Of a stretch of 64,000 nucleotides of DNA, positions 1-64,000 are shown in pieces. A model generated the notes under the pieces. The model was not told the DNA's origin, searched no databases, and was given only the letters and a program-made list of their open reading frames with translations. The stretch's first letter is position 1. Each line of letters begins with the position of its first letter. The DNA comes from an uncultured Candidatus Saccharibacteria bacterium (lineage in GTDB: Bacteria; Patescibacteriota; Minisyncoccia; Phycocordibacterales; UBA2163): contig CAZVGL010000001.1 in NCBI GenBank assembly GCA_964626705.1, positions 87,643-151,642 on the forward strand, read 5' to 3'. The position numbers were made by a program, and so were the translations under genes.

Positions 1-650
1 TGTATGTTGTTCCTACGCTTACAAAAACTTTTAATGAGCTTGGTATGGATTTGCCAACTAGTACTAGAGCCATAATAGCAATAAGTGAATTTCTTACGAA
101 CAATACTATTACAGCACTATTCGTAGTTATACTATTTGGAGTCGTGGCAGTTTTAAGCTTTCGTTCAAAGAAAGGAAAAAGAATATTTGATTATGTAATA
201 CTTCGTATACCTATTATCTCTAATATCGCACGCGAGACAAATTCAGCAAGAACAACTCGTACATTGTCGTCTCTCTTGTCTTCTGGTGTAGAAGTTGTAA
301 ATGCTTTATCTATTACAAGAGATGTCGTGCAAAACTCTTATTATAAAGAGGTGCTTGAGCAGGCTAAAAAAGACATACAGAAAGGAAATCCATTGTCGAA
401 ATCATTTATGGTAAGTGAACGTATTTACCCAATACTCGTGTCTGAGATGATAGCTGTTGGTGAAGAGACTGGTCAATTGTCAGAAATGCTTCAGCAAATT
501 GCAGAGTTCTATGAAAATGAAGTTGAGCAAAAAACAAAAAACATATCCACAATCATTGAGCCGTTCTTAATGGTATTTATCGGTATAGTTGTAGGTTTTT
601 TCGCTATTTCTATGGTCTCTCCAATCTACTCTATCTCTTCAGGGATATAA
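1..650 (+). CDS. pilC: Type IV pilus / T2SS inner-membrane platform protein (PilC/GspF family), C-terminal portion; the 5' end lies outside the window
   Basis: The frame is open to the window edge. There is a GspF-domain helix pair (..IAVGEETGQLSEMLQQIAEFYE..) and a C-terminal TM segment. Prepilin genes follow directly. Confidence 0.8.
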   Translation, partial: YVVPTLTKTFNELGMDLPTSTRAIIAISEFLTNNTITALFVVILFGVVAVLSFRSKKGKRIFDYVILRIPIISNIARETNSARTTRTLSSLLSSGVEVVNALSITRDVVQNSYYKEVLEQAKKDIQKGNPLSKSFMVSERIYPILVSEMIAVGEETGQLSEMLQQIAEFYENEVEQKTKNISTIIEPFLMVFIGIVVGFFAISMVSPIYSISSGI

Positions 651-676
651 GAATAATTTTTTGCTACAATTAAAAG

Positions 677-1147
677 ATGAAAATAAAAACTAACAAAGGT
701 TCTTCTTTTACAGAAATACTAGTCATTATTGCTATATCTGTTCTTATTGTTGGCGGGGTAACCGCATCTTTTTCTGTTTTTAATAAAAGTCAAAATATAA
801 AAGGTGCGGTAAGCGAAATATCCTCCGAGCTTGATGAGGCACGTGCTTTAACTCTTGCGTCGTATGACAATACGGTATATGGAGTACATATAGAGTCAGA
901 TAAAGTTACCCTTTTTAAAGGCGATACATATTCTTCAGTTAGTGCAGATAATGAAGTTACAGAGCTTTCACCAAGAGTGTCTATCTCCGGTATTTCTTTG
1001 TCTGGTGGTGGAGATGACGTAATATTTCAGAGATTGACAGGTAAGACTGATCAATATGGCACCCTGACCGTTTCTTTAATCTCAGATATTACAGAAACAA
1101 AAGTGATCACCATACAAGAATCAGGGATAATAGAGTCTGATATATGA
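677..1147 (+). CDS. Type IV prepilin-like minor pilin
   Basis: The N-terminus KG|SSFTEILVIIAISVLIVGG has a class III signal peptide with Glu at +5 and a hydrophobic helix. It sits in tandem with other pilins. Confidence 0.65.
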   Translation: MKIKTNKGSSFTEILVIIAISVLIVGGVTASFSVFNKSQNIKGAVSEISSELDEARALTLASYDNTVYGVHIESDKVTLFKGDTYSSVSADNEVTELSPRVSISGISLSGGGDDVIFQRLTGKTDQYGTLTVSLISDITETKVITIQESGIIESDI

Positions 1148-1650
1148 TATTAAAACATAAACATAACAATGGCTTAGGGCTGATAGAAATAATTATAGGA
1201 ACAGCGATCATTTCTTTGTCTCTTGTTGGTCTTGTGACGGCTTTCAATGTATTTATGCGTACAGGTCTTTCAAATACAAATAAGATACAAGCAACATATA
1301 TTATGGAAGAAGGAGTCGAAGCTATAAGGTATTTAAGGGATGGTGGATATTCTTCAAATATAAATACACTAATTTCCGGAGTGCCGTATTATCTTTTATT
1401 TGATGGGTCGAACTGGAGTACAACTATTACGAGTAGTCTGATCGATAATAAATTTGATAGAACTATAACTATTGCGGATGTGTATCGTAGAGATTCAGAT
1501 GACGACATAGTAGATATATTATCTTCTGATCCAAAAACTCTTGATGGTAGTACTGTTCAAGCTACTGTTAAAGTTATGTGGGATGGCTTAGGAATAGCTC
1601 AAGAGGAGATAAGTTCAATAATATATCTTACAGATTTTTTTAATAATTAA
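1144..1650 (+). CDS. Type IV prepilin-like minor pilin / pseudopilin
   Basis: N-terminus NNG|LGLIEIIIGTAIISL matches the prepilin peptidase motif G|xxLIE. It overlaps the upstream gene by 4 nt. Confidence 0.65.
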   Translation: MILKHKHNNGLGLIEIIIGTAIISLSLVGLVTAFNVFMRTGLSNTNKIQATYIMEEGVEAIRYLRDGGYSSNINTLISGVPYYLLFDGSNWSTTITSSLIDNKFDRTITIADVYRRDSDDDIVDILSSDPKTLDGSTVQATVKVMWDGLGIAQEEISSIIYLTDFFNN

Positions 1651-1653
1651 TTT

Positions 1654-2151
1654 ATGGAATTTAAAAAGTTAAAAACAAAAGGATTTTCATTGCTTGAGTC
1701 GCTTGTATATATAGCAATATTGTCTGTAATGACGGTTATAATAATAAACATACTTATCTCAACCGCTAGCTCTTACGGTATGTTGCGACTTACAAGAAGT
1801 ATAAACAGCTCAGCCATATCATCTCTTGAAAGAATGACACGAGAAATAAAATCAGCAGATGATATCTCTGTAGCAGGAAGTGTTTTTGATACTCATCCAG
1901 GAAAGCTAGTAATAAATATTGGGTCTACAACAAGAGAATTTTATATTGATACTGGGGTGCTTAAAATAAAAGAAGATGACGTAGATAAAGGAGCTATAAC
2001 AAGAGATGGTATTACTGTAGATAGTATGGTGCTTAAGAATCTTGATAACGGCACCTCCAAAGCTATTCGAATAGAAATGACTCTTTTGGGGACACATCGC
2101 AATAGCACGATTACAAAGAAATTTTATTCTTTTGCTGTCTTAAGAAATTAA
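1654..2151 (+). CDS. Type IV prepilin-like minor pilin
   Basis: N-terminus KG|FSLLESLVYIAILSV has Glu at +5 followed by a hydrophobic helix. Confidence 0.7.
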   Translation: MEFKKLKTKGFSLLESLVYIAILSVMTVIIINILISTASSYGMLRLTRSINSSAISSLERMTREIKSADDISVAGSVFDTHPGKLVINIGSTTREFYIDTGVLKIKEDDVDKGAITRDGITVDSMVLKNLDNGTSKAIRIEMTLLGTHRNSTITKKFYSFAVLRN

Positions 2152-2152
2152 T

Positions 2153-3454
2153 ATGATAAAAAGATCAAATTATAAAAATAAAAAGATATTAACTAATGGC
2201 GGGCAAGCGATGATGATAGCTGTGATGTTTTTTCTTTCAGGAAGTCTTATTGTGCTAGGTGGTGTTGTATCTCCTGTGCTTAAGGATGTAAAAATTACAC
2301 GTAGCGTAATGGAGTCTAAACAAAGCATCTATATTTCAGAAAGTGGTGTAGAGGATTTGGTATATCGTGTAAAGAATGATATGAATTTTTCTAATACAGA
2401 AAATATTACTACAGGTGATGTTTCTGCAACAACTACAATAACAACAGTTGGTAGTAATAGGGAAGTTGTTTCTGTTGGAGATAAGGATAGTGTTATAAGA
2501 ATAATGAAAGCTGTCATTTCAGCTGGAGCAGGGGCTTCGTTTAACTATGCTCTACAAGCAGGAGATGGAGGTGTGGAGATGGAGAGTTATTCATATGTAT
2601 CTGGCAATGTTTTTTCTAATACTGAAATTGAAGGAGAGAGTTCAAATGTGGTTGATGGTGATGTAGTATCAGCAGGACCAGATGGACTTATAGATGATTT
2701 GAGCGTGACAGGAAGTGGATATGCTAATACTATAAGCGATTCCACTATTGATGTAGATGCTTATTATCAAAGTATTTCCGATACAGACGTGGGAGGGATG
2801 TCATACCCTGGAAGTCCAGACCAAACAACAGGAACTATGCCGATCTCTGATTCTCTTATAACTGACATTGAAACAGATGCTGCAAACGGAGGTACGATAA
2901 GTTCACCATGTCCTTATATTATAGATTCAGATGTAACACTTGGGCCTATTAAGATTAATTGTGATCTAGAAATAAATGATACTTCAGTGGTTACATTAGA
3001 GGGGAATATATGGGTTGTTGGAGATATTATTATGCGAAACTCAGCAATTATACAAATAGCGCCATCTTTGGGAGGAGATAGTGTTGTTGTGGTTGCTGAT
3101 GACCCTTTGGATAGAGAAGATAGTAGTACAATCTCTATTAAAAATAGCGTAACATTTGTAGGGTCTGGTTCGGAAGGTTCTTATGTAGTTATGATTTCGC
3201 AAAACAATGATGCAGAAAACGGAGGAGGTGAGGAAGCTATCGAAGTTAAAAACAGTGTCAGCGGAGATCTTGTTGTGTATGCTCCACACGGTAAAATCCA
3301 GATAAAAAACAGTGCTTATTCAAATGGAGCAGCTGGTTATGAGGTGGAGCTGAACAATAGCGGACACATAGATTATAATCCAGAGTTAACTAATCTGTTG
3401 TTTGCCGGAGACCTAGATGGTGGATTTAATTTAGATAGCTGGTTGGAGATTTAA
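2153..3454 (+). CDS. PilX-N-domain pilus assembly / minor pilin-associated protein
   Basis: The N-terminal GGQAMMIAVMFFLSGSLIVLGG helix is PilX_N-like. The rest is a large Ser/Thr/Asp/Gly-rich exposed domain. It is the last gene of the pilin cluster. Confidence 0.55.
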   Translation: MIKRSNYKNKKILTNGGQAMMIAVMFFLSGSLIVLGGVVSPVLKDVKITRSVMESKQSIYISESGVEDLVYRVKNDMNFSNTENITTGDVSATTTITTVGSNREVVSVGDKDSVIRIMKAVISAGAGASFNYALQAGDGGVEMESYSYVSGNVFSNTEIEGESSNVVDGDVVSAGPDGLIDDLSVTGSGYANTISDSTIDVDAYYQSISDTDVGGMSYPGSPDQTTGTMPISDSLITDIETDAANGGTISSPCPYIIDSDVTLGPIKINCDLEINDTSVVTLEGNIWVVGDIIMRNSAIIQIAPSLGGDSVVVVADDPLDREDSSTISIKNSVTFVGSGSEGSYVVMISQNNDAENGGGEEAIEVKNSVSGDLVVYAPHGKIQIKNSAYSNGAAGYEVELNNSGHIDYNPELTNLLFAGDLDGGFNLDSWLEI

Positions 3455-3471
3455 TGTGATAATATATAAAT

Positions 3472-4254
3472 ATGACTAAAAATAAGAAACTTATTATAGC
3501 TAATTGGAAACTTAATCCAAAGACTTTGAAAGATGCGAAAAAGCTTTTTTCTGATATTAAAAAGGTTGGAAGTACGACTAGAAATATACAAACGGTAATA
3601 TGTTCACCATCTATATATATAAATGAACTTAACAAAATGTATTCTGGACATAGAGTAGAAGTAGGAGCGCAGGACGTGTTTTGGGAGAATGAAGGTTCAC
3701 ACACAGGAGAGATCTCACCTGTCGCACTTAAAAGTGTGGGTGCAAAGTATGTGATAATAGGACATTCAGAAAGAAGGGCTCTTGGAGAAACTAATGTTGA
3801 TGTAAATAAAAAAGTAGTCGCGACCCTTAAAGAAGGGTTGAATGTAGTTTTGTGTATTGGAGAAAGTAAGAGAGATTCGCAGGCGCTTTATCTTAAATTT
3901 TTACAAGAAGAGCTAGAAAGTGCACTTATTGGTGTGCCCAAAAACCATCTTAAAAATTTGATAGTTACATATGAACCAGTGTGGGCAATAGGGAAAACTG
4001 CAGGCGATGCTGTGTCGTCACATCAGATGCATGAAATGTCCATTTTTATAAAAAAGATCTTAATAGGTTTGTATGGAAAGAATACAATGCAAAATGTGCC
4101 TATAATATACGGCGGTTCTGCAGAGCCAGGTAATGTAAGAGAATTGTTAGATAAAGGAGAGGTAGATGGTTTCCTTGTAGGGCATGCATCTCTTAAGGCG
4201 AGTGAGTTTAATGAAATTCTAAAAATAACAAATGAAAAAAATCCAAGAATCTAA
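3472..4254 (+). CDS. tpiA: Triosephosphate isomerase
   Basis: Motifs IIANWKLN, GHSERR, YEPVWAIGTG-like (VTYEPVWAIGKT) and YGGS are present; length 260 aa. Confidence 0.93.
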   Translation: MTKNKKLIIANWKLNPKTLKDAKKLFSDIKKVGSTTRNIQTVICSPSIYINELNKMYSGHRVEVGAQDVFWENEGSHTGEISPVALKSVGAKYVIIGHSERRALGETNVDVNKKVVATLKEGLNVVLCIGESKRDSQALYLKFLQEELESALIGVPKNHLKNLIVTYEPVWAIGKTAGDAVSSHQMHEMSIFIKKILIGLYGKNTMQNVPIIYGGSAEPGNVRELLDKGEVDGFLVGHASLKASEFNEILKITNEKNPRI

Positions 4255-5350
4255 AGATTTAAAAGGTAAAAAGGTGCTTTTAAGAAGTACTCTTAATGTT
4301 CCTATAAAGAATGAGAAAATAATTAATGATTTTCGCTTAAGAGCATCTTTAAAGACAATTAATTTTTTAAGAGATTCTGGCGCAAAAGTCATACTGATTG
4401 GTCATATAGGAAGAGGTCCTGAGTCACTACTTCCTGTATTTGAATATTTTAAAACTCAAATACCAACAATATCTTTTACACAAGAAGTATTGGGAGAAAA
4501 AACTAATTCTGCAATAGAGCAAATGAACGACGGTGACATAGTTATGCTTGAAAATCTAAGAGTAGATGATAGAGAGGTTGTAAATGATGATAGTTTTGCA
4601 AAAGAGCTTGCAGGTCTTGCAGATTTTTATGTAAATGACGCATTCTCTGTGTCACATAGAGAGCACGCTTCTGTTGTAGGTGTGCCAAAATATTTAGAAA
4701 GTTTTATAGGGATTTTGTTTCAAGAAGAGATGGATGAATTGTCGGAAGCGATAAATCCTCCAGCAGGGTCGCTTTGTATTTTAGGTGGTGCTAAGTTTAA
4801 TACAAAAGAGCCTATTATAAAAAAGATGATTAGCAAGTACGATAAAATATTTGTATTTGGCGCACTTGCTAATGACCTTTTTAAAGCGCGAGGTTTTAAT
4901 ATTGGAGTATCTTTGTCTTCAGATGTAGGTATTGATGTAAAAGAATTGGTACAAAATGAGAAAATCATAATACCATCTGACGTCACAGTTGAGAACAAAG
5001 AGGGTATATTTGTAAAAAAGCCAAATGAAGTATTGGCTGGTGATAATATAGTAGATGCAGGGCCAGAGACCATAGAAGGTCTTTCAAAAATAATTAATGA
5101 TGCTAAATTTATTTTATGGAACGGACCTCTTGGAGAGTATGAAAGAGGATTTGGTAAACATACAGAGCTTGTTGCACAAGTTATTGCAAATTCACCTGCA
5201 AAAACTCTAATAGGAGGAGGAGATACTATCGCCTCAACAGAGCATCTTGGGCTTGATGATAAATTCTCATTCATCTCTACAGCTGGTGGTGCAATGCTTA
5301 AGTTCTTGCTTGATGGCACGCTTGTTGGTATAGAAGTACTTAGAGATTAA
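4232..5350 (+). CDS. pgk: Phosphoglycerate kinase
   Basis: The N-terminus GKKVLLRSTLNVPI and hinge motifs are PGK-like; length 372 aa. It overlaps tpiA by 23 nt, consistent with translational coupling. Confidence 0.92.
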   Translation: MKKIQESKDLKGKKVLLRSTLNVPIKNEKIINDFRLRASLKTINFLRDSGAKVILIGHIGRGPESLLPVFEYFKTQIPTISFTQEVLGEKTNSAIEQMNDGDIVMLENLRVDDREVVNDDSFAKELAGLADFYVNDAFSVSHREHASVVGVPKYLESFIGILFQEEMDELSEAINPPAGSLCILGGAKFNTKEPIIKKMISKYDKIFVFGALANDLFKARGFNIGVSLSSDVGIDVKELVQNEKIIIPSDVTVENKEGIFVKKPNEVLAGDNIVDAGPETIEGLSKIINDAKFILWNGPLGEYERGFGKHTELVAQVIANSPAKTLIGGGDTIASTEHLGLDDKFSFISTAGGAMLKFLLDGTLVGIEVLRD

Positions 5351-5702
5351 TCTTAATTTTTTGTGCATTACCTTCAAAATCTTTTTTGTCACCCTTTGCT
5401 TCTTGTGGGTCTGGGAATATCCAAGTGTGCGCATGAGGAATCTCTTCTCCAACCACTTTCATATGTATAGCCTCTGTGCCAAATACTCCTTGCATTGCTT
5501 TGGCTATTTTTTGTACTACAAGTGAGTAGTTATCATAGTTTGGTATATCCCATACAAAACGATAGTGGTTTTTAGGGATTACTTGTACATGTCCGGGGGA
5601 TTGAGGGTTTATGTCAAGAAAAGCAAGGATATCAGAATCTTCATATACTTTGTGTGAAGGTATTTCTTCATTTATTATTTTGCAAAATAAGCAGTTATTC
5701 AT
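5340..5702 (-). CDS. HIT-family (histidine triad) nucleotide hydrolase
   Basis: MNNCLFCKIINEEIPSHKVYEDSDILAFLDINPQSPGHVQVIPKNHY plus the histidine-triad region IPHAHTWIFP. I moved the start to the internal Met at 5700-5702. The longer ORF to 5825 has no support and would approach the start of recJ. Confidence 0.8.
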   Translation of the reverse strand: MNNCLFCKIINEEIPSHKVYEDSDILAFLDINPQSPGHVQVIPKNHYRFVWDIPNYDNYSLVVQKIAKAMQGVFGTEAIHMKVVGEEIPHAHTWIFPDPQEAKGDKKDFEGNAQKIKINL

Positions 5703-5792
5703 GACTCTATTATAGCAAACGCTCCTCAAGGTCGCACCTTTGCTTCGCACAAGGAACGACCTTGTTCCGCGGTAATATGTTAAAATACGTAG

Positions 5793-7499
5793 ATGTCTAA
5801 ATATCCTATTCGTGAAGCAGTGCACGAAAATGATCTAAGTGAATTAAAAGAATATGGGGAGTTGATGCAACAACTTCTTTTTTATCGTGGTATTAAGACT
5901 AGGGATGAAGCGCGAGAGTTTCTCAATCCAAACTATGATACTCATGTACACGATCCATTTCTTTTGAAGAATATGAACAAAGCAGTAGAGAGAATACTTT
6001 CTGCTATAGAGAAAAAAGAGAAAATAGTTATCTATAGTGACTATGATTGCGATGGTATACCAGGCGGTGTAGTACTTCATGATTTTTTTAAAAAGATTGA
6101 GTATGAGAACGTAAGTAATCACATACCACATAGGCACGATGACGGTTATGGTTTTCACGCATCGGCAGTTGAAGAGTTCACGAAAGATAATGTGAAATTA
6201 ATTATCACAGTCGATTGTGGTATTGCAGATATAGAAACAGTAGAAAAAGCAAACGAGCTTGGTGTAGATGTGATAATTACTGACCATCATCTTGTTGGAA
6301 AGAAATTGCCAGATGCGTATGCAGTAATAGATCACAAACAAGATGGTGATGAATATCCAGATAAAAATATCTCTGGTGCAGGAGTGGCTTTTAAGCTTGT
6401 GCAAGCTTTAATACAAAAAGGAGATTTTGATATAAAAGAAGGTTGGGAAAAGTGGCTACTTGATATGGTGGGACTTGCAACAGTTGCTGACATGGTGCCT
6501 CTTATAGGAGAGAATAGGTCATTTGCCCACTTCGGTTTGAAAGTTCTACGTAAGTCGCCAAGGGTTGGGCTCATGAAGCTTTGTAAAAAAATAAAAGTAA
6601 ATCAAAAAGAAATAACAGAAGATGATATAGGGTTTATGATAGCTCCTCGTATCAATGCAGCTTCACGTATGGATTTGCCATATGATGCCTTTAAACTTCT
6701 TGTGACAGATGATGAGGTGCATGCAGGTGAGCTGTCTACGTATTTGGATAAAATAAATAACGAGAGAAAAGGTGTTGTAGCAAGTATTGTGAAAGAGATA
6801 AAAAAGAATATCAAAGCTTTAGATGATTTAGATAATGTAATAGTGATGGGTAATCCAGATTGGAAACCAGCACTTTTAGGACTTGTTGCAAATTCCATTG
6901 CTGAAGAGTATGACAAGCCGGTATTCCTTTGGGGGAGAGACGGTGGTGATGTGTTAAAAGGGTCTTGTAGGTCAGATGGCAAAGTAAACCTTGTTAGTAT
7001 GATGGAGATGGTAAAAGAGTCTTTTATAGGTTTTGGTGGGCATGCATATGCTGGAGGGTTTTCTATTAAGACAGAAGATGTACATACTCTTGGAAAGGTT
7101 TTGAGTGATGTGTACGAGAAAGCAAAAAAGTATCATGCAGACAATGTAGAAGAGATTTTTATAGACAAACATCTTGAAGTAGATGATGTGAGTTGGAATA
7201 CATATAGTGTTGTGGAAAAGTTTGCACCATTTGGTGTTGGTAATCCTAAACCACTTTTTCTATTCAACAGCATTTTAATTGACGAAGTTAATCATTTTGG
7301 TAAAGAGAAGAATCATCTTAAGCTTGAGTTTAAGAAAAATAATGGAAAGGTGGTTTCTGCAATAGCATTTTTTAAAACTAATGAAAGTTTTGAGAAGGCT
7401 CTAGAGAAGGGTGAAAGGATAAATTTGGTAGCAACTATGGAAAAATCAATGTTTCGTAACTTCCCAAAACTTCGATTGAGAATAGTAGACATTATTTAA
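5793..7499 (+). CDS. recJ: Single-stranded-DNA-specific exonuclease RecJ
   Basis: DHH motifs (YSDYDCDGIPGG, ITDHH) and a DHHA1 Gly-rich motif (GFGGHAYAGGF) are present; length 568 aa. Confidence 0.88.
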   Translation: MSKYPIREAVHENDLSELKEYGELMQQLLFYRGIKTRDEAREFLNPNYDTHVHDPFLLKNMNKAVERILSAIEKKEKIVIYSDYDCDGIPGGVVLHDFFKKIEYENVSNHIPHRHDDGYGFHASAVEEFTKDNVKLIITVDCGIADIETVEKANELGVDVIITDHHLVGKKLPDAYAVIDHKQDGDEYPDKNISGAGVAFKLVQALIQKGDFDIKEGWEKWLLDMVGLATVADMVPLIGENRSFAHFGLKVLRKSPRVGLMKLCKKIKVNQKEITEDDIGFMIAPRINAASRMDLPYDAFKLLVTDDEVHAGELSTYLDKINNERKGVVASIVKEIKKNIKALDDLDNVIVMGNPDWKPALLGLVANSIAEEYDKPVFLWGRDGGDVLKGSCRSDGKVNLVSMMEMVKESFIGFGGHAYAGGFSIKTEDVHTLGKVLSDVYEKAKKYHADNVEEIFIDKHLEVDDVSWNTYSVVEKFAPFGVGNPKPLFLFNSILIDEVNHFGKEKNHLKLEFKKNNGKVVSAIAFFKTNESFEKALEKGERINLVATMEKSMFRNFPKLRLRIVDII

Positions 7500-7610
7500 T
7501 GTTTCGTGAAATACATTTTTTCAAAAGTCCTCGGACTCCCTCGCTACGCTCGGCCAGACTTTTAAAAAAGTATATTTCACTCCACTAAGTATTAATGATA
7601 ATATGTTGTT

Positions 7611-8033
7611 ATGAAAGAAAAAATTACAATCTATACAGACGGAGGCTCACGCGGTAACCCAGGTCCGGCAGGTATCGGAGCTGTAGTTTTAGGGGTTGAA
7701 AACAAGGTTTTAAAAGAAGTTTCAAAGTTTCTTGGTAAGCAAACAAATAACTATGCAGAATACGAAGCTGTAGTAGAAGGTTTGCATGCGGTTAAAAAAA
7801 TACTTGGTAAATCGCTTAAGAATTTTGATATTGAGGTAAAGATGGACAGCCAGCTTGTGGCGCGCCAGCTCTCAGGCGAGTATCAGATAAAAGAAGAAAC
7901 ACTATTTGGACAATTTATAAAAATCCACAACATGCAGGTTAAAGATTTTCCACAAATCACATTCACATACATTCCTCGTGAACAAAACAAAGAAGCGGAC
8001 AGACTTGCAAATGAGGCAATGGATAAAGGATAA
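7611..8033 (+). CDS. rnhA: Ribonuclease HI
   Basis: IYTDGGSRGNPGPAGIGAVV is the RNase H fold signature, and the DEDD residue positions are present. Confidence 0.88.
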   Translation: MKEKITIYTDGGSRGNPGPAGIGAVVLGVENKVLKEVSKFLGKQTNNYAEYEAVVEGLHAVKKILGKSLKNFDIEVKMDSQLVARQLSGEYQIKEETLFGQFIKIHNMQVKDFPQITFTYIPREQNKEADRLANEAMDKG

Positions 8034-8035
8034 AA

Positions 8036-9487
8036 ATGAAACAAAATTATTTATATATCCTGATAGGTGGGTTTGCAGTGGGTATATTATTTCGGTCATT
8101 TTTTAATCTAGGTTTATCTTTCTCAATCTTTCTAATCGCACTTTCGGGTGTGATTTTTCTTTTTTATTATTTAAATAAAAACAAAGGACAGTCCTTTGTG
8201 TGGATAAGTATCTTTATACTTTTTGCTGGTGTTGGAGTATTGCGGTTTGATGTTGCAGATTTAAATAAGGGAAGTCTTGTGCTTGATGAAGTAGTAGGAC
8301 AAGAGGTTGTGTTAGAGGGGGTTGTCGTAGATGAGCCAGATGAGAGGGAAAATAATACGAGGCTAATTGTTAATTTCATTGATACTGGTAGTAAGGCTAT
8401 TATCACAGCAGATATACACCCAAGGTTTTCATATGGAGATAAAGTGAGTATAAATGGGGAGTTATTGAAGCCTAAAAATTTTGTAGGAGAAGACGGTGAT
8501 AGTTTTGACTATGTATCATATCTTGCAAAAGATGAGATCTTTTATCAAATGTTTTATCCAAATGTTGAGCTCATCTCAAGCGGACATGGCAATATTATAA
8601 AGCGCAATTTATTTGCATTTAAGCGTGTGTTTCTGGAGAAAGTAAGTAGAGTGATTCCTGATCCGCAAAGCTCGCTTCTAGGTGGGCTGGTAGTTGGGGC
8701 AAAGCAGTCGCTTGGTGAGGAGCTCCAAGAAGATTTTAGAAAAACTGGGATTATACACATTGTTGTTCTTTCTGGATATAACGTGACAATTGTTGCAGAA
8801 GCAATAATGCGTTTCTTTTCTTTCTTGCCGTATATGTTTGGTATCTCCGTCGGGGTAGTGTCTATTATTTTCTTTGCTATTATGACCGGAGGGTCTGCGA
8901 CCATAGTCCGTGCTTCTATGATGGCCATATTTGTATTGCTTGCACGCGCTACAGGAAGGACGCAGACTATAACGCGAGCATTGTTCTTAGCGGGTTTTCT
9001 GATGCTCTTGCACAATCCAAAAATCTTAGTCTTTGATTCTTCTTTTCAGCTTTCATTTACTGCAACACTTGCGCTTATATATTTAGCACCGAAGATAGAA
9101 AAACATTTTCATTTAGTACCCACTAGGTTTCAGCTAAGAGAATTCGCAGTCGCAACAGTTGCGACGCAGATCTTTGTATTGCCGATGATTCTTTACAAGA
9201 TGGGAACGCTCTCACTCGTAGCGCTTCCGGTGAATCTTCTTATATTAGTATTTGTACCGATAACTATGCTTTTTGGTTTTGTCACAGGCATGCTCGGATT
9301 CATCTCTACAGTCTTCTCATTACCATTTGCATTTATAACAAATTTTCTACTTACGTATCAGCTTAAAGTTGTAGACATTTTCGCATCACTACCATTTGCA
9401 TCTATAGAAATAAACTACTTCCCGATATGGATAGCAGTCCTAATTTACATAATCTACGGATTATTTCTGTGGAAGTGGAAAGATTAA
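8036..9487 (+). CDS. comEC: ComEC/Rec2 DNA-uptake channel, core only (DUF4131 + competence domain, no MBL domain)
   Basis: It is a polytopic membrane protein. The conserved ComEC block LLGGLVVGAKQSLGEELQEDFRKTGIIHIVVLSGYNVTIV is present. It carries one in-frame palindromic insert at 8181-8199. Confidence 0.82.
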   Translation: MKQNYLYILIGGFAVGILFRSFFNLGLSFSIFLIALSGVIFLFYYLNKNKGQSFVWISIFILFAGVGVLRFDVADLNKGSLVLDEVVGQEVVLEGVVVDEPDERENNTRLIVNFIDTGSKAIITADIHPRFSYGDKVSINGELLKPKNFVGEDGDSFDYVSYLAKDEIFYQMFYPNVELISSGHGNIIKRNLFAFKRVFLEKVSRVIPDPQSSLLGGLVVGAKQSLGEELQEDFRKTGIIHIVVLSGYNVTIVAEAIMRFFSFLPYMFGISVGVVSIIFFAIMTGGSATIVRASMMAIFVLLARATGRTQTITRALFLAGFLMLLHNPKILVFDSSFQLSFTATLALIYLAPKIEKHFHLVPTRFQLREFAVATVATQIFVLPMILYKMGTLSLVALPVNLLILVFVPITMLFGFVTGMLGFISTVFSLPFAFITNFLLTYQLKVVDIFASLPFASIEINYFPIWIAVLIYIIYGLFLWKWKD

Positions 9488-9518
9488 AAAAGCCACCGCT
9501 GTCGGGTGGCTCTTTTTC
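9486..9518. terminator. Bidirectional rho-independent terminator between comEC and the SOD gene
   Basis: The hairpin AGCCACC-GCTGTCG-GGTGGCT is flanked by an A-run and a T-run. Confidence 0.7.
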
Positions 9519-9538
9519 TTTCTTCTATTCTAATTATC

Positions 9539-10123
9539 TTATTTAGAATTAGCGTAGTTAAACATCTTCTCTGGGAAGTCCCAGTTTACATTGTTTAAGA
9601 ATGCGTCTATGTATTTACCTTTTTCTGCTGGTAGATAGTCTACCATAAATGCATGCTCCCACATGTCCATTGCAAGGATTATTGGAAGTCCGGAAAGTGT
9701 ACCGAGTTCGTGGTCACCCGTCCATGCGATATGGGGAGTTTGTGCTTTAGGGTCCCAGTAGAGAACTGTCCAACCAATACCACGGCTTTTACCAACTGCT
9801 TTGAAGTGTTCTATGAACCCGTCCCATGAACCGTATTTCTCTGACAATACTTTTACAAGATCTGAATCTTGATTAACTTCTTTTGCTCCACCAACGAGCG
9901 CGCTGAAATAATATTCATGCATTCGCATACCGTCAAACTCAAAGCTAAATCTCCTACGAAGTTCTGCAACTACATAGTCATCCCCCTTAAGTTCCTGTAT
10001 CTTCTCGTGAATAAGGTTTACGTGCTTTACATACCCAGCATAAAGCCCCAAATGAGCTTTGATTTGTTCTTCAGATATTCCTTCTAATGTTCCTATATTA
10101 AATTGTTGTTCTTTATATGTCAT
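9539..10123 (-). CDS. sodA: Fe/Mn-family superoxide dismutase
   Basis: The C-terminal DMWEHAFMVDY matches the SOD D/H metal-ligand motif, and the internal MHEYYFSAL region carries a His ligand. The ORF track starts at a TTG at 10159. I placed the start at the ATG at 10123 (the ATG at 10132 is an alternative); the 5' end is uncertain. Confidence 0.72.
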   Translation of the reverse strand: MTYKEQQFNIGTLEGISEEQIKAHLGLYAGYVKHVNLIHEKIQELKGDDYVVAELRRRFSFEFDGMRMHEYYFSALVGGAKEVNQDSDLVKVLSEKYGSWDGFIEHFKAVGKSRGIGWTVLYWDPKAQTPHIAWTGDHELGTLSGLPIILAMDMWEHAFMVDYLPAEKGKYIDAFLNNVNWDFPEKMFNYANSK

Positions 10124-10146
10124 AAGGTACATTATATAATTTACTA

Positions 10147-11001
10147 ATGTCATATGCAAAAAAGAGTATAAAGCTTTATCTTTTACTAGGACTCTTCATA
10201 TTAAATATTTTTATTTGGTCTATTATTTTTGGATCTGAAGGTGGCAAGCTTACTGTTGCATTTTTAGATGTCGGGCAGGGGGACGCAGTATATATAGAAG
10301 CGCCAAATGGTAATCAAGTTCTTATAGATGCAGGAAGTAGTAAGGCGGTGTTGAGACAGTTGGGCAAAGTTATGCCGTTTTATGATCGCTCTATAGATGT
10401 AGTTATAGCGACTCACCCTGACAAAGATCATATCGGCGGGCTTCCAGATGTGCTAGCAAGATATGACGTGGATTTTATATTAGACTCTGGAAGAGCTGGT
10501 GCTAGTGCAACATATAAAGAACTTTATACGCTAGTAGATGCATTAGGCGTGCAAAGTATTCAAGCAAAACGTGGAATGGTAGTAATGTTAGATGACGATG
10601 TTCATTTAAATATTTTATTCCCTGATAGAGACGTGCCGGAGCTTGAGAGTAATACTGCATCTGTAATAGCACAGCTTGTGTATGGCGAGACGGAGTTTAT
10701 GCTCACGGGCGACTCGCCAAAAGCTATTGAGAGTTATTTGGTAATGTTAGACGGTGGAAACTTAGAAAGTGATGTATTAAAAGTAGGACACCATGGATCT
10801 AAGACTTCAAGCGCAGAGGTTTTTATAGGATATGTTCAACCAAAGTACTCTGTAATATCTGCAGACAGGAATAACAAATACGGACACCCACATAAAGAAG
10901 TCATAAATACATTAGAACAATTTGGCTCAGTAATATTAAGCACCGGAGATAGCGGAATAATAGTTTTTGAATCAGACGGAGAGAATGTTTTTCTTAAATA
11001 A
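10147..11001 (+). CDS. Stand-alone ComEC-type metallo-beta-lactamase-fold hydrolase with an N-terminal membrane anchor
   Basis: AFLDVGQGDAVYIEAPNGNQVLIDAG...ATHPDKDHIGG is the ComEC C-terminal MBL-domain signature. There is an N-terminal TM helix. Confidence 0.8.
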   Translation: MSYAKKSIKLYLLLGLFILNIFIWSIIFGSEGGKLTVAFLDVGQGDAVYIEAPNGNQVLIDAGSSKAVLRQLGKVMPFYDRSIDVVIATHPDKDHIGGLPDVLARYDVDFILDSGRAGASATYKELYTLVDALGVQSIQAKRGMVVMLDDDVHLNILFPDRDVPELESNTASVIAQLVYGETEFMLTGDSPKAIESYLVMLDGGNLESDVLKVGHHGSKTSSAEVFIGYVQPKYSVISADRNNKYGHPHKEVINTLEQFGSVILSTGDSGIIVFESDGENVFLK

Positions 11002-11033
11002 AAAATCTCCCTAATTAATTAGGGAGATTTTTA
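11001..11033. terminator. Bidirectional terminator between the MBL gene and rpmB
   Basis: AAAAATCTCCCTAATTAATTAGGGAGATTTTT is a perfect hairpin. Confidence 0.75.
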
Positions 11034-11270
11034 AATAAGTCCTGCTTTTTTTAATGTGGCGTAAGCACCGTTCTTTTTGATCGTCTTGATAGCTTTTGTT
11101 GAGATCTCAAGTATCATACTCTTTTTGAGTTCAGGTATATAAATTTTCTTTTTCTGGAGGTTTGGATACCTTCGTACTTTACCTACTGGGTTGAACTGGG
11201 TAGCACGAACACGGTTGCTGTATCTTCCAGCAACTTTCGAACCTTTTTGAGTTATCGGGCAAGTTTTCAT
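11031..11270 (-). CDS. rpmB: 50S ribosomal protein bL28
   Basis: MKTCPITQKGSKVAGRYSNRVRATQFNPVGKVRRYPNLQKK.. matches bL28. I placed the start at the internal Met (11268-11270). The 141-aa ORF-track version would overlap the next gene and carries an unrelated N-terminus. Confidence 0.85.
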   Translation of the reverse strand: MKTCPITQKGSKVAGRYSNRVRATQFNPVGKVRRYPNLQKKKIYIPELKKSMILEISTKAIKTIKKNGAYATLKKAGLI

Positions 11271-11312
11271 ATTTATGTTTGTTGGTTGATATGATATCAT
11301 AAAAGCTACTAT

Positions 11313-11963
11313 ATGCAACCTGATTTCATATTTATAATAATAATACTTATATTTTCCGTAGTGATACATGAAGTAGCACATGGTTATGCTGCTAACTACT
11401 TGGGCGACCCAACGGCGCGTTTGGCAGGCAGACTTACTCTTAACCCTATAAAACACTTGGATATGATGGGGTCTATTATTATCCCAGCCATACTTATACT
11501 CACAAGTGCTGGATTTATTTTTGGTTGGGCAAAGCCAGTACCATATAATCCGTATAATCTACGAAAGGGTGGCAAATGGGCAGAGGCGATAGTCGCAGGA
11601 GCAGGGCCAGCTTCGAACTTTCTTATAGCGATAATATTTGGGCTTTTGCTTAGGTTCGGTATCGTGTTTGGTTTTGCTACTGTACCTTTTATACAAATAG
11701 CTGGGATAATAGTTTTTGTAAACATAATGCTTGGCGTGTTTAACCTTATACCCATACCACCACTGGACGGCTCAAAGGTTCTTGCGGGCATACTTCCGTA
11801 TGATGCAGGGCAGGCATATAGAAGATTTCAAGACAATATATCTCGGTATGGTTTTATTGGAATAATCGGATTTTTATTTATATTTATCTGGATCCTTGGC
11901 CCTATTTTTGTAAAATTAGTTTCTTTAATCTTCTCACTCATAACAGGGTTGCCTTTCTTTTAG
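11313..11963 (+). CDS. Site-2 protease (M50)-like membrane Zn-metalloprotease (COG1994-type)
   Basis: HEVAH (HExxH) lies inside a TM helix and there are multiple TM segments; length 216 aa. Confidence 0.6.
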   Translation: MQPDFIFIIIILIFSVVIHEVAHGYAANYLGDPTARLAGRLTLNPIKHLDMMGSIIIPAILILTSAGFIFGWAKPVPYNPYNLRKGGKWAEAIVAGAGPASNFLIAIIFGLLLRFGIVFGFATVPFIQIAGIIVFVNIMLGVFNLIPIPPLDGSKVLAGILPYDAGQAYRRFQDNISRYGFIGIIGFLFIFIWILGPIFVKLVSLIFSLITGLPFF

Positions 11964-12132
11964 TACTTGACAAGATAGTCAAAGTGTGCTAGTATATAGG
12001 CATAATACATCGGGTGTTATTTGATCTTTTATTTTTTTGATTTTTTAGCCGAAAGGGGTTAAAAATGAAATATTTATTTACTTTACTTATTGTTGCGATT
12101 ACTTTTGTTTTTTCAACTCAAAATTCTTTTGC
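11901..12132 (+). repeat. 232-bp direct repeat, copy 1 (3' end of the protease gene + promoter + RBS + signal-peptide coding region)
   Basis: It is identical to 13021-13252 by visual alignment. Confidence 0.9.
11967..11995 (+). promoter_or_regulatory. Predicted sigma70-like promoter (TTGACA-N17-TAGTAT), copy 1
   Basis: Near-consensus hexamers lie inside the duplicated 232-bp block upstream of the 12065 gene. Confidence 0.5.
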
Positions 12133-12922
12133 ACTTGTTCCTCCTGTTGAAAGTTTTCAACAACAGGAAGTACAGACCTCTAATTCCACGAGCTGTTATT
12201 TGGAATTAGAAACAGCTTTAGAAGAATTCTGTAAGGATTTCGTAGTTGAGGGATCGGTTGTTGAAGTGTCTATAAATACTATAGACGCTAATCTTATTCG
12301 TTCGAGAGACGATTCCGATAGGGCTATAAGCTTGGAAGTGTCTGTAAATTCACAACAGAAAGTTATATTCTTTGATTCTCTAATGGATGATAAGAAGGAA
12401 GAGGATAGATTAAAAGAGAATTTAAGATTGCATTTTCTGGCAGAAGAATATGTTGCTGGAGCAACAGCTGAGAGAATTAATGAGATTTTACATGAAGTAG
12501 AAGAGATGGAAGAAGATATGCAGAACCTCTTTCGACAGATTAGTGGGGAGATGATGGACGATAAAAATAACGAAGATAGGTTAAAATTGATTCTAAAGTC
12601 TCGTTTAACAAGTCATTTTTCTCAAGATGAAAAAAATGAGGCTAGTGATTCTTTTAATACTCTATTAGATAAATTAGAGTATTTTGTAAAAGAGAATTCA
12701 TTAGAAGGATTGTCTTTCCAGGAATTAGGAGAGAAATACACTTTAATTCTTGATTACAGGAGCCAGATTTTTGGAAATCTAGAGTATGTAATACTGTATG
12801 AGACTGTTGGTCTCATTACTCTGGAGTGTGCTAAAGAATTACGGACGCAGTTAAATGAACTGTTATCCGGTTTCAAAGAAACTTCAGACCAAGTATTGCA
12901 AATCCTGAAAGAATCGAAGTAG
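12065..12922 (+). CDS. Secreted acidic coiled-coil protein of unknown function (paralog A)
   Basis: Signal peptide MKYLFTLLIVAITFVFSTQNSFA. The internal duplication MDDKKEEDRLKENLRLHF / MDDKNNEDRLKLILKSRL is visible. An RBS AAAGGGG precedes the ATG. Confidence 0.6.
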   Translation: MKYLFTLLIVAITFVFSTQNSFALVPPVESFQQQEVQTSNSTSCYLELETALEEFCKDFVVEGSVVEVSINTIDANLIRSRDDSDRAISLEVSVNSQQKVIFFDSLMDDKKEEDRLKENLRLHFLAEEYVAGATAERINEILHEVEEMEEDMQNLFRQISGEMMDDKNNEDRLKLILKSRLTSHFSQDEKNEASDSFNTLLDKLEYFVKENSLEGLSFQELGEKYTLILDYRSQIFGNLEYVILYETVGLITLECAKELRTQLNELLSGFKETSDQVLQILKESK

Positions 12923-13000
12923 TAAACTGCAGATGAAGAAGATAAGCAGCTAATGTAGTCCAATGTTGGATTTACCTCTTAGCTGTTTTATTTTTGTCTG

Positions 13001-13024
13001 TTGCACCCAAAAAGGGCACGCCGA
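13001..13024 (+). repeat. Truncated solo copy of the TTGCAC structured-repeat family (head only) abutting copy 2 of the 232-bp duplication
   Basis: TTGCACCCAAAAAGGGCACGCCGA matches the unit heads at 13648, 13707 and 21562. Confidence 0.7.
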
Positions 13025-13252
13025 TTTTTGTAAAATTAGTTTCTTTAATCTTCTCACTCATAACAGGGTTGCCTTTCTTTTAGTACTTGACAAGATAGTC
13101 AAAGTGTGCTAGTATATAGGCATAATACATCGGGTGTTATTTGATCTTTTATTTTTTTGATTTTTTAGCCGAAAGGGGTTAAAAATGAAATATTTATTTA
13201 CTTTACTTATTGTTGCGATTACTTTTGTTTTTTCAACTCAAAATTCTTTTGC
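13021..13252 (+). repeat. 232-bp direct repeat, copy 2
   Basis: It is identical to 11901-12132 and carries the same promoter (TTGACA at 13087, TAGTAT at 13110), RBS and signal-peptide codons. Confidence 0.9.
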
Positions 13253-13598
13253 TTTGAATCATACCAGTTTCGAAGGTCTCACAAAGGAGTCTTCCATAGA
13301 AGATGTGGAAAAGATGCTTGATAAAGAGATAAAAGTCATTAATAACAAAAAAATCAATTTAAATAAAGAAAATATTCTTGTAAACCTTAAAAAGGCAAAT
13401 AAGAGTGTCGCTGAAGCAAGAAGTATCCTTTCTGGCGCAATATCAGAGCGTTACAAGATAGCGCTAGAATATGTAAAAATTTTAGCTGAAGAATTTCCTA
13501 CTGTTTCAAAAAAGAGAAAGGTGGAGATATTGGAAACTGTAAGAAAGGCAAAAATGACAGAGGAATTCTTAGCGGAAAGGTTTAAGGTTAAAGAATAG
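13185..13598 (+). CDS. Secreted small helical protein of unknown function (paralog B; same signal peptide, unrelated mature part)
   Basis: The first 23 aa are identical to paralog A. It is followed by the terminator at 13611-13647. Confidence 0.6.
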   Translation: MKYLFTLLIVAITFVFSTQNSFALNHTSFEGLTKESSIEDVEKMLDKEIKVINNKKINLNKENILVNLKKANKSVAEARSILSGAISERYKIALEYVKILAEEFPTVSKKRKVEILETVRKAKMTEEFLAERFKVKE

Positions 13599-13610
13599 TT
13601 TGAGTTTTAA

Positions 13611-13647
13611 AGGACTTGATACCGCGTATGTATCAAGCCTTTTTTAT
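13611..13647 (+). terminator. Rho-independent terminator
   Basis: AGGACTTGATACCGCGTATGTATCAAGCCT followed by TTTTTT. Confidence 0.7.
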
Positions 13648-13889
13648 TTGCACCCAAAAAGGGTACTGCAATCTGCAAATCAATCACTACGTTCTTGAGC
13701 AAACCGTTGCACCCAAAGGGCACGCCGGTTTGTAGCTGATCACTCCGTTCTCAGACAAACCGTTGCACCCAAAGGGCACGCCGGTTTGTGGCCAATCGCT
13801 TTGCTCTTGGACAAACCGTTGCACCTAAAGGGCACTGCAATCTACAAATCAATCGCTATCGCTCTTGAGTAGATTGGTTGCATTTTTTT
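13648..13889 (+). repeat. Tandem array of four structured repeat units of 56-59 bp (order B-A-A-B) plus a terminal TTGCAT, immediately upstream of rpsL
   Basis: The units start at 13648, 13707, 13763 and 13819. Each begins TTGCACC(C/T)AAAGGG(C/T)AC and ends ...AAACCG / GATTGG. The A units carry the inverted repeat CGGTTTGT-N21-ACAAACCG. The final TTGCAT at 13878 can serve as a -35 for rpsL. Confidence 0.85.
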
Positions 13890-13948
13890 GGCTTTGTAGT
13901 ATATTGTATCTACTCGCTAAGCGGGTTTTTTTATAAAAATACAAAGAA

Positions 13949-14356
13949 ATGTCCACAATTAACCAATTGGTAAAAAAGAAGAGAAAAAAAGAAGCCACAA
14001 AGTCAAAGACTGTGGCGCTTTCACGTGGTTTTAATACATTGAAGAATAAGCCGGTTTTCTATAATTCACCATTTAAAAGAGGTGTATGTATAAAGGTAAT
14101 GACAAAGACTCCAAAGAAACCTAACTCTGCTGTGCGAAAGGTGGCAAGAGTGCGACTTACAAACGGTATGGAGGTTACTGCATATATTCCAGGAATGGGG
14201 CATAATTTGCAGGAGCACTCAGTAGTACTTCTGCGTGGTGGACGTGTAAAAGATATTGGACTACGATACACTGTGGTACGAGGAAAGCTTGACGCAGGTG
14301 GAGTAGAGAAAAGAAATAGAGGAAGAAGTAAGTACGGTACTAAAAAACCTAAATAA
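13949..14356 (+). CDS. rpsL: 30S ribosomal protein uS12
   Basis: [33 protein letters not shown]; length 135 aa. Confidence 0.96.
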
Positions 14357-14365
14357 ATTTAAATA

Positions 14366-14836
14366 ATGAGAAGAAAAATTAAAAGAAGAAAAGAGGTTGA
14401 TGGAGACTCAGTATATGGGTCTGTTAAACTTACTAAATTTATCAACTACGTAATGCAAGACGGTAAGAAAAACACTGCGCGTAAAGTAGTTTACGATACT
14501 CTTGAAGAGATAAAAACTAAAGAAAAGACAGATAAACCGGAGGTTCTTTTTGAAACAGCTCTTGATAATGTGGGGCCAAACATGGAAGTACGTTCACGAA
14601 GAGTAGGAGGTGCTAACTATCAGGTTCCTAGAGAAGTGCGTCCAGAAAGAAGGATGTTGCTTTCAATGCGATGGATAATAGGTGCAGCACAAGCAAAGAA
14701 AGGATCTCCTATGTATAAAAGGCTTGCAGAAGAGCTTATACTTGCTAGTAAAAACGAAGGTGAAGCATTCAAGAAGAAAGAAAACGTACACAAAATGGCA
14801 GAGTCTAACAAAGCCTTTGCACACTTTGCTTGGTAA
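14366..14836 (+). CDS. rpsG: 30S ribosomal protein uS7
   Basis: S7 family; length 156 aa; follows rpsL. Confidence 0.95.
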   Translation: MRRKIKRRKEVDGDSVYGSVKLTKFINYVMQDGKKNTARKVVYDTLEEIKTKEKTDKPEVLFETALDNVGPNMEVRSRRVGGANYQVPREVRPERRMLLSMRWIIGAAQAKKGSPMYKRLAEELILASKNEGEAFKKKENVHKMAESNKAFAHFAW

Positions 14837-14893
14837 TAAAATGTCCGGGGGCATTTTGTTCATGTTTTAATATTTTTAATTTAGATAACGTTT

Positions 14894-17038
14894 ATGGAAA
14901 GAGATTATCCACTAGAGAGAGTAAGAAACACAGGTATCATCGCACACATTGATGCCGGTAAAACTACGACAACAGAACGTGTGCTGTTTTATACTGGAGT
15001 ATCACACAAGATAGGAGAAGTGCACGAAGGAGAAGCTACTATGGACTGGATGGAGCAAGAGCAAGAGCGAGGTATTACTATTACTTCTGCTGCTACGACA
15101 GCTTTTTGGACTCCAACATATGCAGATAAAGGAGATGACAGTAATAAATATCGTTTTAATATTATCGACACACCAGGTCACGTGGACTTTACAGTGGAAG
15201 TAGAACGGTCTCTAAAGGTGCTTGATGGTGGAGTGGTGGTGTTTGATGGAGTAGCGGGAGTAGAACCACAGTCTGAAACTGTATGGCGACAGGCAGACAA
15301 ATACTCTGTACCAAGAATTTGTTTTATAAATAAAATAGATAGAACTGGTGCATCTTTCGAAAGGTCATACCAGACTATCTTAGACAGACTTACAAAAAAC
15401 GCAGTACGAATGCAGATACCTATAGGAGAAGAAGAAAATATGGAAGGTGTTGTGGACTTGCTTAAGATGAAAGCCTACTACTTTGAAGGTCAGATGGGTA
15501 TGGAAGTAAGAGAAGACGAAGTGCCAGAAAACTTAAAAGCTGAAGCAGAAAAGTTTAGAGGGGAACTTATAGAAAAAGCAGTTGAGAATGATGAAGTTCT
15601 TATGAATGACTATCTAGAAGGAAAAGAGATCCCAGTAGACAGCATAAAAAAAGCTATAAGAAAGGCAACAATTGCGAATCAGTTCGTGCCAGTGTTTACA
15701 GGTACTGCTTTGAAGAATAAAGGGGTACAGCTTGTGCTGGACGCTGTTATCGACTACTTGCCATCACCACTTGATATCCCGGCAGTTAAGGGTATTGATC
15801 CAAAGACAGAAGAAGAGATAGAAAGAAAAGCATCAGATGATGAGCCTTTTGCAGCACTTGCTTTCAAACTCCAGACGGATCCATTTGTAGGACAGCTTAC
15901 TTATTTCCGTGTGTATTCAGGTACGCTTGAAGCTGGTTCTTATGTTTACAATACAACAACAGGTAATAAAGAAAGAGTGGGACGAATCTTGCGTATGCAT
16001 GCCAACTCTCGTGAAGAAGTAAAGAAGGTTTATGCGGGAGAGATAGCGGCGGCTGTAGGACTTAAAGACACAAAGACCTCAGATACCTTGTCTGACGAGA
16101 CTAATCAAATAATATTAGATAGGATAGAGTTCCCAGAGCCCGTGGTAAACCTAAAGATAGAACCAAAGACAAAAGCCGACCAAGAGAAAATGGGTATCGC
16201 TCTTAAAAAACTTTCAGATGAAGATCCTACATTTAGAATATCTACAGATACCGAGACAATGGAAACTATTATTGCAGGTATGGGTGAGCTTCACTTGGAT
16301 ATTCTAGTAGACAGGATGAAAAGAGAGTTTAATGTAGAAGCAAATATCGGTAAGCCACAAGTAGCATATAAAGAAACTATTCAGAAAGAAGCAGAAGCAG
16401 AAGTAAAATACATAAAGCAGTCAGGTGGTCGCGGACAGTATGGTCATGTGAAGATTAAGATCAAGCCGCTTGAAGCTATAGAAGAAGATGCAAAGATACC
16501 TAAGAATGTTACAAGAGAAGAGGGGTATGAGTTTATAAACAGTATTAAAGGTGGAGTTATTCCTATGGAATACATACCTGCTGTTTCTAAGGGTGTTAAA
16601 GAAGGTATGCAAAGAGGTATTGTGGCGGGATATAAGCTTGTAGATATATCAGTAGACCTATTTGATGGTTCTTTCCATGATGTAGACTCATCTGAGATCG
16701 CTTTCAAGATCGCAGGGTCACAAGCGTTCCAGCAAGCAGCTGCAAAAGCAAAGCCTGTACTACTTGAACCTATTATGAAAGTAGAAGTGGTAACTCCAGA
16801 GCAGTTCATGGGAGACGTAACAGGTAACCTAAGTTCAAAACGTGGACAAGTAGAAAGTATGGAAGATAGGGGGATGCTAAAGGTGGTAAATGCTAAAGTA
16901 CCACTTTCAGAGATGTTTGGTTACACTACAACACTCCGCTCAATGACAGAAGGACGAGCATCGTCAACTATGGAGTTTGACCACTATGAAGTAGTGCCAC
17001 AAAATGTAGCAGAAGAGATCAAAGAAGCGAGAGGGTAA
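14894..17038 (+). CDS. fusA: Elongation factor G
   Basis: [21 protein letters not shown] and NKIDR motifs; length 714 aa. Confidence 0.97.
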
Positions 17039-17066
17039 TATAATATAAAAAATGAAAATGATAAAA

Positions 17067-17105
17067 GGGAGCTAGGCACAAATGTGCTTAGCTCCCTTGT
17101 TGGTT
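17067..17105. terminator. Bidirectional terminator between fusA and the permease gene
   Basis: GGGAGCTAGGCACAAATGTGCTTAGCTCCC forms a 13/14-bp stem. Confidence 0.7.
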
Positions 17106-17122
17106 TAAAAAACAAATTAAAA

Positions 17123-18577
17123 TTAATATTTTGACAAGAATAACAATAAAGCAATACTCCCAGCGCAACTTATTATAATGAAGGGTATATACGGTAAATG
17201 TGTTCTAAACCTATATACTCCTTTACTTATACTCATTACTGCTACTCCTGCCACTGATCCGATTGGTAATAAATTACATCCTATCCCAGTAGAGAGAGCA
17301 AATAGAAGCCATTGTAATAGATTCATGTCCAGTTTATCTATGTTTAGTACGGCATATACTACTGGCACACTCCCAAATAGGGCAGAAAATGCACCCATTG
17401 AGATATTTACCGCAGTGTGGCTATACGAATCGTACAAGTTACCAACTACAGTTTCGAAGAAACCTATATACTCTAGACCACCTATCATAGGAAGAACGCC
17501 ACAAATAAACAGAAGAGCATCAAACTCTATTCTCTTTATTCGTCTCGAGACTATATTATCTTCTTCATCATTTTCATCATCGTCGGCAACTTCTTCTTTG
17601 CATTTTATTAACTTCATCATGTTTGGGATACCGCAAATAAAATGAAGAGCGTTGAAGTCTACTTCTTTACTTATGCTTTCCTCTTTAGATTTCCCATTTC
17701 GTCTCTTGTCTTTCATAAAGAACGATTTGGCTAAATATGTTAGACCACATAACATACCCAGATACGGAGGAAGGTGGAAGAAATGATGAAAACATACCCC
17801 TGTTCCTATTGTAAGAAGGAAGCATATCATTGCTCTATAAGCACCAGGTTTCATTTTGCGCACATTTAGTGATTCTTGACTCCCATTTCCTGGGCAACCT
17901 TTTGGGACAAACCAAACGGTGAGCATTGTGAATATAATCCAACAGACAATAGCGGGTGCGGCTAATGATTTTACAAATTCTGCAGTAGGTATTTTGTCTG
18001 CAACCCACAACATTAGAAGGGTGATATCTCCAAAAGGACTCCAAGCACCACCAGCATTAGATGCCAGTATAATACCAACACTCGTGGGTATTAGAAACTT
18101 TATGTTTTTTCTCTCAACTGTAAAAGCGACATTCGCCATAAGCATAGCGCTTGTCAGATTGTCCAAAACAGGAGACATACAAAACGTTAAAAACCCTGTC
18201 ATAACAAATAGCCATCTGTAACTACGCTGTTTCTTTTTTAGTCGGTCACTTAGATTATCGAAAACACCTAAATAAGTTAAGGTGTTAACATATATCATGG
18301 CGACCATAAGGAAGAAGAATAGCTCTCCTATGCTGGCTGTCATCTTAATTCTAAACCACTCATTGATTTCAGAATGATTTATAAACCCGTGTACTCCTAT
18401 ACAAAGCCAGATAATACCGGACGCAGACATTACTGGTATAAACTTATTAAGACTTATCGTCTTTTCAAGTATAACCAGAATGAATGCTGTCATTGCTATT
18501 CCTAATATGAAATAGCTCAGCATATGGTTCTCTAGCCATATACTACTGTTGATTAAATCGTTGTTGTGTATTTCCAT
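17123..18577 (-). CDS. ArsB/NhaD/CitMHS-superfamily ion transporter with a large central cytoplasmic loop
   Basis: About 12 TM helices and an acidic central loop (..EEVADDDENDEEDN..). The RBS AAAGGGGG lies 5 nt before the ATG at 18577; the ORF track begins 2 codons earlier. Confidence 0.5.
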   Translation of the reverse strand: MEIHNNDLINSSIWLENHMLSYFILGIAMTAFILVILEKTISLNKFIPVMSASGIIWLCIGVHGFINHSEINEWFRIKMTASIGELFFFLMVAMIYVNTLTYLGVFDNLSDRLKKKQRSYRWLFVMTGFLTFCMSPVLDNLTSAMLMANVAFTVERKNIKFLIPTSVGIILASNAGGAWSPFGDITLLMLWVADKIPTAEFVKSLAAPAIVCWIIFTMLTVWFVPKGCPGNGSQESLNVRKMKPGAYRAMICFLLTIGTGVCFHHFFHLPPYLGMLCGLTYLAKSFFMKDKRRNGKSKEESISKEVDFNALHFICGIPNMMKLIKCKEEVADDDENDEEDNIVSRRIKRIEFDALLFICGVLPMIGGLEYIGFFETVVGNLYDSYSHTAVNISMGAFSALFGSVPVVYAVLNIDKLDMNLLQWLLFALSTGIGCNLLPIGSVAGVAVMSISKGVYRFRTHLPYIPFIIISCAGSIALLLFLSKY

Positions 18578-18725
18578 ACACACCCCCTTTCAAAGAAGTT
18601 AAAGTGTAATTTTTAATTTAATTTTCGATTCTCAAGGTGCTGCAAACCTGCATAGTTGTAACATATTCAGCCCCTTGGCGCAATTATTCTGAACATGTGA
18701 ACGTCGCACGTCCAACTACAGGTAC

Positions 18726-18757
18726 TATGATTAACCCAAGTGGTACAGTTAACTGTA
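18726..18757 (+). promoter_or_regulatory. Perfect 14-bp stem-loop in a divergent intergenic region
   Basis: CCCAAGTGGTACAG-TTAA-CTGTACCACTTGGG. There is no convergent gene for it to terminate. Confidence 0.4.
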
Positions 18758-18875
18758 CCACTTGGGACTTTCTGTTTAATTTGCTATTTTTTGAGATTTT
18801 CGTAGACTTGTGAGTAGTAAGTTGTTTTTATCAAGATCTAATTTTTTTAAGAAATTTAGAGAAGGAGGTTTTAAG

Positions 18876-19076
18876 ATGGATGACGCAGGAATGAGCAAAG
18901 GACTTATGTGGTTTCATGCAATCGTTCCAGCACTATTATTTTTTGGCTGTATAGGAGTTGTTGTATGGGCTTCTTTTGAAAGAGGTAAGAAAAAAGAATT
19001 AAAAAAAGAAAATAACAAATTAAAGAATGATGTAAACAGGCTTGAACGAGGGATATTAAGAAGTGATCACTGTTAA
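18876..19076 (+). CDS. Small single-TM protein with a C-terminal coiled coil (hypothetical)
   Basis: The RBS GAAGGAGG lies 7 nt upstream of the ATG at 18876. TM helix AIVPALLFFGCIGVVVWASF. The ORF-track start at 18810 is an upstream extension without an RBS. Confidence 0.5.
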   Translation: MDDAGMSKGLMWFHAIVPALLFFGCIGVVVWASFERGKKKELKKENNKLKNDVNRLERGILRSDHC

Positions 19077-19100
19077 TTTTTTTTGAAACGGAGATGACCA

Positions 19101-19373
19101 ATGATAGAACTACTTGATCATATGTATTCTGCAAATGATGAGCAAATGACGTATTTGGCAAAAAGGATAATAGAGGGATCTGAAGTAACAATTGGGTATA
19201 AAGAAGAAAAGGCTTGGCTTGATAAATATACTGAGAGACAGCTAGGGATACCTTTTGACTTTGCGGAGCTGTATTTGAAACTAGGCATAATCGAGTGTCA
19301 TTCTGGCAATAATGATACCTGGGAACGGCATTATCTATTTCCTTATGAAAGGGCTTCAAGAATCACTTTTTAG
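19101..19373 (+). CDS. Hypothetical protein (90 aa)
   Basis: The RBS GGAG lies 7 nt upstream. It has no recognisable family and is adjacent to the 18876 gene. Confidence 0.4.
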   Translation: MIELLDHMYSANDEQMTYLAKRIIEGSEVTIGYKEEKAWLDKYTERQLGIPFDFAELYLKLGIIECHSGNNDTWERHYLFPYERASRITF

Positions 19374-19574
19374 TTGCGCTTTATCAAAAAGTAGGGCAGA
19401 GGACTCACTAGTACGAGTTTTCTGCCTATTTTTATATTATATCTTGCGCTTTTATTTATGTTCTGGTACTATATATCACATATCGCCTTGTGCGCTTTTT
19501 GTTATGCGCGCGAGCTTTGTCGCTAAAAAGGGGGGATATTGGTAAATTTATTAATTATTAATACATAAATTATT

Positions 19575-20768
19575 ATGGCAGAAGCTTTTGACAGGTCAAA
19601 ACCTCACGTAAACGTAGGTACAATTGGCCACGTTGACCACGGAAAAACAACTTTGACTGCAGCTATCTTGCACGTTCTACAACTTGCAGGAATGACAGTT
19701 AAGATGAAAAAGGTTGACGAAATCGACGGTGCTCCAGAAGAAAAAGCACGAGGTATTACTATCTCACTTTCTCACAACGAGTACGCAACAGACGCTCGGC
19801 ATTATGCGCACATTGATGCACCTGGTCACGCCGACTATATTAAAAACATGATCACAGGAGCCGCACAGATGGACGGCGCTATTCTTGTGGTTGCAGCATC
19901 TGACGGTGTAATGCCTCAGACAAGAGAGCACATCTTGCTTGCAAAGCAGGTTGGTGTGCCAAAGATTATCGTATTTCTTAACAAAGTTGATCAGGTTGAC
20001 GACAATGACCTAGTAGACCTTGTAGAAGAAGAAGTTCGTGAACTTCTTACACAATACGAGTTTGATGGAGAAAACGCTCCAGTTATTCGCGGTTCAGGAC
20101 TTAAAGCTCTTGACGCAACATCAATGGATGACGAATGGGCAAAGAAAGTTATGGAACTTGCAACAGCTCTTGACGAATACATCCCACTTCCAGTAAGAGA
20201 GATGGATAAACCATTCCTAATGCCTATTGAGGACATCTTCTCAATCGAAGGACGAGGTGCGGTTGTAACAGGAAGGATCGAAAGAGGTGTAGTGAAGGTA
20301 GGTGAAGAAATCGAGATAGTTGGTATTAAAGAAACATCAAAAACTACAGTTACAGGTATCGAGATGTTTAATAAGCAGCTTGAAGAAGGTCAGGCTGGAG
20401 ACAATGCTGGTATCTTGGTTCGTGGTCTTAAAAAAGAAGAGATTCACAGAGGACAAGTGCTTGCAAAACCAGGTTCTGTAACACCTCATACTGAGTTTGA
20501 AGCAGAAGCTTACGTTCTTAAAAAAGAAGAAGGAGGACGACACACACCATTCTTTACAGGTTATAAGCCACAGTTCTACATCAGAACAACTGATGTAACA
20601 GGAGAGGCAACTTTACCTGAAGGAACAGAGATGGTAATGCCTGGAGACACAACAACATTCACAGTGAAGCTGGTATCACCAGTTGCCCTTGAAGAAAAGC
20701 AAAAGTTTGCTATTCGAGAAGGAGGTAAGACTGTCGGTGCCGGAGTTGTGACAAAGATCATTGCGTAA
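19575..20768 (+). CDS. tuf: Elongation factor Tu
   Basis: [21 protein letters not shown] and NKVD motifs; length 397 aa. Confidence 0.97.
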
Positions 20769-20776
20769 ACTTAAAT

Positions 20777-21148
20777 ATGACAACAGCGACAACTAAAACT
20801 AAAAAAGCGCCTGCTAAGAAAAAAGCGTCAAAAAAAGACGAAGCGCCTAAGATCCGAATCCGTGTTCGTGCATACGAGCATAAGATTTTGGACAGTTCTA
20901 TAAAACAAATTATAGACACAGTGCTTCGTTTTGATGCAAAGATAGTAGGACCTATACCGCTTCCAACAGAGATCAAGAAGTATACTGTAAACCGTGCATC
21001 ATTTGTTTACAAAGATGCTCGTGAGCAGTTTGAGATGAGAGTTCATAAAAGGGTTATAGATATCCTTAGCCCATCTCCAAAGATCATAGAAGCGCTCACA
21101 AACATGAGCTTACCGTCTGGAGTCAATATCGACATAAAGATGGTTTAA
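20777..21148 (+). CDS. rpsJ: 30S ribosomal protein uS10 with a ~25-aa Lys/Ala-rich N-terminal extension
   Basis: IRIRVRAYEHKILDSS...VNRASFVYKDAREQFEMRVHKR is the S10 core. It is preceded by TTATTKTKKAPAKKKASKKDEAPK. Confidence 0.93.
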   Translation: MTTATTKTKKAPAKKKASKKDEAPKIRIRVRAYEHKILDSSIKQIIDTVLRFDAKIVGPIPLPTEIKKYTVNRASFVYKDAREQFEMRVHKRVIDILSPSPKIIEALTNMSLPSGVNIDIKMV

Positions 21149-21160
21149 ACTAAGATACAA

Positions 21161-21193
21161 AAACCCCGCAGGCTCAGCCTGCGGGGTTTTTGA
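21161..21193 (+). terminator. Strong rho-independent terminator directly after rpsJ
   Basis: CCCCGCAGGC-TCAG-CCTGCGGGG followed by TTTTTG. Confidence 0.85.
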
Positions 21194-21287
21194 TTTGCTT
21201 TACAAAATGATCTGACTATGGCAAACTATCATCTGGTAGTAAAACGTTGTACTCTATTTTAATCAATCTTTGTAAAGAGGAGGCTCA

Positions 21288-21464
21288 ATGTCAGTATCAA
21301 AAAAGACAAAGAAGAAACCTATTGAGAAAGAAGAATTTTTCATCGGTGTGTGTAATGAATGCGGAAACGAAACCGTAAAAGTTTCAAGCCTTGTTATAAA
21401 ACATTGGACGGATAAATGTAAGATCGGCAGTTGTGATGGGAGATACACTTACATCGAGGTTTGA
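21288..21464 (+). CDS. Unannotated 58-aa Cys4 zinc-ribbon-like protein (the ORF track missed it because it is under 60 aa)
   Basis: A perfect RBS AAGAGGAGG lies 6 nt before the ATG. Translation: MSVSKKTKKKPIEKEEFFIGVCNECGNETVKVSSLVIKHWTDKCKIGSCDGRYTYIEV (CxxC...CxxxxC). The minus-strand ORF at 21263-21448 is its antisense shadow. Confidence 0.6.
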   Translation: MSVSKKTKKKPIEKEEFFIGVCNECGNETVKVSSLVIKHWTDKCKIGSCDGRYTYIEV

Positions 21465-21561
21465 TATCTAATCAGTAAAAAAAGTTTATAATCAGTTACG
21501 CTCGCATACCCTGCATCATAGTGGGTTTGCGAGCATTTTTTTGTATAAAATCACCAAAATC

Positions 21562-21762
21562 TTGCACCCAAAGGGCACGCCGGTTTGTGGCTGATCACTC
21601 CGTTCTCAGACAAACCGTTGCACCCAAAGGGTACTTGCAATTTGCTAGGCCAATCGCTACGCTTTTGGGCAAATTGGTTGCACGACTCGGATTAGACAGC
21701 CTCCATGCACGCCGGTTTGTGGCTGATCACTCCGTTCTCAGACAAACCGTTGCATTTTATTG
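21562..21762 (+). repeat. Second tandem array of the TTGCAC structured-repeat family (units of 56, 60 and 72 bp plus a terminal TTGCAT) immediately upstream of rplC
   Basis: Unit 1 (21562-21617) differs from unit 2 of the rpsL array at one position. Unit 3 carries a 25-nt insert after the head. The array ends in TTGCAT, which forms a -35. Confidence 0.85.
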
Positions 21763-21778
21763 AGTATTATAGTACTAT
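21750..21778 (+). promoter_or_regulatory. Predicted promoter TTGCAT-N17-TACTAT for the rplC sub-operon
   Basis: The hexamers and spacing fit. The -35 is the terminal repeat head. Confidence 0.5.
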
Positions 21779-21793
21779 ACAATCACTTATTTA

Positions 21794-21815
21794 GAAGCTC
21801 GTAGCTTCTTTTTTG
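21794..21815 (+). promoter_or_regulatory. Leader hairpin GAAGCTCGTAGCTTC plus U-run, 8 nt before the rplC ATG
   Basis: The same motif recurs before rpsS (24576-24598). It looks like an attenuator or r-protein operator. Confidence 0.45.
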
Positions 21816-21822
21816 TTGAAAT

Positions 21823-22419
21823 ATGGCTAAGTTTATCATAGGCACAAAACAAAATATGACTCAGATCTTCGATACGGAAGGGCGAGTTCACCCAGCAACT
21901 GTTATAAATGCAGAGCCTACTTCAGTGACTCAGATAAAGAACAAAGAAAAAGACGGCTATGAAGCTGTGCAGGTGGGTTATGGAGAAAGAAAAGAAAAGA
22001 ACATAAACAATGCTCAGAAAACAAAAGGAAACTTTGAAGGTTTTAAAGAATTCATCGGTGCTGGGGAACTTAAAGTTGGCGACAAGATCGACATCTCAAG
22101 TTTTGCAGAAGGAGAAGAAATAGAGATCTCTTCTATTTCAAAAGGTAAAGGTTTTCAAGGTGTAGTAAAGCGTCATGGTTTTCACGGAGGACGACGTTCA
22201 CATGGTCAGAAGCATTCGGAAAGAGAGCCAGGTTCTATTGGTGCAACAGGTCCACAAAGAGTATTTAAAGGAAAAAAGATGGGTGGCCGTATGGGAAGTG
22301 ATAGAGTGACTTTGAAAAAAGTTGAAATACTTCAGATCGACAAAGACAATAATCAGCTTGTAGTAAGAGGTGCGGTACCTGGAAGAAGAGGGACTGTAAT
22401 AGAAATAAGCGCGCAATAA
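21823..22419 (+). CDS. rplC: 50S ribosomal protein uL3
   Basis: L3 family; length 198 aa. Confidence 0.95.
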   Translation: MAKFIIGTKQNMTQIFDTEGRVHPATVINAEPTSVTQIKNKEKDGYEAVQVGYGERKEKNINNAQKTKGNFEGFKEFIGAGELKVGDKIDISSFAEGEEIEISSISKGKGFQGVVKRHGFHGGRRSHGQKHSEREPGSIGATGPQRVFKGKKMGGRMGSDRVTLKKVEILQIDKDNNQLVVRGAVPGRRGTVIEISAQ

Positions 22420-22431
22420 TTTTAATATTAT

Positions 22432-23154
22432 ATGGAAACTAAAGTATACAATTTAGAAGGAAAAGAAACTGGAAAGGTATCATTACCCGAAAGTGTTTTT
22501 GGTTTACCATGGAATGATGACCTAGTGCATCAGGTGGTTGTATCTCAGCAGAGTAATTTGCGAACTCCTATAGCTCATACTAAAGATAGAAGTGAAGTAC
22601 GAGGTGGTGGTAGAAAACCATGGCGTCAGAAAGGTACTGGGCAATCTCGACATGGGTCAAGAAGATCTCCTATATGGCGTGGAGGAGGTATTACTTTTGG
22701 TCCTCGTAACGATAAGGATTATGGTAAGAAGATCAACAAGAAGATGAAAGCAAAAGCGCTTCTCACAATACTTTCACGAAAGTTCAAAGACGGTGAAATA
22801 ATATTCGTAGATTCACTTTCATTTGCAGAACCAAAGACGGCTAAAGCAAAAGAAGTTGTCACTAATCTTTCAAAGATAGCCGGGTTTGATACACTTGCTA
22901 CAAAGCGAAAAAACGCAGCATTGTTTGCACTTGGTACTAAAGACAAAAATACAGAAAAGAGTTTTCAGAACTTTGGAAGTATTTCAGTTGATGAAGCTCG
23001 TAACCTAGACCCACTTGATATTCTTACATACAAATATCTAATAGTTTCAGAGCCTAAAAATATAGTTAATTTCTTAGAAAGTAAATTACCAAAAAAAGAA
23101 GTGGCTAAAAAGGAAGTTAAAGCTGAAGTAAAGAAAGAGGTAAATAAAAAATAA
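22432..23154 (+). CDS. rplD: 50S ribosomal protein uL4 with a Lys-rich C-terminal tail
   Basis: L4 family; the tail reads ..KKEVAKKEVKAEVKKEVNKK. Confidence 0.94.
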   Translation: METKVYNLEGKETGKVSLPESVFGLPWNDDLVHQVVVSQQSNLRTPIAHTKDRSEVRGGGRKPWRQKGTGQSRHGSRRSPIWRGGGITFGPRNDKDYGKKINKKMKAKALLTILSRKFKDGEIIFVDSLSFAEPKTAKAKEVVTNLSKIAGFDTLATKRKNAALFALGTKDKNTEKSFQNFGSISVDEARNLDPLDILTYKYLIVSEPKNIVNFLESKLPKKEVAKKEVKAEVKKEVNKK

Positions 23155-23155
23155 T

Positions 23156-23566
23156 ATGGCATTGTTTGGATCAAAAAAGAAAAAAGAGGTTGCAGATAAA
23201 CCTAAAAAGGAGGTTAAAGCAGTGAAAAAAGCTGTAGCTAAAGCTCCTGCAGTTGCTGTGAAGCCACAAGCTAAAGGTGCTGATGGTATGTTTGCTCATA
23301 TTTTAGTACAGCCACGTATTACTGAGAAAGCTACTGAAAAGGCAGAGACTGGCGTATATGTATTTGAAGTTGCAACAAATGCTACAAAGAAAGAAATAGG
23401 AAGTGCTGTAAAGCATTATTACAATGTGACACCTATTAAAGTAAATATTGTAAAGATCCCTTCAAAGAAGATAACTTCAAGAACTACTCGTAAAACAGGT
23501 ACAAGACCTGGAGGTAAGAAAGCATATGTCTTTCTTAAAGAGGGGGATAAAATAGAGATTGTATAA
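23156..23566 (+). CDS. rplW: 50S ribosomal protein uL23 with a ~40-aa Lys/Ala-rich N-terminal extension
   Basis: The core AHILVQPRITEKAT..YVFEV is L23. Confidence 0.93.
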   Translation: MALFGSKKKKEVADKPKKEVKAVKKAVAKAPAVAVKPQAKGADGMFAHILVQPRITEKATEKAETGVYVFEVATNATKKEIGSAVKHYYNVTPIKVNIVKIPSKKITSRTTRKTGTRPGGKKAYVFLKEGDKIEIV

Positions 23567-23575
23567 TAAATTTTT

Positions 23576-24418
23576 ATGAAGAAATATAAACCAACAACAC
23601 CAGGAAGACGAGGAATGACAGGTATTTCATATCGAGATATTTTAACTACGTCAAAACCATATAAGCCACTGACTCGTGGTGTTAATCGTTCTGTGGGGCG
23701 AAACAGTGACGGTAGGATAACAACTCGACACAAAGGCGGAGGGCATAAAAGAGTGTGGAGAGAAATAAGTTTTAAATACGACAAACGAGAAGTTGTAGGG
23801 ACTTTGACAACTATTGAATATGATCCAAACAGATCAGGATTCATATCACTTGTATCATACAAAGATGGAGAAAAGAGATATGTACTTCTTCCACAGACAA
23901 TGAAGGTTGGCGACACTATAGTAGCTTCAGCTGAAGCTAAAGTGAAAGTAGGTAATTCATTACCACTTAATAAGATCCCTGTAGGTACTTTTGTATACAA
24001 TGTAGAGATCAAGCCAGACAGTGGTGCAAAGATCGCACGTTCAGCTGGTAACTATGCAGAGGTTATTGCAAACGACGGTGGCTTCGTACACTTGAAGATG
24101 CCATCATCTGAGATACGAAAAGTAAGTGAAAAAGCTTGGGCATCTGTTGGTGAAGTAAGTAATGACGAACATAGGCTTGTGAACATCGGTAAGGCAGGGC
24201 GAGCACGATGGATGGGGAGACGGCCGACAGTGCGTGGTTCTGCTATGAACCCAGTAGACCACCCACATGGTGGTGGAGAAGGGCATGCAGGCCGTGGACG
24301 ACGACGAGCTATCTCTAAATGGGGTAAGCCGACAGGTAAAGGACAGAAGTCACGAAAACCTAAGAAATATTCAAATCAACTTATCGTTAAAAGAAGAAAA
24401 GTTGGAAAGAAAAGATAA
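23576..24418 (+). CDS. rplB: 50S ribosomal protein uL2
   Basis: L2 family; length 280 aa; HPHGGGEG motif. Confidence 0.96.
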   Translation: MKKYKPTTPGRRGMTGISYRDILTTSKPYKPLTRGVNRSVGRNSDGRITTRHKGGGHKRVWREISFKYDKREVVGTLTTIEYDPNRSGFISLVSYKDGEKRYVLLPQTMKVGDTIVASAEAKVKVGNSLPLNKIPVGTFVYNVEIKPDSGAKIARSAGNYAEVIANDGGFVHLKMPSSEIRKVSEKAWASVGEVSNDEHRLVNIGKAGRARWMGRRPTVRGSAMNPVDHPHGGGEGHAGRGRRRAISKWGKPTGKGQKSRKPKKYSNQLIVKRRKVGKKR

Positions 24419-24427
24419 TATTAAAAA

Positions 24428-24464
24428 CAAAAACACCGAGGTTTAACCTCGGTGTTTTTGTTTG
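24428..24464 (+). terminator. Rho-independent terminator after rplB
   Basis: AAACACCGAGG-TTTAA-CCTCGGTGTTT followed by TTG. Confidence 0.85.
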
Positions 24465-24541
24465 TTACGTAGCATGTTACGTAACAAAAAGCTGTTAAAT
24501 AGCTTATCTTATGTTGAAATGAGGGATTTAGCTGTTTTTTG

Positions 24542-24570
24542 TTGACATTGCGCTGTAATTTGGTAATATT
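24542..24570 (+). promoter_or_regulatory. Predicted promoter TTGACA-N16-TAATAT for the rpsS sub-operon
   Basis: It has a consensus -35 and a near-consensus -10. Confidence 0.55.
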
Positions 24571-24575
24571 CTGTA

Positions 24576-24598
24576 AAGCTCGTAGGAGCTTGTTTTTA
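24576..24598 (+). promoter_or_regulatory. Leader hairpin AAGCTCGTAGGAGCTT plus U-run before rpsS
   Basis: The sequence and position match the rplC leader hairpin. Confidence 0.45.
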
Positions 24599-24607
24599 TA
24601 GTTAAAT

Positions 24608-24952
24608 ATGTCACGATCACTCAAAAAAGGTCCATATGTAGATGAAAAGCTTCTCAAGAAGGTTGAGGGCAAGAAACCCGACGAAGTCAAAGGGCCTATT
24701 AAGACGTGGGCACGACGAAGTCAGATATCACCTGAGATGGTGGGCTTTACATTTGGTGTTCATAACGGAAAGGAGCATATAGAAGTGTTTGTTTCTGAAG
24801 AAATGGTGGGACATAGACTTGGAGAGTTTTCAGCTTCAAAGAAGTTCTTGCGACATGGAGGTAAAATACAAAAAGAACTCGATCAGAAAAAGAAAGAATC
24901 AGAAATAACAGCAGCTAAAGCAGCTAAAGAAGCAGGAGACTCTAAGAAATAA
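24608..24952 (+). CDS. rpsS: 30S ribosomal protein uS19 with a Lys/Ala-rich C-terminal extension
   Basis: The N-terminus [20 protein letters not shown] is S19. Confidence 0.94.
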
Positions 24953-24957
24953 TTATC

Positions 24958-25392
24958 ATGAAAGCACTTCTTAAAAACTATAGACAAGCACCACGTAAAG
25001 TTCGCCTTATTGCAAACCTTGTTCGTGGTAAGAAAGTTGATAGAGCTCTTATACTTCTATCTGCTACAGATAAAAAGGCAACACTACCTTTTAAGAAGTT
25101 AGTAGAGTCTGCAATAGCAAATGCAAAAAGTTCAGGTGCTAAATCTGAAGATTTGATAGTAAAAGAAATACAGGTAAACGAAGGTATAGTTTTCAAAAGA
25201 TACAAGCCACGAGCGCGCGGTAGGGCTTCAGCAATACGAAAAAAGACAAGTCACATCTCTGTTATTTTAGAAGAAGGAAAGAAGAAGGTTGAAAAAGCAA
25301 AAGTTGAGACTAAAAAGACAGAGGTTAAAAAGGTTGCAAAGAAGGCCGAATCTGTAAAGAAATCAGCAGTTAAGAAAACAGTTAAAAAATAA
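24958..25392 (+). CDS. rplV: 50S ribosomal protein uL22 with a Lys-rich C-terminal tail
   Basis: L22 family; length 144 aa. Confidence 0.93.
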   Translation: MKALLKNYRQAPRKVRLIANLVRGKKVDRALILLSATDKKATLPFKKLVESAIANAKSSGAKSEDLIVKEIQVNEGIVFKRYKPRARGRASAIRKKTSHISVILEEGKKKVEKAKVETKKTEVKKVAKKAESVKKSAVKKTVKK

Positions 25393-25393
25393 T

Positions 25394-26062
25394 ATGACAC
25401 ATACAGTACATCCATATGCACATAGACTAGGTATTTTAAGAGATTGGAAATCTCGATGGTTTTCTGCTGATCCAAAACGATATCGTGAATTTATAAAATG
25501 CGACACTACTATAAGACAATTTTTACAAAAGAGACTGCGAGGATTTTATATAAGTTCTATTGAGATAGAGCGAGGAGAAAAGAAATTAAGAATTATTATA
25601 AAGACATCACGTCCTGGTATGATCATCGGACGAAGTGGGGACGGTGCTACAAAACTTAAAAACGACATTGAAAAAGTTATCGCAAAGCTTAGCCTTACAG
25701 ACAAACAGGATATAAAACTTGATATAGAAGAAGTTAAGAACCCTGAATCCAATGCTGCTATAGTAGGGCAGATGGTAGCTGAAGCTCTTGAGAAGAGGAT
25801 GACATTTAGACGTGTGCTAAAACAAACTGTAGAGAAGGTTATGGCAAATCGTGATGTGGTAGGAGTGAGGATCGTCCTTGGAGGGCGCTTGGGAGGAGCT
25901 GAGATGGCACGAAAGGAACAAATCAAGAAAGGGCGTATCCCACTTCAGACTTTTAGAGCGGATATTGATTTTACGCGAGAAAAAGCATATCTTCCATATG
26001 GAGTGATAGGTATCAAGGTATGGATATATAAAGGAGATGTTTTTGCTGATGGTAAGAAATAA
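25394..26062 (+). CDS. rpsC: 30S ribosomal protein uS3
   Basis: Has a KH domain; length 222 aa. Confidence 0.95.
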   Translation: MTHTVHPYAHRLGILRDWKSRWFSADPKRYREFIKCDTTIRQFLQKRLRGFYISSIEIERGEKKLRIIIKTSRPGMIIGRSGDGATKLKNDIEKVIAKLSLTDKQDIKLDIEEVKNPESNAAIVGQMVAEALEKRMTFRRVLKQTVEKVMANRDVVGVRIVLGGRLGGAEMARKEQIKKGRIPLQTFRADIDFTREKAYLPYGVIGIKVWIYKGDVFADGKK

Positions 26063-26072
26063 TAATTAAAAT

Positions 26073-26492
26073 ATGTTATTCCCAAAGAAAGTAAAATATA
26101 GGAAGTGGCAAACAAGCCGCAAGAATCCTAAAAAGATCAGTCCAGCAACACGTGGCAACACTCTTGCTTTTGGCTCTTTTGGCCTGAAGTCTATGAAGGC
26201 TGTTCGCATAAGGTCAAACCAGATCGAAGCTGCACGAAGAGTGATCTCAAGAGCTATGGGAAAAAACGGAAGAATATGGACACGTGTATTCCCAGACCGA
26301 CCTTATACTGCAAAAGCAGCTGAGGTAGGTATGGGTAAAGGAAAGGGTGACCTGCAAGGGTATGAGTTCCCAGTACTTCCAGGGCATATACTTTTTGAGA
26401 TAGACGGTGTAGATGAAGCTATTGCACGTGAAGCGCTTAGGAAGGCAACTGCAAAGCTACCGCTTACAGCTAAAGTAATAAGTAGAGTTTAA
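26073..26492 (+). CDS. rplP: 50S ribosomal protein uL16
   Basis: L16 family; length 139 aa. Confidence 0.95.
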   Translation: MLFPKKVKYRKWQTSRKNPKKISPATRGNTLAFGSFGLKSMKAVRIRSNQIEAARRVISRAMGKNGRIWTRVFPDRPYTAKAAEVGMGKGKGDLQGYEFPVLPGHILFEIDGVDEAIAREALRKATAKLPLTAKVISRV

Positions 26493-26500
26493 ATATTAAT

Positions 26501-26692
26501 ATGGCAAAGAAAATAGATTTAAAAAATAAGAGTGATAAAGATTTACAGAAAGATCTCGCAGACAAACGAGAGAATGTTCGTACATTTCGATTTGGTGTTG
26601 CAGGAAGTAAGGTGCGTAATGTAAAAGAAGCGAAGAATATAAAGAGAGGTATTGCGCAGATCCTAACTGAAATAAGTTCAAGAAATAAATAA
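26501..26692 (+). CDS. rpmC: 50S ribosomal protein uL29
   Basis: L29 family; length 63 aa. Confidence 0.92.
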   Translation: MAKKIDLKNKSDKDLQKDLADKRENVRTFRFGVAGSKVRNVKEAKNIKRGIAQILTEISSRNK

Positions 26693-26693
26693 T

Positions 26694-26954
26694 ATGGAAA
26701 ATAAGACAGAACAAAAAAATATTGTAAAAAAACAAAAAACACTTTCTGGTGTGGTTGTTTCAGACAAGATGACAGACACAGCTGTCGTTGCTGTAGAGAG
26801 GTATGTAAAACACCCTAAGTATGGTAAGTTCATAAAGCGAGTAAAAAGGTATAAAGCTCACGATAAGGACAATCAGCATAAAGTGGGTGAAAAGGTAAGT
26901 ATAGAACAAACACGACCTATCTCTAAAGACAAGACTTTTAAGATAATAAATTAA
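26694..26954 (+). CDS. rpsQ: 30S ribosomal protein uS17
   Basis: S17 family; length 86 aa. Confidence 0.93.
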   Translation: MENKTEQKNIVKKQKTLSGVVVSDKMTDTAVVAVERYVKHPKYGKFIKRVKRYKAHDKDNQHKVGEKVSIEQTRPISKDKTFKIIN

Positions 26955-26955
26955 T

Positions 26956-27327
26956 ATGATACAGCCACAAACATTAGTAAAAGTGACAGACAACTCCGGA
27001 GCGAAGATCGGGCGAGTTTTCAAAGTGCTCGGAGGTTCAAAAAAACGATATGCACGAATAGGTGATATCGTGGTTTTGTCTGTACAGACTGCAGAGCCTA
27101 GAAAGATGGTTAAAAAGAAGGAAGTACTAAGGGCTGTTGTGGTAAGACAAAAACAGCCTTTCCGAAGAAAAGATGGTTCATATATTTCATTTGATGAGAA
27201 CTCTGTTGTGATAATAGATAAAGAAAAGAAGGAACCAAAAGCAGGACGAGTCTTCGGACCTATCCCTAGAGAGATAGGTGAGCTTGGATATCAGAAGATA
27301 GTGTCACTTGCACCTGAAGTAGTATAA
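26956..27327 (+). CDS. rplN: 50S ribosomal protein uL14
   Basis: MIQPQTLVKVTDNSGAK..; length 123 aa. Confidence 0.96.
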   Translation: MIQPQTLVKVTDNSGAKIGRVFKVLGGSKKRYARIGDIVVLSVQTAEPRKMVKKKEVLRAVVVRQKQPFRRKDGSYISFDENSVVIIDKEKKEPKAGRVFGPIPREIGELGYQKIVSLAPEVV

Positions 27328-27332
27328 ATATT

Positions 27333-27548
27333 ATGAAAATAAAAAAAGACGACAAAGTAAAAATAATCGCTGGGAAAGACAAAGGTAAAACTGGAAAGGT
27401 TTTACGTGCTATTCCTGACAATGATCAGATAATAGTGGAGGGTGTTAATATAAAAAAACGACATCAGAAGCCTACAAAAAGTAATCAGAAAGGGCAGATA
27501 GTAGACAAGACAACACCAATACATGTTTCAAATGCTAAGAAGATATAA
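27333..27548 (+). CDS. rplX: 50S ribosomal protein uL24 (short, KOW domain)
   Basis: KVKIIAGKDKGKTGKV is the KOW motif; length 71 aa. Confidence 0.9.
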   Translation: MKIKKDDKVKIIAGKDKGKTGKVLRAIPDNDQIIVEGVNIKKRHQKPTKSNQKGQIVDKTTPIHVSNAKKI

Positions 27549-27550
27549 AT

Positions 27551-28099
27551 ATGATTCATATAAAAGATAGACAAAAGAATACGTTTGATAATTTGAAAGA
27601 GACTTTCAAATATACAAATGTGATGCAGACACCAAAGATAGAAAAGGTGGTTATTTCAGCTGGTATTGGTTCTGTAAAAGATAAAAACAAAATCAAGACT
27701 ATAAAAGATAGACTCGCACGTATAACAGGGCAGAAAGAAGCAGCAAGAGCTGCAAAGAAATCTATAGCTACATTTAAGACACGAGAGGGTGACATACTAG
27801 GGTATCAGGTTACACTACGAGGTCAGAGAATGTATGACTTCTTAGATAGGCTTATTCATATCGCAATACCACGAACAAGAGACTTTAGAGGGCTCGACAT
27901 AAAAGGTATAGATGAGATGGGCAACTTCACTATGGGTATTAAAGAACACACGATCTTCCCAGAAACTTCAGATGAAGATCTAAAAGATGTGTTTGGATTT
28001 GCTATAACTTTTGTTACAACAGCTAAAAATAAAGAAGAAGCAAAAGAGTATTTCAAGAGTTTAGGTTTCCCATTTAAAAAGGAAGAAGAAAAAGCTTAA
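27551..28099 (+). CDS. rplE: 50S ribosomal protein uL5
   Basis: L5 family; length 182 aa. Confidence 0.95.
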   Translation: MIHIKDRQKNTFDNLKETFKYTNVMQTPKIEKVVISAGIGSVKDKNKIKTIKDRLARITGQKEAARAAKKSIATFKTREGDILGYQVTLRGQRMYDFLDRLIHIAIPRTRDFRGLDIKGIDEMGNFTMGIKEHTIFPETSDEDLKDVFGFAITFVTTAKNKEEAKEYFKSLGFPFKKEEEKA

Positions 28100-28109
28100 A
28101 AATCAAAAT

Positions 28110-28152
28110 AAAACAACCCCGTCGCTTGCAAGCGACGGGGTTGTTTTATTTT
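28110..28152 (+). terminator. Strong terminator after rplE; the ribosomal cluster ends here
   Basis: AAAACAACCCCGTCGCTTGCAAGCGACGGGGTTGTTTT. Confidence 0.85.
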
Positions 28153-28238
28153 GATTTTGTGGTATTCTAATCAACAGTAAATTAGCCCAATTCATTATTG
28201 TAGTATTTTTAGTCTTTGTATAATATGGAGGTGTGAAG

Positions 28239-28445
28239 ATGCAGACTACAACGAAAAAGGTTTTAGTTCATTTTGTCGAAGGAGAAATGGTAAATTGTTA
28301 CGATACATCGTGTGATGGCTGTAATGGACCGGATTGTTTTTTGAATGAGGGCCTGATTGCTGATAGCGACCTTACACGTAAAGATCCTGCATTTTGTTAT
28401 GCGGGCAATTCCGTGAATTTTTCAGAACTACTAAAGCCAGCTTAG
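28239..28445 (+). CDS. Small Cys-rich protein or peptide (68 aa) of unknown function
   Basis: The RBS GGAGG lies 7 nt before the ATG at 28239. Six Cys residues are present: NCYDTSCDGCNGPDCF...FCYAG. Confidence 0.45.
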   Translation: MQTTTKKVLVHFVEGEMVNCYDTSCDGCNGPDCFLNEGLIADSDLTRKDPAFCYAGNSVNFSELLKPA

Positions 28446-28568
28446 GTATAGGTAAAGACGTATAGATAAAATAGCCCGATTTTTCTCATTACGAGAGAGA
28501 TTGGGCTATTCTCTTATCTAACGACTTTTTGGGAATTCTGTGGTTATATAACAATATAGAATAGAAAT

Positions 28569-30884
28569 ATGAAGAGAGTTTTAATATTTTCAACATCATA
28601 TAGCCCTCTTATGGGCGGAGCGGAGGTCGCTTTAAAAGAGATAACAAATCGACTTGGATCGGAGGATTTTTGTATTACTGACACAAAGGACAGTCCTTTG
28701 TCACCACAAAGGACTGTCCTTTGTGGTGAACTTTGCTTTGACATGATTACGATGCGATATGACAAAGCTCTACCTAAGTTTGAAAGTATAGGGAATATAA
28801 ATGTACATAGAGTTTCATCTTCTAAATTATTCTTTCCATTTTTTGCATACTTTAAAGCGCTGAAGCTTCATAGGAAAAACAAATACGACATAGTATGGTC
28901 CATGATGGCAGGTAGGAACGGTTTCGCTAGTTTATTTTTCAAACTTACACATAAGAAAGTTAAATATCTTTTAACTCTACAAGAAGGAGATCGTTTAAGC
29001 TATCCAAAAGAACGTGCAGGGATTCTTTGGTTTGCAGTTGGCGGCTTGTTTAAAAAAGTTTTTACAGAAGCAGATTTTATACAGGTGATTTCTAAATACT
29101 TAGGTCAGTGGGCGCATGACATGGGGTATAGAGGTGAGATAGAGATTGTGCCAAATGGTGCAGATTTAGAAAAGTTTAAGGACGGTGACTCACAAAAAAA
29201 GAATCAAGAATTAAGAAAAGAGTTAGGGATTGGAGAAAATGAAAAAGTGATCATTACAACTTCAAGGCTTGTAGAGAAAAATGCTATCAATGACATTATA
29301 CGGACTCTTACATTTTTGCCTGATAATTATAAATTACTAATAGCTGGTAGGGGGGATCTTTTCTATGAACTTAGAAAACTTACAGATGATCTACAGCTTA
29401 CAAAAAGAGTGTTATTTCTTGGAAATATAGAACATGAGCAATTACCTCAATATTTGCACATTTCTGATGTATTTGTACGCCCATCGCTCTCTGAGGGACT
29501 TGGGATCTCGTTTATTGAGGCTATGGCGGCTTCTGTGCCTGTTATAGCGACCGAAGTAGGCGGAATCACCGATTTCCTTAAAAATGGCAAAACAGGGCTA
29601 TTTTGCGGTATCCATGACCCAAGAGGAATATCTGAGAAAATAGAGCTTTTGATGAAAGATAATACGTTACGTGAGGGTCTTATCAAGAATGCTTTAGAGA
29701 TGGTAGAGAAAACTTATGACTGGAACTTGATAGTAAAAGACATGAAAGAAAAAGTTTTTGATAAGTTTGAAGTAAGAAGAAGTGTTTTAATTACTACAGG
29801 AATATTCCCCCCAGATATCGGTGGGCCTGCTACGTATTCCAAATTGCTTTTAGATAAATTACCAAAACATGAGCTTGATGTAAAAGTGTTAAGTTTTGGT
29901 GAAGTAAGGCACATGCCGAAAATAATTCGGCATGTCGTTTACTTTTTTAAAATTTTAAACAGAAGTAGGGGTGTTGATATTATTTATGCACAAGATCCTG
30001 TAAGTGTAGGTTTTCCGTCTGCTGCTGCATCTTACGTTTTACGAAAGAAGTTTTTACTGAAAGTTGTAGGTGATTATGCATGGGAGCAGTTTAGTGTTGA
30101 AAATAATAATTTTATAACCCCAGAAGAATTTCAGAATGGAAAATATGATTTGAAAACAGAAGTAAGAAGAAAGATTGAACGATGGGTAGGAAATATTGCA
30201 AATAGAATAATCGTACCAAGTAAATACCTCAAAAAAATAGTCTCAATGTGGGAAGTGAAAGAGGAGAAGATACAAGTAATCCATAATGGTATCGTTTTGA
30301 ATAAAGATTATGGAGATAAAGAGACGTTAAGAAAGCTCCTGCAGTTTGAAGGGAATCTTATAATAACAACAGGGAGGCTTGTACCATGGAAAGGTTTTGA
30401 TACATTGATAAAAATCTTCCCAGAGATAAAAAAGAAATTTAAAGATGCTAAACTTATAATAGTTGGTTCTGGTCCACAAATGAATCATTTACAAAAACTT
30501 ATCGATGAAAAAGGCCTTGATGAAGATATAGCTCTAACTGGAAAGCTAGATAATGATTTAGTTATGCGATATAAAAAAGTTTCAGATGTGTTTGTATTAA
30601 ATACAGCTTATGAAGGTATGTCACATCATATACTGGAGGTTATGAATGTTGGTATACCCATAGTTACGACAAATGTTGGTGGTAATCCAGAACTTATTGA
30701 AAACGGAAAAACTGGTTTACTTACTGAGTATAATAATGAAAAAGAATTAGAAAAAGCTATTATAAGGTTATTAGATGATAAAGATTATGGTAACAGGCTT
30801 GCAGGAGAAGCTAAGAAAAAGGTGCAGGAGTTTAGTGAAGAAAGAATGATGGAAGAAACAGCTAATATGTTAAAAACAATATGA
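28569..30884 (+). CDS. Tandem double GT4-family glycosyltransferase (two GT-B modules, 771 aa)
   Basis: There are two EX7E-type GT1/GT4 C-terminal motifs (..SEGLGISFIEAMAASVPVIATEVGG.. and ..EGMSHHILEVMNVGIPIVTTNVGG..). A 42-bp in-frame double palindrome lies at 28683-28724. Confidence 0.8.
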   Translation: MKRVLIFSTSYSPLMGGAEVALKEITNRLGSEDFCITDTKDSPLSPQRTVLCGELCFDMITMRYDKALPKFESIGNINVHRVSSSKLFFPFFAYFKALKLHRKNKYDIVWSMMAGRNGFASLFFKLTHKKVKYLLTLQEGDRLSYPKERAGILWFAVGGLFKKVFTEADFIQVISKYLGQWAHDMGYRGEIEIVPNGADLEKFKDGDSQKKNQELRKELGIGENEKVIITTSRLVEKNAINDIIRTLTFLPDNYKLLIAGRGDLFYELRKLTDDLQLTKRVLFLGNIEHEQLPQYLHISDVFVRPSLSEGLGISFIEAMAASVPVIATEVGGITDFLKNGKTGLFCGIHDPRGISEKIELLMKDNTLREGLIKNALEMVEKTYDWNLIVKDMKEKVFDKFEVRRSVLITTGIFPPDIGGPATYSKLLLDKLPKHELDVKVLSFGEVRHMPKIIRHVVYFFKILNRSRGVDIIYAQDPVSVGFPSAAASYVLRKKFLLKVVGDYAWEQFSVENNNFITPEEFQNGKYDLKTEVRRKIERWVGNIANRIIVPSKYLKKIVSMWEVKEEKIQVIHNGIVLNKDYGDKETLRKLLQFEGNLIITTGRLVPWKGFDTLIKIFPEIKKKFKDAKLIIVGSGPQMNHLQKLIDEKGLDEDIALTGKLDNDLVMRYKKVSDVFVLNTAYEGMSHHILEVMNVGIPIVTTNVGGNPELIENGKTGLLTEYNNEKELEKAIIRLLDDKDYGNRLAGEAKKKVQEFSEERMMEETANMLKTI
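28683..28724. repeat. Two copies of the 19-bp palindrome ACAAAGGAC(A/T)GTCCTTTGT separated by CACC, in frame within the glycosyltransferase gene
   Basis: The sequence is a perfect inverted repeat with no stop codon in any frame. It encodes TKDSPLSPQRTVLC. Confidence 0.9.
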
Positions 30885-31963
30885 GAGTTTTAATGCTCAG
30901 CATAGACAAAAAAATATTTGAAGAAGAGTCTGATGCAAGAGCTCGTATGATAGAGTACGGGGAGCTTTTTGATGAGCTGCATATAGTCGTACATACGAAA
31001 AAAGGGTTTGATAATTCGCAAATATCTTCAAATGTATTTTTGTATCCAACAAACACTATGTCGAAGTTTTTTTATTTTTCTGGTGCATATAAGATATGTA
31101 AAAAGGTTATCGAAAATAATTCCATTGATATAATCACATCTCAAGACGCTTTTACGAACTTAGTTGCAGTTAGGCTAAAAAAGAAATTTAAAAATATTAA
31201 ACTTCAAGTACAAATACATACAGACTTTTTATCTAGAAAGTTTAGAAAAGAATCTATGAAGAATTTTTTTAGATACAAAGGTTATGTTAAGGGTATTAAA
31301 AGTGCAGATTACATTCGTGTAGTGTCAGAGAGTATGAAAAATAAGATAATAAGTAAGTTTGGTATAGAAACTTCAAAGATTGCTGCGCTCCCAATATTTG
31401 TAGACATAGAAAAAATAAAAAATACTACTATTACAGTAGATCTACATAAAAAGTATCCGCAGTTTGAGAAAATCATTCTGATGGCGTCTAGATTAGAGAA
31501 AGAAAAGAACATACAACTTGCAATATCTGCTATGGAAGATGTGGTAGAAAAATATCCAGAAACAGGACTTGTGATAGTTGGAAGTGGAAGTGAGTTAAAA
31601 AATTTAAAGTCTCGAGTATTAAACCTCAAATTACAAGACAATGTAATATTTGAAAGATGGCAAGATAAAGAAATAATTTATTCATATTACAAAACTACAG
31701 ACCTCTTTTTGATAACTTCAGATTATGAAGGGTATGGCCTAACTATAGTAGAAGCATTGGCTTCAAACTTGCCTGTACTTTCTACAGACGTGGGTGTGGC
31801 ACGAGAAGCTGGGGCATATATCACAGAGCGTGACAATTTGGCTCAGAATATAGTTAAATATATTGAAAGCAACCAAAAAACAGTAGAATTAACTAATTAT
31901 CCGTATAAAAACAAGCAAGAATATCTAGATAAATTTAAGCAATCCTTCATATGCGCCTTCTAA
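30881..31963 (+). CDS. GT4-family glycosyltransferase
   Basis: The C-terminal DLFLITSDYEGYGLTIVEALASNLPVLSTDVG is a GT-B motif. Confidence 0.75.
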   Translation: MRVLMLSIDKKIFEEESDARARMIEYGELFDELHIVVHTKKGFDNSQISSNVFLYPTNTMSKFFYFSGAYKICKKVIENNSIDIITSQDAFTNLVAVRLKKKFKNIKLQVQIHTDFLSRKFRKESMKNFFRYKGYVKGIKSADYIRVVSESMKNKIISKFGIETSKIAALPIFVDIEKIKNTTITVDLHKKYPQFEKIILMASRLEKEKNIQLAISAMEDVVEKYPETGLVIVGSGSELKNLKSRVLNLKLQDNVIFERWQDKEIIYSYYKTTDLFLITSDYEGYGLTIVEALASNLPVLSTDVGVAREAGAYITERDNLAQNIVKYIESNQKTVELTNYPYKNKQEYLDKFKQSFICAF

Positions 31964-32997
31964 TAGTTACACAAAAAGTAGACAAGAATGATGATAATCT
32001 TGGTTTTTTTCACCGATGGATTTTAGAGTTTGCAAAGCATTACGAGTTTATAACGATCATTGCACTTGGAGTTGGTGAGTACGATTTACCAGATAATGTT
32101 AAAGTTCTTTCTCTTGGTAAAGAGAGAGGTGCATCAAAGATAGAATATCTTATTAATTTCTATAAATACATCTGGAGTGAGCATAAAAACTACGACGCAG
32201 TATTTGTACATATGAATCCGATCTATGTAGTATTAGGCGGGCTGTTATGGAAGTCTTGGAAGAAAAAGGTAGGACTTTGGTATACGCATAAATCAGTTGA
32301 TACAAAACTTCGTATTGCAGAAGGCTGGGTGGACTATATTTTTACCGCGTCTGATAAAAGTTTTCGTATGCGAAGTAAAAAGCTGCATATAATGGGGCAT
32401 GGGATAGATGCAGACGAATTTAAAGTAAACAAAGGACTGTCCTTTGTCGCTACAAAAGACAGTCCTTTGTTAATATCTAACAAAATAAATATTTTACATA
32501 TTGGACGTATTTCTCGTTCCAAAAATATACATTTATTTGTTAAGTTTGCTGAAATACTAAAAAACAAAGGAGTAAAGTTTCAGATAAATATCGTTGGTGG
32601 TGCAATAACAAAAGAAGATAAAGGATATTTGGAAATATTACAGAAAAATATTTTAAATAAAGAGCTGGCAGAATATTTTAATTTTCTTGGACCTATGGCG
32701 CCACATGAAAGAAGTTTTCGTTTTATAGAAAATGATATTTTTATAAACCTAAGCGATACAGGAAGTATGGATAAGACGGTGCTTGAAGCAATGCTTTCTG
32801 GAATACAAGTCTTGGTGTCAAATGAAGCATTCATGAATATCTTGCCAAGTGAAAACAAAACAACAAAAGATCCAGAAAGGATCGCGAAAGATATACAGCG
32901 GATTATAGGTGTTACACCGAACCCATCTCTGCGAGGATATGTATTAAAAGAACATAATCTTAGTAATTTAATATTAGCAATAGTTAAAACATATTAA
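31951..32997 (+). CDS. GT4-like glycosyltransferase
   Basis: The C-terminal GSMDKTVLEAMLSGIQVLVSNE motif is present. A 42-bp double palindrome lies at 32438-32479. Confidence 0.65.
   Translation: MRLLIVTQKVDKNDDNLGFFHRWILEFAKHYEFITIIALGVGEYDLPDNVKVLSLGKERGASKIEYLINFYKYIWSEHKNYDAVFVHMNPIYVVLGGLLWKSWKKKVGLWYTHKSVDTKLRIAEGWVDYIFTASDKSFRMRSKKLHIMGHGIDADEFKVNKGLSFVATKDSPLLISNKINILHIGRISRSKNIHLFVKFAEILKNKGVKFQINIVGGAITKEDKGYLEILQKNILNKELAEYFNFLGPMAPHERSFRFIENDIFINLSDTGSMDKTVLEAMLSGIQVLVSNEAFMNILPSENKTTKDPERIAKDIQRIIGVTPNPSLRGYVLKEHNLSNLILAIVKTY
32438..32479. repeat. Two copies of the same palindrome family (ACAAAGGACTGTCCTTTGT, CGCT, ACAAAAGACAGTCCTTTGT), in frame within the glycosyltransferase gene
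   Basis: It encodes NKGLSFVATKDSPL. The second copy has one mismatch. Confidence 0.9.
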
Positions 32998-33016
32998 CTT
33001 TGGTATATTTAACATC

Positions 33017-34120
33017 ATGAAAATAGGTATTATAGTCGAGCCATATGAAGAGCAAAATACGTCAGGTATTTCGTATTCTATTTTAAGTCAAACAAAAGGT
33101 CTTTTAGAGTTGGATCATGAAAATGAGTATATTATATATACATCAAAACCGTTTAAGAAAGAGCGTCTTAGTGGGAATGCAAGGAATATACTTGTTCCAA
33201 AGTCGTTTCTCGGAAAGAATCTTTGGTTCTTAAAAAACAGCTTTTTCAACAAATCTGTTGTACCTGATGTGCTTATCTTTAACATGCCACTTTTGCCACT
33301 CGTGTTACCAAAGAGCATTAAGACAGTGCCGATATTTCTTGAGCTTGTTTATAAGGCGCCAAAGGGTTTGAGTTTGAAAAGAAAGATCCTGATGGTAATA
33401 CAAAAATCTTTCGTTGCATCTGCAATAAAAAGAGCAATATTTATAGTTACACCATCAAATGCTACAAGAAACGACCTGTTAAGTTATTATAGAGGTGTAG
33501 ATGAAAATAAAGTTAAGAATATTTATATAGGCTTTCATACTCTTGATGGGTATGATGATGAATCTCGGCTCGATGAATTAAAAGACCCATACTTTTTGTT
33601 TATAGGTAGAGTAAAGTTTAAGAAAAATGTACACAATATGATCGAAGGTTTTATAATCTTCAAGGGTAAATACAAAACAGATCATAAATTTTATTTGGCA
33701 GGACTTTCAGATGGTAAATACAAAAAAGACCTTGAAGAAAGAGCGAAAAAGAGTGGTATAGAGAAAGATCTCATTTTTGGAGGGTTTGTATCAGATAGTG
33801 ATAAGTATCGTTTATATAAAAATACCGATGCATTAGTTTTCTCTACACTAAAAGAAGGGTTTGGTATGCCTGTAATTGAGGCAATGAGCCTGGGTGCACC
33901 TGTTATCACATCTAACAGGCCACCGCTAAATGAGATATCAAACAATGCTGCAATGTTGGTTGATCCAGAGAATCCAGAAGATATTGCAAAAGCAATGAGT
34001 GAGATAGTTATGAATAATGATTTACGAGAAGAGCTTATAAAAAGAGGAAAAGAAAATGCGAAACTATTTTCTTGGGAAAAGCATGCAGAGGGACTATTTA
34101 ATATAATTAAATCTATTTAA
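33017..34120 (+). CDS. GT4-family glycosyltransferase
   Basis: KEGFGMPVIEAMSLGAPVITSNRPPLNEI. Confidence 0.78.
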   Translation: MKIGIIVEPYEEQNTSGISYSILSQTKGLLELDHENEYIIYTSKPFKKERLSGNARNILVPKSFLGKNLWFLKNSFFNKSVVPDVLIFNMPLLPLVLPKSIKTVPIFLELVYKAPKGLSLKRKILMVIQKSFVASAIKRAIFIVTPSNATRNDLLSYYRGVDENKVKNIYIGFHTLDGYDDESRLDELKDPYFLFIGRVKFKKNVHNMIEGFIIFKGKYKTDHKFYLAGLSDGKYKKDLEERAKKSGIEKDLIFGGFVSDSDKYRLYKNTDALVFSTLKEGFGMPVIEAMSLGAPVITSNRPPLNEISNNAAMLVDPENPEDIAKAMSEIVMNNDLREELIKRGKENAKLFSWEKHAEGLFNIIKSI

Positions 34121-34121
34121 T

Positions 34122-34727
34122 ATGAAAAAAGAATCTTGGACAGAAAAAATATATACACGAAATGGTATTAAGAGAGACGACATACTCTCTGGTTTAAAAG
34201 TTATTGATATAGGGTGTGGACATCATAAGTTTCCACAGTCGACAGGTATAGATGTCGTAAAAGAGTCTGGAGCGGATATCATACATAATGCAGAAGATAC
34301 GCCATGGCCTATTGAGGATAATTCATATGATCTAGTTTTTACTAATCACTTTCTTGAACATTTAGATAATCAGTTAGAGTTTTTTGAAGAAGTAACCCGC
34401 ATCTTAAAGCCAGGGGGTAGGATTATTGTACAAGTGCCGTACTTTCGTCATATAGATGCATATACCGACATCACACATAAGCGATTCTTTACATCACGTA
34501 CTTTGGATTACTTTTTGGTTGAATCTAAGCGTTCCGGATATCATTACAGTAAGTCTCTTTTCACAAAAATAGGGTTCTGGCATGGTTGGCCGTCCAGATC
34601 AAACAATCCTTTGGTGCGTCTTTTTAAATGGTTTATTATGCGACACTATCGTTTCTATGATCAATATTTGTCACTTTTATTGCCTGTACCGTGTTTAACT
34701 TGGGAGTTAGAGGTTATAAAGAATTAG
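34122..34727 (+). CDS. Class I SAM-dependent methyltransferase
   Basis: Motif I VIDIGCGHH and post-I LKPGGRIIVQVP. Confidence 0.75.
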   Translation: MKKESWTEKIYTRNGIKRDDILSGLKVIDIGCGHHKFPQSTGIDVVKESGADIIHNAEDTPWPIEDNSYDLVFTNHFLEHLDNQLEFFEEVTRILKPGGRIIVQVPYFRHIDAYTDITHKRFFTSRTLDYFLVESKRSGYHYSKSLFTKIGFWHGWPSRSNNPLVRLFKWFIMRHYRFYDQYLSLLLPVPCLTWELEVIKN

Positions 34728-34732
34728 CTATT

Positions 34733-35824
34733 ATGAGTGACGATCAAAAAAGAAAAATATTATCTATATATGTTCCAAAACATTTAGTTAAAAAAGGATT
34801 ACGTTACTCGACACTCCTATATCCTTTTTGGGGTGTATGGCAAAAAGCTGAATCACATATTCAGACTGCGATGTTTAAGCAAAACAATTTTGATCCGAGC
34901 TATTATTCAATAGTGGAAGACCCTACCGTGGCTGATTATGTTTTTATGCCACATAATTATTGGACTCTTTTAAAAAAACACCCTGAGCTTATACAAGAGT
35001 ATGTAAAAGAGGCAAAGAAGTATGATAAGCCACTTCTAATAGATGCAATAGGGGATAAGATGGATATCATTAATATATCAAACTCTGTTGTATTGCGTTA
35101 TGCATATTATAAAAGTAAGTTAAAAGAAAGTGATGTTATAGTCCCTGTTTTTACTGAGGATTTGCTAGCTTCATATAAAGAAGGAAAGCTTGCAATACGA
35201 GATAAGAGAGAGCGTCCAAGTGTTGGTTTTACTGGTTGGGCATCACTGCCTTTCTTTAAATATCCAAAGACTCATATAAAAGATTTACCGTTATTTATTT
35301 TGAGTTTTTTTACTTCGAAGTTTAACATGTACAGAAAAGGAGTTATCTTACGTAGTAGAGCTTTAAAGATACTTGAATCATCAAAAAGTATTGATACAAA
35401 TTTTATTTACAGAAATTCATTTTCTGGAAATACTGCAACAGCGCAGAAAGATATAGTTACTTTACGTAAAGAGTTTGTTGATAATATTTTTGATTCTGAT
35501 TACACCCTTTGTATAAGAGGGGACGCAAACCAATCAACCAGGTTTTTTGAGACGCTAAATTTAGGACGAATACCGTTTTTTGTTGATACAGATATTGTGT
35601 TGCCATTAGAGAACATAATTAATTACAAAGAGTTTTGTATATACATGGACTATCGTGATATAAAAAGCGTTACTAAAGTTTTAACTGATTTTCACAGATC
35701 TGTATCCTTCGAGAAGTTTAAAGATATGCAAATAAAGGCTAGAGAAACTTATGACAAATACCTCCGAATGGACGTATATACTAAATATTTAATGGAAGAA
35801 CTAAAAGAAAAAGTAAGGTCTTAA
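34733..35824 (+). CDS. Exostosin (GT47)-like glycosyltransferase
   Basis: The C-terminal TLCIRGDANQSTRFFETLNLGRIPFFVDTDIVLPLE matches the exostosin signature C-x-RG..S.R..E.L..G.IPV...D...LPF. The start is uncertain: the ORF track begins at 34691, overlapping the upstream gene, and I chose the Met at 34733. Confidence 0.5.
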   Translation: MSDDQKRKILSIYVPKHLVKKGLRYSTLLYPFWGVWQKAESHIQTAMFKQNNFDPSYYSIVEDPTVADYVFMPHNYWTLLKKHPELIQEYVKEAKKYDKPLLIDAIGDKMDIINISNSVVLRYAYYKSKLKESDVIVPVFTEDLLASYKEGKLAIRDKRERPSVGFTGWASLPFFKYPKTHIKDLPLFILSFFTSKFNMYRKGVILRSRALKILESSKSIDTNFIYRNSFSGNTATAQKDIVTLRKEFVDNIFDSDYTLCIRGDANQSTRFFETLNLGRIPFFVDTDIVLPLENIINYKEFCIYMDYRDIKSVTKVLTDFHRSVSFEKFKDMQIKARETYDKYLRMDVYTKYLMEELKEKVRS

Positions 35825-35938
35825 TATTGTTGACTTTTACTCAAAAACCTTTAATCTAAAGCACAGAATTACGTAATAGTACGTAATCGAAAATATAGGT
35901 CTTTTTATCATTATATAAAGAAAGGAGAAGGGGGAATT

Positions 35939-37408
35939 ATGGATAAAAGAATTTGTCTTGTAATACCACCAGCAGCATTCCTCCTTAGTCAGAGGGTGTT
36001 CATGTATCTTGGAATATTAAAGATAGCAGCTGTGCTTGAGAAAGCAGAATGGAAAGTAGAAATGCTAGATCTTTCTGGCATAAGTAATTTCAATGAAGTT
36101 GCGATAGAGCATGCAAAAACTTCCAAAGCTAAGATTTTTGGATTCACTGCCACAACTGCACAGGTTCCTGTAATTATTGATATTGTAAATGCAATAAAAA
36201 CAGTTAGACCAGATATAAAAACAATCCTTGGTGGTCCTCACGTTGCGATAACATATGCAGCTTACAAAGCTTACAAAGCTGGAAAAGATGGAGTCAACAA
36301 CAGGACTGTAAAAGAAATGGGAGAGCTTAAAGATTCATTCGACACTGTAATCGCAGGGGATGGAGAAAAGGCAATTTTTGAAGCAATTAAACCAGACGCG
36401 CCTAAGATCATAGACGCAGATGACGTTGACTCAAGTCTTTTTCTTACAAGTGAAGAATTAAATTCTTTGCCGTTTCCGGCAAGGCATCTTATCGATGTAG
36501 ATACTTATAAGTATTCGATAGATGGAGTGTCTGCATTGTCACTTATCTCTCAGCTAGGGTGCCCGTTTAATTGTAGTTTCTGTGGAGGAAGAAAATCTCC
36601 AATGTTACGTAAGACAAGAGAGCGTACACCAGAGAATGTTGTTGAAGAAATGGTTCACATGTATAAAACTTTTGGACGTAAAGGTTTTATGTTCTATGAC
36701 GATGAGCTTAATGTGAGTAAGCAAATGACTCATCTAATGAACCTAATCGCTTTAAAACAAGAAGAGCTTGGAGTAAAGTGGTGTCTTCGCGGTTTTATCA
36801 AATCCCATCTTTTTACAGAAGAACAAGCTCGTGTGATGTACAAAGCTGGTTTCAGATGGATCTTAGTTGGTTTTGAATCAGGTTCACCTAAAATATTGGA
36901 AGCTATTAATAAAAGAGCTACATGTGAGCAGAATACACGATGTATTGAAATCGCTCATAAGTATGGACTCAAGGTTAAAGCTCTTATGTCAGTAGGTCAT
37001 CCTGGGGAATCTATTGAAACAATAGAGGATACAAAGGATTGGATCTTAAAGGTAAAACCAGACGACGTTGATTTTTCTTTAATAGCCCCATTTCCAGGTA
37101 CTGAGTATTATGATCAAGCTGTTTTAGAAGAAGATGTATGGGTATACGTTTGTAAGAAGACAAATGGGAGGCTTTATCAGACTGTAAGTGCTGAGAATTC
37201 AGGATTTTATAAAGGTAAACCAGGTCAATATAAGTCTTGTGTTTATACTGACCAAATGTCTTCTACCGAACTAGTTGTGGCGCGTGATGAAATAGAGAAT
37301 AAGATTCGTGAAGAATTGAATCTCCAGTTTAACCCAAGTGCTGCAGCTAAAATGTATGACCATTCTATGGGACAGTTACCAACTTTTATTCTCCGAACAA
37401 CAAATTAA
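35939..37408 (+). CDS. B12-binding-domain radical SAM enzyme (class B)
   Basis: CPFNCSFCGG is the CxxxCxxC motif. There is an N-terminal Rossmann-like B12-binding region. The RBS AAAGGAGAAGGGGG is present. Confidence 0.85.
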   Translation: MDKRICLVIPPAAFLLSQRVFMYLGILKIAAVLEKAEWKVEMLDLSGISNFNEVAIEHAKTSKAKIFGFTATTAQVPVIIDIVNAIKTVRPDIKTILGGPHVAITYAAYKAYKAGKDGVNNRTVKEMGELKDSFDTVIAGDGEKAIFEAIKPDAPKIIDADDVDSSLFLTSEELNSLPFPARHLIDVDTYKYSIDGVSALSLISQLGCPFNCSFCGGRKSPMLRKTRERTPENVVEEMVHMYKTFGRKGFMFYDDELNVSKQMTHLMNLIALKQEELGVKWCLRGFIKSHLFTEEQARVMYKAGFRWILVGFESGSPKILEAINKRATCEQNTRCIEIAHKYGLKVKALMSVGHPGESIETIEDTKDWILKVKPDDVDFSLIAPFPGTEYYDQAVLEEDVWVYVCKKTNGRLYQTVSAENSGFYKGKPGQYKSCVYTDQMSSTELVVARDEIENKIREELNLQFNPSAAAKMYDHSMGQLPTFILRTTN

Positions 37409-37410
37409 GT

Positions 37411-37447
37411 CCCCGCTATCTACTTTAAGATAGCGGGGCATCTTTGT
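37411..37447 (+). terminator. Terminator-like hairpin after the radical SAM gene
   Basis: CCCCGCTATCT-ACTTTA-AGATAGCGGGG forms an 11-bp stem. Confidence 0.6.
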
Positions 37448-37486
37448 AACATTTGCTTGTTTGTATGGTTATATTAGACTTAAAGT

Positions 37487-38563
37487 ATGATAGAAAATAT
37501 AGGTAAAATAAGAGTGTGTTTCTTTGGGTTTTATGACTCAAATTACAGTAGAAATAGAATAATGATGAAAGGACTCCGCGCGAATGGAGTCTCTGTTTTT
37601 GAGTGCAAAAGTGAGATGGTTGGCATAGCAAAATATATCGATCTTGCAAAAAAACATTGGAAGATAAGAAAAGACTACGATGTACTTTTTGTCGCATACC
37701 CTGGGTACATGGCAATACTTCTTGCAAAACTTATAACGCGTAAAAAAATAATGTACGATGCCTTCTTTTCTATATATGATTCAGTTGTTAACGACAGAGC
37801 TGTCGCAAGAAAGTTTAGCATAAGAGGATTTTATCATTGGTGTATTGATTATTTGTCTTGTGCTGTAGCAGATAAAATTATTCTAGATACAAATGCAAAC
37901 ATAGATTATTTTGTTAAAACTTTCGGTATTTCAAGAAATAAGTTTATAAAAGTGCTTGTCGGGTCTGACGATGATTTGATATTTCCGAAAGATGTAAAAA
38001 AGAAATCAGAAGATTTTCTGGTTCATTTTCATGGTGGTTTTAACCCTATGCAGGGGGTTTTATGTATTATAAAAGCTATTAATATTTTAAAGGATGAAAA
38101 TATTAAATTTAGGTTTGTTGGTAGGGGGCAAGAGCATAAATATGCTATAAACCTTGTAGAAAAGTTTGGCTTAAATAATATTGAATTTGTATCAAAAAAA
38201 GTTTCCTACGAACAGTTAAATGAATACATGAATGAGTCCGATCTATGTCTAGGTATTTTTGGTAATAACTCTAAAGCAAATATCGTAATACCAAATAAAG
38301 CTTACGAAGCCTTGGCTGTAAGAAAGCCACTGATCACACGCGACTCAAAGGCTATAAAAGAGCTTTTTGTAGATGGCGTACATTGTGTATTTTGTAAGCC
38401 AAACGACCCAGAAGATTTAGCAAGTAAAATAATGTTATTGTATAAGGATAAAGAATTGCGTGATAAAGTGGCTGAAAATGGCTATGATTTGTTTTTAGAT
38501 AAGCTTACTCCTAAGCTACTTACTAAGGATTTGCCAAAGCACTTGGAAGAACTTAATAAATAA
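37487..38563 (+). CDS. GT-B glycosyltransferase (GT4-like)
   Basis: The C-terminal nucleotide-sugar binding half (..FHGGFNPMQGV.., ..KAYEALAVRKPLITRD..) is present. Confidence 0.65.
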   Translation: MIENIGKIRVCFFGFYDSNYSRNRIMMKGLRANGVSVFECKSEMVGIAKYIDLAKKHWKIRKDYDVLFVAYPGYMAILLAKLITRKKIMYDAFFSIYDSVVNDRAVARKFSIRGFYHWCIDYLSCAVADKIILDTNANIDYFVKTFGISRNKFIKVLVGSDDDLIFPKDVKKKSEDFLVHFHGGFNPMQGVLCIIKAINILKDENIKFRFVGRGQEHKYAINLVEKFGLNNIEFVSKKVSYEQLNEYMNESDLCLGIFGNNSKANIVIPNKAYEALAVRKPLITRDSKAIKELFVDGVHCVFCKPNDPEDLASKIMLLYKDKELRDKVAENGYDLFLDKLTPKLLTKDLPKHLEELNK

Positions 38564-38568
38564 ATAAT

Positions 38569-39183
38569 ATGACAACTTGGGATAAATTTTACAAAGAAAA
38601 AATAACACAGATTTTTACTGATAAAAAATCAGTCATTGATATAGGTGGTGGTTTAAGAGTGTTAAAAAATCAAGGTAATAAATATGAAAAGAAAAATAAA
38701 TGGATCGTACCATTATTAGAAAAAGTTGATTATAAGATATTGGATCCGGTTGCAGATTTTAATCCAGATATTGTGGGAGATATTCACGATCTTCCTTTTG
38801 GTGATGATACGCAAGAAGCCGTAATATGCAATGCTGTTCTAGAGCACGTAGAAGATCCAGCTAAAGCAAGTTCTGAAATGTACAGAGTTCTTAAGCAAGG
38901 CGGGTATTTGTTTGTATATGTTCCATTCCTTTATTATTATCATGCTGAGCGTGGATACTATAAAGATTATTGGCGCTTCACAGAGGATTCTTTAAGGTAC
39001 ATGTTTAAAGATTTCTCACATTTTGAGATTCAAGGAGTAAGAGGCGCTTTTGAAACTTGGATTTATATAAGCCCTCTTGGTAGATATAAAGCATTAACAA
39101 CAATAGCAGGGTTTTTAGATAAGGTTTTTAAAAAAAATAAAAGTAAGCAAGTAAGTGGGCACTATCTTTTCTTAATAAAATGA
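38569..39183 (+). CDS. Class I SAM-dependent methyltransferase (type 11)
   Basis: VIDIGGG..DPDIVGDIHDLPFGDDTQEAVICNAVLEHVEDP..LKQGGYLFVYVP. Confidence 0.75.
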   Translation: MTTWDKFYKEKITQIFTDKKSVIDIGGGLRVLKNQGNKYEKKNKWIVPLLEKVDYKILDPVADFNPDIVGDIHDLPFGDDTQEAVICNAVLEHVEDPAKASSEMYRVLKQGGYLFVYVPFLYYYHAERGYYKDYWRFTEDSLRYMFKDFSHFEIQGVRGAFETWIYISPLGRYKALTTIAGFLDKVFKKNKSKQVSGHYLFLIK

Positions 39184-40271
39184 AATTAATATATATTGCA
39201 AATTCCCGCATGCCAACAGAGAAAGCGCATGGTATCCAAATAGCAAAAACATGCGAAGCTTTTGCGAATACTGGTGTTCAAGTAGAGCTTGTTATACCGT
39301 GGAGGATGAGCCCCATAAAAAAAGATATATTTGAGTACTATGACGTGAAAAGAAACTTCAAGGCTGTTACACTACCTTCTGTAGATTTTGTTAATTTTAA
39401 GCGTATAGGTTTTATTATCAATACTGTAGTTTTTAGTATAGTAAATTTTTGGTATCTAATCTTTAAAAAGGCAGATGTTTTCTACTCTCGTGATGAAATG
39501 CCACTGTACTTTATAGGTCTTTTTAGAAAGAGCGCTGTATACGAGGCGCATCTTCCTAGGTTTAATTTCTTCATTAAACATAGTAATAGTAAAATTATTA
39601 CTATTACAGAAGGTTTAAAACAATTCTATGCTAGTAAAGGGGTTGGTGGCGATAGGATGAGTGTTGCACCAGATGCAGTAGATATAGACAAGTTTAAAGT
39701 AGAGCTTAAGAAGTCAGAAGTCAGAGAAAGACTTAATATACTAACTGACAAAAAAGTTGTTATGTATATCGGCAGATTAGATAGATGGAAAGGAGCTGAA
39801 ACACTACTTAAAGCATCACGAAACTTAAAAGATGTACAAGTGGTTATAATAGGAGAAGGTAAAGAGGGGGTGAGACTAAAGGCAGAATATAAAGACGTTA
39901 TATTCTGTGGTATGTTGCCGTATCGGGACTTGGCATATAATCAACAGGCTGCAGATGTGCTTGTGGTCCCTAATTCTGGTAAGAGTGAAGTGTCGCGTTT
40001 ATATACGTCACCACTTAAGGTTTTTGCTCATATGACATCAAAAATCCCTATTGTTGCATCCGACCTGCCTTCTATAAGAGAGGTTTTAAACGAATCAAGT
40101 GCGGTGCTTGTTGAGCCAGACGATTCAGAGAAATTAGCAGAAGGTATTAAAAAAGTACTAGATGACTCTGTTTTTGCTAAAAATATTTCAGAAAAAGCAT
40201 ATAAAGATGTACAAGAATATAGTTGGGACAAAAGAGTAGGGAATATACTTAAATTTGTAGAAAATGATTAA
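39180..40271 (+). CDS. GT4-family glycosyltransferase
   Basis: GT-B C-terminal domain; overlaps the upstream gene by 4 nt. Confidence 0.72.
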   Translation: MKLIYIANSRMPTEKAHGIQIAKTCEAFANTGVQVELVIPWRMSPIKKDIFEYYDVKRNFKAVTLPSVDFVNFKRIGFIINTVVFSIVNFWYLIFKKADVFYSRDEMPLYFIGLFRKSAVYEAHLPRFNFFIKHSNSKIITITEGLKQFYASKGVGGDRMSVAPDAVDIDKFKVELKKSEVRERLNILTDKKVVMYIGRLDRWKGAETLLKASRNLKDVQVVIIGEGKEGVRLKAEYKDVIFCGMLPYRDLAYNQQAADVLVVPNSGKSEVSRLYTSPLKVFAHMTSKIPIVASDLPSIREVLNESSAVLVEPDDSEKLAEGIKKVLDDSVFAKNISEKAYKDVQEYSWDKRVGNILKFVEND

Positions 40272-40914
40272 AGATTTGCTGACAAAAAAAATAACACGAG
40301 ATATTTTAGATAAGTTCTTGTTAAAAAATAGTTCAGAAAAACTCACTTTAGATCTGGGTTGTTCTGGCTCACCATACTCCAAATATTTTAAAAATAGAAT
40401 AGGTTTTGATATAAAGGAAGGGGTAGGTGTTGATGTTGTAGGTGATGCTCACAACTTACCTTTTGAAGACAGTAAGTTTGATATTGTGCTGTGTACCGAA
40501 GTGTTAGAACATTTACATACACCACAGTTGGCTATCTCTGAAATGAAGAGGGTGTTAAAGAGTGGCGGTAAGCTTATCCTTACAACACGCTTTATTTTTC
40601 CGATCCATGACGCACCGCATGATTATTATAGATATACAAAATACGGCTTAAAACATCTATTTAAAGACTGGGAAGTACTGTCTTTGGAGGAAGAGGTGAA
40701 TACAATAAATACATTATCTGTTTTACTTCAAAGGATTGGTTATCAAACTCAATTGAAGATGAATAGCTTATCAAAAGTATTTATCTTTCTGCTTTCTAAA
40801 ATAGTTACATTGTTTTCTTTTTTAATAAAGAAAGAATATGAAGACATAGAAAGGTCAGTAGAAGAGAGCTATATTATGACATCTGGGTATTACATAGTTT
40901 GTAAGAAAAAATAA
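40264..40914 (+). CDS. Class I SAM-dependent methyltransferase (type 11)
   Basis: LDLGCSGSPY..VGDAHNLPFEDSKFDIVLCTEVLEHLHTP..LKSGGKLILTT. Confidence 0.75.
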   Translation: MIKDLLTKKITRDILDKFLLKNSSEKLTLDLGCSGSPYSKYFKNRIGFDIKEGVGVDVVGDAHNLPFEDSKFDIVLCTEVLEHLHTPQLAISEMKRVLKSGGKLILTTRFIFPIHDAPHDYYRYTKYGLKHLFKDWEVLSLEEEVNTINTLSVLLQRIGYQTQLKMNSLSKVFIFLLSKIVTLFSFLIKKEYEDIERSVEESYIMTSGYYIVCKKK

Positions 40915-40915
40915 T

Positions 40916-42034
40916 ATGAGAGTACTCATAATCACGCATACATTAGAAAAAAAATCTGGATGGGGGAGATATTCCACTGACGTTATTAGTGCGCTTATAG
41001 AAAATGATGTAGAAATCGTAGTTATATGTAATAAAGTTAATAAAGACTTTCCAAATATAAAGCAGTTTGCAATATTACCAGAGCCTTTTTTGTTTAGGAG
41101 GAATTATCTGGGGGTAATTTTCTATTTTATAAAGTTTTTAAAAATAAGAAAAAAAATAGGAAGTGTTAATATTGTCCATTGTTTTGTGGAGCCGTATGCA
41201 TTTTTCACATTTTTTGTATCGTGGATTCTTAGAGCACGATATGTAATAACTATACATGGGTCATTTGGCGTAAAAAGTTTCTACAATAGTTTATATAAAT
41301 TAATACAAATATTTTCCTATGAAAATGCATATAAGATTATTTGTATAAGTAATTATACTAAAAATAGAGTCACACAGTATGTCAAACTTAACAACATAGA
41401 GATTATACCAAATGGTATAGATATAAAACAATTTAATTCTTTAGAAGAACTTACGCAAACAAAAGAAGACACCATTCTAGGAGTAGGGGGGCTTAAGGAG
41501 AGAAAAGGATTTGATATTGTAATAAAAGCTGTAAACCTAGTTAAAAAAGATATACCAGGAATAAAATATTACATAGTGGGTACTCAAGAAGATAAAAAAT
41601 ATTTTTCATATTTAAGTGGTCTTATAAAAAAAAATGGATTGGAAGACAATATTTCTTTTCTTAAAGAGATAAGTGATAGTAAACTTAAGGAATTATACAG
41701 AAGGTCAAAAATATTAGTATTAACACCTGTTAGTAGTAAATATAATTTTGAAGGGTTTGGTTTAACATATTTAGAAGCAAATGCCAGCGGATTACCTGTT
41801 ATAGGGTCGTATGATAATGGAGGAGAAGATGCTATAAAGTATGGATATAATGGATTTCTTACTAAGCCACGAGATGAAAGAGACATAGCAGAGAAAATAG
41901 TAACTTTATTAAAAAATGATGGTTTATATAGTAATATGGTAAAAAATTCAGAAAAATGGGCGAAAAGCTTTTTATGGAAAGATATTGTAAAAAAATATAT
42001 AAATATGTATGAAAAATCTAATTCTACAAGATGA
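40916..42034 (+). CDS. GT4-family glycosyltransferase
   Basis: GFGLTYLEANASGLPVIGSYDNGGEDAI. Confidence 0.78.
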   Translation: MRVLIITHTLEKKSGWGRYSTDVISALIENDVEIVVICNKVNKDFPNIKQFAILPEPFLFRRNYLGVIFYFIKFLKIRKKIGSVNIVHCFVEPYAFFTFFVSWILRARYVITIHGSFGVKSFYNSLYKLIQIFSYENAYKIICISNYTKNRVTQYVKLNNIEIIPNGIDIKQFNSLEELTQTKEDTILGVGGLKERKGFDIVIKAVNLVKKDIPGIKYYIVGTQEDKKYFSYLSGLIKKNGLEDNISFLKEISDSKLKELYRRSKILVLTPVSSKYNFEGFGLTYLEANASGLPVIGSYDNGGEDAIKYGYNGFLTKPRDERDIAEKIVTLLKNDGLYSNMVKNSEKWAKSFLWKDIVKKYINMYEKSNSTR

Positions 42035-43271
42035 TTTTCCACCAGAAAGTTTTGGCGGAGCAGGAAACACCGTATTTAGTCTTGCAAAAGAACTTAAGAA
42101 AAAAGGTGAGGATGTTCGTATTATTACATCTACCCAAAACAGAGAAGATGAAGGAGAGGTAGAATATGAGGGGTTAAAAATTCACCGTATATATTCTAAC
42201 TACCATGTTAGATGGAGAGCGTATTTGAGCTTATACAATCCGTCTGTGGTACGAAAAGTTAAGCAAATAATGTTAGATTTTAAACCAGATATTGTTCATG
42301 CAAATAACATTCATTCTCATATTTCATACAAAACCCTCAAAGTGTCAAAACAGTCTGGCGCAAAAGTGATCCTTACAGCACATGACGTAATGCTGTTTCA
42401 TTACGGTAAGTTTACAGAGTACATTGATCCAAAAAAAATAAGTTGCGATTCTAATTATAAGATCAGTCCATGGACACAATTTAAGGTGCATAAAAGGCGC
42501 TATAATCCGTTTCGTAATATTATCATTCGGTATTATTTAAAATATTGTGATGGTGTCTATGCAGTAAGTAATGAATTAAAGAAAGTCCTTGAGCAAAACA
42601 ATATTAAAAATGTTGAAGTTGTTTATAATGGCATTGATACTAAAGTATGGACACCTCAAATTGCGGTAAAAGGTCTTTCCTCGGGGAACGAAGTGTACGG
42701 AGGTGAGTCCTTGAGGAGTAATTTGAATCTAACAGACAGAAAAGTTGTCTTACAGGTTGGCAGATTGAGTTGGACAAAGGGAAGTATGCAGATTATCGAG
42801 ATAATGAATTTGGTCAAAAAAAGTGTATCAAATTCAGTTTTGGTTATAGCTTCAAACAAAGATATTTATGGAAAAGAAATAGAGAGAGTCGCAAAAAAGT
42901 CTGGTGTAGAAATAGTCTTTACAGGGTGGCTTGATAGTGCAGATCTGCGTAATGTGTACAGCATGTCTGATGTGGTGGTGTTTCCGTCAGTGTGTTTTGA
43001 TACTTTTGGTATGGTTAATATTGAAGCTATGGCTATGAAAAAGCCAGTTGTTGCAACATGCTTTGGGGGTTCAAAAGAGGTTGTTGAAGAGGGTATAACA
43101 GGGTATATTAGGAATCCATACGATACAGAAAGCTTTGCAGAAGCCGTAAGTGATTTACTCGAGTCTCCTAGAAAAGCAGAAGAGTTTGGTGAAAGAGGGA
43201 GAAAGAGAGTTGAAGAAAACTTTACACTTAAGAAACAGGTTAATGTGTACATAGATATTTATAAAAGATAA
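42009..43271 (+). CDS. GT4-family glycosyltransferase
   Basis: FGMVNIEAMAMKKPVVATCFGGSKEVVEEGITG. Confidence 0.78.
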   Translation: MKNLILQDDFPPESFGGAGNTVFSLAKELKKKGEDVRIITSTQNREDEGEVEYEGLKIHRIYSNYHVRWRAYLSLYNPSVVRKVKQIMLDFKPDIVHANNIHSHISYKTLKVSKQSGAKVILTAHDVMLFHYGKFTEYIDPKKISCDSNYKISPWTQFKVHKRRYNPFRNIIIRYYLKYCDGVYAVSNELKKVLEQNNIKNVEVVYNGIDTKVWTPQIAVKGLSSGNEVYGGESLRSNLNLTDRKVVLQVGRLSWTKGSMQIIEIMNLVKKSVSNSVLVIASNKDIYGKEIERVAKKSGVEIVFTGWLDSADLRNVYSMSDVVVFPSVCFDTFGMVNIEAMAMKKPVVATCFGGSKEVVEEGITGYIRNPYDTESFAEAVSDLLESPRKAEEFGERGRKRVEENFTLKKQVNVYIDIYKR

Positions 43272-43272
43272 T

Positions 43273-44304
43273 ATGCTTTATATTTTTACAAAATCAACAA
43301 GAAACGCAGGTGGTTCACGCCACAGAGCTTTTCTTGTTGCTGATTTTTTGAAGAAAGAGGGTTATGAATCAAAGCTTATAGTACCTGCAGTCTATAATAA
43401 AGATGTCAGTAGATTCAAAGCTCGTTTAATATATTTAAAAACAATTTTTTCACTTAGAAAAAAAGACGTGGTGTTTCTACAAAATCCTATTTTTAGTACA
43501 TATTTTATTATCGCTATTATAATAGTGAAGATAGTTTTTCGTCCTACGATTATTTTTGATTTTGATGATGCTACTTGGGTCCAGAACTCTATTGCGCCAA
43601 AAGTATTAGCGATGTTTTCTGATAAGTTTATTGTGGCGAGCCATCACCTTGCAAAGTGGTCTTGGATTCGTAGTAAACCAGTCATGGTAATGTCGAATTT
43701 GGTTGATTATTCTCTTGCAGAGAAATATAAAGTCGTAAAAGATAGCGACAAGGTTGTGATAGGTTGGATTGGTGGTGCTGAAAAAAGTATTAAGAACTTG
43801 GAACTATTAGTACCCGTCCTACAAAAACTAGCAGATAAAAAATTACCAATAATATTTAAAATAGTTGGAGCAGGACACTCTGGTAAGGTTCAAGATATGT
43901 TTGATGCTACGGGTGTTGAAACAGAGTATGTTGAAACACTTGATTGGGGTAAAGAAGGTGAGATACAAAAGGTAAACAATTCCTTCGATATAGGAGTTTG
44001 TCCGCTTTTAGATAATGATTCAAACAAAGCAAGGTGTAGTTTAAAAGTGCTTGATTATATGGCGTCAGGAGTACCTGTGGTTATATCACCAGTCGGGGAG
44101 AATAAGTATTTTATAGAAGGGGAAGTGGGAGGTTTTTTACCTAAAAATGAAGACGAATGGGTAGAGGATCTAGAGAGGTTAATACTAGACAATGAGCTTA
44201 GAGAGAGGAAGGGTAGAGAAGCAAAAGAAAGACTTATTAAAAACTATAGTTATCAAGGTAATATGGGAAAATATATTGATTATTTAGGACTTAATTCTAA
44301 GTAA
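43273..44304 (+). CDS. GT-B glycosyltransferase (GT4-like)
   Basis: LKVLDYMASGVPVVISPVGEN. Confidence 0.65.
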   Translation: MLYIFTKSTRNAGGSRHRAFLVADFLKKEGYESKLIVPAVYNKDVSRFKARLIYLKTIFSLRKKDVVFLQNPIFSTYFIIAIIIVKIVFRPTIIFDFDDATWVQNSIAPKVLAMFSDKFIVASHHLAKWSWIRSKPVMVMSNLVDYSLAEKYKVVKDSDKVVIGWIGGAEKSIKNLELLVPVLQKLADKKLPIIFKIVGAGHSGKVQDMFDATGVETEYVETLDWGKEGEIQKVNNSFDIGVCPLLDNDSNKARCSLKVLDYMASGVPVVISPVGENKYFIEGEVGGFLPKNEDEWVEDLERLILDNELRERKGREAKERLIKNYSYQGNMGKYIDYLGLNSK

Positions 44305-45246
44305 ATTCTTTATTTTTGTTTTAATTCCGTGTTTACGCATTATTTTATATAAGTTTTTTACATATATAGCTTCTGTCTCTGTACACGTATCAGAACTAAT
44401 ATATTTTTGGACTAGGTGTTTATACCAACTCAAAGCATTAAAAAGCTCAAAGATTGAAAGCGGTTTATTATTAACGAAATTCACAAGATTTATCAGTTTC
44501 TTTCTGGGTATATTTATAAAACGTGCAACACTGCGAGCATTTACATCTAGAGCTCGTTGTTCTTGTATAGGTTGTGTGTGAGACATTTGTGTTACTGATT
44601 CTGGTTGTATTCTGTGTTGCGTAAGTATTGTTGGAATATTTACACATTTTTTACCGCGCAATAAAAGTCTGTCCCACAGATCATAATCTTCCACATACAG
44701 ATAGTTATTATCAAGACCACCAATTTCTACAACAACACTTTTTATTAATGTAACAGCTGACATAACAAATTGTATTTGAAGAAGAATGGGAAACTTAATT
44801 TCCTCGTGTGTAAGTGGTTTTTTCTTTTTGCCGATTATCTCTCCGCTTTCATCTATTAGTTCAACATAGCTACCAACAAAATCTATATCCTTGTTAGATT
44901 CTAAGAATTCAACTTGTGTAGTAAGTCGGTCGGGGAGAGCGACATCGTCTGAGTCTAGGATCGCAAGGTATTTACCAAGCGATTTTTCAATAGCGACATT
45001 TCTTGCTATCACAGAACCGGAATTCTTATCTAGTCGCATTGATTTAATACGATTATCCTTCTTTTTATATGAATCTATAATCTCTGCAGTTCTGTCATTT
45101 GAAACATCGTCGGCAATAATAAGTTCCCAATTAGAATATGTTTGAGATAAAATACTCTCTATTGCTTCAGCGATATATTTATCCGCATTATATGCAGCCA
45201 TTATTACTGACACAAGAGGTTTATTGTTTTTTATATTTGTATCCAT
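44284..45246 (-). CDS. GT2-family glycosyltransferase
   Basis: VSVIMAAYNADKYIAEAIESILSQTYSNWELIIADDVSNDRT is the GT-A DxD region. Confidence 0.82.
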   Translation of the reverse strand: MDTNIKNNKPLVSVIMAAYNADKYIAEAIESILSQTYSNWELIIADDVSNDRTAEIIDSYKKKDNRIKSMRLDKNSGSVIARNVAIEKSLGKYLAILDSDDVALPDRLTTQVEFLESNKDIDFVGSYVELIDESGEIIGKKKKPLTHEEIKFPILLQIQFVMSAVTLIKSVVVEIGGLDNNYLYVEDYDLWDRLLLRGKKCVNIPTILTQHRIQPESVTQMSHTQPIQEQRALDVNARSVARFINIPRKKLINLVNFVNNKPLSIFELFNALSWYKHLVQKYISSDTCTETEAIYVKNLYKIMRKHGIKTKIKNLLRIKS

Positions 45247-46097
45247 GTTGGTGGTACGATGTCATCGTTCGAAAGTTTTGGATCTTTAAACCATGGTGTA
45301 GATGGTGTAATAACCACTTTATCTTTACGAGGGTCGAGCCATGCACCCCACCAGCTAAAAGTACTGTTTGACGTAATATGTCGTCCACACATACTCATAA
45401 GGACTAATTCCTCCCAGTCTTTTAGGTTATATCCTGATACAAAAATCATTTTATGTGGTGTTTTTAGGTTCTCTTTTACCCACCCTATGTCGTCAGAAAA
45501 TACAAAGATCTCTGGGTCATTAAGTCCTTCTACAGCTTTTGAGATCGCACTGTGATAGTAATCCAAGCTACATGAGCCAAGCACTGCAGCAACTTTTTTA
45601 TCTGTAACATAATTACCGCGACGAATATGAAGAGATATGCTCGATTCGCTCATTTTATCACCAATTTCCTTTGCAACAGGGCTTATAGTTTCGCGAGTGG
45701 TGAACTCTTTTCGCACAATGTCTTCAATACCATCAAGATATTTTTCACTTTGCCAATTACCATCAAGGTATACAGATTTTTTTATATTAAGTATTTCGGG
45801 GTTGAAATTAAATTTTTCCTCTTTAATATAAACAGGGTCGTCAACCGTAGGTTTTTTATTGAAAAATGAGACAAAACTTTTTTTCTTTACACTTTTTTTA
45901 AATTTTTCTATTTCTTCTGCTGTCGCAATATTTTCTTTAATATTTAAACTTTTTAGACTATAGTTATGCCACTCATAATCTGCAAAATCAGAAATATCTA
46001 ATTTAAGTTCCATATTGTTTCTTTCAGCAAGATTTTTACCAAGTGCATACTGAAACATTTGGTTACCAAGTCCACCAATTATTTTTGTTATAATCAT
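45231..46097 (-). CDS. GT11-family alpha-1,2-fucosyl/colitosyl-transferase
   Basis: IIGGLGNQMFQYA is the GT11 motif I. It sits beside a GDP-deoxyhexose pathway. Confidence 0.82.
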   Translation of the reverse strand: MIITKIIGGLGNQMFQYALGKNLAERNNMELKLDISDFADYEWHNYSLKSLNIKENIATAEEIEKFKKSVKKKSFVSFFNKKPTVDDPVYIKEEKFNFNPEILNIKKSVYLDGNWQSEKYLDGIEDIVRKEFTTRETISPVAKEIGDKMSESSISLHIRRGNYVTDKKVAAVLGSCSLDYYHSAISKAVEGLNDPEIFVFSDDIGWVKENLKTPHKMIFVSGYNLKDWEELVLMSMCGRHITSNSTFSWWGAWLDPRKDKVVITPSTPWFKDPKLSNDDIVPPTWIQI

Positions 46098-46100
46098 ATT

Positions 46101-47303
46101 TTATTTTAAACAATTAATTATTGTATTTACATCATTTTTTGTAAGTTCAGGATAATTACCACAATAAAAACCATTTTCGTGTAGAAAATCTGCATTTGGT
46201 AAATCAAATGTTTCCTCCACATATTTTTTATAGAATGGTTGCTTTTGTATATTGCCAGCAATCATTGGCCGTACTTCAATACCTGCGTCTGAAAATCTTT
46301 TCACATATTTTTCTCTTAGTTTAGGAGTTTTACATATTATAGGTGTTGCAAATGGAGATAGTGAACGTATATGCCCATGTTCTAATGGTATTATATCGAC
46401 ATTGTTTTTCATAGCTTTTTCTATTTGCAGGAAGTTTTTTAGACGTTTGTTAATGTTTTTGTCTAGGAATTTAAGTTGAGTTAACCCAAGAAACCCTGTT
46501 ATTTCAGTAGGACGAACATTGAAAGCTAGGTCATAAAATATATATTTGGACTCAAACTCTGATCCGATATTGTATTTTTTACGCCATTTCTTTTGTTGTT
46601 TAAGCGACAGGTCTCTGTCCCAACCATTTGCTCTCACTATACGAAGCATTTCCGCAAGATCGTTGTCATTAGTACACACCATACCTCCCTCTATTGTAGA
46701 CATATGGTGTGCTACAAAAAAAGAAAAACTTGATCCTATCCCAAAATTTCCGGTTTTATTTGTTTTAAGCTTGGTTCCGAGAGCTTCACAGTTATCTTCA
46801 ATAAGAATAATCTTGTTTGTTTTACAAATCCTTTTTATTTTTTCCAGATCACCTGAAAACCCCAATGCATTAGTTATAAAAAGAGCTTCAAGTTTCTTTT
46901 TTTTGAGGCTGTCTGTCAAGTTATTAGACATGACATTAAGTGTTTCTACATTGCAGTCAATAACAACTGGTTTCATTCCAAGCTGGATTATTGGCATTAC
47001 GTTCGTTGCCCATGTAAGGGCAGAGAAGCCGACCGAGTCACCGTCTTTTAGTTTGCCAAGATTTTTGAGCGCTTGTAACATTGCCAAATTTGCACTACCA
47101 CCACTATTAAAAAGCACAGCCTCTTTACGGTCTTGTTTTTTAGCAAAAGCTTTCTCAAATTTTGTACAGGTATTACCCATACTTAGTTTATCTGTTTTTA
47201 ATATAAAATCAGCTAGGGCTTTTTTTGTTGCACGTTCATTTAAGAACGCGTTTTTCATCAGGGGTATCATTTTTAGTTTATTTATAAATTCTTCTTGTAC
47301 CAC
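46101..47303 (-). CDS. colD: GDP-4-keto-6-deoxy-D-mannose 3-dehydratase (ColD-like; DegT/DnrJ fold with His replacing the PLP-lysine)
   Basis: The motif SFFVAHHMSTIEGG aligns with the DegT family SFHxxKxxxxEGG with His at the Lys position. Strong block matches to E. coli ColD as I recall it (ILIEDNCEALG, FNSGGSANLAMLQAL, IEVRPMIAGN). There is no E1-type Fe-S Cys cluster. Confidence 0.75.
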   Translation of the reverse strand: MVQEEFINKLKMIPLMKNAFLNERATKKALADFILKTDKLSMGNTCTKFEKAFAKKQDRKEAVLFNSGGSANLAMLQALKNLGKLKDGDSVGFSALTWATNVMPIIQLGMKPVVIDCNVETLNVMSNNLTDSLKKKKLEALFITNALGFSGDLEKIKRICKTNKIILIEDNCEALGTKLKTNKTGNFGIGSSFSFFVAHHMSTIEGGMVCTNDNDLAEMLRIVRANGWDRDLSLKQQKKWRKKYNIGSEFESKYIFYDLAFNVRPTEITGFLGLTQLKFLDKNINKRLKNFLQIEKAMKNNVDIIPLEHGHIRSLSPFATPIICKTPKLREKYVKRFSDAGIEVRPMIAGNIQKQPFYKKYVEETFDLPNADFLHENGFYCGNYPELTKNDVNTIINCLK

Positions 47304-48217
47304 TTATATGTTAATTCTACCCCTTTGTCAAGAGAAGTTTTATGTTTCCATCCTAATTTACTGAGTTTTGATACATCGAGCAGCTTTCTTGGTGCACCGT
47401 CTGGTTTTGTAGTATCCCACACGATATCTCCTTCGTAGCCGGCTACTCTTTTTATAAGTTCAGCAAGATTTTTTATTGTAATATCTTCACCTGTTCCAAT
47501 GTTTAATATTTCCAAATCATCGTAATTCTCCATGACAAACATGCAAGCATCCGCAAGATCATCCACATAAAGAAACTCACGATATGCAGAACCGGTTCCC
47601 CACATTGTTACAGAAGGATCTTTAGAATTTTTTGCATTATCAAACTTCTTTATAAAAGCTGGTATGACGTGGGAGCTTTCCAAGTCAAAGTTATCACCAA
47701 CTCCGTATATGTTCGTAGGCATAACGCTAATAAAATTTAATCCATATTGTTTTTTGTATGCTTGGCATAGTTCAATACCAGCAATCTTTGCTATAGAATA
47801 TGCTTTGTTTGTTTCCTCTGGTTTACCTGTTAGAAAGCACTCTTCCTTCATTGGCTGTTCTGCTCGTCCTGGATACACGCAAGAGCTTCCTAAAAACAAA
47901 AGCTTCTTTACATTTGAAAGTCGAGCACTTTCAATTACATTGAGCTCAATAGAAAGGTTGTCACGAATAAAGTCTGCAGGGTACGTTTTGTTTGCCATAA
48001 TACCACCTACTTTTGCCGCAGAGAGGAATACAAATTCAGGTTTTTCTTTCATAAAAAACTCTAAGACATCTTTTTGGTTTGTTAGGTCGAGTTCTTTTCG
48101 TGTACGTGTGACTATGTTCTCAAAACCTTTTTTTTCTAAAAGTCGTACTATGGAAGAACCAACAAGACCTTTGTGTCCTGCAACATAAACCTTTGATTTT
48201 TTATTCATTTTTTCCAT
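47282..48217 (-). CDS. GDP-L-fucose synthase / GDP-L-colitose synthase family (Fcl/ColC, GMER)
   Basis: VYVAGHKGLVGSS..AAKVGGI..YPADFI..LLFLGSSCVYP..KPDGAPRKLLD is collinear with Fcl; length 311 aa. Confidence 0.9.
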   Translation of the reverse strand: MEKMNKKSKVYVAGHKGLVGSSIVRLLEKKGFENIVTRTRKELDLTNQKDVLEFFMKEKPEFVFLSAAKVGGIMANKTYPADFIRDNLSIELNVIESARLSNVKKLLFLGSSCVYPGRAEQPMKEECFLTGKPEETNKAYSIAKIAGIELCQAYKKQYGLNFISVMPTNIYGVGDNFDLESSHVIPAFIKKFDNAKNSKDPSVTMWGTGSAYREFLYVDDLADACMFVMENYDDLEILNIGTGEDITIKNLAELIKRVAGYEGDIVWDTTKPDGAPRKLLDVSKLSKLGWKHKTSLDKGVELTYKWYKKNL

Positions 48218-48223
48218 ATATTC

Positions 48224-49477
48224 TTATTCTACCAGATTATTTATTTTAAGCTGTTCTATAAAATCTTTTACTCTATGAAATGTCGTATGACTTTCAAACA
48301 CTTCACTCTGGGCTATTAAAGCACGCTCTATACCAATATCTGGATTATTTATAATCATTTCAAAATATTTTCTATATTCTTTTGGATTTTTAGCTACGAA
48401 CAGTGCTTTTTCTGAAAATAGTTTTGGTAGTATCTTTGCGTCGTCTATGATTTGTGGGACACCACATGCAGCAAGTTGGTATGTGCGTTCATTTACTTCA
48501 CACGCGGTATTTATTTGTTCTTCTAGATGTATATTTAATCCTATTTTACTTCGTGCGTAGACATATCTATCTCTGTCACGATTAAAATTAAAGTCTTTGA
48601 TTTGTTTCCAACCAGGTCCATCAATTAGTCCAGAATACTTTGAAACAATTGGAAGCATGTACTTAATATATCGCTTTGCTTTTGATTTGTTTGTAGATGC
48701 AATAAATGCATAGTTTGTATCTTTTTCTGTATCTGGAATAGTGTAGTAGTGAAGTATATTTGCACCAAAAGGTATAGATAAGGCCTTATAGCCAGCTTCA
48801 AAGAATGGTTTATATTCTTTTTGGGTATTTGTATAATCAATATCGCGGTAGTTGTAGTAAAAGCTAATTTTATGTTCTTTCGCCCAAATCAAGCGCTCTT
48901 TAAGCGGGGGATTGTTGTTTTCAGGAGATGCTGTTAGTCCTATACTTAGTTTATTGTTTTCTCTATATTTTGCTATAGCATCCCAATCAATCCTCTCAAG
49001 GTATGCTCTATAGTCGCTGGTTATAAATACATTTGGTTTAAATTCATCAAGAGCTTGTTTGGTGGAATCGTCCCAGCCGAGTATCCTCGTTGGTATCCCT
49101 ATAAACTTAAAACTCTCTGCGAAATTTGTAAAAAGTGAAAAACCTGCAGGTGATGAGTTTGACTCTGGAACATGAATAAGTATCCTTACATTACTTTTTC
49201 CAAGTAAGATATCTTTAAACTCTTTTTCTATTTTTTGTTTTAATTCATAGCCTTGTCTTACAAGTGGGTCATCGCTATTTAAATATAATTCTTCTTTTTC
49301 AAGAATGTCTTTCTTTTTAAGATTGTCTTCTGCTGTCCGTAATACTTCTTTGCGATTCAGCCACGTATTCTTATTGATTTTGCTTTCAAATGCAAACATA
49401 AACCAAAACGGATCTGGTTTACCTATAATTTTTTTTATAAAGTGTTTTATAAATCTTATGTTGTATTCAACGTTCAT
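48224..49477 (-). CDS. CgeB/DUF3880-like GT-B-fold protein (putative glycosyltransferase)
   Basis: The C-terminal EVNERTYQLAACGVPQIIDD is an EX7E-like motif; length 417 aa. Confidence 0.4.
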   Translation of the reverse strand: MNVEYNIRFIKHFIKKIIGKPDPFWFMFAFESKINKNTWLNRKEVLRTAEDNLKKKDILEKEELYLNSDDPLVRQGYELKQKIEKEFKDILLGKSNVRILIHVPESNSSPAGFSLFTNFAESFKFIGIPTRILGWDDSTKQALDEFKPNVFITSDYRAYLERIDWDAIAKYRENNKLSIGLTASPENNNPPLKERLIWAKEHKISFYYNYRDIDYTNTQKEYKPFFEAGYKALSIPFGANILHYYTIPDTEKDTNYAFIASTNKSKAKRYIKYMLPIVSKYSGLIDGPGWKQIKDFNFNRDRDRYVYARSKIGLNIHLEEQINTACEVNERTYQLAACGVPQIIDDAKILPKLFSEKALFVAKNPKEYRKYFEMIINNPDIGIERALIAQSEVFESHTTFHRVKDFIEQLKINNLVE

Positions 49478-49482
49478 ATTTT

Positions 49483-51300
49483 TTACTCCTTATTTATTCT
49501 ATGAAAATACGAATCTTTGTTTTTTAACATTTCAGAAGGTTTTCCGATTTCAACAATTCTATTTTTATCTATCACAGCAAGACTGTCAGCATTCTTAACT
49601 GTTGATGGACGATGAGCTATTATTATGACAGTTAATTTCCCACGTAGATTCTCTATAGTTTCTAATATGAGCGCTTGAGACTCATTATCAAGTGCACTTG
49701 TTGCTTCATCTAACACAAGTATCTTTGGATTACGTGCCAAGATCCTTGCAAGGACAATACGTTGACGTTGTCCTCCTGAGAGCCTTGTTCCACGTTCTCC
49801 CACCATTGTATCAAGCCCTTCATCTAGTGATTTAATAAAGTCGTGAATATTTGCCATTTCCATAGCACGATTCACATCTTCGTCGCTTATATCTTCAGAG
49901 TAAAAGGTTATGTTATTACGAACAGTGTCGTTTAGAAGAAAGATATCTTGTGATACATATCCTATGTTTTCCCGCCATTCTTTTGTATTGATCTCGCGTA
50001 TATCAGTCTTATCAAGAAGGATTTTTCCAGATTCTGGTTCTATAAGTCTTAGTAGTAGATCTACAATAGTTGTTTTTCCAGACCCAGATGGCCCAACAAT
50101 ACCAGTTATCTCACCTTTTTTTACAGTAAGGTTTATGTTTTGGAGAGCAGGGTCTTTTTTGTGATAAGAGAAAGACACATCTTCAAATGTTATAGCGTCA
50201 CTGAGTTTAAAAGGAGTTGTTCCAGTATTTTTTTCTTTATTTATTTTTGTTTCTTCTTCATACTCCATAACAGTTTTTAAAAATGGGTAGTGTTCATTTA
50301 GTGTATGAAGTTGCCCTTGCCCTTGTTGTATATAAGCAAATATTTTATTGATGGAATATATGACCACAGCAAAAGTCGCAAATGCAAATCCCGCAGTAGT
50401 GTGAGAAAATGCAAATAGAATAAGTATCAAAAGTATAGCGATAGGTTGCATTGCAGCGTTCGTAAAGATTGAGAGAGTTGCTATTTGTATTGTCAGCTTC
50501 TTCCATTTTTCAAATATATTTTGTGCTTTATCTGCAATCTTGTCTTCAACAGACATTGCTTTAAGTGTTTTTATTCCTGTCATGCTTTCGTTTATAAGGT
50601 TTGAACCTTCTTTCATCACTAGACCGCTCTTATGTGCAGTAGCTCTTGAACGATGCACTAGTGGCTTGAATACAAAAAACATGACTCCTCCTGCAGAGAG
50701 TGTGGCTATTGTGATAATGACTGAGATATTAAGAGCTATGGTGCTGTATATGATCACATTTACAGCAAGGATCACTATGCCAGTAGTTAGGTTAAGAAGC
50801 ACTGCTCCGGAGTTAATGTCATAAGAGAGTATTTTCTCAAGATGTCCAATGCGTTGTTTGGAAAGGTACGTCCATGAAGCGTTCAGTGTGTGGTTAAGTA
50901 GTCTGACTCTTGTCTCTTTTACATATGAATTCATGATGTTCTCGGTAATATATCTAGAGAAAAAAGTCGCAAATGCTTTAAATATAAAAATTATTGCGAT
51001 AAATATCAAAACATAATTTAATGCAAAAGGTATGTGGAATACGTCAAATACACCACTGATTGTTTTAGTGATTATGTTTGTTGAAGCACCACCGTCTTCA
51101 GCAAGAAAAGAGAAAAGAGGAATGATAGCTGTTATCCCGATACCTTCTAGTATACCACTTAGAAAACCAAGCCCTAAAAGGACTATTATTTTTTTTCTAT
51201 ATCCGGCAAAAGCTTTGTTTGTAAGACGAAATATCGCAATGAAGCGATTCTCGGCGAAAAATCCACCTTTATTTTTTTGTTTTGTTATAGTAGTTTCCAC
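49483..51300 (-). CDS. ABC exporter, fused TMD-NBD (MsbA/PglK-like; candidate lipid-linked glycan flippase)
   Basis: Six N-terminal TM helices, Walker A GPSGSGKTT, signature LSGGQRQRIVLAR and Walker B ILVLDEATSALD. Confidence 0.9.
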   Translation of the reverse strand: METTITKQKNKGGFFAENRFIAIFRLTNKAFAGYRKKIIVLLGLGFLSGILEGIGITAIIPLFSFLAEDGGASTNIITKTISGVFDVFHIPFALNYVLIFIAIIFIFKAFATFFSRYITENIMNSYVKETRVRLLNHTLNASWTYLSKQRIGHLEKILSYDINSGAVLLNLTTGIVILAVNVIIYSTIALNISVIITIATLSAGGVMFFVFKPLVHRSRATAHKSGLVMKEGSNLINESMTGIKTLKAMSVEDKIADKAQNIFEKWKKLTIQIATLSIFTNAAMQPIAILLILILFAFSHTTAGFAFATFAVVIYSINKIFAYIQQGQGQLHTLNEHYPFLKTVMEYEEETKINKEKNTGTTPFKLSDAITFEDVSFSYHKKDPALQNINLTVKKGEITGIVGPSGSGKTTIVDLLLRLIEPESGKILLDKTDIREINTKEWRENIGYVSQDIFLLNDTVRNNITFYSEDISDEDVNRAMEMANIHDFIKSLDEGLDTMVGERGTRLSGGQRQRIVLARILARNPKILVLDEATSALDNESQALILETIENLRGKLTVIIIAHRPSTVKNADSLAVIDKNRIVEIGKPSEMLKNKDSYFHRINKE

Positions 51301-51499
51301 GTTTTTATATACTGTGTATTATAGTTGAAATTCAAGAAAATACCCAGCTTTATACTACCTGATATAACTACTTGTATGTAAATATGTTTCTTGACAAGCC
51401 AGTATTAATATGTTAATTTCCCTTCAGTTAGTCCGTCACAAAAGTGGCTTTTACATACAGTCGAAACATTTATTTTGAAAAAAAGAGGAGGATTAATTA

Positions 51500-52246
51500 A
51501 TGGAAAATGGTGTTATTTTAGTAACGACAGTTTCTGGAAAAAGTCTCGATGAATTAAGAATAAAGCTTGCGTTGAAGATGATAGGTGAAGTGGTAAAGCA
51601 TGGTTATAGGATTGTCGTAGTTGATGGTTCGCCGATTGATAGTGATATAGATGATGCATTAAAAAGTGCTGGCTGTGGTCTGATTCACTATGAACGTGAA
51701 ATTAAAAAAGGTATGGGAGCTTCACGACGACAGTGTATTAGGAAAGCTCTTGAGTTAGGTGCGAAGATCGTGATATGGCTTGAACCGGAGAAATACACAG
51801 TAGTACAGTATCTCGCTAAGTGCGTTGAAGTAATGCTGGAAGATGGTTATGATATCGTTGTACCATTTAGAGAGACTCTGGACTCATATCCAGATTATCA
51901 ACACTCGTCCGAATTGCGTGCCAGTAGGGAGATAGGAAGTATCATTGGAAGACATGATCTAGATACAATGTTTGGTCCGAGGGTTATGAGTAGAAAAGCG
52001 GCAGAATTATTTTTAAATTATGTCGGCGAAGAAGGTTACGATAACTGGGAAATACTCTTTATCCCAATTCTCTGGGCGATCAGAGACGGTATGAGTATCG
52101 GTTCCTGCGTTACCACTTATGTTCATCCGCCAGAACAGACTAAAGCTGAACAAGGGGATGAGTGGAATAGCAAGAGAGACAAGCAGCGCAGAAACATTGT
52201 AAAAACACTAAAAGCGGAAGCAAACAAGTGCGGAGCCCTTGCATGA
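51500..52246 (+). CDS. Divergent GT-A-fold (GT2-like) protein, hypothetical
   Basis: RIVVVDGSPIDSD and KGMGASRRQCIRKALELGAKIVIWLEPE resemble the GT2 core with EPE in place of DxD. Strong RBS AGAGGAGG. GC content is visibly higher than in neighbouring genes. Confidence 0.4.
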   Translation: MENGVILVTTVSGKSLDELRIKLALKMIGEVVKHGYRIVVVDGSPIDSDIDDALKSAGCGLIHYEREIKKGMGASRRQCIRKALELGAKIVIWLEPEKYTVVQYLAKCVEVMLEDGYDIVVPFRETLDSYPDYQHSSELRASREIGSIIGRHDLDTMFGPRVMSRKAAELFLNYVGEEGYDNWEILFIPILWAIRDGMSIGSCVTTYVHPPEQTKAEQGDEWNSKRDKQRRNIVKTLKAEANKCGALA

Positions 52247-52286
52247 GTTCTTTTAAGTTTTTAAATCAAAGTGGTATATAGAATAG

Positions 52287-52327
52287 GTCGCGAATTTCCA
52301 GTTGTATTTGGAAATTCGCGATTTTTT
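52287..52327. terminator. Bidirectional terminator between the 51500 gene and gmd
   Basis: TCGCGAATTTCCAG-TTGTAT-TTGGAAATTCGCGA followed by TTTTTT. Confidence 0.8.
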
Positions 52328-52342
52328 GTAGAAATATTTTTA

Positions 52343-53338
52343 TTATTTTATATTATGCACTTTCAAATCATCTTCAACCATGATTTTTACCAAGTCATCA
52401 AACTTTGTTTTTGGTTCCCATTTAAGTTTTTCTTTTGCTTTAGATATATCTGCAATAAGTGCATCAACTTCTGTTGGTCTGTAATAGCGTGAATCAATCT
52501 CTACATAATCTTCCCAATTAGAGATACCTACATGTTTAAAGGCTGTCTCAACAAACTCTTTTACAGAGTGCGCTTCACCCGTCCCTATAACATAGTCATC
52601 AGGTTCTTCTTGTTGAAGCATAAGCCATGCAGCCTCCATGTATTCAGGAGCATAACCCCAGTCACGACGAGCATCTAGGTTTCCAAGATATATTTTCTTA
52701 TCAAGACCTGCTTTTATGCGAGCTACACTTCGGGTTATTTTTTTTGTTACGAAGGTTTCACCGCGTCTTTCGCTTTCGTGGTTAAAAAGTATCCCATTCA
52801 CTGCAAATATACCGTAAGCTTCTCTGTAGTTTACTGTTGTATGATATGCGAAAACTTTTGCGCAACCGTACGGACTTCTTGGATGAAATACAGTGCTTTC
52901 ATTTTGTGGAGGTTTGGATGAGCCAAACATCTCACTTGATGACGCCTGATAAAACTTAATTTTTTTATCAGTCTGTTCTTGAAAATCTTTTATAGCTTCT
53001 AATATGCGGATTGTCCCAAGGCCTGTTATGTCAGATGTGTACTCTGGAGCGTCAAAAGATATCCTCACATGTGATTGTGCGCCAAGGTTATATATTTCAT
53101 CTGGTTTAATATCAAAAATCAACTTTCTTATATTTCCTGCATCTGAAAGATCACCATAGTGGAGAATAAACCGTGCATTTTCGATGTGCGGATCTTGGAA
53201 TAAATGATCAATCCTTTTTGTATTAAAAGTACTTGCACGACGAATAATCCCATGCACTTCGTAACCTTTTCCTAATAGGATTTCAGATAAATATGATCCA
53301 TCTTGTCCTGTAATTCCTGTAATTAGTGCTTTTTTCAT
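52343..53338 (-). CDS. gmd: GDP-mannose 4,6-dehydratase
   Basis: The N-terminus [33 protein letters not shown] is a GMD hallmark; length 331 aa. Confidence 0.93.
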
Positions 53339-53430
53339 ATGATGCTTAATATAACCACAAGTATATCAGGTTAGTTTCTAATACCAAACGTAAATTTGTG
53401 AGACTTATATATAGTGCTATAATATTCAGA

Positions 53431-55647
53431 ATGAATAAAATACTAAAATATGCGTTACTTATAGGCATATTCCTAATACCTTTTATACCGTTTGTAATTT
53501 CTGACACTATGTTTTTTCCGTTTATTACGGGGAAGAATTTTGCTTTTAGGATTTTAGTAGAACTTCTATTAGGCGGATGGGCAATACTTGCTGTATTTGA
53601 TAAAGCATATCGACCTAAATTCTCTTGGCTTTTAATATCTATATTGTCTTTTGTTAGCATTATCGCTATTGCAGACATATTCGGCGCAAACCCATTTAAG
53701 AGTATTTGGTCAAACTTCGAAAGAATGGAAGGACTGCTTACATTAGTACATCTTCTCGGATACTTTGTTGTTGCAGGTTTGATGTTGAACACTGAGAAGC
53801 TTTGGAATTGGTTCTGGAATACAACAGTTGCAGTGAGTGCGATCATTGGTATCTATGGTTTGTTGCAACTTGCAGGGAAGATCACAATCAACCAAGGTGG
53901 AGTGAGGCTTGATGCTACACTCGGCAATGCGTCTTATTTAGCTATTTACATGTTATTTCATGTGTTCATAACAGCGTTTCTATTGGTAAGATGCCTGCCC
54001 GCCAAACATACTGATGGGTATGTGGCGGGGCGTGGTGCATCATGGGTAAGATATCTTTACAGTGCTGTAATAATCTTACAGCTTGTGATTCTTTACTTTA
54101 CAGCAACAAGAGGCGCACTCATTGGAATAGTTGGTGGAATATTTTTAACCACATTACTTATCGCACTTCTTGAGAAGAAAAGAAAAAGACTTCGAAAGTT
54201 GTCGATCGGTATTTTAGCAATCGTTGTGGTCTTTACTGGAATATTTTTCTTAGTAAAAGATGCAGAATTTGCAAATAAAAGTGGAACACTTGGTCGTCTT
54301 TCGTCTATCTCATTAGAGGAAGGAGCGACTCGCTTTACTATTTGGGGTATGGCTCTACAGGGTGTGAAAGAACGTCCATTACTCGGGTGGGGGCAAGAAA
54401 ACTTTAACTTTGTATTTAATAAATATTACGAACCATCTCTTTATGCACAAGAACAGTGGTTTGATAGGGTGCACAACATCTTTTTCGACTGGCTTATAGC
54501 GGGAGGTATTTTAGGTTTTCTTGCGTATATTTCTATACCAATATTCATGCTTTATTATTTATGGCGTCGGCTTGAAATAGATCTTTCCGTTACAGAAAAA
54601 AGCATATTCACCGGTTTGCTTGCGGGTTATTTCTTCCACAATATGTTTGTTTTTGACAATATTATAAGCTACATCTTATTCTTCTCTGTTGCTGCGTATA
54701 TATACACACATTCGACTGTGATACGAAAGAAAGGTATAGCAATGGGTGATGAAGAATTGGGAAGCAGGAGTGGAGATGGCATGAAGAGAGTTGCTGTGTC
54801 GTTTATTATTGTAGCAGTAATCTTCTCTCTATACTTCTTTAATATAAAAGGTATGGCAACTGCGAAAGATATTATTAGGAGTATCTCACCACAAACAGGA
54901 GGTGTGGATGTAAATATAGCAAGTTTTGAAAAAGCGGCATCATATGATGTTGTTGGTAAGCAAGAGATAGCAGAACAGATGGTAACCACAGCGCTTAATG
55001 TAAGAGGTCAAAATGCAGACATAGAAATACAAACAAAGTTTTTTGAACTAGCAAATAAAGAGATGTCAGCTCTTATTGAAGAAGTGCCAAATGACGCACG
55101 ATTACGTATCTTCTACGGAGCATTCTTAACTCAGTTTAATTTATATGACGAAGCTCTACCTCATCTTAAAAAAGCGGTTGAGCTTTCCCCAAATAAACAA
55201 ACTATCAGGTTTGAGCTCGGTACAGCATATCTGAACTTAGGGGAGCTTGATAAAGCACTTGAGATTTTCAAAGATGCTTATGAGCTTGATACTAATTTTA
55301 AAAATGCAGAGATAATATATAGGGTGGGTGCTATATACGCTAATAAAGAAGCGCAAGTAGATGCTGTGCTCGGACCTATTTCAGACGAGGACAGAACAGA
55401 AGGTAGGATTATAAATGCATATACACGTGCGGGAAGAGTAGGTGATGTCGTTAAGTCCTGGGAGCTTTCTGTAGAAAAGAACCCTGAAAACCCACAGTTT
55501 CATATATCATTAGCTGCAGCATATCTGCAAGTAGGTAGAAGAAGTGAGGCTGTAGATGAGATACAAAAAGCAATAGACTTAGATCCAAACTTTAAAGAAC
55601 AGGGAGAATTTTTCATAAAAGAGATAAAAGCAGGAAGAAATCCATAG
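53431..55647 (+). CDS. Wzy_C/O-antigen-ligase-family polytopic membrane protein with a C-terminal TPR-repeat domain (candidate glycan ligase or O-oligosaccharyltransferase)
   Basis: About 11 TM helices over the first ~430 aa, then TPR repeats (..ALPHLKKAVELSPNKQ..LGELDKALEIFKDAYELD..). I preferred the ATG at 53431, which has a TATAAT box 8 nt upstream, over the GTG at 53398. Confidence 0.7.
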   Translation: MNKILKYALLIGIFLIPFIPFVISDTMFFPFITGKNFAFRILVELLLGGWAILAVFDKAYRPKFSWLLISILSFVSIIAIADIFGANPFKSIWSNFERMEGLLTLVHLLGYFVVAGLMLNTEKLWNWFWNTTVAVSAIIGIYGLLQLAGKITINQGGVRLDATLGNASYLAIYMLFHVFITAFLLVRCLPAKHTDGYVAGRGASWVRYLYSAVIILQLVILYFTATRGALIGIVGGIFLTTLLIALLEKKRKRLRKLSIGILAIVVVFTGIFFLVKDAEFANKSGTLGRLSSISLEEGATRFTIWGMALQGVKERPLLGWGQENFNFVFNKYYEPSLYAQEQWFDRVHNIFFDWLIAGGILGFLAYISIPIFMLYYLWRRLEIDLSVTEKSIFTGLLAGYFFHNMFVFDNIISYILFFSVAAYIYTHSTVIRKKGIAMGDEELGSRSGDGMKRVAVSFIIVAVIFSLYFFNIKGMATAKDIIRSISPQTGGVDVNIASFEKAASYDVVGKQEIAEQMVTTALNVRGQNADIEIQTKFFELANKEMSALIEEVPNDARLRIFYGAFLTQFNLYDEALPHLKKAVELSPNKQTIRFELGTAYLNLGELDKALEIFKDAYELDTNFKNAEIIYRVGAIYANKEAQVDAVLGPISDEDRTEGRIINAYTRAGRVGDVVKSWELSVEKNPENPQFHISLAAAYLQVGRRSEAVDEIQKAIDLDPNFKEQGEFFIKEIKAGRNP

Positions 55648-55664
55648 AGGTAGAAGGTAAAAGA

Positions 55665-55693
55665 AAATACCGCCGTGAGGCGGTGTTTTCTTA
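55665..55693 (+). terminator. Rho-independent terminator
   Basis: AAAATACCGCC-GTGA-GGCGGTGTTTTCTT. Confidence 0.8.
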
Positions 55694-55868
55694 GACTTTC
55701 GTTAGAGCCACTCTAAAGTGGCACTCACATAGGTAGTATAGCAAATATTAGAAAATAGTCAAGTTTTTTATATGTGCTAAAATATAAGCATGTATAAACA
55801 GTCCTGTCTCGTAACAATATAGGACACATAAATAATGTGTTTCAAGGTTAGTGTAAATAAATACTTAC

Positions 55869-57728
55869 ATGATTTTAAATAACAAATCTCAATATAAAGA
55901 AAAAGTGTCCGTAACTTCGTACGGGGTAAAAATCTCAATCCTCATTGCAATACTTTTTTTAATATTTTCTCCACAAGCAACTAGCGCTGATATTACTACA
56001 GGATTAGTTGGTCATTGGAAAATGGACGACAATACAGCAAGTGCGGTTGTTACTGATGACGGTAGTGGTGGTAATAATGCCACAATGAAAGGAACTAATC
56101 CTAATACATCAGACCGTACAGTGGCTGGTAATATAAGTACAGCATTGGATTTCAACGGTAGTGATAATTACGGAGATTTAGGAGATATAACTGATTTTGA
56201 ACTCACGGTACCCTTCTCTATGGCAGCATGGGTCAACATAGACGAATTACCTGCAGTTGCGCCTACAATACTTTCAAAATATGCTTCTGCTGGCGCTTAT
56301 AGAGAATGGTTTTGGGTTATTCATTCTGCTGATAACAAGCAAAGATTTTTTAAATCATCTACTGGTAGTGGAGGATACGAAACATTAATAGCAAATACAG
56401 CTTTTGTCTCAGATGATGTAGGTAGCTGGATTCACCTAGCACTTACAGTTGACTCAGATGGGAATTGGGAATTTTATCATAACGGAACTAGTGATGGTAC
56501 AGGAACCTTTACATCTACAACTATTTTTGCCGGTCCAGCAAAAGCTCATATAGGTGCGGTAGATTCTTCATCTTCCTCTCCGGATCTATTTTTTAATGGC
56601 GCATTAGATGATGTGCGTCTTTATACAAGAGAATTAAGTACAGACGACATCACCGAACTCTACACCTACACAGGAGTAGCAGAAACCACCACCCCCACCG
56701 ACACCTCCTCCCCCCACCACACAGCAGGAGTACCACCAACAGTAACAGAAGTAAAAACAACCTCCATAACAGACACCACAGCCACAGTAACATGGACAAC
56801 AGACAAAGAAGCACACGGAGAGGTATACTACGGTACAGACCTAAGTCCAACAGACGTAAAAGCAGACTGGACACCAATGAAAGACCACAGTATTGAACTT
56901 AGTAATCTACAACCTCAAACAACATACCACTATTCAGTAAGATCAAAAGACATAGCAAATAACTCTGCTTTAACATACTCAGATAGGTTCTCTTTCACTA
57001 CACTAGGTACACCAGATATAGAGCCACCAAGTACACCTAAATACTTAAGATCACGCTCTATATCACCATCTATCATTGACCTATCATGGAGTGAGTCAGT
57101 AGATAACAATAACGGTGTAATATACTCTATATTAAGAAATGACATACTAATAGCTACAATAGTAAATAACTCCTTCAGAGATGATAGTCTACAACCAAAT
57201 ACAGAGTACAAATACACTATTACAGCTATAGATGCTTCAGACAATGAATCATCACAAGTTACCGTTACAGAGAAGACAAGACGTAATGGATCAAAGACAT
57301 ACTCCAGTACATCCTTTGACGATACACCTCCTGAGACACCTAGGAATCTGCGGGCGGTTGTTGTGAGTGATAGTAGGGTTGATTTGAAGTGGAGTAAGTC
57401 TGAAGATGATGTGAAGGTGTGGGGGTATAATGTGTTTCGGGGCGGGGTTCTTGTAGATAATGTAATAAAAAGTAAATATAAAGATCGTGATCTTTCTCCT
57501 AACACCACATACACATACTCCGTATCTGCTTTTGATGTTTCAGACAATGAATCTAACAAATCTTTCAAGGCAGAAGCCACCACACTCTTAAAAGAAGAGT
57601 CAAACTACTGTTCTGCTCTTCAAAAAAGAAGTAGTATTAAAAATGATTCATTATCATACGGAGGAATATTGTTGAGTAAAATACGAAATATAACTGTTAC
57701 AGCATTATCGTTGTGTTGGAATAAATAG
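55869..57728 (+). CDS. Secreted or surface protein: signal/anchor + LamG (concanavalin-A-like) domain + Pro/Thr linker + 3x fibronectin type III domains
   Basis: N-terminal hydrophobic segment. The LamG_3-like region reads LVGHWKMDDN..ALDFNGSDNYGDLG..FSMAAWVN. Three FN3 modules each end in ..Y.Y.V.A.D.S.NES. Confidence 0.65.
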   Translation: MILNNKSQYKEKVSVTSYGVKISILIAILFLIFSPQATSADITTGLVGHWKMDDNTASAVVTDDGSGGNNATMKGTNPNTSDRTVAGNISTALDFNGSDNYGDLGDITDFELTVPFSMAAWVNIDELPAVAPTILSKYASAGAYREWFWVIHSADNKQRFFKSSTGSGGYETLIANTAFVSDDVGSWIHLALTVDSDGNWEFYHNGTSDGTGTFTSTTIFAGPAKAHIGAVDSSSSSPDLFFNGALDDVRLYTRELSTDDITELYTYTGVAETTTPTDTSSPHHTAGVPPTVTEVKTTSITDTTATVTWTTDKEAHGEVYYGTDLSPTDVKADWTPMKDHSIELSNLQPQTTYHYSVRSKDIANNSALTYSDRFSFTTLGTPDIEPPSTPKYLRSRSISPSIIDLSWSESVDNNNGVIYSILRNDILIATIVNNSFRDDSLQPNTEYKYTITAIDASDNESSQVTVTEKTRRNGSKTYSSTSFDDTPPETPRNLRAVVVSDSRVDLKWSKSEDDVKVWGYNVFRGGVLVDNVIKSKYKDRDLSPNTTYTYSVSAFDVSDNESNKSFKAEATTLLKEESNYCSALQKRSSIKNDSLSYGGILLSKIRNITVTALSLCWNK

Positions 57729-57850
57729 GTGACACACTATAATAAATGTATTACTATAGTACTGATTGTTTCAAGCTACGACCGGCGTCGGCACTCACAT
57801 AGACTTTTATTGGAGCTCGCTCTCGCCGGTCATAGCTTGACGGAATTATT

Positions 57851-58792
57851 ATGGAAATAGAACAAAATATCTCTTTAAAAGAATTAACAACATTTATGGT
57901 CGGCGGTAATGCCGACTATTTTTGTAGGGTTTCTTCTGCGGATGAACTTAAAGAAGCTGTAACTTTTGCTAAAGAAAAAAAGCTAGACATTTTTATTTTG
58001 GGTAGCGGTTCTAATATTTTAGTATCTGATGATGGATTTAATGGATTAGTAATAAAAATTGAACTAAAAGGAATTGTCTTTGAGGATAATAAAATAAGTG
58101 CAGGTGCAGGGGAGAGTTGGGACGATGTGGTTAAGTTGTCTGTAGAAAAAGATTTGTACGGAATAGAAAACATGTCTTTTATTCCAGGAACGATAAGCGC
58201 AGGTGTCGTAGGAAATATCGGTGCATATGGTAGTGAGATAAAAGATATCGTGGAATATGTAGAAGTGTTTGATATGAATAATCTTAAAACTTTTGTTTTG
58301 AATAAAGAAGAATGCCAGTTTGATTATAGAAATAGTATTTTTAAAATAAATAAAAATTACGTAGTTACGAAAGTGTGTTTAAATCTTTTAGAAAATGGAG
58401 AACTAAATACGTCATATAAAGATGTGCAGAATTATTTTGAAAAAAACAATACTTCATTAACATTAAAAAACATAAGACAAGCCATAGGTGAGATAAGAAA
58501 TAATAAGTTTCCTGATCTAAATAAGTACGGTACTGCAGGCTCTTTTTTTAAAAACCCTATTATAGATGGTAATAAAATACATCTAGCTAAATTATTAGAT
58601 GAGTTAGGACTTAAAGGGTATAAAGAAGGTGATGTGGCACTTTATGAAAAACAGCCACTCATTGTTGTAAATTTGGGTGGTGCAAATGCGCAAGAAATAA
58701 AAAACTTTACAAACAATGTAGCGCAAAAAGTTTTTGAAAAATTAAATATAAAAATATATCCAGAAATAATTTTTGTAGGAAAATTTACTTAA
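57851..58792 (+). CDS. murB: UDP-N-acetylenolpyruvoylglucosamine reductase
   Basis: FAD-binding PCMH region FMVGGNADYF..ILGSGSNILVSDDGFNGLVIKI; length 313 aa. Confidence 0.88.
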   Translation: MEIEQNISLKELTTFMVGGNADYFCRVSSADELKEAVTFAKEKKLDIFILGSGSNILVSDDGFNGLVIKIELKGIVFEDNKISAGAGESWDDVVKLSVEKDLYGIENMSFIPGTISAGVVGNIGAYGSEIKDIVEYVEVFDMNNLKTFVLNKEECQFDYRNSIFKINKNYVVTKVCLNLLENGELNTSYKDVQNYFEKNNTSLTLKNIRQAIGEIRNNKFPDLNKYGTAGSFFKNPIIDGNKIHLAKLLDELGLKGYKEGDVALYEKQPLIVVNLGGANAQEIKNFTNNVAQKVFEKLNIKIYPEIIFVGKFT

Positions 58793-58994
58793 AAAAAGTT
58801 TTTAAAGTTATCCACACTTTTTTTAAAAAAATATTGTTTTAACTTTTTTTGTATTAGATAATATAAGTAAACACACGCAACACATTTATTTTTAGTTTTG
58901 TAAAATAAATTTTAAAAATAAAAATATTGGTCGGGAGTTGTTGTTGTTTGATTATTAACTCGAAATATAATTGTAATTGATCAATTAAAATAAT

Positions 58995-59264
58995 ATGGCA
59001 ACAAAAAGAAAAGCTGCAAAGCGAAAGCCAGCTAAAAAGCGAGTAGTAAAAAGAAAAGCAGCTCCAAAGAAAAAAGTAGCAAAGCGAAAGCCAGCTAAAA
59101 GGAAAGCAGCACCAAAGAAAAAGAAGGCTGCTCCAAAGCGAAAGCCAGCTAAAAGGAAAGCAGCACCAAAGAAAAAGAAGGCTGCTCCAAAGCGAAAAGC
59201 TGCAAAGCGAAAGCCAGCTAAAAAGAAAGCTGCAAAAAGGAAGCCAGCTCGACGACGACGATAA
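58995..59264 (+). CDS. Histone-H1-like Lys/Ala/Pro-rich basic protein (89 aa)
   Basis: It consists almost entirely of KRKPAKRKAAPKKKKAAPK repeats and is encoded with two exact 54-bp tandem repeats (59081-59188). A terminator lies downstream. The minus-strand ORF at 58854-59360 is its mirror artefact. There is no clear RBS. Confidence 0.5.
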   Translation: MATKRKAAKRKPAKKRVVKRKAAPKKKVAKRKPAKRKAAPKKKKAAPKRKPAKRKAAPKKKKAAPKRKAAKRKPAKKKAAKRKPARRRR

Positions 59265-59280
59265 TTTTGTCATTCGGATA

Positions 59281-59316
59281 AAACAAAGCCCCGTATATAC
59301 GGGGCTTTGTTTTTGT
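59281..59316 (+). terminator. Rho-independent terminator
   Basis: AAACAAAGCCCCGTATATACGGGGCTTTGTTTTTG. Confidence 0.8.
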
Positions 59317-59346
59317 GTTAAAATGGGGGAATTATTACGTTTTATT

Positions 59347-61845
59347 ATGTTTAAACTCAAGAAATTATTTGGAGATGAGAATAAGAAGGCGCTTAAAGCG
59401 TTAGGTCTTGTTGTTGAGAAGGTTAATTCTTTTGAAGATAGTATTTCTGTATTATCTGACGATGCTTTAAAAGGTAAAACTATAGAATTTAAAGAAAGGC
59501 TCTCAAAAGGGGAATCCCTTGATGATCTATTGCCCGAGGCTTATGCGGTGGTACGTGAAGCTGCAAAGCGTAATTTAGATCAACGACATTTCGATGTACA
59601 GCTTATGGGAGGTGTAGTCCTTCATCAAGGCAATATCGCTGAGATGAGGACAGGAGAAGGTAAGACATTAGTAGCCACACTCCCTGTATATTTAAATGCT
59701 CTCTCTGGAAAAGGTGTGCATGTTATTACAGTAAATGATTATCTTTCAAGACGTGATGCCGTATGGATGGGGCAAATCTATAACTTCCTAGGTCTTTCCG
59801 TGGGTATTATTAACCACGAGTCTTCTTTTATATATGATCCTGAGCATAAAGAGTTAGATGAAGAGCGTGACGAAACCGGTTCTTTTAAGGTGGTTGATGA
59901 GTTTATGCGTCCAGTCTCTCGTAAGGAGGCTTATGCTGCTGATATTACATATGGTACAAACAATGAGTTTGGTTTTGATTATTTACGTGACAATATTGAA
60001 TACGAACCAGCAAACCTTCGTCAAAGAGGACATAATTTTGCAATAGTTGATGAGATAGACTCTATTTTAATAGATGAAGCACGAACACCTCTTATTATCT
60101 CAGCTCCAGCTCAAGAGTCAGGTAACTTATATGCACAGTTCAGTAAAATAGCAGGTCAGTTAAATAAAGATGAAGATTTTGAAGTGGATGAAAAAATGCG
60201 TGCAGCATCGCTAACTGATGAAGGTGTAGAAAAAGCCGAAAAGATACTGGGGGTTGATAATATTTATACAGAAAAAGGAGTCAAATTTGTGCATCACCTA
60301 GAGACTGCAGTTCGCGCCAAAGCTTTGTTTGAAAAAGATAAAGATTACGTTGTTAAAGATGGAGAGGTTATTATTGTGGATGAATTTACAGGTCGTATGC
60401 AACCCGGAAGGCGTTGGTCAGAAGGATTGCATCAAGCAATGGAAGCAAAAGAGGGAGTTGAGGTGCAAAGAGAATCTAGAACATTTGCATCTATTACATT
60501 TCAAAACTATTTTAGAATGTACAGCAAGCTTTCCGGTATGACAGGAACAGCTATTACTTCAGAAGAGGAATTTTATAGTGTGTACGGACTTCATACTATA
60601 GCTATGCCGACAAATATACCTGTTAAAAGGATCGACAATGGAGACCTTATTTTCCAGACAGAAAAAGGTAAGTTTAAAGCTATTGCAAGAACTGTAAAAG
60701 AGCTTAATGAAAAAGGTCAGCCTGTGCTTATAGGTACTGCATCGATTGAAAAGAATGAGCTTTTAAGTGCATATTTAACACGCGAAGGTATACCGCATGA
60801 AGTTTTAAATGCTAAAAAGCATGAACAAGAAGGTGAGGTGGTAGCTCAAGCAGGTCATAAAGGTAGGGTGACTATTGCTACAAACATGGCAGGGCGTGGT
60901 GTGGACATCAAGCTCGGAGGGAACCCTGGGTCACAAGAGAAGTATGAAGAAGTGAAGAAGCTCGGTGGTTTGTTTGTACTTGGTACTGAGCGACATGAAG
61001 CTAGACGAATAGATAATCAGCTTCGAGGGCGTTCTGGTAGACAGGGGGATGAAGGAGAGACACAATTTTTTGTTTCTCTTGAAGATTCACTTATGCGCGT
61101 ATTTGCATCTGACATGATAAAAAAGATGATGGGGCGTTTCGGTATAGCAGAAGATGAGCCAATACAAAATTCTCTTATAACACGTTCCCTTGAATCTGCT
61201 CAAACAAAGATAGAAGGATTTAATTTTGATTCAAGAAAACACATACTCGAATATGACGATATTATGAATCAGCAACGTTCTGCGGTTTATGATAGACGAA
61301 GAAAGATAATGCTTGGTACCAAAGATGAAATAAGAAAAGAACTCGAAGAATTAATTGTAGAAGATGAAGGTATACAAAAAATAGTAGAAAGTAAAGAAGC
61401 ACAACTTGGTGAGGAACAGTTTTTAAATACATTTAGAAAGTTAACTCTTCAAGTTATAGATATGCTTTGGGTGGAGCATTTGGAGGTTATGGATTATACA
61501 CGAGGCTCTGTGAACTTGCGTGCTTATGGTCAGAGAGACCCTCTAATAGAATATAAAAAAGAAGGTCTGAGGCTTTTCAAAGATATGGAAATGTCTATAG
61601 ATGACAATGTACTTAAACTTTTGCCAAACATTGGTGGAGAAGCTTTTACACAAGAGAGACAGAAAGTGAAAGAAATACATGAAGAAGGAAGTATTCTGGC
61701 AAAACAACCACAAAAACCACAAGACCCAATTGCGACAGATAGTTCAACAGACAAGACACATACACCATCAGGCGAAAAGATAGGTCGTAATGATCCTTGC
61801 TACTGCGGCTCCGGTAAAAAATTCAAGAAGTGTCATGGGGAATAA
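59347..61845 (+). CDS. secA: Preprotein translocase ATPase SecA
   Basis: DEAD-like motor motifs and the C-terminal zinc finger CYCGSGKKFKKCHG are present. The start is either the ATG at 59347 (MFKLKKLFGD, SecA-like) or the ATG at 59323; I chose 59347 by homology. Confidence 0.93.
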   Translation: MFKLKKLFGDENKKALKALGLVVEKVNSFEDSISVLSDDALKGKTIEFKERLSKGESLDDLLPEAYAVVREAAKRNLDQRHFDVQLMGGVVLHQGNIAEMRTGEGKTLVATLPVYLNALSGKGVHVITVNDYLSRRDAVWMGQIYNFLGLSVGIINHESSFIYDPEHKELDEERDETGSFKVVDEFMRPVSRKEAYAADITYGTNNEFGFDYLRDNIEYEPANLRQRGHNFAIVDEIDSILIDEARTPLIISAPAQESGNLYAQFSKIAGQLNKDEDFEVDEKMRAASLTDEGVEKAEKILGVDNIYTEKGVKFVHHLETAVRAKALFEKDKDYVVKDGEVIIVDEFTGRMQPGRRWSEGLHQAMEAKEGVEVQRESRTFASITFQNYFRMYSKLSGMTGTAITSEEEFYSVYGLHTIAMPTNIPVKRIDNGDLIFQTEKGKFKAIARTVKELNEKGQPVLIGTASIEKNELLSAYLTREGIPHEVLNAKKHEQEGEVVAQAGHKGRVTIATNMAGRGVDIKLGGNPGSQEKYEEVKKLGGLFVLGTERHEARRIDNQLRGRSGRQGDEGETQFFVSLEDSLMRVFASDMIKKMMGRFGIAEDEPIQNSLITRSLESAQTKIEGFNFDSRKHILEYDDIMNQQRSAVYDRRRKIMLGTKDEIRKELEELIVEDEGIQKIVESKEAQLGEEQFLNTFRKLTLQVIDMLWVEHLEVMDYTRGSVNLRAYGQRDPLIEYKKEGLRLFKDMEMSIDDNVLKLLPNIGGEAFTQERQKVKEIHEEGSILAKQPQKPQDPIATDSSTDKTHTPSGEKIGRNDPCYCGSGKKFKKCHGE

Positions 61846-61931
61846 ATAGATTTAAATATCTAAGAAAATTAAAGTCTTAATAAAAAATAGATAGCTTTAA
61901 ATAATGACTAATTTACCATATAATACTTATT

Positions 61932-63362
61932 ATGAGTAAATATATACCAACAATAGGGCTTGAGATACATGCAGAGCTGAATACAAAGACTAAGATGTTC
62001 TGTAGTTCCAAAAACGACCCAGATGAAGTAAAACCTAATATAAATATATGCCCAGTGTGTATGGCACACCCTGGGACGCTTCCTGTTATCAATAAACAGG
62101 CTGTTAAACATGTTTTAACAGTAGGAGTGGCTTTAGGAGGTAAATTAGCTGATTTCACAGAGTTTGACCGCAAAAATTACTTTTATCCAGATATTCCAAA
62201 AGGGTATCAAATAAGTCAGTATAAATACCCGCTTGTTTCAGGTGGTAATTTGGCTGGAGTTGAGATAACAAGAGTGCATTTGGAGGAAGATACTGCCAAA
62301 TCAACTCACGAAGACAGTTACAGCTTAATAGACTTCAATAGAGCTGGAGTACCTCTTATGGAGCTTGTGACAGAGCCTGTAGTGAAAGATGCTAAACAAG
62401 CAGGTCAATTTGCCAAAGAGCTACAGCTTTTATTGCGTACACTAGGAGTGGGGGAGGCAAATATGGAGAAGGGTGAGATGCGTGTCGAGGCAAATATCTC
62501 GGTTAGGCGAGACGAAAGTGAAAGCTTCGGAACAAAGGTAGAAGTGAAAAACCTCAATTCATTTAAGGTGGTTGAGAAAGCAATAGAGTATGAAATAAAA
62601 AGACAAAGCAATTTGCTTGACGAAGGTGGTGAAGTAATACAAGAGACACGAGGTTGGGATGAAGTAAAACAGCAAACTTTCTCACAAAGAATAAAAGAAG
62701 GTTCAGCTGACTATAGATATTTTCCAGACCCAGATCTTCCAAAACTTTATATAAATAAAATAGAAGAATTTTCGGAAAATCTTCTAAAGAATAGTTTGCC
62801 AGAGTTGCCGTGGGACAGGCGAGAGAGGTATAAAATAAAATTTGATATCAAAGAAGAAGATGCAGATATGTTTGTAAAAGATGAATTCCTTTCAAAACTT
62901 TTTGATGCTGTAATAAGTAAGTTCGATGGTGATAAGAAACTTATCAAAACTGCTTCCAACTACATCACATCTGATATAGCAGGACTTGTAAAAGTTGACG
63001 ACTCTCTGGAAGGGAAACTTCATAAAAATATTTCTGCAGAAAGTTTTGCACAGTTGATGTCGATGATTCATAAAAACGAAATCTCATCAAGAGGAGCAAA
63101 AGATATTTTAGCACAGATGTATGAGAGTGGAGGAGCGCCAAGTAAGATTGCAGAAGAGAAAAATCTGTTTCAAAAAAGCGACGAAGGTGAACTTAAAGAA
63201 ATCGTAGCTAAGATAATCTTAGAGAATGAAAAAGTTGTTAACGAGTTTAAAAACGGAAAGCAGGCTGGGTTACAATTTCTAGTGGGGCAGGGTATGAAAG
63301 CTACAAAAGGATCGGCTAATCCAGAAGTGCTTAAAAAACTTTTTGTTGAGGTAATTAGATAA
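61932..63362 (+). CDS. gatB: Asp-tRNA(Asn)/Glu-tRNA(Gln) amidotransferase subunit B
   Basis: IGLEIHAELNTKTKMFC...CPVCMAHPGTLPV is the GatB N-terminus; length 476 aa. Confidence 0.93.
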   Translation: MSKYIPTIGLEIHAELNTKTKMFCSSKNDPDEVKPNINICPVCMAHPGTLPVINKQAVKHVLTVGVALGGKLADFTEFDRKNYFYPDIPKGYQISQYKYPLVSGGNLAGVEITRVHLEEDTAKSTHEDSYSLIDFNRAGVPLMELVTEPVVKDAKQAGQFAKELQLLLRTLGVGEANMEKGEMRVEANISVRRDESESFGTKVEVKNLNSFKVVEKAIEYEIKRQSNLLDEGGEVIQETRGWDEVKQQTFSQRIKEGSADYRYFPDPDLPKLYINKIEEFSENLLKNSLPELPWDRRERYKIKFDIKEEDADMFVKDEFLSKLFDAVISKFDGDKKLIKTASNYITSDIAGLVKVDDSLEGKLHKNISAESFAQLMSMIHKNEISSRGAKDILAQMYESGGAPSKIAEEKNLFQKSDEGELKEIVAKIILENEKVVNEFKNGKQAGLQFLVGQGMKATKGSANPEVLKKLFVEVIR

Positions 63363-63566
63363 TATACTCACATAGCTTTTTCTCAAAAGCACACATAAAT
63401 TTGTCTCTACAAATTTTGCTCTGCTCGTTTCGTTGAGACGAAACTGCGCAAGGCTTTTGAGTAAAACTATGCTTCGTATTACCGTTAGGGAACTAGCGGT
63501 TTTTTGGACTTTTCCACATATGCTAATTACATAGTATTTTGAGGGTAGAGTATAATAATAAGTAAT

Positions 63567-64000
63567 ATGGATGAACTAATATTTGCAGGAAATAAGTATA
63601 TCTCGTCTAAACGAGCGTCAAAGCTTACAGGATACACAACCGACTATATCGGGCAGATGTGCCGTGGTGACAAAATGGATTGTCGTCTTGTTGGTAGAAA
63701 CTGGTACATCAACGAAGAGGTGGTAAAAGCGCAGAAAAAGAGTTTCAAAAAAGAACAATTAAAAGAAGATAAGCGGGCGATAGAATATAAAAAACTTGAT
63801 TTAGATCCAATGTACTATAGCGATGACTTTCGTTCTAACGATATAAAAGTAAACAAATCAGCCGCAGTTATAGATGTAGAAGATGATAGTGATGTAGAAA
63901 TTAAGATCGAAGAGGGTGCACCCGAAGAAGTAAAAAAAGATACGCTCTCAGTATTGCATATGGTAGAGAGCCCAGTGGTTGATTTGAGAGATACAAAGCA
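63567..64000 (+). CDS. Hypothetical protein; the 3' end lies beyond the window
   Basis: The open frame MDELIFAGNKYISSKRASKLTGYTTDYIGQMCRGDKMDCRLVGRNWYINEE.. runs to the window edge. The N-terminus is basic and possibly HTH-like, followed by an acidic tail. Confidence 0.4.
   Translation, partial: MDELIFAGNKYISSKRASKLTGYTTDYIGQMCRGDKMDCRLVGRNWYINEEVVKAQKKSFKKEQLKEDKRAIEYKKLDLDPMYYSDDFRSNDIKVNKSAAVIDVEDDSDVEIKIEEGAPEEVKKDTLSVLHMVESPVVDLRDTK

Follow-up and report, generated by a model that had tools for sequence, protein, structure and literature searches.

The 64-kb stretch of DNA analyzed here (hereafter, the window) carries a gene (34733..35824, + strand) for a protein of 363 aa, plus stop codon, that resembles the exostosins and is surrounded by genes for glycan assembly. 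This locus raises three questions: whether the gene encodes a glycosyltransferase of the exostosin (GT47) type, what such an enzyme may do in a bacterial glycan gene cluster, and whether it was acquired from a eukaryote.

Reading frame, family membership, and predicted fold

The open reading frame ends at 35824 (+) and has two possible starts: a GTG codon at 34691..34693 (+), which gives the 377-aa version found by public gene callers, and an ATG codon at 34733, which gives 363 aa. The GTG is probably not the true start. The version beginning there overlaps with the upstream methyltransferase gene by 37 nt, and the ATG lies 5 nt past the TAG stop (34725-34727) of that gene. Because homologues of 355-370 aa match from the Met encoded by this ATG with a coverage of 96-100%, the ATG is the likelier start, and the coordinates given by an earlier sequence-only reading of this locus (34733-35824) were retained. 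The protein has no hydrophobic 19-mer (maximal Kyte-Doolittle mean of 0.96) and is therefore expected to be soluble and cytoplasmic.

In the Pfam scan, the protein scored 51.4 bits for PF03016 (Exostosin_GT47; E = 1.3e-13), for which the gathering cut-off is 33.4, and the best-matching part, aa 239-318, covered positions 220-291 of the 293-position profile. The same domain is carried by nearly all homologues listed. In a single-sequence phmmer comparison with PDB sequences, EXT1 was reached at E 0.77, which is not significant, such that the relation to EXT1 is visible only to profiles and in the fold. A family profile built from an alignment of 52 homologues matched EXT2 (E 3.6e-8), EXT1 (3e-7), and EXTL3 (1.5e-6) among the PDB sequences, with no other match below E 0.1. 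Also, hhalign aligned the protein with the GT47 domain of EXT1 at 95% probability over 256 columns; the EXT1 sequence used is 100% identical to PDB chain 7sch_A, residues 28-746. The identity to EXT1, EXT2, and EXTL3 is 14-17%. An NCBIfam scan of the protein found no matching model, and the protein does not qualify as GT4 by the Glycos_transf_1 and Glyco_trans_1_4 HMMs. Judged from these sequence comparisons, the resemblance to GT47 is far beyond chance, and the results show that the gene codes for a predicted exostosin (GT47)-type enzyme, which belongs to the family by the Pfam threshold. The sequence-only reading had called the product an exostosin/GT47-like glycosyltransferase and had named the PF03016 search as a check; the significant match above the gathering cut-off, the profile matches to the three animal proteins, and the hhalign result all agree with that call.

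The AlphaFold2 (AF2) model derived from the 52-homologue alignment (mean pLDDT 92.6; pTM 0.90) consists of two alpha/beta lobes and, at the C-terminus, three helices, and it begins directly with the catalytic fold. In a Foldseek search against the PDB, the first 15 matches were all EXTL3, EXT1, or EXT2 (E 6e-12 to 1e-8), and the next match was POGLUT1 (GT90). POGLUT1/GT90 and GT4 enzymes, the latter of which are retaining, gave lower scores and no sequence-level match. The predicted structure is a GT-B fold with two small Rossmann-like lobes and is closest to the solved GT47 domains, as expected from the earlier call, for which a GT-B/GT47-like model had been the second check.

The N-terminal Rossmann-like lobe, presumed to be the acceptor side, spans approximately aa 1-160 (34733..35212, +) according to the AF2 secondary structure and to hhalign, which pairs it with EXT1 145-241. 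It contains the motifs DPxxADYVFxP (aa 63-73), KPLLIDAIGD (aa 99-108), and DVIVPVFTED (aa 134-143). In the hhalign comparison, DPTVADYVFMP pairs with DPSQACLFVLS of EXT1, and DVIVPVFTED pairs with DVSIPLFSKD. We presume that the 'DPxxAD-hydrophobic-x-P' and 'D-V/I-x-I/V-P' motifs of this lobe resemble those of plant GT47 proteins. The N-terminal 200 aa, which the sequence-only reading had left unassigned, can thus be assigned to the N-terminal Rossmann lobe of the GT47 fold. The C-terminal Rossmann-like lobe, which is the predicted nucleotide-sugar donor side, spans approximately aa 161-306 (35213..35650, +) by the same two sources of evidence. The remaining aa 307-363 (35651..35821, +) form the C-terminal helical region, with helices at aa 307-323, 326-344, and 346-362. 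Part of this region (to aa 344) pairs with EXT1 up to approximately residue 417 in both hhalign and hmmsearch, and with EXT2 as well.

GT-B-like folds are common to polysaccharide pyruvyltransferases and TagF-type glycerol- or ribitol-phosphate transferases, which counts for a reading in which the protein moves a non-sugar group. A weak match to the C-terminal domain of RXYLT1 (E 0.015, under the cut-off) points in the same direction, as do a Glyphos_transf gene (weak match) and carbamoyl- and sulfotransferase genes in some related loci; non-sugar decorations do occur in such clusters. Such a transferase appears very improbable, and we rejected it as the main explanation. Very likely, the product is a GT47-type glycosyltransferase with a GT-B fold, which would act in the cytoplasm as a soluble, stand-alone protein; this level of confidence refers to the enzyme class.

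Active-site residues and comparison with known enzymes

In EXT1, UDP is contacted by R280, R346, and E349, whereas Y324 stacks on the uracil ring and Y319 forms a hydrogen bond (PMC9675754). The GlcA transfer by EXT1 is metal-independent, and it is drastically reduced in vitro by the R280A, R346A, and D162N/D164N substitutions (PMC9675754). The acid of the C-alpha-4 helix is a conserved donor-binding residue of GT47, namely, E349 in EXT1, E453 in EXTL3, and E293 in IRX10 (PMC9178029). The conservation of the corresponding positions was counted in an alignment of 228 relatives that have 24-100% identity to the query (median 34%). R207 (codon 35351..35353, +), which hhalign pairs with EXT1 R280, is kept in 228/228 sequences. 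F248 (codon 35474..35476, +), which is paired with EXT1 Y324 in the same way, is F or Y in 227/228. The peptide quoted in the sequence-only reading, TLCIRGDANQSTRFFETLNLGRIPFFVDTDIVLPLE, is coded by 35504..35611 (+; aa 258-293) and holds two more of these positions: R270 (codon 35540-35542, +), equivalent to EXT1 R346, and E273 (codon 35549-35551, +), the C-alpha-4 acid equivalent to EXT1 E349, each kept in 225/228. Other residues of this motif are also kept, namely, G263 (228/228), N266 (227/228), and S268 (223/228), and the C-terminal helical region has Q333 (223/228) and R337 (222/228). On the basis of these alignments, the results show that the donor-binding residues of EXT1 are kept as R207, R270, E273, and F248.

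The assignment of the catalytic base is more tentative. Two conserved acids of the N-terminal lobe are candidates: D108 (codon 35054..35056, +; 225/228), which pairs with EXT1 D202, and D143 (codon 35159..35161, +; 223/228), the alternative, which pairs with the final Asp of DVSIPLFSKD in EXT1. Conservation in this lobe extends to P73 (216/228) and D68 (202/228). The proposal that D108 or D143 may serve as the base is derived by analogy with A075L of PBCV-1, a cytosolic exostosin-like enzyme in which one N-lobe Asp acts as the base, the diphosphate is stabilised by two Arg, and no metal is used (PMC11571054). The EXT1 residues D162 and D164 lie opposite T78 and L80 in a low-confidence stretch of the hhalign alignment, such that either the base differs from that of EXT1 or the alignment is wrong there.

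The lack of acid counterparts to EXT1 D162/D164 in the hhalign alignment may also suggest that the protein is a catalytically dead scaffold, comparable to EXT2 and EXTL3, that organises or stabilises the GT4 and methyltransferase enzymes. Of the three animal GT47 domains with solved structures, two have little or no activity (PMC9675754, PMC9178029), and in some relatives the domain is fused to other enzymes. However, the conservation is what would be expected of an active site: even with relatives as distant as 24% identity included, 225-228 of the 228 sequences have R207, R270, E273, and F/Y248, and D108 and D143 are equally conserved. Furthermore, the acids are missing in EXT2, and an insertion occludes EXTL3, whereas the alignments of the protein studied here give no indication of a comparable insertion ahead of the E273 helix. 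A scaffold role was therefore considered very improbable and was rejected as the main explanation.

Compared with an active GT47 enzyme, the protein has several differences from the human EXT1 GT47 domain (heparan sulfate GlcA-transferase II; PDB 7zay_A and 7sch_A), with which it has 17% identity. EXT1 is a Golgi type-II membrane protein that has a second domain of GT64 (GT-A) and forms a heterodimer with EXT2, whereas the protein studied here is a soluble, single-domain protein of 363 aa in which no type-II membrane anchor was found. The C-x-R-G of this protein corresponds to C-x-x-x-R-G in EXT1, and EXT1 Y319 is replaced by Thr, such that Y319 is unmatched, as are D162/D164 in the low-confidence stretch. 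The plant GT47 enzymes, such as the xylan xylosyltransferase IRX10, belong to the same Pfam family, and E293 of IRX10 corresponds to E273 (PMC9178029). These plant enzymes are Golgi membrane proteins that act on cell-wall polymers; the likeness drawn here is through Pfam and the C-alpha-4 acid. The PBCV-1 beta-xylosyltransferase A075L (PDB 8asa and 8avq) was once placed in exostosin/GT47 and is now the founding member of GT114. In both sequence and structure, the protein studied here is not closer to A075L than to GT47.

Relatives and origin

NCBI, ENA, Logan, and JGI already contain the identical 377-aa sequence, and the longest contig carrying it has 296,901 bp. Relatives named "exostosin family protein" are found in Candidatus Kaiserbacteria (MBI2618390.1, 62% identity), Pacebacteria, Patescibacteria, and Planctomycetota (29% identity), and Armatimonadota MBW3637532.1 is called "glycosyltransferase family 47 protein" in NCBI. 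These bacterial "exostosin family" and "glycosyltransferase family 47" proteins have approximately 330-370 aa, carry PF03016, and belong to the same clade as the protein studied here, from which they have no difference in kind. When the profile was run exhaustively against 1.84 billion cluster representatives (clusters at 50% identity), 6,118 matches were found at E<=1e-3, of which 2,540 had E<=1e-10 and 1,136 had E<=1e-30. Among the best 150 of the 6,118 matches, nearly all are single-domain proteins of 330-370 aa. In addition, a scan of GTDB (one genome per species) with two exact peptide patterns, both taken from a closer alignment of 26 sequences, found relatives in at least 213 species genomes, mostly of Patescibacteria.

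The best 80 of these 213 stretches are almost all from Patescibacteria of diverse classes, including Kaiserbacteria, Paceibacterota, Adlerbacteria, Nomurabacteria, Parcubacteria, Komeilibacteria, Magasanikbacteria, and Peribacter, as well as many MAGs labelled "uncultured Candidatus Saccharibacteria". The few others among these 80 are from Vecturithrix, Hormoscilla, Bacteriovoracaceae, and Gammaproteobacteria MAGs. The premise of the sequence-only reading that bacterial GT47 members are rare therefore fails, because the clade is large in sequence space (1,136 clusters at E<=1e-30 and at least 213 GTDB species genomes) and relatives are already labelled. Its second premise, that such members are poorly characterised, appears correct. 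Literature searches found no study of a characterised bacterial GT47/exostosin enzyme; the full-text matches were plant, animal, algal, and viral work together with CAZyme counts in metagenomes. The gene is thus another member of a large and already annotated bacterial clade with the exostosin fold. The call is accordingly a routine annotation that would be unsurprising to a specialist; the exact protein is public already, tagged as PF03016, and close relatives have been named exostosin family proteins.

These distributions bear on the possibility that the bacterium acquired the gene recently, by horizontal transfer, and that the donor was a eukaryote or giant virus. Such an origin would fit with the exostosin-domain proteins that are also found in giant viruses and in one cyanophage, and with the eukaryotic source of the characterised GT47 members (PMC9178029). 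However, the identity to EXT1, EXT2, and EXTL3 is low and phmmer gave no significant match to EXT1, the clade is as deep and broad as described above, and among the best 80 of the 213 stretches almost all are from diverse Patescibacteria classes with a conserved gene neighbourhood. The GC content of the gene (0.33) is the same as that of the flanking genes, and the protein has no type-II membrane anchor of the eukaryotic kind. Given the low identity to the EXT proteins, the deep and broad clade, and the matching local GC content, a recent transfer from a eukaryote is extremely unlikely, and the eukaryote-to-bacterium transfer was rejected as the main explanation.

The neighbourhoods of the relatives were compared in 80 related loci (6 kb on either side). 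GT4 genes were found in 79/80 loci (median of 4). In 48/80 there is a homologue of the small methyltransferases, which lies directly upstream in 19/80, and a B12 radical SAM gene is present in 13/80 and directly downstream in 8/80. Gmd was found in 18/80 loci, and an Fcl-like or epimerase gene in 33/80. Two distant homologues (55% and 45% identity) are likewise located among GT4 genes and several methyltransferase genes, and one of these two loci shares the order of Wzy_C-TPR ... MurB. Natural fusions were found as well: two proteins of 1,165 and 1,364 aa with the layout MTase-GT47-Glyco_trans_1_2-MTase, and one of 510 aa with the layout GtrA_TM-GT47. Such fusions are evidence for a functional connection to methylation and to intermediates that are membrane-associated or linked to lipid.

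Glycan gene cluster and proposed function

Directly upstream of the gene is a SAM-dependent methyltransferase gene (34122..34727, +; 201 aa; Pfam Methyltransf_11/23), whose product is the probable partner. Directly downstream is a gene for a B12-binding radical SAM protein (35939..37408, +; 489 aa; PF02310 and PF04055), for which the best NCBIfam matches are of the HpnJ/PhpK type, all under the cut-offs. These genes are part of a co-directional block (28569..44304, +) that, according to its Pfam content, serves glycan assembly. Apart from the GT47-like and B12 radical SAM genes, this block contains a fused double GT4 gene, nine more GT4-type genes, and three small SAM methyltransferase genes. 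It is followed by a mostly minus-strand block of glycan and fucose genes (44284..53338, -) that contains genes for a GT2, a GT11 fucosyltransferase, a DegT/RfbH-like aminotransferase, an Fcl-like GDP-fucose synthase, a GT-B-like protein, an ABC exporter similar to MsbA/HepA/PglK, and Gmd. The one plus-strand gene inside this block is a weak GT2-like gene (51500-52246, +). The Gmd assignment has 527.7 bits against a cut-off of 415, and that of the Fcl-like protein is just under its cut-off (475 against 500). Next to this block is a gene for a membrane protein with an O-antigen-ligase-like Wzy_C domain (PF04932) and TPR (53398..55647, +), which is a candidate for the final glycan transfer.

The gene order of the cluster is identical on six independent contigs. 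With GT4, GT2, GT11, methyltransferase, Gmd, and exporter genes around the GT47-like gene, the setting in a bacterial glycan cluster that the sequence-only reading had described is well supported. The rest of the window contains genes for pilC, TIM, PGK, RecJ, ComEC, EF-G, EF-Tu, ribosomal proteins up to L5, MurB, SecA, and GatB, and this gene content fits a genome of the ultra-small Patescibacteria (candidate phyla radiation). No initiating phosphoglycosyltransferase was found among the scanned proteins of the 64-kb window, and a lipid-linked pathway is therefore an assumption.

By analogy with EXT1 and PBCV-1 A075L, the chemistry of this GT47-type enzyme is predicted to be metal-independent and inverting, probably through a direct SN2-like displacement without a metal ion as in those two enzymes. 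The donor, a nucleotide sugar and probably a UDP-sugar, would be bound by the C-terminal lobe. R207 and R270 may stabilise the leaving diphosphate, E273 may bind the ribose of the donor, and F248 may stack on the base. The acceptor hydroxyl would lose its proton to D108 or D143, such that the sugar would be added with inversion of the anomeric configuration. The enzyme may add one specific residue to an oligo- or polysaccharide that is built in the cytoplasm, and the same glycan would be built by approximately ten GT4 enzymes, one GT2, and one GT11 fucosyltransferase. The adjacent SAM methyltransferases are expected to methylate sugars of this glycan, and the neighbouring B12 radical SAM enzyme perhaps C-methylates them. 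The MsbA/PglK-like ABC transporter would then export the glycan, and the Wzy_C-TPR protein would attach it outside the membrane. From these steps and the gene content, we infer that the product is a methylated, fucose-containing surface glycan.

A more far-reaching proposal, which we regard as speculative and rather unlikely, joins the function and the origin of these proteins. It states that the GT47-like clade, which is rich in Patescibacteria, may represent a module of a conserved but undescribed pathway and also a possible prokaryotic origin of the exostosin/GT47 fold. In this module, the GT47-like enzymes would work with SAM methyltransferases, encoded by adjacent genes or fused to them, and some also with the B12 radical SAM enzyme. 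The glycan would be heavily methylated and fucose-containing, would be flipped by the MsbA/PglK-like ABC exporter, and would be attached by the Wzy_C-TPR ligase to pili, the S-layer, or the wall. If true, such a glycan could matter in host recognition or phage evasion by these episymbionts. As for the origin, the exostosin/GT47 fold might have arisen in this deep clade of prokaryotes and not as an invention of eukaryotes.

For the GT47-type enzymes, the main point is that a large clade consists of soluble and single-domain bacterial proteins, especially in Patescibacteria. Expression and crystallisation should be much less difficult for members of this clade than for the Golgi-bound enzymes of animals and plants, and they may serve as models for the GT47 mechanism. 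Glycosylation in Patescibacteria has been described as essentially unexplored (PMC11623550). The tight association with methyltransferase genes hints at methylated surface glycans and may provide a handle on the surface glycans of the candidate phyla radiation.

Transcription signals were scanned in 28000-37000. Terminator-like sites are more common there than in shuffled sequences (14 vs. 4.0), and promoter-like sites are fewer than in shuffled sequence (28 vs. 37.8) and hence uninformative. A strong terminator is located at 28105-28152, after rplE and upstream of the glycan cluster, and from 29935 to 37000 all terminator-like sites have stems of at most 8 pairs. Near the GT47-like gene, there is only one terminator-like site, a 5-bp stem inside the gene at 35238-35251.

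Junction with the ribosomal-protein operon

In the stretch at 21823-28152, the ribosomal-protein genes S10 to L5 form a run that ends with rplE at 28099, and a strong bidirectional terminator with a 20-bp stem (28105-28152) follows directly. The genes that usually come next after rplE (S14, S8, L6, and so on) were not seen among the annotated ORFs of the window, and their place downstream of rplE is taken by a glycan cluster of approximately 25 kb. The same arrangement was found on two independent contigs (L001 and L005). Between operon and cluster lies a 68-aa ORF (28239-28445), which has no Pfam match and is included in the gene predictions for contigs L001, L002, L004, and L005; a terminator-like hairpin (28470-28510) is located 3' of it.

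Methylation genes and varied decorations

Within the block at 28569-44304 there is a regular alternation between GT4 genes and genes for small SAM methyltransferases (34122-34727, 38569-39183, and 40264-40914), a pattern that suggests a polymethylated glycan as the product. Separately, one mycobacterial methylmannose-polysaccharide mannosyltransferase was among the Foldseek matches.

Directly 3' of the GT47-like (exostosin-type glycosyltransferase) gene is a gene for a B12-binding radical SAM protein (35939-37408). In NCBIfam this protein comes closest to methyltransferases of the HpnJ/PhpK type, with none of these matches reaching its cut-off. A homolog of this gene is located directly downstream of the GT47-like relative in 8 of the 80 related loci. 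The protein may be a sugar C-methylase. Bacteria of this kind are not expected to synthesize cobalamin, which makes a candidate with a B12-binding domain notable here. The 114-nt gap between the two genes (35825-35938) carries ACGTAAT-AGT-ACGTAAT, a short direct repeat, and, ahead of the radical SAM start, a strong Shine-Dalgarno-like AAAGGAGAAGGGGG.

The exhaustive profile search also recovered natural GT47 fusions. Two proteins, P0190 (1165 aa) and P0233 (1364 aa), have the order methyltransferase-GT47-Glyco_trans_1_2-methyltransferase, while P0213 (510 aa) joins a GtrA-type transmembrane domain to GT47. These fusions are Rosetta-stone evidence linking the GT47-like clade with both the membrane and the methylation of sugars. 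At a related Patescibacteria locus (L007, 11134-13651), genes for a carbamoyltransferase and a sulfotransferase come after the GT47-like gene, and NeuB and CTP-transferase genes are nearby. Judging from gene content, the predicted decorations of glycans built around the GT47-like enzyme vary widely between loci.

Among viral structures, the top Foldseek match (E 5.9e-11) was BFVD entry M4QPL1, which is named "Exostosin GT47 domain-containing protein" and comes from Synechococcus phage S-SKS1; exostosin-fold enzymes therefore occur in phages of bacteria too.

Pilus-related and Wzy_C-TPR genes

Near the start of the window, the stretch at 45-3454 contains a PilC/T2SS-F gene fragment, followed by four ORFs (677-3454) that have no Pfam matches and are possibly pilins or pilus-associated proteins. 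Adjoining the glycan cluster, a gene at 53398-55647 encodes a protein of approximately 750 aa with Wzy_C (O-antigen-ligase-like) and TPR regions, and MurB follows. This order is kept in a distant genome (L008, Wzy_C-TPR at 17921-20176). In an organism that lacks an outer membrane, such a protein could act like an O-oligosaccharyltransferase and serve to glycosylate pilin, S-layer, or wall.
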